Made by a program: the position numbers and the translations under genes | The notes under the pieces: generated by a model | What the model was told of the DNA's origin: nothing | Databases searched by the model: none | What the model saw: the letters and a program-made list of their open reading frames with translations, nothing else | Origin: Labilibaculum filiforme | Lineage (GTDB): Bacteria; Bacteroidota; Bacteroidia; Bacteroidales; Marinifilaceae | Reading direction: 5' to 3' | DNA length: 24,000 nt | Assembly: GCF_002843315.1 (NCBI RefSeq) | Contig: NZ_MVDD01000006.1 | Coordinates: 1 to 24,000 of the forward strand | Shown here: in pieces, positions 1 through 24,000 of the stretch | Layout of the letters: the number at the start of each line of letters is the position of its first letter | How positions within the stretch are numbered: position 1 is the stretch's first letter

Positions 1-141
1 CTTTAGGTGGTTTAATGCCTCATCCTGAAATGCGACATTGGTGGGTCTGCTTACAAATGCATCCACCATCTTATTTACAGCATGCAGAACTTTGTTTCGC
101 CGATGTTCTGCTTCTCGGCACACTATGGTTTCGTAGCGGAC
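1..141 (-). CDS. Partial ORF running off the left window edge, product unknown
   Basis: The minus-strand frame is open from the TAA at 142-144 down to position 1 (..TIVCREAEHRRNKVLHAVNKMVDAFVSRPTNVAFQDEALNHLK..). Possible starts are GTG 123-121 or ATG 69-67. It is absent from the ORF track because it has no stop inside the window. No family recognised. Confidence 0.25.
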
Positions 142-219
142 TTAAAAGCGATAATATTCAAATTACACAATGAGCCAAATTTGCTTCCTTTAAAATAGTC
201 AAATCGGCAGATTTGGCGG

Positions 220-288
220 TGCCCAATATTAGCTACGATGTTTGGATTTACTATTAAACCGCTATGAACTATACATTTTGTTAGGGCA
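220..288. repeat. Imperfect palindromic element L (TGCCCAATATTAGC ... GCTATGAAC..TTGTTAGGGCA) just downstream of the cassette
   Basis: TGCCC (220-224) pairs with GGGCA (284-288) and TAGC with GCTA, with a bulged long arm. The cassette-proximal end GTTAGGGCA (280-288) is the exact inverse of TGCCCTAAC at 2878-2886. Confidence 0.4.
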
Positions 289-295
289 TCGTACT

Positions 296-523
296 TTATT
301 CTTCAATATCATCAACAACTATTGAATCTTGAACCTTTTTTAGCATTTCATTTATTCTATCTTTCTCTTCGTCGCTAATATCGCCTTCAAAAGTAGAATC
401 TTCAATTTTAGGGTCTGTTAATAATTCCTTTATCATATCAACATAAGTAAAATCAATAGTCGTAGTTCCTTTTATTAATTGAATTGATATATTATCGTTT
501 TCTTTATTAAAAATTAGTTTCAT
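296..523 (-). CDS. Small, strongly acidic hypothetical protein (75 aa), tightly coupled to the upstream PHP-ATPase gene
   Basis: The ATG at 523-521 lies 2 nt after the TAG (528-526) of the upstream gene. By my count it has about 20 D/E versus 9 K/R. No motif recognised. Confidence 0.55.
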   Translation of the reverse strand: MKLIFNKENDNISIQLIKGTTTIDFTYVDMIKELLTDPKIEDSTFEGDISDEEKDRINEMLKKVQDSIVVDDIEE

Positions 524-525
524 AG

Positions 526-2838
526 CTATTCTTTAAAGTTTTTTAGGTTATACTTCTTTACTCTTTTCTTTATTGAGGGCTTACCACCATCAGTTATTTC
601 AGCAATATAATCAACTATACTCCTAGAGTTCAATTCACCTTCTAACCTGTTGGATTTAATTTCTATTTTTTGGTCGTTATTAATACACAAAACAATATTT
701 TGAGCATCACCTAGCATCGGAATTGTGGCATTGTGAGAAACTAAAATAATCTGTTTCTTGGATTTAATTTTCTTAATTGCGTTTACTAGACCTTCATTGA
801 TATAATTTGTTGCTAAGTTGTCTTCTGGTTGGTCAATAATAATCGGAGCTATATCACCTTCAAAACCTAATATTATATCTAAAAGTACAGATGTTCTCCA
901 ACCCGCACTTAGGTCTTCAAATTTCTTTCCATTCAAGGTAATTATTTTGTAGTTTCTTTTATTTAAAGACTCAAAATCTGTATAAATCCGTTTCTCAAAA
1001 TCATCATAGCCTTTAACTTTAGGACTTTGTCCTTTATATTTTGATTTAAATAAAGATTCAGGACTAATATTATCAAAGGAAAGTATTTTGTCACCTGTCT
1101 TAAGTAGTTTGTTAATTACCTCAAGTAGTTTTGTTTTATTTAGTTCAAAATCGTTTTCAATGAAGAGTTTATGACCCATTGATTCCACAATCTCAGAATC
1201 ACACTTTATCGAATACTTGGATACTTTTTCTAGTATTTTATAAAATTTAGAATAGTTTTGAGAATAAATCTTTACACACAAAATGAGTTTTTCAAAGTTT
1301 TGTCTTTTTGTTTGTTCCTCTGTATTAGCAGACTTTAAATCCATGTCATAACGTTCTTTTTCTGAATCAATGACCTTTTTTATATCTTCTGCAAAACTTG
1401 ATGAATCAAAAGCCTTTACAATTTCCTTCTTAAGCTCTATTACAAGCTTCTCATCGTGGCTAACAAAAGGATTAGATTTCAACTTAGCATCAATTTCGTC
1501 TAAGAACTCATTGTGTTCTTTAAAATCATGAAGAGAATATTTAATTTTTCTTTTTTCCTCTTCAGTAGGTCGGAATTTATCTATAACGTTCTTTTGAATA
1601 TCCTTCCTTGTAATTAAACGCGTTAAATATGGGATGTGACTCAATTCTTCAACTTGCTCTTCCAATATTTTCACACATCCAATTAAATCTGTTAAGTCAG
1701 TTTTTAAACTTAAAAGTCCTTTATTTACTGTTTGCTTAATCGTTTCATCACCAGGAAAAACCTTTCTAACAATCTCAATATTATCAATTTTGTCTTCTGT
1801 CGCATCACTAACCACCTGCATTATATAATTTTGAGATAAATAATGAGGTTTCACCATGGAAGGGTTATTTACATGTAGCTGTTCCACACCAAAAGGAATA
1901 TACTTACTATCAGAAAAATCACCAATTATTTTATTATACAATGAATCAACAAAAAGAGTTTTCCCTGAAGATGAGCCTCCAATAACAACATTAAGACCTG
2001 ACGTTAATTCTGCGTCAATATTTATTTTTTCATTATCTAACTTTACCGATTTAATATGTTCAGACCAAATTGAAGGTCTATCATGTGAGTAAACTAATCT
2101 TGAAGATTCAGACAACGATAACCTTAACCCACTAAACGTAGGTAAAGCAAACATCCAAGTTGGTATAAATGGTTCTGCTTTTTTTGCTTTTGCATTAGGA
2201 TAACTATTAACACTATAATTATCCGTACAAGTTACCAAGTTTACAAATTCATTAATCCCGAGCCGTTTAAAGTAATCTTGTGTTATTTCAAGCTTCGTAT
2301 TACCTCTTGCGGTAAAACCGTCAAACTGATTGTAGTAAATACTTCGCTCAATAGAATTATCAAATTTCACACCTTTTGGAATAGATTTAGGAAATGTTGA
2401 ATGTGATTGACCCCCATGAGGTAAAATAAGAAAATCATAGCTGTCAAAAGTTTTTATAACTTCCTCCAAGGTTGGAATCTTATCGGCAGTACTAACCATT
2501 TTAATAGGATACAATATGTCAAGTTTTAGATTTAATTCATCAATAACATCTTCTGTAATTTCATCGAGATTAAAATAAATATGACAATGATATGGAGGGC
2601 ATTCTGAGTAATTCCTAATGTGCAACTCAACTCCTAAAAGCAAATTCATCACCTTATTCTTTGCCTCTAGATAAGCCCTTTTGTTAATGATATTATGGTC
2701 TGTAAGTGATATTAGATAAGCTGAATCTTTTGAGACACTTTTAATTTTAGTAATCAATGTTTCAATATCATAATTGTCACTCAGGTTATTCGAATCTACT
2801 GAGGTGTGAATATGAAGGTCTAAATATATTGCTTCCAT
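526..2838 (-). CDS. PHP-domain phosphoesterase fused to an ABC/SMC-type (OLD/AAA_15-like) ATPase; Ppl-like candidate defence protein
   Basis: N-terminal PHP-type metal motifs: DLHIHT (res 7-12), LTDHN (45-49), GVELH (69-73), LPHGG (139-143). Walker A is GGSSSGKT (res 287-294, nt 1957-1980). A charged helical insertion of about 350 aa follows. Then come the signature-like LSAGWR (643-648), Walker B IIIDQPEDNL (666-675, nt 814-843) and LVSHN. Confidence 0.8.
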   Translation of the reverse strand: MEAIYLDLHIHTSVDSNNLSDNYDIETLITKIKSVSKDSAYLISLTDHNIINKRAYLEAKNKVMNLLLGVELHIRNYSECPPYHCHIYFNLDEITEDVIDELNLKLDILYPIKMVSTADKIPTLEEVIKTFDSYDFLILPHGGQSHSTFPKSIPKGVKFDNSIERSIYYNQFDGFTARGNTKLEITQDYFKRLGINEFVNLVTCTDNYSVNSYPNAKAKKAEPFIPTWMFALPTFSGLRLSLSESSRLVYSHDRPSIWSEHIKSVKLDNEKINIDAELTSGLNVVIGGSSSGKTLFVDSLYNKIIGDFSDSKYIPFGVEQLHVNNPSMVKPHYLSQNYIMQVVSDATEDKIDNIEIVRKVFPGDETIKQTVNKGLLSLKTDLTDLIGCVKILEEQVEELSHIPYLTRLITRKDIQKNVIDKFRPTEEEKRKIKYSLHDFKEHNEFLDEIDAKLKSNPFVSHDEKLVIELKKEIVKAFDSSSFAEDIKKVIDSEKERYDMDLKSANTEEQTKRQNFEKLILCVKIYSQNYSKFYKILEKVSKYSIKCDSEIVESMGHKLFIENDFELNKTKLLEVINKLLKTGDKILSFDNISPESLFKSKYKGQSPKVKGYDDFEKRIYTDFESLNKRNYKIITLNGKKFEDLSAGWRTSVLLDIILGFEGDIAPIIIDQPEDNLATNYINEGLVNAIKKIKSKKQIILVSHNATIPMLGDAQNIVLCINNDQKIEIKSNRLEGELNSRSIVDYIAEITDGGKPSIKKRVKKYNLKNFKE

Positions 2839-2877
2839 TCTTTCTATTTAAATAGTTCGTATTGCTCGTTTCGTATG

Positions 2878-2960
2878 TGCCCTAACTAGTTAGTAAGTGC
2901 TATGGGCTTTATTTCGTTTATATTTTTTTAAAAAGTGTATTTACCGACCCATATAGGGCA
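2878..2960. repeat. Imperfect palindromic element R (TGCCCTAAC..CTATGGGC ... GACCCATATAGGGCA) just upstream of the cassette
   Basis: TGCCCTA (2878-2884) pairs with TAGGGCA (2954-2960) and TATGGG (2901-2906) with CCCATA (2948-2953). The long arm carries a ~16-nt bulge and there is an AT-rich centre. Confidence 0.4.
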
Positions 2961-3069
2961 GTAATGAACACTTATTATATTCAATGAACGAATCTACAAA
3001 ACAATAATATCCAATCAAAAGAATCAGGATGATTATTTCACATAGGTAGTATTACTATAAATATAGAGG

Positions 3070-3715
3070 ATCACATTTCGTCGAGAGATTATTGGAGTGC
3101 CAAAAATGCCTTTACATTTCGTCGAGAGCTTATTCGAGCAACAAAAACGGCTTTACATTTCGTCGAGAGCTTATTCGAGCAACAAAAACGGCTTTACATT
3201 TCGTCGAGAGCTTATTCGAGCGCCAAAAACGCCTTTACATATTGTCGAGAGTTAATTTGAGCGTCAAAAATGGCATTACATTTCGTCGAGAGCTTATTGG
3301 AGTGCCAAAAATGCCTTTACATTTCGTCGAGAGCTTATTCGAGCAACAAAAACGGCTTTACATATTGTCGAGAGATCATTTTTACGGTCAAATAGGCCTT
3401 TACATATTGTCGAGAGCTTATTCGAGCGCCAAAAAGTTAATTTTCAAGTCGCGAGAGGTCATTCTAGCACCAAAAATGCCTTTACATATTGTCGAGAGAC
3501 TATTTTAGTGCCAAAAACAGCTTTACACATTGTCGAGAGATCATTTTTACGGTCAAATAGGCCTTTACAAATTATTGGGCGATTGTTCGAGAATCGATAT
3601 GACCATTTTCTATTGAGGGAAGCTTATTTTAGGCTGAAAAATGTCTTTGCATATTGTCGAGAGGTCATTTGGATGCCAAAAACAGCTTTACATTTTATCG
3701 GGAGGCATTTTCTAA
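3070..3715. repeat. Tandem direct-repeat array, about 16 units of ~41 bp
   Basis: Unit starts are at 3070, 3111, 3152, 3193, 3234, 3275, 3316, 3357, 3399, 3437, 3481, 3522, 3564, 3605, 3646 and 3687. The conserved core is TTTACATWTYGTCGAGAG. Units 3111, 3152 and 3316 are identical. The 3' units are degenerate. Confidence 0.95.
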
Positions 3716-3922
3716 TATAATCTATTTCCGCAGATATTTATTTATTTTACACACTAAGCATAAAACTAAAACTGACACATTTATTAATAAACTCAAGCAT
3801 CACACACTATAATCTTATTATCTGCACAATACACGAATACAAATTCTAACTAACTACCTATTGTATTTTACAGTAAATTCCGAACTATTTTATTTATCAT
3901 CAAAATTAAATTGTAAAAAACA

Positions 3923-4663
3923 ATGGAACAAATTTTAAGTGATTACACAAGCAAACAGGTAGAAAATATTGCCGAAAACATTTTATTTGAGTTTGCAAAA
4001 ACCGATTGGAGCGCCGATCAATACCTAAGCGAAATTAGCTCGAGACTGTTAAAAAGCCACGGCATTCTTAAAAATTCAATTGGGAAGTTACGCGCTAGTG
4101 ATTTTACCGAAGAACTATCGAAAAAAGATGCCATTTTCGATAGAGATATTATCTGTTTTAAAAAGTTTGTGGATGCAAACAGGTACATGAGAGATGAGAA
4201 CAAAGTGGAGGCTGCGACTAAAATTTGGAAGCTTATTGATGCTCACAATCTTAATCTTTATCGCTTAAGTTACGAAGAGCAAACTTCGTCGGCCACCTCG
4301 CTATTTGCAGAATTAGACAGGCAGGATAACAAGCTTTTAATTGAAGCACTGATTGGAGCAAGTGAGGCTTTAATCTTGGCAAAAAATTCGAACGATGCTT
4401 TAATGAGCACTTATCGAGAAAGTAATGAGGCAAAAGCGACCAAAGAAGATCAAATTGCAGCATCGCTTCAGCGAAAGCAGGTTCGCGATATCATTAATTC
4501 AGACTTATTGCCCTATTTGGAGGTGATGATACGGGTAAATCCAGCTACTTACAAAGGAATTTACCAATCAATAATCAAGTATATCGAAGCGGTAAATACG
4601 AAAGTTCGCTCTAGATCGACAAAAAATGAATCGGAAACTACACTTGAGCTAGAACAAAACTAG
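3923..4663 (+). CDS. Hypothetical protein (246 aa), predicted mostly helical, family not recognised
   Basis: Clean ATG ORF followed by a strong terminator. It has no signal peptide, TM segment or catalytic motif that I can recognise. Confidence 0.6.
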   Translation: MEQILSDYTSKQVENIAENILFEFAKTDWSADQYLSEISSRLLKSHGILKNSIGKLRASDFTEELSKKDAIFDRDIICFKKFVDANRYMRDENKVEAATKIWKLIDAHNLNLYRLSYEEQTSSATSLFAELDRQDNKLLIEALIGASEALILAKNSNDALMSTYRESNEAKATKEDQIAASLQRKQVRDIINSDLLPYLEVMIRVNPATYKGIYQSIIKYIEAVNTKVRSRSTKNESETTLELEQN

Positions 4664-4692
4664 TATCTATCGTACTGATTCCAATACAATTA

Positions 4693-4741
4693 AAGACGCA
4701 AAATTTGAAGTAACCTTCAAGTAATGCGTCTTATTTTTTTT
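4693..4741. terminator. Rho-independent terminator between convergent genes
   Basis: The nested stem is AAGACGCA..TTGAAG-TAAC-CTTCAA..TGCGTCTT (4693-4732), followed by a T run (4733-4741). Confidence 0.8.
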
Positions 4742-4791
4742 AGAATGCGGGTTCGTCTCCCGAAAAAGCTTCTTTTATAGCAGAAAATGAT

Positions 4792-5352
4792 TTATTGTTC
4801 CAGTTCCCGTATTATTCGGCATGGGTTGCCTGCAGCAAAAACATCCGATGGAATATTTTTTGTTACTACACTGCCCGCTCCTATTATGCTTCGGTCTCCG
4901 ATTGTTACTCCCGGGCAAATTACTGCACTTCCTCCTATCCAAACATCTTCCCCAATTGTAATTGGCTTGGCAAATTCGAGTCCCGAGGCTCTTTCTTTAT
5001 AATTAACCGGATGCGTGGCTGTATATATTTGCACATTGGGTCCCAGCAAAGTTCTACTGCCAATTGTTACTTTTGCTACGTCTAATATCACGCAATTAAA
5101 ATTAAAAAACACATGGTCGCCCAAGCAAATATTCGAACCATAATCGCAGTAAAAAGGCACTTGTATATCTAAATTATCTCCGGCATTTGGCAATAATTGC
5201 TTCAGTATTTTGGTCCGTTTTTCGCCGGCATCCTCTCTCGAATCATTTAATTCTTTTACAAGTAATCGGGCTTGCAATCGTTCCTCGGCAAGTGCTGCAT
5301 CGGCGGCATGATACAATTCTCCGGCAAGCATTTTTTGTTTCTCTGTTTTCAT
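4792..5352 (-). CDS. maa: Maltose/galactoside O-acetyltransferase (hexapeptide-repeat, left-handed beta-helix)
   Basis: The N-terminal Mac-type segment KQKMLAGELYHAAD..ERLQAR and the C-terminal hexapeptide repeats (IGEDVWIGGSAVICPGVTIGDRSIIGAGSVV..GNPCRII) are collinear with E. coli Maa over the full length. Confidence 0.85.
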   Translation of the reverse strand: MKTEKQKMLAGELYHAADAALAEERLQARLLVKELNDSREDAGEKRTKILKQLLPNAGDNLDIQVPFYCDYGSNICLGDHVFFNFNCVILDVAKVTIGSRTLLGPNVQIYTATHPVNYKERASGLEFAKPITIGEDVWIGGSAVICPGVTIGDRSIIGAGSVVTKNIPSDVFAAGNPCRIIRELEQ

Positions 5353-5366
5353 TTTAGCCCATCCTG

Positions 5367-5924
5367 TTAGTTGCCATTTCTAAAATTATCTACCGGTTGA
5401 TTGCTAAGCGAAAATTCCTCGATAATTCCCTTGCAATTATCGCCTTTTGGCGATTGAATGCCAAATCCGACAGAAATGGATGCATTCATTTCCATTCCAA
5501 AGGCTCTTACGAATCTCCATTTTTTTCCATCCAGAGAATAATGCAATCCAAAAAAATTATTTTTTCTGCTTATTCGTAACCAACAACAATTTCCATCTAA
5601 TAATTCACCATTAGCATCATCCGACCAAGGATCTGTAATCACCGAAACAACATTGTAGCTTTGGTCAACACCCAATTCAACAGCTAATTTTATCCATTTT
5701 CGCGTATCTTGCCTCACCATTAAAAATGCGGCATCGAATGCATTACCACCCATACTTGTAAGCTTAGCAAGCATGGTAAAATCTCCCTTTTTTGTTTGAT
5801 AGTAAAAAGAGGCACTATCCTTCACATATTCTTCATACTTGCAAATAAAATCGGTATTAGCATTCGCATTCAGCTGAAATGAATTGTTTCCTTCGACGAT
5901 ACTGCAAGGATTTAGACTTTCCAT
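5367..5924 (-). CDS. DUF1349-like / concanavalin-A-like lectin-glucanase fold protein
   Basis: The pattern WLRISRKNNFFGLHYSLDGKKWRFVRAF resembles DUF1349 family proteins. Its stop is 14 bp upstream of the maa start. Confidence 0.5.
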   Translation of the reverse strand: MESLNPCSIVEGNNSFQLNANANTDFICKYEEYVKDSASFYYQTKKGDFTMLAKLTSMGGNAFDAAFLMVRQDTRKWIKLAVELGVDQSYNVVSVITDPWSDDANGELLDGNCCWLRISRKNNFFGLHYSLDGKKWRFVRAFGMEMNASISVGFGIQSPKGDNCKGIIEEFSLSNQPVDNFRNGN

Positions 5925-5991
5925 ATTATTGTAATTTTATAAGTTATTCGGTTCCCAATAAATTGCGACAGAGCGTTCGAAATTCTTTACT

Positions 5992-6642
5992 TTACTTCCC
6001 TTCCCACTCGCTGTAAAACTGATCGAGATACACTTGCATAAAAGCATGTCGTTTTTCGGCCATTGCTTTTCCTGCCTGGGTGTTCATCCGATCTTTTAGC
6101 AAGAGCAATTTTTCGTAAAAATGATTAATAGTTGGGGCATCGCTGTTTTTATATTCCTCTTTGCTCATGTTTAGGTTGGGAGGAATGGTAGGATTGTATA
6201 TTTCGCGGTTTTTGTGACCGCCATAGTTAAAGGTTCTCGCAATGCCAATGGCACCAATGGCATCCATTCTATCGGCATCCTGCACCACATCCAATTCGGG
6301 CGATGTAAATTTTTGAGCTTCTTTGCCGCCTTTAAACGAAATGTTGTTGATGATATTCTCTACATGCAGAATGGTCTGCTCATCAACCGAAAGGGAAGAA
6401 AGAAATTCACGGGCCAAACGCGGACCAATTTCCTCATTGCCATCATGAAATTTAGAATCGGCTATGTCGTGCAGCAAAGCACCCAACTCCACCACAAATA
6501 GGTCTGCCTTTTCGCTTTTCGCCAACTCTTTTGCCGATTTCCATACCCGGTAAATGTGCCACCAATCGTGTCCGCCTTCGGCATCGGCAAGGGTTTTTTT
6601 TACGAATTCAACCGTGCTGCTAATAATATTTTCCTGATTCAT
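5992..6642 (-). CDS. HD-domain metal-dependent phosphohydrolase
   Basis: Contains H..HD motifs (GGHDWWHIYRVW, LLHDIAD) and a downstream DADRMDAIGAIG segment. Confidence 0.8.
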   Translation of the reverse strand: MNQENIISSTVEFVKKTLADAEGGHDWWHIYRVWKSAKELAKSEKADLFVVELGALLHDIADSKFHDGNEEIGPRLAREFLSSLSVDEQTILHVENIINNISFKGGKEAQKFTSPELDVVQDADRMDAIGAIGIARTFNYGGHKNREIYNPTIPPNLNMSKEEYKNSDAPTINHFYEKLLLLKDRMNTQAGKAMAEKRHAFMQVYLDQFYSEWEGK

Positions 6643-6760
6643 TTTTATGCTTTTTTGGTATTACGCCCGTGAAGATAGATGTTTTTTGAAATCAGTTCCA
6701 AAATAAGCCTTCCCAGTTTAAAAGAGAAAGTAGAATGAGCTTGTAAAATAAAGCTTGTTT

Positions 6761-7435
6761 TTAATTATTTATGATTGTAGTCGTTGTCAGCATCATTACA
6801 ATTACCACCATTAATGCTTCGTGAATTTCTTTCACCACATTTCCCACTTCAGAACTTAACTGTGCATTTTCAACGATTGTCTTTATTTTCTTTTCATATT
6901 TCTTGGCTCGCTCCTTTCCAAACACTTCTGTATTTAAAGAGCACATGTCTATTAAGCTAATCAGCATACTTTCCTTCATCTCCAAACTACGATCGTTTAA
7001 AAGAATCTCATTTAAGCGTTTTCTTAATTCGTTTTCGGGTTTTGCATTTAGGGTTGGGTACTTATCGTTTGAAAATACCCAAAGAATCTTTTCTTCTTTT
7101 TTGCTTAAGATACCATCAGCAATCAGTTTCTTTAGTGTTTCCTCTTTAATATAGGCTTCTTTGTTTCCGATTATCTCCACCCAAGCTTGCAGACCTCTTT
7201 TCTTTTTTGAGTTTCGTATTTCCTCCATAAAATGATCGAGCAGCATATCATTACAATTCTTATGCGATTTCACCTCTATATTTTTGTCTCGAATCTCAAT
7301 TTTTTCCTGCAAAGAAAGTTCTAAAATGATAGCTCCAGCCATAGCGTATCCAAACGAAAACGAATCGGCAACAAAACTTCCCTTTTCATCGTCGAGTGCG
7401 AGAAGACATAATTGATCCACTAAATTTAAATTCAT
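6761..7435 (-). CDS. GPP34/GOLPH3-family protein
   Basis: LLALDDEKGSF near the N-terminus is typical of GPP34. I place the start at ATG 7435 (MNLNLVDQL..) rather than the ORF-track start at 7501. Confidence 0.65.
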   Translation of the reverse strand: MNLNLVDQLCLLALDDEKGSFVADSFSFGYAMAGAIILELSLQEKIEIRDKNIEVKSHKNCNDMLLDHFMEEIRNSKKKRGLQAWVEIIGNKEAYIKEETLKKLIADGILSKKEEKILWVFSNDKYPTLNAKPENELRKRLNEILLNDRSLEMKESMLISLIDMCSLNTEVFGKERAKKYEKKIKTIVENAQLSSEVGNVVKEIHEALMVVIVMMLTTTTIINN

Positions 7436-7530
7436 TGTATTTCCAGTTTTAAGATTAGACTCAATTTGCGAAAAATAACAAAAAAAATCCCAATAGAACA
7501 ATTAGCTCTACTGGGATTATTTTATAAGAT

Positions 7531-7550
7531 CCACGAGATAAATCTCATGG
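7531..7550 (-). terminator. Possible weak terminator hairpin after the Zn-ribbon gene
   Basis: CCACGAGAT-AA-ATCTCATGG forms a 9-bp stem with one G-U pair on the minus-strand RNA. Only a moderately U-rich tract follows. Confidence 0.3.
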
Positions 7551-7557
7551 CAATTCA

Positions 7558-7800
7558 TTAATAACCGATACCTGCAGCCATAATATTATTTGGATCGAAT
7601 GCATGGCAAGGTGTTACCCCATGTACCATATCGCATTTCGGACAATGTCCTTCAAATTCTTCCATTGTGAAGGTTTCCTTGCAACCATGGCATTCAATAT
7701 CCAAAGGCATTGGCATTAATTGCTCTGAAAAACCCATCATTCTAACTTTATCAACTACCTGTTGTCCGTTCTCGAAACTTCCTGCGCACCCGTCATGCAT
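7558..7800 (-). CDS. Small Cys/His-rich zinc-ribbon protein (80 aa)
   Basis: Contains CHGC..(16 residues)..CPKC plus extra H/C residues. It is preceded by AGGGAGGA (7808-7815) at 7 nt from the ATG. Confidence 0.65.
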   Translation of the reverse strand: MHDGCAGSFENGQQVVDKVRMMGFSEQLMPMPLDIECHGCKETFTMEEFEGHCPKCDMVHGVTPCHAFDPNNIMAAGIGY

Positions 7801-7899
7801 AATTTTATCCTCCCTTTAATTAGGTTTGAAATTGGAGATCTTAGAAATTATCCCATTTCAAAACCTGATTTTATAATTTGTATTAATTTCTAATAAAAA

Positions 7900-7943
7900 C
7901 ACCCCTCTGGCTATCGCCATCTCCCCTCAAAAAGGGAGAACTC
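7900..7943. repeat. GC-rich intercistronic hairpin element, copy A
   Basis: The sequence is CACCCCTCTGGCTATCGCCAT + TCTCCC-CTCAAAAA-GGGAGA. Its reverse complement aligns with 9151-9191. Confidence 0.6.
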
Positions 7944-8023
7944 TTATACTATCATTTGTTTCTTAAATAAGAAACAAATGCCATGCTATTTTTAATTACT
8001 AATTCGTAATTCATAATTACTAA

Positions 8024-9052
8024 TTAGAACCCAATGTCTTCCTTTTTAATGATTTCTCCGTTACGAAGTCTTGTTCTCATGTTTTGAACCACAGCATCCA
8101 TCCGTTCCAAATCCACCAATAGTTTTCTCTCTTCATCGCTGGTCACAATCACTTTGTGAATTCCGCCATTTTTAATTACGATTCGTTTATCGCCCATTAA
8201 AGCCAACATCGGATCGTGAGTTGCCATCAAAACAATCTTTTCTTCACCAATCAATAAATCAAGCGCTTTTTTACGATCGATACCTGCATTCTCAATCTCA
8301 TCAATTAAAATTATCGGCGACTTACTTAAAATAGCAGTATCTGCAATCATTAATGCTCTCGATTGTCCCCCACTCAAACTTGTGATAGGAGTCGTTAATT
8401 CAAATTTTTCTCCGGCAAGCTTATTGGCTTCTTCAATTATCTTCGCAATTACTCCTTCAACATCCTCAACCAATCTACTTTGTGCGTGCAATTCCAGAAA
8501 CTCATAAACAGTTAAATCCATTACAAAGTTCATATTCTGCGATAGCTGAGCTACTAATTTATGCCCTGAGCTCACCCTCCATTTCTTGTCTCCCATTTCT
8601 TCATTCACCAAAATGGTTCGTGAAGTTGGAGTGTCGTTTTGCGCAACCCATTCTATATCGCCCAACAATCTACTTTTACCCGATCCGGTTGGTCCAACAA
8701 TACAAACAATCTCGCTTTTGCTGATTTTTAATTCCCCAAACTGCTCCGCCTCACCCGATTTATTGGTTCCGGGAAGAATAGTGATGCTATGAACGCCATC
8801 CTCCTCATCTTCGCCTAAAAACTCCAACATCTGAGAAATGTAAGTTGTCATCGAAAGCAACAACTGGTCTTTATCAATGGCTCTGTTCTCTACTTCCTCT
8901 TCATCATCCAAAAACTTCAGATAATCAATTAATTTTTCGTCAATCTGCCCATTAACCTGAAGCGTGTTCTCCTCAAAAAATCCTGGAAGAAAAGGGTATT
9001 GCTCGAATAATTCGGCAATAGTCTGGTTTTGTATATCTTGAACTGTAATCAT
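8024..9052 (-). CDS. ABC-type ATPase with ~100-aa N-terminal extension, no cognate permease in the operon
   Basis: Walker A is GPTGSGKS, the signature is LSGGQSRAL, Walker B is ILIDEIENAGID and the H-loop is ATHD. The N-terminal TIAELFEQYPFLPGFF resembles the DUF1858-like head of the 10046-11332 product. Confidence 0.8.
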   Translation of the reverse strand: MITVQDIQNQTIAELFEQYPFLPGFFEENTLQVNGQIDEKLIDYLKFLDDEEEVENRAIDKDQLLLSMTTYISQMLEFLGEDEEDGVHSITILPGTNKSGEAEQFGELKISKSEIVCIVGPTGSGKSRLLGDIEWVAQNDTPTSRTILVNEEMGDKKWRVSSGHKLVAQLSQNMNFVMDLTVYEFLELHAQSRLVEDVEGVIAKIIEEANKLAGEKFELTTPITSLSGGQSRALMIADTAILSKSPIILIDEIENAGIDRKKALDLLIGEEKIVLMATHDPMLALMGDKRIVIKNGGIHKVIVTSDEERKLLVDLERMDAVVQNMRTRLRNGEIIKKEDIGF

Positions 9053-9095
9053 GTTGTCGATTTTGTAACTGTTATATCGTATTCTAACACTCCTG

Positions 9096-9191
9096 GATCC
9101 CCTTGAAAAGGGAGAAAACCCTGATTTTCTTTTCGCATCTTCGAATCGATTTCTTCCCCTTCCAGGGGAAGTGCCGATAGGCCAAGGGGTG
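9096..9191. repeat. GC-rich intercistronic hairpin elements, copies B1 and B2
   Basis: B1 is CCCTT-GAA-AAGGG within GATCCCCTTGAAAAGGGAGAA (9096-9116). B2 is CTTCCCC-TTCCA-GGGGAAG (9153-9171) followed by the tail TGCCGATAGGCCAAGGGGTG (9172-9191). Confidence 0.6.
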
Positions 9192-9222
9192 AACTAAACT
9201 TGATTCTTTCCTTGATGCCTTT

Positions 9223-9930
9223 CTACTTTTCGTCCTTCTTGTCGCTCATATCAATTTTGCGAACATTCCCCATTTGGTAGCTTTCGCCAATTCTGGTTTC
9301 GCCCAAACAATAGGAACAAAGTGCCGATGGCATCGAGAATCTCAATTTTTCTCCAACCAGAGTCTTTATTTCCACTTTCTCATCGTATAACAAAGTGCTT
9401 AGTTCGTAAGCTCCCTGCCCGGTTAATCCATTGATATGCATAATACTTGCGCCCGGATTCACTTGATTTACTCTTGATGCAAACACTTCTCTCTCAGCCT
9501 GCGATACAATATCACCCTTTGTAATAACCACAATATCAGCACTTTTTAACATCGGCCCAATTTTCTTTGGTGTGTTAATCCCACTCAAATTATCGATTAC
9601 ACAAACGGCAGTAATGCTTTTCACATAAGGCGAACAACGATTACACAAACCAGCACTTTCGGTGATTAATAAATCCAAACCTTCCTTAATTCCCCACTGC
9701 GTTACCTCTTCAATATTACTTACAAAATAATGATCGGGACAAAGTGAACCCGACAATCCCTTCTTTACCTTCACTCCTGCCTTTTCATACAAAATATCAT
9801 CATCGGTATAAAGGCAATCAAATTTCACCACACCAACTTCTAATCCACGTTTCTGTAACGAATCGATGGTCTTTAAAATCACTGCTGTTTTTCCTGATGA
9901 AGGAGGTCCTGAAACTGTAACTAAGTTCAT
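9223..9930 (-). CDS. G3E-family (HypB/UreG/CobW-like) P-loop NTPase, putative metallochaperone
   Basis: The P-loop GPPSSGKT, then CPDH, ESAGLCNRC and an NKxD-like ITKGD occur in the order and spacing seen in HypB/UreG. There is an extra C-terminal CSYC motif. Confidence 0.7.
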   Translation of the reverse strand: MNLVTVSGPPSSGKTAVILKTIDSLQKRGLEVGVVKFDCLYTDDDILYEKAGVKVKKGLSGSLCPDHYFVSNIEEVTQWGIKEGLDLLITESAGLCNRCSPYVKSITAVCVIDNLSGINTPKKIGPMLKSADIVVITKGDIVSQAEREVFASRVNQVNPGASIMHINGLTGQGAYELSTLLYDEKVEIKTLVGEKLRFSMPSALCSYCLGETRIGESYQMGNVRKIDMSDKKDEK

Positions 9931-10016
9931 ATCTGATGTTGTTTAAATTCTTAATTAATATTTTCGGGTACGCATTACAACCCGCTCTGTCCTTCGGCTC
10001 CGCAGAAGCTTTCGGC

Positions 10017-10035
10017 ATTCTCTGAAAAAGGAGAA
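10017..10035. repeat. Hairpin element, copy C (degenerate)
   Basis: ATTCTC-TGAAAAAG-GAGAA has the same stem/loop pattern as copies A and B1. Confidence 0.35.
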
Positions 10036-10045
10036 CAGTCAATAA

Positions 10046-11332
10046 TTACTTGCTTGGCGTATAATTCAACGGTCCTAAATTTGCAAACGATTCATCTTGT
10101 ATCGACTTATTAAAAATTCGTTCGCATTTCTTTATTAAAGTCCCAATATCGTTACTATTAATGTAATCCCAACCCAACCACATAAATTTATTCTCTTTTG
10201 GTAATCGGTTGTCAACCTCGGGGTTGATACTTGGAAACAAACCTTGATGCGACAATATCTCACCTACTTTCTTCGATGCAAAGAAATCAACAACATCCTG
10301 GGTTTTCTCTAATTGATCCTTCTTTGTCAACATGAAAATAGGACTAATAATAGCTCCATCCTCTGGCCAAACTGCCACCATTGGTCCTCCTTGCTTTATC
10401 ATCTTGGTAAAGAAATAAGGCATAATGGTAATTGCTGGTCGAACGTTCTTTTTTGTGTGCGATTTTACCATTTGTGCAGGATGCATACTTTCCAACAAAC
10501 AGGCTCCCAAACCTCTTACTCCTTCTTCTCCGTATGCCTTGTAAATATGCAACAACATGGAATTAAACAAATCGAAATCGCTAATTGGCAAACTTACACT
10601 ACGTTTAAATTCGGGCTTAAAAATATCTGCCCATGTGCGAGGAATTGGTCTATCGCCTAGTTCGGCAGTGTTTACCAAAAATACCGCCGGCACTACTCCA
10701 ATCATCGAATAATGTCCTTCCGGATCCTTCAAGGAAATTTCATCGTTATCAAAATCTTTATTCAAACGCTCAAAACCTGTACTATCTTTAAAAACCCCTT
10801 GTTTCTTAAATTTCCCCATCAACTTCTCATCGAAGAATAAATCGAAACCGGCTGAAATAAATATATCTGCTAAATTATCGGTGTTCTCTTGGTTAATCAC
10901 ATCATCAATTAACCAATCCAATCCCATCGAAGCAGCTTTTAAATCGTAAACAATTTCGTTAGCATGCTCCTTTTCGTATTCTTGAATAAAAGCATCAATT
11001 CCTTCAACCAAAGGAATACGAACCGGACAAGGCAATAAACCCTGTACATGTATTGAATCTGCTTTTTGTGCTTTGCTATTTTGATTCAGGTCGCCATCCA
11101 CCTGATTTCTGTTTCCATCAATTCCTTCTATCAATAATGCAGAAAAAGTATCCACATTTAATTTCTTCATTTTCAAAGCCAACTCCAAAGAAAGAGATTT
11201 ACCAAAAATTGCCCTTTTCCCTTCATCCTCCAATTGCTTGAATCCGTTAGAAACAAAAATTTTAATTGTCTCCGGATATTTAGTACAAATGTCAAGCAAA
11301 CTATCTGTGGTCTTAAAATATTGATTCTCCAT
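10046..11332 (-). CDS. Cytoplasmic DUF1858-like N-terminal domain fused to a periplasmic-binding-protein (ABC solute-binding) fold
   Basis: No signal peptide. The N-terminal segment LLDICTKYPETIKIFVSNGF is ScdA_N/DUF1858-like. The remainder resembles Fe3+/polyamine-type solute-binding proteins. The track start at 11338 is a TTG, and I prefer ATG 11332. Confidence 0.6.
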   Translation of the reverse strand: MENQYFKTTDSLLDICTKYPETIKIFVSNGFKQLEDEGKRAIFGKSLSLELALKMKKLNVDTFSALLIEGIDGNRNQVDGDLNQNSKAQKADSIHVQGLLPCPVRIPLVEGIDAFIQEYEKEHANEIVYDLKAASMGLDWLIDDVINQENTDNLADIFISAGFDLFFDEKLMGKFKKQGVFKDSTGFERLNKDFDNDEISLKDPEGHYSMIGVVPAVFLVNTAELGDRPIPRTWADIFKPEFKRSVSLPISDFDLFNSMLLHIYKAYGEEGVRGLGACLLESMHPAQMVKSHTKKNVRPAITIMPYFFTKMIKQGGPMVAVWPEDGAIISPIFMLTKKDQLEKTQDVVDFFASKKVGEILSHQGLFPSINPEVDNRLPKENKFMWLGWDYINSNDIGTLIKKCERIFNKSIQDESFANLGPLNYTPSK

Positions 11333-11393
11333 TTTCAAACAGAATTTTTAATGATTTCCTGATACAAATGTAGAACTCATCGCCTCCAGAAAA

Positions 11394-11409
11394 TGTAACC
11401 AATGTTACA
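11394..11409. promoter_or_regulatory. Perfect palindrome TGTAAC-CAAT-GTTACA, candidate Crp/Fnr-family operator
   Basis: It has 6-4-6 dyad symmetry and lies 62-77 bp upstream of ATG 11332, in a divergent intergenic region. Confidence 0.45.
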
Positions 11410-11602
11410 CATCTTGAAAATAGCTCCCGAAAAACTAAACAAAATGGGAATCTTTACCGTAAAATACCTGACGAAAGAAAGTTTTACAATGATTAGTGGT
11501 TGTTTTTAATAGATTAAAATCGTCCATCCAATTATTTTGAACTATATTTAAATCAGTAAAAATTGATTCTTTTTAGTTCTAATTCCGTAAAAAACGAAAA
11601 TC

Positions 11603-13891
11603 ATGACCAGATACAAAGCTCTATTCATGCAAAAACTAACAAGATTATTTCTTGTTGCATTGCTACTATGTGTTGCTGTTTCCGGTTTTTCTCAAAACGA
11701 TACGGTTCGCATTCTCTCCGATTACCAAATCATGTATTGCTCGGCAACCAATGGCAGCGTTTTGCCTATGCAGGAAATACAACTTCCGTTAGAAGGTCCG
11801 AAAGGAAAAAAATGGTTTGTAAGCTTTTCAGTGAACAATAGTCCTACAATGATTTTAAATGGCGAAGAAGGGATCAACTTTGCGGAATATATCATGTCTC
11901 TCTTTTTTAAGAACACTTCGGGACAGGTAAAAAACTACACCATAGAATTAAAAAAGGCATGGCTGGAAGATTTTACTCCTGTCGTTATTCCTGAAGACCA
12001 AAACACAGCAACAATACAGGTGCTGCCTTTAGCAACTCCCGAGGTGGAAGATTATCACCCAAAAGTAAAAATGAACACTTCGCAACAATATGCTGCAAAA
12101 ATCGGTAAAAATTCGAGCTATTCGGTTTTGGTGCCCGAAGGTGCAAGTTTGCTGAAAAACGAAAGTGTAATTGAGAACAACAGACAAGAACTTAAAATTA
12201 GTATAAAATGGCCGAACCACGAAGCAACCAACTATTTTAAACTGATAGAAACAGATGCTTTTGGCTGTAACAGCGACACTATTTTTGCTGGATTAGAAGT
12301 GGTGAAAAGTTTTCAGGTTACTTTCGACGAAAACAAAACAATCTGCGAAGGAAGTAGCTTAAACCTGTCTCCCATTATCGATTTACCATCTGATTATTCC
12401 TTTTTATGGAGTAGCGGTGAAACCACAAAAGATATTAGCGTGGACAAGGAAGGAAGTTACGAACTTACCGTAACCGATTTGCGCGATAATCAAATTGTAA
12501 AAACTAAAGTAGAAGTTATTAGCCAAGCAAGCCCTGTAATTAATATCGAAGATCATGTGGTGATAGATGATGAAAATCCTATTCTCGATATTTTTGAAAA
12601 AGGAGCTACCTATTTATGGTCCGATGGTTCTAGCGATTCCGAACTTCCAATCACTAAATCAGGCTCCTATTCTGTAAAAGTAAGCTCTAAAAATGGTTGT
12701 TCCTCCACAAAATCATTTAAGGCCAAACTAAAATCGGAACTTTTTGAAATCAACCTTCCGGAAGTAGTTCAAATGTGCGGCAATCAAAAAATCAACTTGA
12801 AACCTGGTTTGTCCATCAATCAGGAATACCGATATCAATGGAAAAATGGAACTTCCGAACCTTCCATTACCATCGACAAGGCTGATGAATATTGGGTTAA
12901 AATTACAGACCCTGATGGTTTTCAGCAAACTGCCTATACGAATGTAATTTATCACCCCAATCCAATTATCGATTTGGGAACCGACATTACCTTATGGGAT
13001 GGGGAAAGTGCAATTTTAGATGCGGGAAATGAAGGAGCCAAATTCATCTGGAATACAGGTGAAAACACCCAAACAATAAATGTAAATAGTGGCGGCGTTT
13101 TTGTGGTGGAAGTAAAAGACACGAACGGTTGTTTAAATAAAGATACGCTTTACGTTACCCACCGAATTGGAGAAAAATTTGGTCTGTTTTTAGGCGAAGA
13201 CCATTCCATTTGTGCAGGAGATTCTCTATTAATTATTCCAACAATAGAAGGAAAACCTACACATCCATTGCAATACAAATGGCTCGGACTAGGGAATACA
13301 ACTCCCGAAGTCTACTTAAAAGACAATGGTCATTATTGCCTGGAAGTAACTGATGCTAATGGTAATACCGAATCGGACTGTTTGGAGATTACTCTTTTAT
13401 CGACTCCAAAAATTGACCTTGGCAAAGACTTAGAAAGTTATGCAAATAAAAAAATTGTTCTCGATGCGGGAACTCCAAATTGTTTCTATAAATGGTCTAA
13501 CGGCGATATCACACAAAAAATTACCGTTCAAACCGAAGGCAAATATTGGGTAAAAGTTACTACCGATTCGAACTGTACCGCAAGCGATACCATCGATGTA
13601 GCTTTTTTAGAGAATTATCCTTTTGTAGGCTTGCCAAAAGCTTTCTCGCCAAATGGCGATGGTCATAACGACAAACTATTTGTTCGAGGAGAGGATGTAA
13701 AAGAAGTAACTTTAATTATTTACAACCGTCTGGGGCACAAACTTTTTGAAACTACCGATGTAAACACCGGATGGGATGGATTTTTTCAAGGTAAGCTGCA
13801 GGATATTGATGTGTATATTTATGTACTGGAAGTAACTTTTTTGGATGGGAAAACACTTACAAAAAAAGGAAACGTAGCGCTTCTTCGCTAA
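11603..13891 (+). CDS. Secreted repeat-rich adhesin-like protein with T9SS type-B (CHU_C / gliding-motility) C-terminal sorting domain
   Basis: The signal peptide is LFLVALLLCVAVSGFSQ. There are six Y/FxWSxGxTTxxIxV..G.Y.V.VTD.NGC repeats. The C-terminus reads FSPNGDGHNDKLFVRG...GWDG...YIYVLEV.... Confidence 0.85.
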   Translation: MTRYKALFMQKLTRLFLVALLLCVAVSGFSQNDTVRILSDYQIMYCSATNGSVLPMQEIQLPLEGPKGKKWFVSFSVNNSPTMILNGEEGINFAEYIMSLFFKNTSGQVKNYTIELKKAWLEDFTPVVIPEDQNTATIQVLPLATPEVEDYHPKVKMNTSQQYAAKIGKNSSYSVLVPEGASLLKNESVIENNRQELKISIKWPNHEATNYFKLIETDAFGCNSDTIFAGLEVVKSFQVTFDENKTICEGSSLNLSPIIDLPSDYSFLWSSGETTKDISVDKEGSYELTVTDLRDNQIVKTKVEVISQASPVINIEDHVVIDDENPILDIFEKGATYLWSDGSSDSELPITKSGSYSVKVSSKNGCSSTKSFKAKLKSELFEINLPEVVQMCGNQKINLKPGLSINQEYRYQWKNGTSEPSITIDKADEYWVKITDPDGFQQTAYTNVIYHPNPIIDLGTDITLWDGESAILDAGNEGAKFIWNTGENTQTINVNSGGVFVVEVKDTNGCLNKDTLYVTHRIGEKFGLFLGEDHSICAGDSLLIIPTIEGKPTHPLQYKWLGLGNTTPEVYLKDNGHYCLEVTDANGNTESDCLEITLLSTPKIDLGKDLESYANKKIVLDAGTPNCFYKWSNGDITQKITVQTEGKYWVKVTTDSNCTASDTIDVAFLENYPFVGLPKAFSPNGDGHNDKLFVRGEDVKEVTLIIYNRLGHKLFETTDVNTGWDGFFQGKLQDIDVYIYVLEVTFLDGKTLTKKGNVALLR

Positions 13892-13966
13892 CAAACATAA
13901 AACTATTTTCTTTATTGGATAAGTTGTGTAACTTTAGACTTGTTATTCACTAATCTTCTCTTTTAC

Positions 13967-14893
13967 ATGCTTGTTGCAAAAAACCTTTACAAATCCTATA
14001 AAGAAGTTCATGCGCTCAATAATGTTTCGCTTTCGGTTCAGGAAGGTGAATTATATGGTTTGTTAGGACCAAATGGAGCGGGAAAAACTACCACAATTAA
14101 TATTTTAACTTCGTTGCTTAAGCCGAATAGCGGAGAAATTCTTTATCATGGGAAATCCTTGTTCGAAAATCTTAACCAATGCAAAAAAATGATTGGTGTG
14201 GTTCCTCAGGAAATTGCGCTTTACGAAGAACTAAGCGCCATAGAGAATTTAAAATTCTGGGGAACTCTGTATGGCATAAAAGGCAAACAACTACAACAAA
14301 AAACAGAAGAGCTTCTTTCTTTTCTGGGCTTATCGGATCGAAAAAATCATAAAATAAAAACCTATTCGGGTGGAATGAAAAGGAGAATTAATATTACTGC
14401 AGCCCTTCTTCACGATCCAAAAATCGTTTTTATGGATGAGCCAACCGTAGGAATCGATCCGCAAAGTAGAAACCTTATTTTCGAAGTCATTCAAGAGCTA
14501 CATTCCCGGGGTCTTACCATGATATATACTACTCATTATATGGAGGAAGCCGAGCGTCTTTGTGATAGAATCGGCATTATTGACGAAGGGAAAATTGTTG
14601 CTGAAGGAAGTCTTGAAAATCTTAAGAAAGCATCTACTATTAAAGAGGAAATTCATGTAAAGTTTACAAACGCTCCAAAAGAAGACCTCTTGAATATTAA
14701 CAATTCGTTTCCTAACCAAGTTTTAGTTCAGGAGAATCAACTGGTTCTATCCACCTCACAAGCCAATACCGATCTCCCAAAATTAATTCAATTGTGTACG
14801 AATGCAAATTTGCCTTTGGAACATCTTCAGGTAAAAAACTTAAGTTTAGAGAGTATCTTTCTGGAATTAACCGGGAAATCCTTACGGGATTAA
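13967..14893 (+). CDS. ABC transporter ATP-binding protein (ABC-2 exporter type)
   Basis: Walker A is GPNGAGKTT, the signature is YSGGMKRR and Walker B is VFMDEPTVGID. I place the start at ATG 13967 rather than the TTG at 13940. Confidence 0.85.
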   Translation: MLVAKNLYKSYKEVHALNNVSLSVQEGELYGLLGPNGAGKTTTINILTSLLKPNSGEILYHGKSLFENLNQCKKMIGVVPQEIALYEELSAIENLKFWGTLYGIKGKQLQQKTEELLSFLGLSDRKNHKIKTYSGGMKRRINITAALLHDPKIVFMDEPTVGIDPQSRNLIFEVIQELHSRGLTMIYTTHYMEEAERLCDRIGIIDEGKIVAEGSLENLKKASTIKEEIHVKFTNAPKEDLLNINNSFPNQVLVQENQLVLSTSQANTDLPKLIQLCTNANLPLEHLQVKNLSLESIFLELTGKSLRD

Positions 14894-14952
14894 AGAAAGC
14901 ATTCCCATTCACTATTTTACTATTCACCATTCGACTATAAACCCCCAAAAGC

Positions 14953-16188
14953 ATGTTTACAATCGCATTGAAAGGCATCCGACAATATTTTAAAGACCGT
15001 ACCGCAGTTTTACTATCCTTATTACTACCAATCGTATTAATTACCATTTTTGCTTTGATGTACGGAGGAATCGGCAAATCTGAAAAATCCCGCCCTATCA
15101 CCCTTTTGTTCACGGATCAGGATAATACCGAACTTTCGAAAGAAGTATACTCCACTTTAAACGAGCAAAGTGGAATACAACTTCTCACCACAAACTATGA
15201 TGAAGCAAGTAAGCTTATTAAGAAAGGAAAAAACAGCGCTGTTCTTGTTCTCTACAAAGGCTTTCAAGATTCGGTGGAGGCCGGAAATAAAATTCCTATG
15301 GAACTGTTTTACGATGAAGCCAAAGAAATTGAAATGGGGCTAATGCAACAAGCTCTATGGTCGAACCTTTTTGGCATTACCATGAAAAAAGGAATGAAGG
15401 GGAAAGTAAATAGCTGGATTCGTGAAAAAAATCCAGACTTAGATACCACTGAACTTCTAGATATTCAAGCCAAAATTGATGAGCAGTTTAGCGATTTCGA
15501 ACAATCGGAAGATTCCGAAACCTTGGAAGAAAACTCAAACTTACCAATGACTGCAATAGTAAGCGAAGAAAAAAATGGGAACCTCGGACTAATTCAAGCA
15601 ATTGCCGGAGTCGCCATCATGATGTTACTATTTAGTGTAGCTGGTAGTGGTGCTTCCCTTCTAAAAGAAAAAGAAGATGGCACTTTTCGCCGGCTATTGG
15701 TCGCCCCTATCTCGCCATCGAGTATTTTATACGGAAAAATGCTATCGACTCTATTTATGGCCATATTACAACTCACCGTAATGTTTTTGTATTCGTGGCT
15801 CGTGTTAGGATTGGATATTTTTATTAACCTTCCGGCTTTACTCTTAATGATTCTCGTTACAGCAATTGCCTGTTCCAGTTTCGGAATTTTTATGGCTTCT
15901 ATCTGCAAAAGTAGAAAACAGGTGGAAAGTTTATCAACTCTGGTAATATTGGTAATTTCGGCACTTGGCGGTAGTATGATGCCTCTTATTTTTATGCCTG
16001 CAATCATGCAAAAGCTAGCCGTTATTTCTGTTAACTACTGGGCAATAGAAGGCTTTTTCGATATTTTCTGGAGACAACTTCCGCTCTCGGAAATTTATCC
16101 CAAACTAATCGTTTTACTGGGAATTGGCATTTTATTTACCACCATTTCGGTGGTTAGTTTCAAAAGAAATTTGCTAAAAATGGTTTAG
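14953..16188 (+). CDS. ABC-2 family transporter permease
   Basis: An N-terminal TM segment is followed by a large ~170-aa loop and then about five C-terminal TM segments. It lies directly downstream of the ATPase gene. Confidence 0.8.
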   Translation: MFTIALKGIRQYFKDRTAVLLSLLLPIVLITIFALMYGGIGKSEKSRPITLLFTDQDNTELSKEVYSTLNEQSGIQLLTTNYDEASKLIKKGKNSAVLVLYKGFQDSVEAGNKIPMELFYDEAKEIEMGLMQQALWSNLFGITMKKGMKGKVNSWIREKNPDLDTTELLDIQAKIDEQFSDFEQSEDSETLEENSNLPMTAIVSEEKNGNLGLIQAIAGVAIMMLLFSVAGSGASLLKEKEDGTFRRLLVAPISPSSILYGKMLSTLFMAILQLTVMFLYSWLVLGLDIFINLPALLLMILVTAIACSSFGIFMASICKSRKQVESLSTLVILVISALGGSMMPLIFMPAIMQKLAVISVNYWAIEGFFDIFWRQLPLSEIYPKLIVLLGIGILFTTISVVSFKRNLLKMV

Positions 16189-16308
16189 AAAGACGGGATT
16201 AAAATTTGAAGAAGGCTGAAGATCTTCGAAAATTAAGACCAATTCATCCCCTATTCTTTGCAAACTGAGAAGAAACAGCTAATATTGAGAGGAAATTAAA
16301 AATTCATC

Positions 16309-16986
16309 ATGCCAATGCTATATCAACAACTTTCGCAATCGCCAGTTTTTAGAGGTATTTCTCCCGACGAAATGGAAAATTTGCTGATCGACTCTCAATA
16401 TCAAATCAAAAAATTCTCAAAAGGCGACATGCTCGCTTTTCGCGAGGATAAGTGCGAGAATCTGATGATTGTTTTAAAAGGAAGTGTGAAAGGTGAAATG
16501 CTCGATCCATCTGGAAAAAGCATTAAAATTGAAGACATTATGGCGCCCTACCCGATTGCTTCGGCTTTCTTGTTTGGTCAGCGAAATGAATTTCCGGTAA
16601 ACGTAACGGCAAACGAGGAGGTGGAAGTTTTCTATCTATCGAAAAACTCGGTAATCGAACTCTTTCAAAAAAATAAGGTATTTCTTACCAATTACCTAAA
16701 TTCCATATCCAACAGAAGTCAGTTTTTAGCCAACAAACTAATGTTTTTGAATTTTAAAACAATTAAAGGAAAGTTGGCGAACTATCTTTTAAAACTTGCC
16801 GCTCCTGATAAAACATTCATTACCTTACCAAAATCGCAGGCCGAAATGGCTAACTTTTTTGGCGTTACCCGCCCTTCGTTTGCTCGAAGCTTAAAGGAAA
16901 TGGAACAGGAAGGTTTAATTGAAATCAACAGAAGAGAAATAAAAATCCTAAATAGGCAAAAACTCATCCGACTTTTACAGCAATAG
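16309..16986 (+). CDS. Crp/Fnr-family transcriptional regulator
   Basis: It has a cNMP-binding-like N-terminal domain and a C-terminal HTH (SQAEMANFFGVTRPSFARSLKEMEQEGLI). It lacks the FNR-type N-terminal Cys cluster. Confidence 0.8.
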   Translation: MPMLYQQLSQSPVFRGISPDEMENLLIDSQYQIKKFSKGDMLAFREDKCENLMIVLKGSVKGEMLDPSGKSIKIEDIMAPYPIASAFLFGQRNEFPVNVTANEEVEVFYLSKNSVIELFQKNKVFLTNYLNSISNRSQFLANKLMFLNFKTIKGKLANYLLKLAAPDKTFITLPKSQAEMANFFGVTRPSFARSLKEMEQEGLIEINRREIKILNRQKLIRLLQQ

Positions 16987-17077
16987 GTAAGAAATGTGAA
17001 AGAAGATGCTGTAGAAGTATTTCCAAAATAAAAATATTCTTAATTTTGTGCACTGTAAACAAATTGTTCTGTTTTTT

Positions 17078-17091
17078 TTGATCTAAATCAG
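17078..17091. promoter_or_regulatory. FNR/CRP-type box TTGAT-CTAA-ATCAG
   Basis: It has one mismatch to the TTGAT-N4-ATCAA consensus and lies 97-110 bp upstream of the flavodiiron gene ATG. Confidence 0.45.
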
Positions 17092-17187
17092 AGCACATGA
17101 GATCTTAAATTCACATTCCTGCTCTAAATTAGTTGCAACAATGAGATAGAAAGGTCTGAAAATGCTAATTCGACAAAACTTTAAAGA

Positions 17188-18387
17188 ATGCACAATAAAA
17201 ACAACATTACTGACAAAATTTTCTGGGTAGGAACAAATGACCGAAGAACACAGTTATTTGAGAATTACTGGCCATTGCCAAAAGGCGTAGCTTACAATTC
17301 CTATGTTATTGTTGATGAAAAAATAGCCATTGTAGATACTGTTGAAAAAGGTACTATGGATGAGTATTTAGACAACATTAGCGAAGTATTGGATGGTCGC
17401 AAAGCAGATTATTTGATCATTAATCATATGGAACCAGATCATTCAGGATCTATTCGTTCTCTGGTAGAGCGATATCCTGACATGAAAATTGTTGGAAACA
17501 AGAAGACTTTTCCAATGCTGGAGCGTTTCTACGGAATTAAAGAAAACCTTCTTGAAGTTCAGGAAGGAGATCAGATTAATTTAGGTGCACACCAACTAAA
17601 TTTCTATATGGTTCCAATGTTACATTGGCCAGAAACCATGGTTACCTTCGAATCGACTAATGGCATTCTTTTTTCGGGAGATGCTTTTGGTGCTTTCGGA
17701 ACTTTGGATGGTGGTATTTTCGATGATGAATTGGATTTGGATTATTTAGATGAAGAAATTAGCCGCTACTATTCCAATATTGTTGGAAAATATGGTCGGC
17801 CAACTCAAAATGCACTGAAAAAATTAGCTGGATTTGATATTAAAATGATTTGTGCTACTCATGGTCCAATTTGGAGAAGTCATGTAGCCGATATTATTGC
17901 AAAATACGATAAGTGGAGTCAGTACAAAACCGATGAAGGTTGCGTAATTGTGTATTCTTCGATGTACGGAAATACCGAAAAAATGGCTGATAACATTGCT
18001 CGTCAGTTGGTTAAAAAAGGAATTAAGAAAGTTCGTATTCACGATTCTTCCAAAACACATCCATCTTATATCATCAACGATATTTTTAAATACCGCGGTG
18101 TAATTTTAGGTAGCTGTGCCTATAATGGTGATGTTTTCCCAACCATGGAGACAGTAATTAATGAATTAGAACACATTGCCATTAAAGATCACGTTTTGGG
18201 TGTATTTGGTTCCAAGTCGTGGGGCGGTGGCGGATTAAAACGCTTGAATAAATTTGCTGAAGATATTAAATGGGAAACTATTGAGGCAACACCAGAAGCG
18301 CTTTGTGCTCCTAATGCCGAAGATTTTGATCTTTGCGAAGCTTTGGCTGAAGGAATGGCAAGCCGTTTAAAAGAACTTTACAAATAG
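17188..18387 (+). CDS. Flavodiiron protein (metallo-beta-lactamase-like diiron domain + flavodoxin domain; O2/NO reductase)
   Basis: The diiron motif is HMEPDHSG, and the C-terminal flavodoxin-like segment is VIVYSSMYGNTEKMA. The length is typical of class A FDPs. Confidence 0.9.
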   Translation: MHNKNNITDKIFWVGTNDRRTQLFENYWPLPKGVAYNSYVIVDEKIAIVDTVEKGTMDEYLDNISEVLDGRKADYLIINHMEPDHSGSIRSLVERYPDMKIVGNKKTFPMLERFYGIKENLLEVQEGDQINLGAHQLNFYMVPMLHWPETMVTFESTNGILFSGDAFGAFGTLDGGIFDDELDLDYLDEEISRYYSNIVGKYGRPTQNALKKLAGFDIKMICATHGPIWRSHVADIIAKYDKWSQYKTDEGCVIVYSSMYGNTEKMADNIARQLVKKGIKKVRIHDSSKTHPSYIINDIFKYRGVILGSCAYNGDVFPTMETVINELEHIAIKDHVLGVFGSKSWGGGGLKRLNKFAEDIKWETIEATPEALCAPNAEDFDLCEALAEGMASRLKELYK

Positions 18388-18410
18388 AAAATTAGTACTC
18401 GATATATTGG

Positions 18411-18439
18411 ACTCCTCCACTTTTGGGGGAGTTTTTTTG
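18411..18439 (+). terminator. Rho-independent terminator of the flavodiiron gene
   Basis: ACTCCTCC-ACTTTT-GGGGGAGT is followed by TTTTTTT. Confidence 0.75.
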
Positions 18440-19012
18440 TGTTTGAAACAAAGGATCATTGTTGACGGTTAAAACATATTTATCCCCTACTGGGAAGGAT
18501 ACCAATTGCACCTTATTTTATAATCTGCTCAAATGTAGAATTCGAAATTGAGACCGGGACCCGTATAGTGAAGAATGCGTTAAAAACAAAAAGCTGTTTG
18601 AACGCAGCGAGTAGCATTCGAACTAGTAACGGGTGGTTGAGGACGTTTTCGATGATTTTTTGTCTACTTTTTCATCCAAAGTACCGAACGAAGAAAGATC
18701 ATGAATACCTGTTAAAATTAAGAATGAATCAAAAGTAGAAGCCCGTCTGGCTTGAAGACAAAACATAAAGCCTGAGAAAAGCAAGCTTTAAAATATCGAT
18801 TTTGCAAGTTGATACGATAAAAATGATACAACCCACCTATTTATATAGCATTCAAATACCATCAAGTGGATTAAAAAATAATTTCTAATTGTGTTGATTA
18901 ATAATCGATTGATTATTCTCTCAATTTAATCAGAATAATATTATGGTGCTCAGCACCTATTTTACGTCTATGCAAGCTTGCTACAAATATCTCGGTACTC
19001 GGTACCTTTCCA

Positions 19013-19630
19013 TTAAAATACAATCCCTAATTGCAGGCGAATAAAATCATAATTATCCGAAAAGTTTGCACTAAAACCAATATTACCACTAATATCGGGT
19101 CCCATTTCCCATCTTATTCCACAGGAAGGAACAAACCAAGCATTATAATTCAATTTCCGATCATCATTACAATTGGAATAATAGAAATCATCTTCATCTT
19201 CCGAAAGAATAATAGCTAATGCCAAAGATATTAAATCGGTTCCTGCACCAAAATAGGGTTTTACTTTTCCGTCACCTAAAAATATTTTGGCATGAATGAG
19301 CCATAAAAAATTAGTCTTTTCAAAATTCAAATCACCAGCATCACCATTATCAAGGTAATCTCGCCAAGAGGTAACGGTAAATTCAGTACCGAAATACAAA
19401 TTATTCGAATTTACACCCAAATCTAAACTAAAAGCAGTCCCCGATTTTGCAAAATATTTTGCCTTTCCGAGCGTCCATGCAGTACCAAAATTAAAACCTA
19501 TCTCAAAACTATCTTTTCGGTCGATATTAATCTCATTTTTCTCAACTGGCTTTGCATAGGTATATTGCGCGACAGAATAGTTGGCAAAAAAACTAAAGCT
19601 TATTACTAAAAAAAGAAGTTTATTTTTCAT
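19013..19630 (-). CDS. Outer-membrane beta-barrel protein (small porin/OmpW-like class)
   Basis: The signal peptide is MKNKLLFLVISFSFFANYSVAQ. The sequence has alternating amphipathic beta-strand patterns and a terminal aromatic residue (..LQLGIVF). Confidence 0.65.
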   Translation of the reverse strand: MKNKLLFLVISFSFFANYSVAQYTYAKPVEKNEINIDRKDSFEIGFNFGTAWTLGKAKYFAKSGTAFSLDLGVNSNNLYFGTEFTVTSWRDYLDNGDAGDLNFEKTNFLWLIHAKIFLGDGKVKPYFGAGTDLISLALAIILSEDEDDFYYSNCNDDRKLNYNAWFVPSCGIRWEMGPDISGNIGFSANFSDNYDFIRLQLGIVF

Positions 19631-19718
19631 GATTGACCTTTTATGAATCTATTTCATAAATAGGACAACTAATTACCTCCGTTCACTTAAGCAACTCACT
19701 ATTATTTTATCAGAAACG

Positions 19719-19751
19719 AAAAATGGCCATCCCGTTTAAAACGAGATGGCC
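19719..19751 (-). terminator. Rho-independent terminator of the aminotransferase gene
   Basis: On the minus strand GGCCATCTCGTTT / AAACGGGATGGCC form a 13-bp stem with 1 mismatch, followed by ATTTTT. Confidence 0.7.
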
Positions 19752-19775
19752 TTTCCAATATATTATTTTGATAGA

Positions 19776-20969
19776 TTACTTCAACTTCTCAACCGATGCT
19801 TTAATTCTGCGAATAGCATCCGCCATTTGCTCTTCGCTGGTAGCATACGATAATCGCAAACATTCAGGAGAACCAAATGCCTCACCTGTAACGGTAGCCA
19901 CATTAGCATCTTCCAACAAATACAAACTTAAATCGGTAGAATTGTTAATGGTATAAGTTCCATTTGCTTTCCCAAATAGTTGAGAAACTTTAGGAAATAG
20001 ATAGAATGCACCGTTTGGCTCACGAGTTTCGAAACCTGCCACTTCGCGTAACTGAGCTAAAGCCAAATCTCTTCGTTTGTGAAAAGCTTCTCTCATGGCT
20101 ACAGTAGTCGATTGATCTCCTTCTAAAGCTGCTACAGAAGCAATTTGTGCAATAGAAGATGCTCCAGATGTCATTTGACCTTGTAACTTATTACATGCTT
20201 TTGCAATCCAAAGCGGAGCTGCAATGTAACCAATTCTCCAACCTGTCATAGCGTAACCTTTCGAAACGCCGTTAATCACAACTACCTTATCAAAAATGTC
20301 GGCAAACTGCGCAATACTTTCATGAGCCCCAACATAATTGATGTGCTCATAAATTTCATCCGAAAGAATCGTAATATCAGGATATTTTGCAAAAACATCC
20401 GCCAAGGCTCTTAATTCCTCTTTTGAATATAAACTTCCCGTTGGATTACTTGGCGAACTAAATAAAAAAGCCTTTGTTTTTGGTGTTATTGCAGCTTCTA
20501 ACTGTGCTGGAGTAATTTTAAAATCCTGCTCAATAGGCGCGTAAACAAAAACATTAATTCCGTTAGCTAACTTTACAATTTCGCTATAGCTTACCCAATA
20601 TGGCGAAGGAATAATAACCTCATCTCCATCGTTTATAATACTCAGAATAACATTGGTGATAGATTGCTTAGCTCCATTCGAAACTACAATTTGATCGACA
20701 GTATACTCCAAATTATTTTCACGTTTCAGCTTATTAACTACTGCCTGACGCAACTCAATATACCCCGGAACTGGCGAATAATGAGAATAATTATCATCAA
20801 TGGCTTTTTTTGCTGCCTTTTTTATGTGATCTGGAGTATCAAAATCAGGTTCACCTACACTCAGATTGATAACATCAATCCCCTGAGCTTTCATTTCTCT
20901 ACTTTTTTGAGACATAGCAAGAGTTGGAGACACTTCCATTCCTGCAATTCGATCCGAAACTTTCAACAT
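19776..20969 (-). CDS. Class I pyridoxal-phosphate-dependent aminotransferase (aspartate aminotransferase-like)
   Basis: Contains SPSNPTGSLY and the PLP-lysine motif SKGYAMTGWRIGY. It shows full-length similarity to AspAT-type enzymes. Confidence 0.9.
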   Translation of the reverse strand: MLKVSDRIAGMEVSPTLAMSQKSREMKAQGIDVINLSVGEPDFDTPDHIKKAAKKAIDDNYSHYSPVPGYIELRQAVVNKLKRENNLEYTVDQIVVSNGAKQSITNVILSIINDGDEVIIPSPYWVSYSEIVKLANGINVFVYAPIEQDFKITPAQLEAAITPKTKAFLFSSPSNPTGSLYSKEELRALADVFAKYPDITILSDEIYEHINYVGAHESIAQFADIFDKVVVINGVSKGYAMTGWRIGYIAAPLWIAKACNKLQGQMTSGASSIAQIASVAALEGDQSTTVAMREAFHKRRDLALAQLREVAGFETREPNGAFYLFPKVSQLFGKANGTYTINNSTDLSLYLLEDANVATVTGEAFGSPECLRLSYATSEEQMADAIRRIKASVEKLK

Positions 20970-21155
20970 TGTTAATTAATTTAGGGATTTAGTAAATTGC
21001 TTAATACATTTGTGTTTGTTGTTTTTTCCCCCTGATAAACAAAATAAACGGTGTGATTAGTTTATCTTCGAATTATCAATTCAGTGGATAAAGATACAGT
21101 TTTTAAATACATAGGAAATCCATAAACATCGAAAAATCTAAAGAAACTATTTAAA

Positions 21156-21680
21156 ATGAAAGACATTTTTGAAATTAGTAAGTATATCCTGCCTTCGTTG
21201 GTAGTTTTTGCAACAGCTTATTTGTTAATTAAACAGTTTTTAAAACACGAGGAACGTAAAATAAAACATCAAATTTTATTGAAGAACCAAAAACAAATAA
21301 CTCCAATAAGACTGCAAGCTTGTGAGCGATTAATTATTTTTCTGGAACGAATTCATCCCGAATCATTAATTATTCGAGAAAACACCAACAAATTAAGCAG
21401 TTTAGATTTGCAGCAAAAATTAATTCTTGCCATTCGAAACGAATACGAACACAATCTTGCTCAACAATTATATGTTACCGATGAATCGTGGTTATTGCTA
21501 AAAAATGCCAAAGAAAATACCATCCGATTAATTAATACCGAAGCAGCACAAATAGCTGGCACCGATTCCTCCATTGCTTTATGCAAAGCAATTATCGAAT
21601 CGCACATGCAACAACAAAAACCTGCTATCTCCGTCGCAATTTCAGCATTAAAGAAAGAAATTCAGCAAATCTGGAATTAA
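21156..21680 (+). CDS. Hypothetical membrane-anchored protein (174 aa)
   Basis: It has a single N-terminal TM segment (ILPSLVVFATAYLLIKQFL). The rest is helical with no recognised motif. Confidence 0.55.
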   Translation: MKDIFEISKYILPSLVVFATAYLLIKQFLKHEERKIKHQILLKNQKQITPIRLQACERLIIFLERIHPESLIIRENTNKLSSLDLQQKLILAIRNEYEHNLAQQLYVTDESWLLLKNAKENTIRLINTEAAQIAGTDSSIALCKAIIESHMQQQKPAISVAISALKKEIQQIWN

Positions 21681-21784
21681 TACGAAGCACTGAATAGTCA
21701 TCCAAATAAGGAGGATAAACAAGGAAAGCACTTTAATGTCGGTTTATTTGCCTATTTTTGCACAAATTTTCAAATACCATAGTA

Positions 21785-23113
21785 ATGATTTCATTTGACG
21801 ACATCAAATTAAGCAAACAAATTAGAATGGCGCTTGACGAGGCGGGATTCGAGAAACCAACAGAAATACAAGAGAAAGTATTTTCCCCTATTCGTGCAGG
21901 TAAAGATGTAATTGGGATTGCCCAAACAGGTACAGGTAAAACCTTGGCCTATTTGATGCCGATTTTGATGAAGCTAAACTATGCCCAAGGATTCGATCCA
22001 AGAGCCTTAATTATTGTGCCAACCCGTGAGTTGGTATTGCAGGTAATTGAGACTATTGAACTACTTACTCCTTTCATAAACATTAGAGCCGTTGGAATTT
22101 ACGGTGGAGTAAATATCAATACACAAAAAGAAAAACTGTACGAAGGAATTGATATTATTGTAGCAACACCAGGTCGTTTAATGGATATTTACATGACTAG
22201 AATCCTTAAATTTACACTAATTAAAACCCTTGTTGTTGATGAGGCCGATAAATTAATGGATTTGGGTTTTATGCCTCAGCTAAAAGCAATTTTCGAAATT
22301 ATTCCAGAGGTGCATCAAAACCTTCTATTCTCAGCAACATTTTCGGATACTATTGCTCAATTAGCCGACGATTTTCTTATTAGTCCAGAACGTGTTGAGG
22401 TTGCTCCTCAGGCTTCTACAGTTGAAAACATTCATCAAATTCAATATCAGGTCCCTAATATTTTAAGTAAAATCGCACTTTTAAAGCACCTTTTAGAGGA
22501 TAAAGAGGTATTTAAAAAAGTGATGATATTTACCGAGACTAAAAAGAATGCAGATAGAATTGTTGACCGTTTGGAAGATTTCCTAGGCGAAGACTTAAGT
22601 GTAATTCACTCGAACAAAGCACAAAATACAAGGATTAAAGCTTTAAATAACTTTAAAGATGGAACTTCAAGAGTATTAGTTGCTTCGGATGTTGCCGCCC
22701 GTGGTATCGATATCGAAAATGTTAGCCACGTTATTAACTTCGATATTCCTTCGGACTACGTAGAATACGTTCACCGTGTTGGTCGTACCGGTCGTGCCGA
22801 GAAAGAAGGTACCGCTATTAGTTTTGTAAATGCCGCCGAGGAAGAATTAATGGTAAAAGTAGAAGCCTTAATTAAGAAACCAATCGAAATTGGAGCGGTT
22901 CCTATCGAAGTTGTTTTTACCAGCCAACTACTTGAGGATGAAAAAATTCAAACTCGAAATATTAAAATAAAAAATACCATTCGCTTAGACTTATCCAGTG
23001 GTGCCTTTCATAAAAAAGCTGCAAAAAACATGAAAACCCCATCGGGTTCCAAAGGCAGACAAAAGGGTATTGAGAATAAGAAACGAAATCGTAAAAAGAA
23101 ATCGAAGAAATAG
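21785..23113 (+). CDS. DEAD-box ATP-dependent RNA helicase with basic C-terminal tail
   Basis: Helicase motifs present: AQTGTGKT, PTRELV, VDEAD, SAT and HRVGRTGRA. The tail is Lys/Arg-rich. I place the start at ATG 21785 rather than the TTG at 21758. Confidence 0.9.
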   Translation: MISFDDIKLSKQIRMALDEAGFEKPTEIQEKVFSPIRAGKDVIGIAQTGTGKTLAYLMPILMKLNYAQGFDPRALIIVPTRELVLQVIETIELLTPFINIRAVGIYGGVNINTQKEKLYEGIDIIVATPGRLMDIYMTRILKFTLIKTLVVDEADKLMDLGFMPQLKAIFEIIPEVHQNLLFSATFSDTIAQLADDFLISPERVEVAPQASTVENIHQIQYQVPNILSKIALLKHLLEDKEVFKKVMIFTETKKNADRIVDRLEDFLGEDLSVIHSNKAQNTRIKALNNFKDGTSRVLVASDVAARGIDIENVSHVINFDIPSDYVEYVHRVGRTGRAEKEGTAISFVNAAEEELMVKVEALIKKPIEIGAVPIEVVFTSQLLEDEKIQTRNIKIKNTIRLDLSSGAFHKKAAKNMKTPSGSKGRQKGIENKKRNRKKKSKK

Positions 23114-23151
23114 TAAATATCACTCCACTAGTTGGTAAGCTAGAATTATTT

Positions 23152-23187
23152 ATGCCGTTTCATTCAGTTGGAACGGCATTTTTTTTA
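23152..23187 (+). terminator. Rho-independent terminator of the helicase gene
   Basis: ATGCCGTT..(loop)..AACGGCAT (23152-23179) is followed by TTTTTTTT. Confidence 0.8.
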
Positions 23188-23777
23188 GGGCGTGTCCCTC
23201 ACTTCTTCGGGTCAGGCTTTTCACTGCAACTCCTCGCCTGATTGCTTTCGTGTTTTATATCAAAAGCCACACAGCGCTACCACTTATTTCCTCTCTCAAA
23301 TTTTGAAGCCAGGCTGTGGGGTTTTCGCTACAATCCTTCACGCTGCATCCTTGAGTATTTATGCCCCTTTTTATGATAAAACTCTAGCCTATTTACAATC
23401 TTTTTTCGCTTAAGGCAATAGTTTTTTTATGGTTCAACAGCCTAAGTTATTATAGTATTACGATAATTTCTTATAGGATTAAAAACACACAATTAAACCA
23501 AACAACAGGAAACTAAAATGCCAATATATCAGAACAATACACACATACATCCTAATAGAATATTTTGCACAAAAGACTTATTGTGTGGTAAAATACACAC
23601 TTTAATGTGCTTATTGTAAATTGTTATATAAAGTAGAATACTTATCTTAGAAACTTTATTTTTGTAATCCTTTTTCATTTAACTACTAATTAGTAGGCAA
23701 GCGAAACTATTTTTACAAAAATTTAACCATAAACAAAGTCGATTACTCGCTATTCTTAGTTTAAATAGAAAAGTATT

Positions 23778-23999
23778 ATGGCAGGAAAACCAATTGCAAC
23801 AGTAGGTAGTATGCACGTTTGTCCGATGTGCAGTGGACTTGTGCCCCATGTAGGTGGACCAATAGCAGGTCCCGGAGCACCCAATGTATTAATTAACGGA
23901 AAACCCGCTGCTCTTATGGGCGATATGTGTGTTTGCGTTGGCCCGCCCGATGTGGTCGCTCAAGGAAATCCATCCGTTTTAATTAATGGCGTACCCGTT
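23778..23999 (+). CDS. PAAR-domain protein, 5' part (runs off the right window edge)
   Basis: From ATG 23778 the translation is MAGKPIATVGSMHVCPMCSGLVPHVGGPIAGPGAPNVLINGKPAALMGDMCVCVGPPDVVAQGNPSVLINGVPV.., open to the window end. The repeated LINGxPAA-type motifs and the MHVCP / CVGPPD pattern are typical of PAAR spike-tip proteins. It is not in the ORF track because no stop falls in the window. Confidence 0.75.
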   Translation, partial: MAGKPIATVGSMHVCPMCSGLVPHVGGPIAGPGAPNVLINGKPAALMGDMCVCVGPPDVVAQGNPSVLINGVPV

Positions 24000-24000
24000 G

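Follow-up and report, generated by a model that had tools for sequence, protein, structure and literature searches.

Two genes at the left end of the stretch of DNA analysed here (24,000 nucleotides, hereafter the window) raise the question of what a large protein with the marks of both a metal phosphoesterase and an ABC ATPase does together with the very small acidic protein encoded directly behind it. The layout is given in Table 1. At the junction, which reads GAA TAG ct ATG, the TAG at positions 526–528 ends the 770-aa gene; the ORF calls and the junction sequence agree with the sizes and the spacing that the sequence-only reading of this DNA had given, and the closeness of the two genes suggests that they are co-transcribed and translationally coupled. 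The pair has a GC content of 29.9%, compared with 36.9% for the flank (positions 4701–24000), and is thus AT-richer than the genes to its right, as had been claimed; those neighbours, as far as they can be read in the window, are ordinary genes, and on the left the window ends 295 nt beyond the pair. The other countable details of the sequence-only reading were likewise confirmed. The large protein is 100% identical to a Labilibaculum filiforme protein annotated as 'ATPase' (P0001). No Rfam family matched anywhere in the window. A 41-bp tandem array upstream of the pair was considered as part of the module and rejected, as it is missing from all 200 other loci.

Table 1. Features of the two-gene locus, with positions counted from the first nucleotide of the window.
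Feature	Positions	Strand	Description
Large gene	526..2838	minus	PHP + SMC/Rad50-like ABC ATPase, 770 aa; Ppl/TrlF/Spaf_1101 superfamily, clade 1
N-terminal PHP-type metal phosphoesterase domain	2053..2838	minus	residues 1-262
ABC head, N-terminal lobe	1759..2052	minus	residues 263-360; Walker A GGSSSGKT (K293)
Helical insertion, coiled-coil-like, between the two lobes of the head	1213..1758	minus	residues about 361-542
ABC head, C-terminal lobe	529..1212	minus	residues 543-770
Gene junction	521..528	minus	TAG-ct-ATG, 2-nt spacer
Small gene	296..523	minus	acidic partner, 75 aa; stop codon 296-298

The N-terminal domain contains a series of PHP-like motifs, DLHIHTS (H9, H11), TDHN (D47, H48), GVELH (E71, H73), YHCH (H84, H86), PHGGQSH (H141, H146) and TCTDNY (D206, Y208), of which H9, H11, H48, E71, H84/H86, H141 and D206 are invariant in clade 1. 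All residues singled out by the sequence-only reading, in this domain and in the ATPase, proved invariant across 20 homologues (57–82% identity). The ligands H9/H11, D47/H48, E71/H73 and H141 are indeed present, but the set, which had been described as complete-looking, falls slightly short: the final D-x-H position, which is SDNH in the relatives, is D206-N-Y208 in clade 1, with the Tyr invariant. With a Tyr in place of the last PHP His, catalytic competence is not guaranteed. The PHP identity of the domain likewise stands in a modified form. The Pfam PHP model (PF02811, gathering score 26.4 bits) gave no direct match, neither with the whole protein at E ≤ 1 nor with residues 1–262 at E ≤ 10, and a profile of the domain matched none of the PDB sequences. 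The assignment is made through profile comparison with two full-length relatives that do pass the Pfam threshold: alignment A5 matched P0277 (28.4 bits with Pfam PHP) with an hhalign probability of 97.7% and an E value of 2.5e-12, and P0331 (34.4 bits) with a probability of 95.3%, the HxH, DH, E and H motifs being aligned in these comparisons. In the AlphaFold2 (AF2) model of the protein, pLDDT is 70–94 at residues 11–140 and below 50 at residues 159–249.

Motifs, split head and fold all identify the remainder of the protein as an SMC/Rad50-like ABC ATPase. The N-terminal lobe contains, besides the Walker A motif, a candidate Q-loop, SQNY (Q336), and its residues G287, S289, S290, G292, K293 and Q336 are invariant. 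The C-terminal lobe has the signature LSAGWR (643–648), the Walker B motif IIIDQPED (666–673) and an H-loop, SHN (701–703), and the C-terminal sequence TDGGKPSIKKRVKKYNLK is conserved. Walker A, signature and Walker B are invariant, and the two lobes are separated by an insertion of about 180 aa, for which AF2 predicts helices at residues 364–401, 436–455, 463–504 and 506–540. Foldseek found the head to resemble those of Smc2, Smc3, Rad50, JetC, AriA, RecF and RecN, with E values from 1e-6 to 1e-3, and aligned the insertion with the stumps of coiled coil on the SMC and Rad50 heads. The split ATPase with K293, LSAGWR, D669 and E672 that the sequence-only reading had described is therefore real. 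Directly behind the Walker B Asp, however, the place of the canonical catalytic Glu is taken not by E672, which lies two residues further on, but by an invariant Gln, Q670, which is aligned to the Glu of the Rad50 DEPT motif. This DQPE form of Walker B is found throughout the superfamily, including 31 of 33 TrlF-like proteins.

Taken as a whole, the 770-aa protein is a full-length member of a superfamily of PHP + Rad50/SMC-like ABC ATPase proteins. A comparison of alignment A1 with TrlF-like proteins gave an hhalign probability of 100% and an E value of 6e-52 over positions 3–773 versus 11–855, and the homology is collinear from the PHP domain through Walker A, the helical insert, the signature and the DQPE Walker B to the C terminus. 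With the clade-1 profile, HMMER retrieved 3646 cluster representatives at E ≤ 1e-10, many of them spanning positions 6–770. Among the named families, the NCBIfam model of TrlF (NF045780) scored highest, with 178.3 bits against a cut-off of 350, followed by Spaf_1101 (NF045781; 86.4 bits against 475) and Ppl (NF042955; 56.6 bits against 1000, and over residues 636–761 only). The PADLOC model of Ppl (PDLC02208) similarly matched only residues 640–761 (E 1.6e-14), which correspond to positions 774–890 of its 894. The idea of a Ppl-like PHP + ABC ATPase is thus supported, with a kinship that is real but distant; scoring below the curated cut-offs of all three named families, the protein is placed in a separate clade, the loci of which were found at 43–82% identity.

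Comparison of genomes shows the two genes to be firmly tied to each other. A homologue of the small protein is encoded directly downstream of the large gene at 79 of 80 related loci, that is, at all 79 informative ones, where it invariably follows as the adjacent ORF and occurs exactly once; such a count excludes a chance ORF. The spacing, taken over 73 loci, ranges from −29 to +11 nt with a median of 0 and includes 34 overlaps, and given this closeness translational coupling is likely throughout. The two proteins have diverged together (Mantel r = 0.81, a value reached by 0 of 2000 permutations), the small subunit being the faster-evolving one (mean pairwise identity 30%, against 49% for the large subunit). 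The suggestions that the large protein requires its partner and that the 75-aa ORF is conserved next to homologues are both supported by these figures. More than eight phyla are represented, among them Bacteroidota, Bacillota, Actinomycetota, Pseudomonadota, Campylobacterota, Planctomycetota, Fusobacteriota and the CPR. A conserved third gene was sought by all-against-all clustering of 1287 ORFs from the 80 loci, and no neighbour family occurred in more than 10 of them. The two genes are, in other words, a self-contained and horizontally mobile operon for a predicted two-subunit nuclease machine.

The small partner belongs to no described protein family. With 20 D/E and 9 K/R, the copy in the window is exactly as acidic as had been counted, and AF2 predicts for it (pLDDT 83.5) a b1-b2-b3-a1-b4-a2 fold followed by an acidic C-terminal tail. 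Among 52 partners, Pfam gave chance matches only, with no antitoxin or DNA-binding family; PADLOC and NCBIfam gave marginal matches only, and PHROGs none. The best Foldseek E value was 0.5 against the PDB and 0.5 against BFVD, and since there is no detectable fold relative, the fold does not constrain the role of the partner. The possibility that the partner survives as a domain fused into the long Ppl and TrlF proteins was discarded: when the two partner alignments were compared by hhalign with 33 TrlF-like proteins and with A1 and A6, nothing was found (E 0.2–0.6), and the extra length of TrlF is scattered over several short insertions.

The surroundings of the pair are variable. Integrases or recombinases, TraG/TrwB conjugation genes and HD-CE/HATPase genes recur as neighbours of clade 1, and in several loci a type I or type III restriction-modification operon lies directly upstream. 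The GC content of the pair, lower than that of the flank, fits this mobile and defence-related context. The homologues thus sit in variable islands rich in mobile-element and restriction-modification genes rather than in housekeeping operons, and, with the PHP domain judged by profile methods, none of the sequence-based findings that the sequence-only reading had named as speaking against it was made.

On these grounds, the pair is probably an anti-phage or anti-mobile-element nuclease, and the fuller picture that we favour, with a fair degree of confidence and largely by analogy, is that of a two-gene mobile operon in which a PHP-ABC nuclease is gated by its small partner. On the model of E. 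coli Ppl, the degradation of invading DNA would fall to the PHP domain as the effector. Because a Gln stands at the catalytic-Glu position, the ABC head may serve as a switch, for nucleotide-dependent dimerisation or sensing, and not as a fast motor. The small acidic protein, bound to the large subunit in stoichiometric amounts, would be its gate, most likely an inhibitor or a mimic of nucleic acid that sits on a DNA-binding surface until it is displaced by phage or plasmid DNA or by a phage factor; alternatively, it might serve as a specificity or sensor subunit. For either role, inhibitor or mimic on the one hand and sensor on the other, we infer the function from the features described above. 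Four of 58 partners have no net acidic charge, which argues against a mimicry based purely on charge.

Two tightly coupled genes, one of them for a small, fast-evolving and usually acidic protein, may also bring to mind a toxin–antitoxin-like addiction module, with the PHP-ABC nuclease as the toxin and the small protein as a labile antitoxin, whose primary function would be to stabilise integrative elements or plasmids and not to provide immunity. The frequent position of the pair beside integrases, serine recombinases and conjugation genes fits such a module, as does the fact that conjugative plasmids carry many TrlF relatives (319 of 496 plasmid records). However, the small gene is the downstream one, which is the atypical order for most type II toxin–antitoxin systems, and the Pfam search of the 52 partners speaks against an antitoxin. 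Furthermore, Ppl, TrlF and Spaf_1101 persist as stand-alone genes without any partner, so that this class of enzymes is not intrinsically lethal, and a search of plasmid and phage records at ≥ 80% protein coverage found nothing of clade 1 itself, nor was any member found in IMG/VR. We therefore regard addiction as an unlikely main function, while noting that it and defence are not mutually exclusive.

Nor does it seem probable that the small protein activates or targets the nuclease instead of restraining it, either as a sensor of phage proteins or as an adaptor whose acidic, SSB-like tail would dock the nuclease on SSB-coated ssDNA or on SSB-interacting proteins. Its faster evolution is what would be expected of a subunit facing phage factors, and the reported trigger of Ppl involves ssDNA 3' ends. 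In addition, tips similar to that of SSB (...DDLPF, EEIPF or DFPF) end 5 of 138 distinct partners, which come from two clades, compared with 9 of 1287 background ORFs (Fisher p 0.008). Yet this is less than 4% of partners, the copy in the window ends in VVDDIEE and has no such tip, and no significant enrichment is seen for terminal Phe in general (p 0.06), so that the SSB-tip idea is best treated as a weak lead. The same tips allow a more specific form of the gating model, to which we give an equally low probability, in which the partner is a host-encoded mimic of nucleic acid or of the SSB tail and serves as the safety catch of an immune nuclease. Its acidic surface and tail, the latter ending in some lineages in the near-perfect SSB tip ...DDLPF, would fill the site at which the PHP-ABC enzyme binds ssDNA or SSB, and real 3' ssDNA ends or SSB-coated intermediates of phage replication would displace it, while the long single-gene relatives Ppl and TrlF would achieve the gating in cis. 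If true, this would mean that cells widely use a family of their own DNA or SSB mimics for the self-control of immunity; to our knowledge, mimicry of this kind is otherwise familiar chiefly from the anti-defence proteins of phages. A housekeeping complex for DNA repair or end processing, analogous to SbcCD or Mre11–Rad50 with PHP replacing the Mre11 phosphoesterase and the small protein as an accessory factor, is very improbable, for although the ATPase head is akin to those of Rad50, RecN, RecF and SMC and some homologues are automatically annotated as 'DNA repair ATPase RecN', the distribution is patchy despite high identity across phyla, synteny is not conserved and the neighbours include restriction-modification and mobile-element genes, the GC content of the pair is atypical, and among named proteins it is closest to one that acts against phages and to one encoded within a restriction-modification operon.

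The interpretation as a gated defence nuclease bears on how this class of proteins is viewed. The PHP-ABC nucleases Ppl and TrlF have so far been treated as single-gene entities, only Ppl having a reported mechanism, and targeted full-text searching of the literature did not find the pair described. Within the superfamily, at least two large clades of short-form proteins are nevertheless obligate two-gene modules, distributed over many phyla and hundreds of species-representative genomes. At present, such loci would be overlooked or wrongly called by defence-annotation tools: PADLOC v2 gave only the partial Ppl match for the 770-aa protein, and the NCBI annotation is simply that of an ATPase. 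A short enzyme with a partner, as against a long enzyme alone, offers a clean and testable contrast, and poses the question of how nucleases of this class spare self DNA and what switches them on.

A close parallel to clade 1 is a second, unnamed short clade of PHP-ABC proteins (alignment A6; 785–841 aa), which has the same domain order and a full-length profile match, and which also carries a downstream acidic ORF, at gaps of −23 to +10 nt. It differs in scoring only about 130–175 bits with the clade-1 profile, in having the canonical SDNH motif and in its longer partners (92–111 aa). Homology between the partners of the two clades was not demonstrable (hhalign E 0.036). Some copies of the second clade sit in predicted viral contigs. 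The proposal that a Ppl-like effector has acquired, or requires, a small partner is supported, but to speak of acquisition is too narrow, since this clade has a small acidic partner as well. The long form of Spaf_1101, unlike both short clades, has no coupled partner. TrlF shares with clade 1 the PHP + DQPE ABC architecture, along the full length of the profile alignment, and the association with restriction-modification genes and mobile elements: it is found on IncC and IncF plasmids, on the former inside a type I restriction-modification operon, and an AlbA_2 (Schlafen-like) gene recurs beside both TrlF and clade 1. It is longer, however (860–1000 aa), and is followed not by a small partner but by a terminator or an unrelated gene, where the small-protein HMM matches nothing.

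Ppl is reportedly a single-gene anti-phage system, as described by Gao et al. in 2020, whereas clade 1 has its second gene in every informative locus. Like clade 1, Ppl consists of an N-terminal PHP phosphoesterase fused to an ABC-type NTPase, and the two have the C-terminal lobe in common, including IDQPED and the C-terminal tail. The alignment nevertheless covers just the last ~120 aa, the Ppl models have about 880–894 positions, compared with the 770 aa of the protein in the window, and the last PHP His of Ppl is the Tyr of clade 1. Ppl is known as an anti-phage gene (PMC11482910), and the E. coli protein reportedly degrades ssDNA as a 3'-5' exonuclease, which bound NTPs inhibit and which senses, and is activated by, free 3'-OH ends (reviewed in PMC12904381). 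Beyond the superfamily, the 75-aa partner resembles none of kleisins, AriB, GajB and LmuA/C, components of SMC/Rad50-type ABC defence systems whose effector or accessory subunits are separate proteins. Those systems, PARIS AriA-AriB, Wadjet JetABCD, Lamassu and Gabija, share with clade 1 an ATPase head with a coiled-coil insertion and follow the logic proposed here, in which an ABC ATPase controls a nuclease; what sets clade 1 apart from them is the PHP domain, fused in cis, as its predicted nuclease.

The small acidic protein encoded next to the large PHP + ABC ATPase protein is an obligate, conserved second subunit, and the two genes constitute an operon whose products co-evolve. In a survey of one genome per GTDB species, 544 loci carried a relative of the large protein, and the best 80 of these, all from clade 1 (the window protein and its close homologues, here at 43-82% identity), were analysed; they span Bacteroidota, Bacillota, Actinomycetota, Pseudomonadota, Campylobacterota, Planctomycetota, Fusobacteriota, CPR and others. 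In 79 of the 80, the small-protein HMM matches exactly one ORF, in each case the next one downstream of the large gene, the single exception being a contig that ends 1 nt past the large gene; loci with a frameshifted large gene also retain the small ORF. The spacing between the genes runs from -29 to +11 nt (median 0), and the 73 loci in which it was counted include 34 overlaps and 35 gaps of 0-5 nt. With genes this close or overlapping, the two proteins are likely to be made in roughly equal amounts. Pairwise identities of the two proteins correlate (Mantel r = 0.81, reached in 0/2000 permutations), with the small protein diverging faster than the large one (mean identity 30% versus 49%).

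In the window, as the sequence-only reading had it, a 2-nt spacer separates the two genes (junction GAA-TAG-ct-ATG), the small protein carries exactly 20 D/E versus 9 K/R, and the pair is AT-richer than the right flank (GC 29.9% versus 36.9% at positions 4701-24000). An 'ATPase' from Labilibaculum filiforme (Bacteroidota, Marinifilaceae) matches the large protein at 100% identity. The left flank covers just 295 nt beyond the small gene, and the right-hand neighbours are ordinary (DUF6261, acetyltransferase, DUF1349, HD, GPP34 and ABC transporters). The 1.08 kb that separate the large gene's start from the next gene (3923..4663) hold, at 3071-3700 (+), a tandem array with ~11-15 copies of a 41-bp unit (consensus ACATTTCGTCGAGAGCTTATTCGAGCGCCAAAAACGCCTTT), which also shows higher-order periods of 123 and 165. 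The array has no spacers, which rules out a CRISPR array; it gave no Rfam match, and the unit was found neither elsewhere in the window nor in any of the 200 fetched loci.

The two genes of the module in the window
Feature	Position	Strand	Description
770-aa ORF	526..2838	minus	PHP + ABC ATPase protein
75-aa ORF	296..523	minus	acidic small partner

The PHP and ABC architecture proposed for the large protein was only faintly visible to Pfam, with a sub-threshold AAA_21 match and no match to PHP; profile methods recovered it at full length. The N-termini of several relatives pass the Pfam PHP threshold (P0277 at 28.4 bits, P0331 at 34.4 bits), and hhalign aligned the N-terminal 262 residues of clade 1 to both (probability 97.7%, E 2.5e-12 and probability 95.3%, respectively) with the HxH, DH, E and H motifs in register; alignment to TrlF-like proteins was full-length (probability 100%, E 6e-52). 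At E <= 1e-10, the family profile found 3646 cluster representatives when searched exhaustively with HMMER: one compact clade at >=665 bits, then a gap, then many proteins of 770-860 aa at ~115-175 bits, whose alignments span positions 6-770. The NCBIfam models for TrlF, Spaf_1101 and Ppl score 178, 86 and 57 bits against cut-offs of 350, 475 and 1000, and the PADLOC Ppl model matches only residues 640-761; the curated models thus put the large protein near the three named families and within none of them. AlphaFold2 (mean pLDDT 74.6, low at residues 159-249) predicted an N-terminal beta/alpha domain followed by an ABC head interrupted by helices 364-540, and a Foldseek search with the head retrieved Smc2, Smc3, JetC, AriA, Rad50, RecF, RecN (E 1e-6 to 1e-3).

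The residues singled out from the sequence alone (H9, H11, D47, H48, E71, H73, H141, K293, LSAGWR at 643, D669 and E672) were all found, and none of them varies across 20 aligned homologues with 57-82% identity. The PHP ligand set does include HxH, DH, E and H, but it is not quite as complete as it had looked, as the last motif reads D206-N-Y208. Tyr208 (codon at 2215-2217) takes the place of the final His in the PHP D-x-H motif and is invariant in clade 1 (motif TCTDNY); SDNH or SDAH is kept in clade 2, a second short PHP-ABC clade defined by profile A6, and in TrlF- or Spaf_1101-like relatives. The second half of the PHP domain, residues 159-249 (2092-2364), ranks with the best-conserved regions of the protein, with invariant-rich stretches SIYYNQFDGFTARGN, GINEFVNLVTCTDNY and PTWM.A.PTF.GLRLSLSESSRL, and was modelled from a shallow alignment at pLDDT below 50; the low confidence may come from that alignment, or from folding that requires a ligand or partner. 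Likewise, the Walker B residues D669 and E672 are present, but the position after the Asp is an invariant Gln, Q670 (codon at 829-831; motif IIIDQPED), which aligns with the catalytic Glu of the Rad50 DEPT motif. DQPE occurs in 31/33 TrlF-like proteins and in plasmid TrlF and Spaf_1101 examples, and is the rule across the superfamily (including L083-L087). A Gln here suggests that hydrolysis is slow or that the head senses nucleotides. In engineered ABC ATPases, the E-to-Q change traps the ATP-bound dimer; from this trapping and the natural 'EQ' state we infer that the head is probably a nucleotide-binding switch or sensor, rather than a fast hydrolase.

The partner is 72-105 aa long, with a median net charge of -9.5 (net negative in 54/58), and shares a core pattern, MKLxFxK...(I/V)xV...FxYxxMIKxL...E...(S/T)xEE...I..M...I, followed by a variable, mostly acidic tail. 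In a few partners that are not net negative (L071, L074, L077 and L051, from Bacillota and CPR), a basic tail (..RKRKK..) replaces the acidic one; the family is therefore defined by its conserved core, not by charge. AlphaFold2 predicted a compact b1-b2-b3-a1-b4-a2 fold (pLDDT 83.5) with no significant match in PDB or viral models (best E about 0.5). A Pfam scan of 52 partners gave chance matches only, the family having no Pfam model; there was no PHROG match, and database entries are named just 'hypothetical'.

The two-gene arrangement recurs in clade 2, known here from metagenome contigs (785-841 aa, >=430 bits on the A6 profile, canonical SDNH). In 15/15 examples the large gene is tightly coupled to an acidic ORF of 92-111 aa, with 18-28 D/E versus 6-16 K/R and gaps of -23 to +10 nt. 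Metagenome loci of this clade are L088-L094, L100-L105, L133, L136 and L147, and five clade-2 pairs lie on predicted viral contigs (L178, L191-L194). The HMM of clade-1 partners misses the clade-2 partners; the order of elements is the same, and at an hhalign E of 0.036 homology is not demonstrable. The small partner was never present beside the long forms (860-1000 aa) examined, namely TrlF of IncC, IncF, Listeria and Staphylococcus plasmids, Spaf_1101 of a Bacillus plasmid and TrlF-like metagenomic or viral copies. These are followed by a terminator, nothing or an AlbA_2-type gene (the last at L083 7002-8165, L112, L150 and L166), and the IncC plasmid TrlF is embedded in a type I operon (hsdR-trlF-AlbA_2-hsdS-AAA-hsdM). 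Comparison with TrlF-like long forms also led us to reject the partner as a detached piece of them.

The module is autonomous, and its contexts are variable and rich in defence and mobile-element genes: when 1287 ORFs from the 80 loci were clustered, only the two genes were conserved, the next neighbour family occurring in 10 loci. The 149 nearest neighbours scanned from 42 loci include phage integrases (8), HD-CE/HATPase_c_3 conflict proteins (4) and TrwB/TraG coupling proteins (3); defence-island enrichment was judged from such counts of neighbour families. Also found were type I methylase and specificity subunits, type III and type IIG restriction enzymes, PglX, mad3, LmuB and PDC-S05, as well as large serine recombinases in several loci; among cluster representatives, type I HsdR lies directly upstream in L052-type loci, and type III Mod and Res do so in L027-type loci. 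The pair is horizontally mobile and linked with restriction-modification genes and mobile elements. In six loci, a gene with Schlafen/AlbA_2, HATPase_c_4 and wHTH domains ('RNA-binding domain-containing protein') lies just downstream of the clade-1 pair (L015 12625-13977, L016, L047, L048 and two more). The surroundings of L081, on a contig of a 6.5-Mb genome, look like an uncharacterised defence or conflict island, with ORFs of 1491 aa and >1865 aa without Pfam match, a PNP_UDP_1 nucleoside phosphorylase, DUF4325 and DUF7003.

The one relative that has been studied, Escherichia coli Ppl, restricts T7, and Bas63 gp130 counters it (PMC11482910). A 2026 review (PMC12904381) describes it as an ssDNA 3'-5' exonuclease that is inhibited by NTPs bound at both its PHP and NTPase domains and switches on once phage have depleted nucleotides and generated 3'-OH ends. 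The large subunit keeps PHP ligands and ABC nucleotide-binding motifs; by analogy with Ppl, the PHP domain would be the effector nuclease and the DQPE head a sensor of nucleotides and DNA ends. The spacing, usual strong acidity and faster evolution of the partner point most simply to a gate, an inhibitor or mimic that would cover a nucleic-acid-binding surface until displaced. Alternatively, the partner might be a sensor or adaptor. Ends resembling the SSB tip (DDLPF, EEIPF or DFPF) were seen in 5/138 distinct partners versus 9/1287 background ORFs (p 0.008), stemming from both clades (L015/L016, L038, L088, L091 and one database protein), a weak lead that would support a mimic or an adaptor; the window's partner has no such tip, and Phe at the C-terminus in general shows no enrichment among partners.

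PADLOC v2.0.0 has no model of this module, its best full-system match being a partial Ppl, and a full-text literature search that left out Krishnan et al. 2020 did not turn up any account of a small partner beside a PHP-ABC protein; an earlier mention would most likely be in that paper's classification of ABC ATPases. By analogy, the module would work like Ppl and TrlF, yet it falls outside both families by curated definitions, and, unlike Ppl, whose defining architecture is a single gene, it consists of two. Given that relation and the absence of a description in the search, we rate it as a variant with a second gene: not a new category, but a widespread, cleanly defined and experimentally tractable two-gene PHP-ABC module.

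Follow-up and report, generated by a model that had tools for sequence, protein, structure and literature searches.

The window, by which the whole stretch of 24,000 nucleotides that was analysed is meant, is a piece of the Labilibaculum filiforme chromosome. An array of direct repeats occupies positions 3070-3727 and lies, as a preceding reading of the letters alone (the sequence-only reading) had placed it, between a divergent 770-aa PHP/ATPase gene on the minus strand and a 246-aa gene on the plus strand. The rest of the window encodes ordinary chromosomal genes (HD, GPP34, ABC transporters, a Crp-type regulator, an aminotransferase and a DEAD helicase). The features on which the argument turns are the following.

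526..2838, minus strand: gene for a 770-aa PHP and AAA-ATPase protein (TrlF-family/Ppl-like), a lineage-specific neighbour outside the module
2923..2975, strand unassigned: hairpin predicted by folding, with CCCATATAGGG at its apex and a T7 run and an A5 run on its flanks
2985..3050, plus strand: conserved leader 5' of the first unit, including the 14-mer TACAAAACAATAAT at 2995-3008
3070..3563, plus strand: well-preserved part of the array, 12 units of 41-42 bp
3564..3727, plus strand: decaying, gene-proximal end of the array, four units, of which 3564, 3605 and 3687 are degenerate and 3646 is good
3860..3875, plus strand: ATTGTATTTTACAGTA, identical at 16 of 16 positions between the tails of the window and of the Labilibaculum sp. 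locus (L025)
3923..4663, plus strand: DUF6261 gene (Pfam DUF6261), encoding an acidic, all-helical protein of 246 aa

The 770-aa protein is an AAA ATPase, whose matches to the Ppl and TrlF families are partial and below the family cut-offs; its PHP N-terminal region is the interpretation given in the sequence-only reading and has no PHP match in Pfam or NCBIfam.

Cut by hand, the array yields 16 units in head-to-tail order; 14 measure 41 bp and two measure 42 bp. Tandem Repeats Finder, run on the window, reported a period of 41 at 3073-3539 (11.4 copies, 79% matches, score 475), as well as super-periods of 123 and 165 bp, by which the array reaches 3692. A repeat search gave 13 copies in register with a spacing of 41/41/.../42, an nhmmer profile of the unit detected 14 units within 3073-3715, and the autocorrelation of the array peaked at lags 41, 82 and 123 (0.65, 0.60 and 0.56, over a background of 0.26). 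The sixteen head-to-tail units of the sequence-only reading are confirmed by Tandem Repeats Finder, hand cutting and autocorrelation, and the range of 38-44 bp given there for the unit length is corrected to 41-42 bp. The array is real and non-coding, and no second copy was found when the full 24-kb window was scanned with the unit and its profile.

In the well-preserved part, each unit has a core, TTTACA-N5/6-TCGAGAG, which is followed by a T-rich patch and then by a CAAAA patch; over the units, identity to the reference copy ranges from 63 to 100%. Most details of the sequence-only reading hold at this level: the units at 3111, 3152 and 3316 have one and the same sequence, those at 3357 and 3522 have the right half ATCATTTTTACGGTCAAATAGGCC in common, the consensus unit is free of stop codons in the forward frames, and the 138-aa and 70-aa open reading frames are fake, being products of the repeats. 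The units at 3070 and 3275 do have a common right half, although it differs at one place, and the decay that had been described toward the gene at 3923 affects three of the four last units without being monotonic, the unit at 3646 being well preserved. The exclusion of a CRISPR array also stands; the period is 41 bp versus about 55-75 bp in CRISPR arrays, and the variable halves are related and recurring.

Linkage to DUF6261 and copies at other loci

Across lineages, a single gene keeps its place beside the array, namely the DUF6261 gene, whose product in the window matches a Labilibaculum filiforme protein at 100% identity. In a survey in which contigs encoding DUF6261 homologues were looked up, same-strand arrays with a 41-bp period were found 110-300 bp upstream of the homologue in eight of the ten lineages that could be judged, a further contig (L052) being too short to judge. 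The array-bearing loci other than the window are listed here with the identity of their DUF6261 to that of the window.

L025, Labilibaculum sp.: 71%, array upstream
L026 (the same as L010), M. fragile: 59%, array upstream
L048, metagenome: 59%, contig begins within the array
L046, metagenome: 46%, array upstream
L047, metagenome: 46%, array upstream
L053, metagenome: 39%, degenerate array
L056, metagenome: 38%, weak array signal

In each of these loci, from L025 through L056, autocorrelation is highest at lag 41; two homologues of 42% identity (L050 and L055) have no array. The position, orientation and 41-bp period of the array are kept across lineages. Of the two companions that the sequence-only reading had considered, the 246-aa gene is thereby upheld and the PHP-ATPase is not; the PHP-ATPase and the 75-aa protein were rejected as array partners, each being absent from every other array locus. 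The possibility, raised in the same reading, that homologous loci lack the array altogether proved false, the array being retained. Furthermore, the window and M. fragile share the genes downstream (HD, GPP34, an 80-aa gene and an ABC ATPase), and since this synteny spans two genera, the DUF6261-array locus is judged to be chromosomal and old.

The uncharacterised DUF6261 family comprises about 480 clusters at 50% identity. The window protein, with a pI of about 5, was modelled by AlphaFold from a 100-sequence alignment as a nine-helix, all-alpha structure (pLDDT 96.5). Foldseek searches of the PDB and of viral structures gave no match to this model with E below 0.05, a profile search of PDB sequences gave none, Pfam and fold searches detected no HTH or recognisable DNA-binding domain, and PADLOC, run on the window, left the protein unmatched.

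Copies of the array elsewhere were sought by an exact 18-mer motif scan of 596 Gb, with one genome per species, in a collection that does not include the L. filiforme genome. True arrays were found in Marinifilum only (L002, L010, L011, L012 and L020), and the remaining 19 matches were single, which is about the chance number estimated for an 18-mer in 596 Gb. The scan of metagenomes adds L029/L041, L035 and L036, the motif scan of viral contigs found no array, and the plasmid and phage databases hold no match to it. The 41-bp array belongs to a family of repeats in marine Bacteroidota (Marinifilaceae) that has not been described before. Metagenomic GC-rich and 21-bp tandem arrays with TTACA-N5-TCGAGAG were also encountered and are regarded as unrelated.

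In Marinifilum, a second array, present in five genomes or contigs, lies between an OmpA/TPR gene and an operon made up of a variable gene and NifS, and it is oriented convergently into the OmpA/TPR gene. The gene on the leader side of this locus varies by species and encodes a 172-aa, DUF2971, thioredoxin-like or cation-efflux protein. Two more locus types, L029 and L035, come from metagenomes, and M. fragile has at least two array loci. The dispersal over unrelated loci that the sequence-only reading had named as a possible refutation is partly borne out, namely in Marinifilum. The Marinifilum arrays are built from a three-unit super-repeat (types a, b and c; 123 bp), which is common to the DUF6261 and OmpA loci and therefore points to recent copying or gene conversion, and their first and last units are of characteristic types of their own. 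Across loci the copy number ranges from 4 to 16. Comparison of the loci revealed no tail common to different locus types, no inverted repeat between leader and tail and no terminal inverted repeats. The array is not demonstrably a MITE, and this classification was dropped because no terminal inverted repeats were found and each locus type has a tail of its own.

A leader of about 60 nt containing TACAAAACAATAAT is common to most arrays of the Labilibaculum/Marinifilum type for which the upstream flank is present. It precedes the arrays at the DUF6261, OmpA and L029 loci, in both Labilibaculum and Marinifilum, and no match to it was detected at L035 or ahead of the distant arrays of L046 and L053. 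The TACAAAACAATAAT motif is the exact point at which two M. fragile assemblies, independent of each other, end, and for this reason it is read as repeated within that genome. Since the leader and the types of the first and last units are conserved, the array is considered a defined element rather than a product of random slippage.

On the other side of the leader, homology to the Labilibaculum sp. locus begins at window position 2902, just outside the PHP-ATPase gene, and the hairpin at 2923..2975 follows. From its sequence, the hairpin looks like a bidirectional terminator or an insulator. Its folding z is -3.2 in the window and -7.3 in L053, where the stem is altered on both sides and still pairs. 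A terminator hairpin between the leader and the divergent gene was nevertheless rejected as a universal feature, as it occurs only in Labilibaculum and L053 and is absent in Marinifilum. Between the array and the gene, ATTGTATTTTACAGTA is the sole stretch conserved with Labilibaculum sp. and is a candidate promoter element of the DUF6261 gene; the L025 array is followed by a palindrome that has no T-run.

Helical phasing, transcription and coding potential

A conservation profile of the unit was obtained as the per-position information content of 66 distinct units aligned from ten arrays. Four patches are conserved, namely TTACA at positions 2-6, TCGAGAG at 12-18, a T-tract at 23-25 with G28, and CAAA at 32-35. 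The strongest Fourier component of the profile is the 4th harmonic, 10.25 bp, with a power of 93 versus 47 for the fundamental, which comes next; its maxima fall at unit positions 4, 14.3, 24.5 and 34.8. The harmonic ranks first or second in each of six array groups, which share ancestry and are not independent of one another. Having been selected after the profile was viewed, it has a P below 1e-4 under simple permutation and of about 0.01-0.02 under nulls that preserve run structure. Patches that are conserved once per turn are what would be expected if one face of B-DNA is contacted over the full length of the array, and the 10.25-bp recurrence is predicted by neither an RNA nor a coding model. 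In a dinucleotide wedge model, the curvature figures of which are approximate, five of six arrays fall within the most curved 1-5% of the 124-bp segments of their own loci, the L025 array, not predicted to be curved, being the exception. The harmonic and the agreeing curvature estimate speak for the phased bending that had been suggested from the sequence; together they are suggestive and not decisive, because the harmonic was chosen post hoc and the array groups are related by descent.

The array has no conserved RNA secondary structure. Searches of Rfam, at the gathering threshold and with E up to 10, gave no match, and RNAalifold, applied to alignments of one, two and three units on both strands, returned an energy of 0 and no pairs (pseudoknots lie outside this model), so that the folding and covariation check proposed in the sequence-only reading ended without a consensus structure. 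Compared with shuffled sequences, single-sequence folding of the window array gave z of +0.5 on the plus strand and +2.5 on the minus strand, and one Marinifilum array gave -2.5 on the plus strand through pairing of the T-tract with the A-tract. An RNA hairpin within the unit was considered and rejected, the mutual information being weak (positions 30/40) and inconsistent in register, with nothing found by RNAalifold.

Transcription of the array may well occur. No terminator-like site was found in 2700-4100, including the stretch from the array to the gene, and the array strand of eight loci lacks the canonical -7 box of Bacteroidetes (TAnnTTTG). Tandem promoters were rejected on the basis of this missing box and of the spacing from TTTG to TACATTTC, which was estimated by eye at about 15 nt; the usual element spacing of Bacteroidetes promoters is about 19-21 nt. 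Readings of the unit as a sigma-54 or ECF-like promoter, also assessed by eye, were rejected because the spacing is wrong or the motif is unconserved between unit types.

A coding repeat would have to cycle through three frames, because 41 is not divisible by 3, and would thus encode a repeat of 41 aa (123 nt). This idea draws on the stop-free consensus, on the 123-bp super-period of several arrays and on the depletion of forward stop trinucleotides relative to shuffles (13 versus 33-44 expected, and 0 versus 8-16, with the reverse strand as expected). The depletion, however, arises as a property of the inherited consensus, and stop-creating variants are not avoided to a significant degree (odds ratio 0.71, P = 0.06); the three frames of the window array hold 2, 4 and 7 stops. 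Substitutions between orthologous arrays are spread over the codon phases as 16/14/13, without periodicity, and Fourier analysis of unit conservation found no 3-nt periodicity. In addition, a unit of L020 carries a 1-nt deletion, the tails are unconserved in any frame, and the 138-aa open reading frame of the array has no homologue among 5.8 billion proteins. A coding role is effectively refuted by these results and can be regarded as essentially excluded.

Possible mechanism and relation to known elements

Our examination of the literature on DUF6261, 41-bp repeats and Marinifilaceae repeats found neither the array nor a function of DUF6261 described, and BrickBuilt of Porphyromonas gingivalis, a minisatellite/MITE with a 23-nt unit (Klein et al. 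2015, PMC4596501), was the sole analogue that it turned up. Both elements occur in Bacteroidota and consist of spacer-less, imperfect tandem repeats in which the later half of the unit is more variable, and both have a conserved leader by the repeats, are always intergenic, are found at more than one locus in a genome and differ in their number of copies. In contrast to BrickBuilt, the present unit measures 41 bp and is unrelated in sequence, no terminal inverted repeats or common tail were found, the copies are, as far as visible, far fewer, and one array has been anciently fixed upstream of a single family, DUF6261, across genera. The array is of the kind of bacterial intergenic minisatellites or phased repeat arrays, and its distinctive trait is the deep, orientation-fixed link to DUF6261.

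The sequence-only reading had named two further kinds of system. Plasmid centromeres and iterons, such as F sopC (12 x 43 bp) and parC, likewise consist of long arrays of direct repeats whose unit spans nearly an integral number of helical turns (about 4 for 41 bp), with conserved patches on one helix face and a possible binder gene adjoining, and direct repeats phased with the helix, as expected of iterons, are indeed present (41-bp unit, 10.25-bp harmonic). However, the array is chromosomal and syntenic and has no plasmid or phage matches, its units have diverged much further, no DNA-binding fold is recognisable in the protein encoded next to it, and the Pfam families of the window neighbours include no ParA, ParB or Rep. 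Membership in the plasmid or phage centromeres and iterons was therefore rejected in view of the Labilibaculum-Marinifilum synteny, the missing par and rep genes and the absence of plasmid, phage and viral matches, while phased protein-binding DNA, the mechanistic half of that suggestion, is the best-supported mechanism. The likeness to type III toxin-antitoxin loci (ToxI/ToxN, CptIN, TenpIN) is confined to constant-length direct repeats upstream of a gene on the same strand. At the 41-bp array there is no ToxN/AbiQ-type protein, terminator or conserved fold; 16 divergent units, 65-100% alike, stand here against 2-5.5 near-identical ones there, and the array and DUF6261 each occur without the other. 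This class was rejected, since DUF6261 has no ToxN, AbiQ or CptN fold, no terminator or unit fold was found, and array and gene are separable; the resemblance proposed earlier is left unsupported by a protein that is not ToxN-like, by the missing terminator and by the missing consensus structure.

Based on the linkage to DUF6261, the phasing, the predicted curvature, the defined ends and the lack of signs of RNA structure or coding, the array is tentatively interpreted, with a probability that falls somewhat short of even, as a phased protein-binding or architectural DNA array within an ancient module of hairpin, leader, array and DUF6261 gene, copied to a few Marinifilum intergenic sites. The array would act in cis as DNA, with one unit per four helical turns and the four conserved patches on the same face of the helix. 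The module, in the order hairpin, leader, 41-bp array and DUF6261 gene, would be ancient in Marinifilaceae-like Bacteroidota, and in Marinifilum copies of leader and array would have been seeded at further intergenic sites. A protein oligomer or filament could bind the curved array cooperatively along one face; the binder may be DUF6261 itself or another factor. The resulting nucleoprotein structure might set how active the promoters on either side are, that of DUF6261 and, beyond the leader, that of the variable gene, which is often of a defence type. DUF6261, acidic and without a recognisable DNA-binding fold, is the only array-linked candidate binder, and the search for array-linked candidates besides it found none.

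Two other explanations carry weight, each unlikely at roughly the same level. One assumes that the repeats work as RNA, transcribed either within the DUF6261 mRNA, as its long 5' leader, or on their own as a non-coding RNA. They would then serve as an unstructured, multivalent platform or as a sponge to which an RNA-binding protein, perhaps DUF6261, attaches, or as units that are cut out in the manner of ToxI. This would suit the orientation of the array relative to DUF6261, fixed in all lineages, the strict conservation of unit length, the terminator-like hairpin that Labilibaculum and L053 have at the leader end, and the geometry, which is like that of type III toxin-antitoxin loci; the unusually unstructured state of both strands (z +0.5 and +2.5) would fit a platform for single-strand binding. 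On the other hand, the consensus structure, covariation and Rfam family are all absent, the window has no terminator between array and gene and no TAnnTTTG box upstream on the plus strand, and the units differ by 20-35% and decay. Moreover, DUF6261 is no ToxN-like nuclease, some DUF6261 genes have no array, the arrays at the Marinifilum OmpA locus aim into the 3' end of a convergent gene, and the 10.25-bp periodicity has no RNA rationale.

The other, comparably doubtful, explanation regards the array as a selfish or neutral minisatellite, a BrickBuilt-like dispersed intergenic element homogenised by unequal recombination, with effects on promoters or curvature as by-products. Unequal crossing-over holds a repeat period constant without selection, and the constant 41-bp period is for this reason no proof of function. 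Both the dispersal and the constant period would be explained in this way, and the precedent in Porphyromonas gingivalis, the presence of unit and leader at no fewer than four unrelated intergenic locus types (DUF6261, OmpA/NifS, L029 and L035), the variation from 4 to 16 copies and the a-b-c super-repeat common to Marinifilum loci all point in this direction, as do the assemblies that break at the leader, the hypervariable gene slots that the arrays adjoin and the tolerance of stop-creating variants. Such an element accounts less well for the fact that the array has remained at one site ahead of DUF6261 during a divergence of the protein to 38-39% identity, a persistence that fits poorly with the deletion bias of bacteria unless the array is selected. 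The core and the leader are also better conserved than the surrounding intergenic DNA, no terminal inverted repeats or tail common to the locus types were found, and the copies per genome are few, as far as visible.

A bolder version of the preferred reading, phased protein-binding DNA, is considered improbable. According to this version, array and DUF6261 would form a hitherto unrecognised two-part nucleoprotein system of Marinifilaceae-like Bacteroidota in which a protomer or dimer of the helical DUF6261 protein occupies every four turns of DNA, or every 41-nt unit of RNA, and the extra Marinifilum arrays would be further sites of assembly; the system could then be a chromosomal organiser, silencer or insulator beside hypervariable, defence-type slots.

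The arrays adjoin slots that contain a different gene in each species, among them genes of a defence type such as the PHP-ATPase in the window and DUF2971 in M. fragile, and may be marks or regulators of variable-gene hotspots. If the array is a mere minisatellite, it calls for caution in annotation, considering the fake open reading frames and the assembly breaks, and could be a marker for strain typing. The cis-regulatory and nucleoid-organising elements of Bacteroidota are poorly known. If the array is a protein-binding lattice, it would give this phylum a case of a long array of repeats in phase with the helix that lies on a chromosome and not on a plasmid, and would provide the first functional handle on DUF6261, and its significance would rise substantially if DUF6261 or another protein assembles on the lattice.

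Stop trinucleotides and the spread of the array motif

Stop trinucleotides are depleted 2.5- to 10-fold, on the plus strand only, in the array (window 3070-3727) and in all related arrays, and no lineage departs from this depletion, not even the most divergent ones (the metagenomic DUF6261 loci L046 and L047). Selection for an open frame was tested in the 41-bp arrays, and none was found. TTACA-N5-TCGAGAG also occurs in the following, otherwise unrelated, metagenomic tandem arrays, near which no DUF6261 gene was found.

L031/L045: 41-bp units, GC-rich
L030, L038, L044: 21-bp units
L037: 42-bp units

This sharing could be a chance enrichment from the search pattern, or the motif could be of wider spread. 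DUF6261 genes were also located apart from arrays.

L050 672-1427 and 1697-2140: DUF6261 genes
L051: DUF6261 gene locus
L036 13573-14310: DUF6261 gene

Tandem DUF6261 paralogues without any array occur, and the metagenome-scan locus L036 has a distant member of the family at a distance of 11 kb from the OmpA-locus array.

Hairpin, palindrome and small element beside the arrays

The stretch that separates the divergent gene from the leader (the conserved segment preceding the first unit) contains a conserved hairpin with the apex CC(C)ATATAGG(G) and with A and T runs on its flanks.

Window 2923-2975: hairpin
L025 (Labilibaculum sp.) 755-800: hairpin
L053 (metagenome) 2313-2357: hairpin

The stem sequence in L053 is unlike that of the other loci while pairing is kept, and the changes are therefore compensatory. 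The hairpin, which is not present in the Marinifilum loci, resembles a terminator or insulator that works in both directions, or else an operator of palindromic form. At the other end of the L025 array, part of a unit comes in inverted orientation after the last unit. The two form a palindrome whose 17-bp arms mismatch at a single position; there is no T-run downstream of it.

L025 1160-1195: palindrome, arms GAGAGCTCATTCTAAGC/GCTTAGAATAAGCTCTC

Two Marinifilum loci carry an element of about 100 nt with the pattern AAAGCCCTCAGC(T)AAAGCAGAGGACAAATGGAAATGG...CTTGGGTTTTAACCCAAGG and then a T-run.

L002 about 1790-1900 and about 1400-1520 (minus-strand orientation): two copies around the array, which they truncate
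L011 about 7400-7500: one copy, between leader and array

One possible reading of it is a mobile element of small size; another is a gene for an sRNA together with the terminator of that gene.

Variable genes around the arrays

In the window, the divergent side is occupied by two genes.

Window 296-2838, minus strand: 770-aa PHP + AAA-ATPase and 75-aa ORF

The 770-aa protein scores 178 bits against the NCBIfam TrlF-family model, below the cut-off of 350, and also matches the C-terminus of the anti-phage protein Ppl; the 75-aa ORF after it is very acidic (pI 4.2). The pair was probably inserted in L. filiforme alone, as a two-gene unit of defence type. At the second array site in Marinifilum, the OmpA/NifS locus, the leader-to-NifS slot holds an unrelated gene in each species, with start codons about 15-160 nt off the leader.

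L011 6745-7263; L020 1956-3098; L002 2137-2844; L012 1680-2729: leader-to-NifS slot

Despite this variation, the OmpA-like protein on the flank keeps an identity of 96-98%, and the slot looks like a gene-replacement hotspot.
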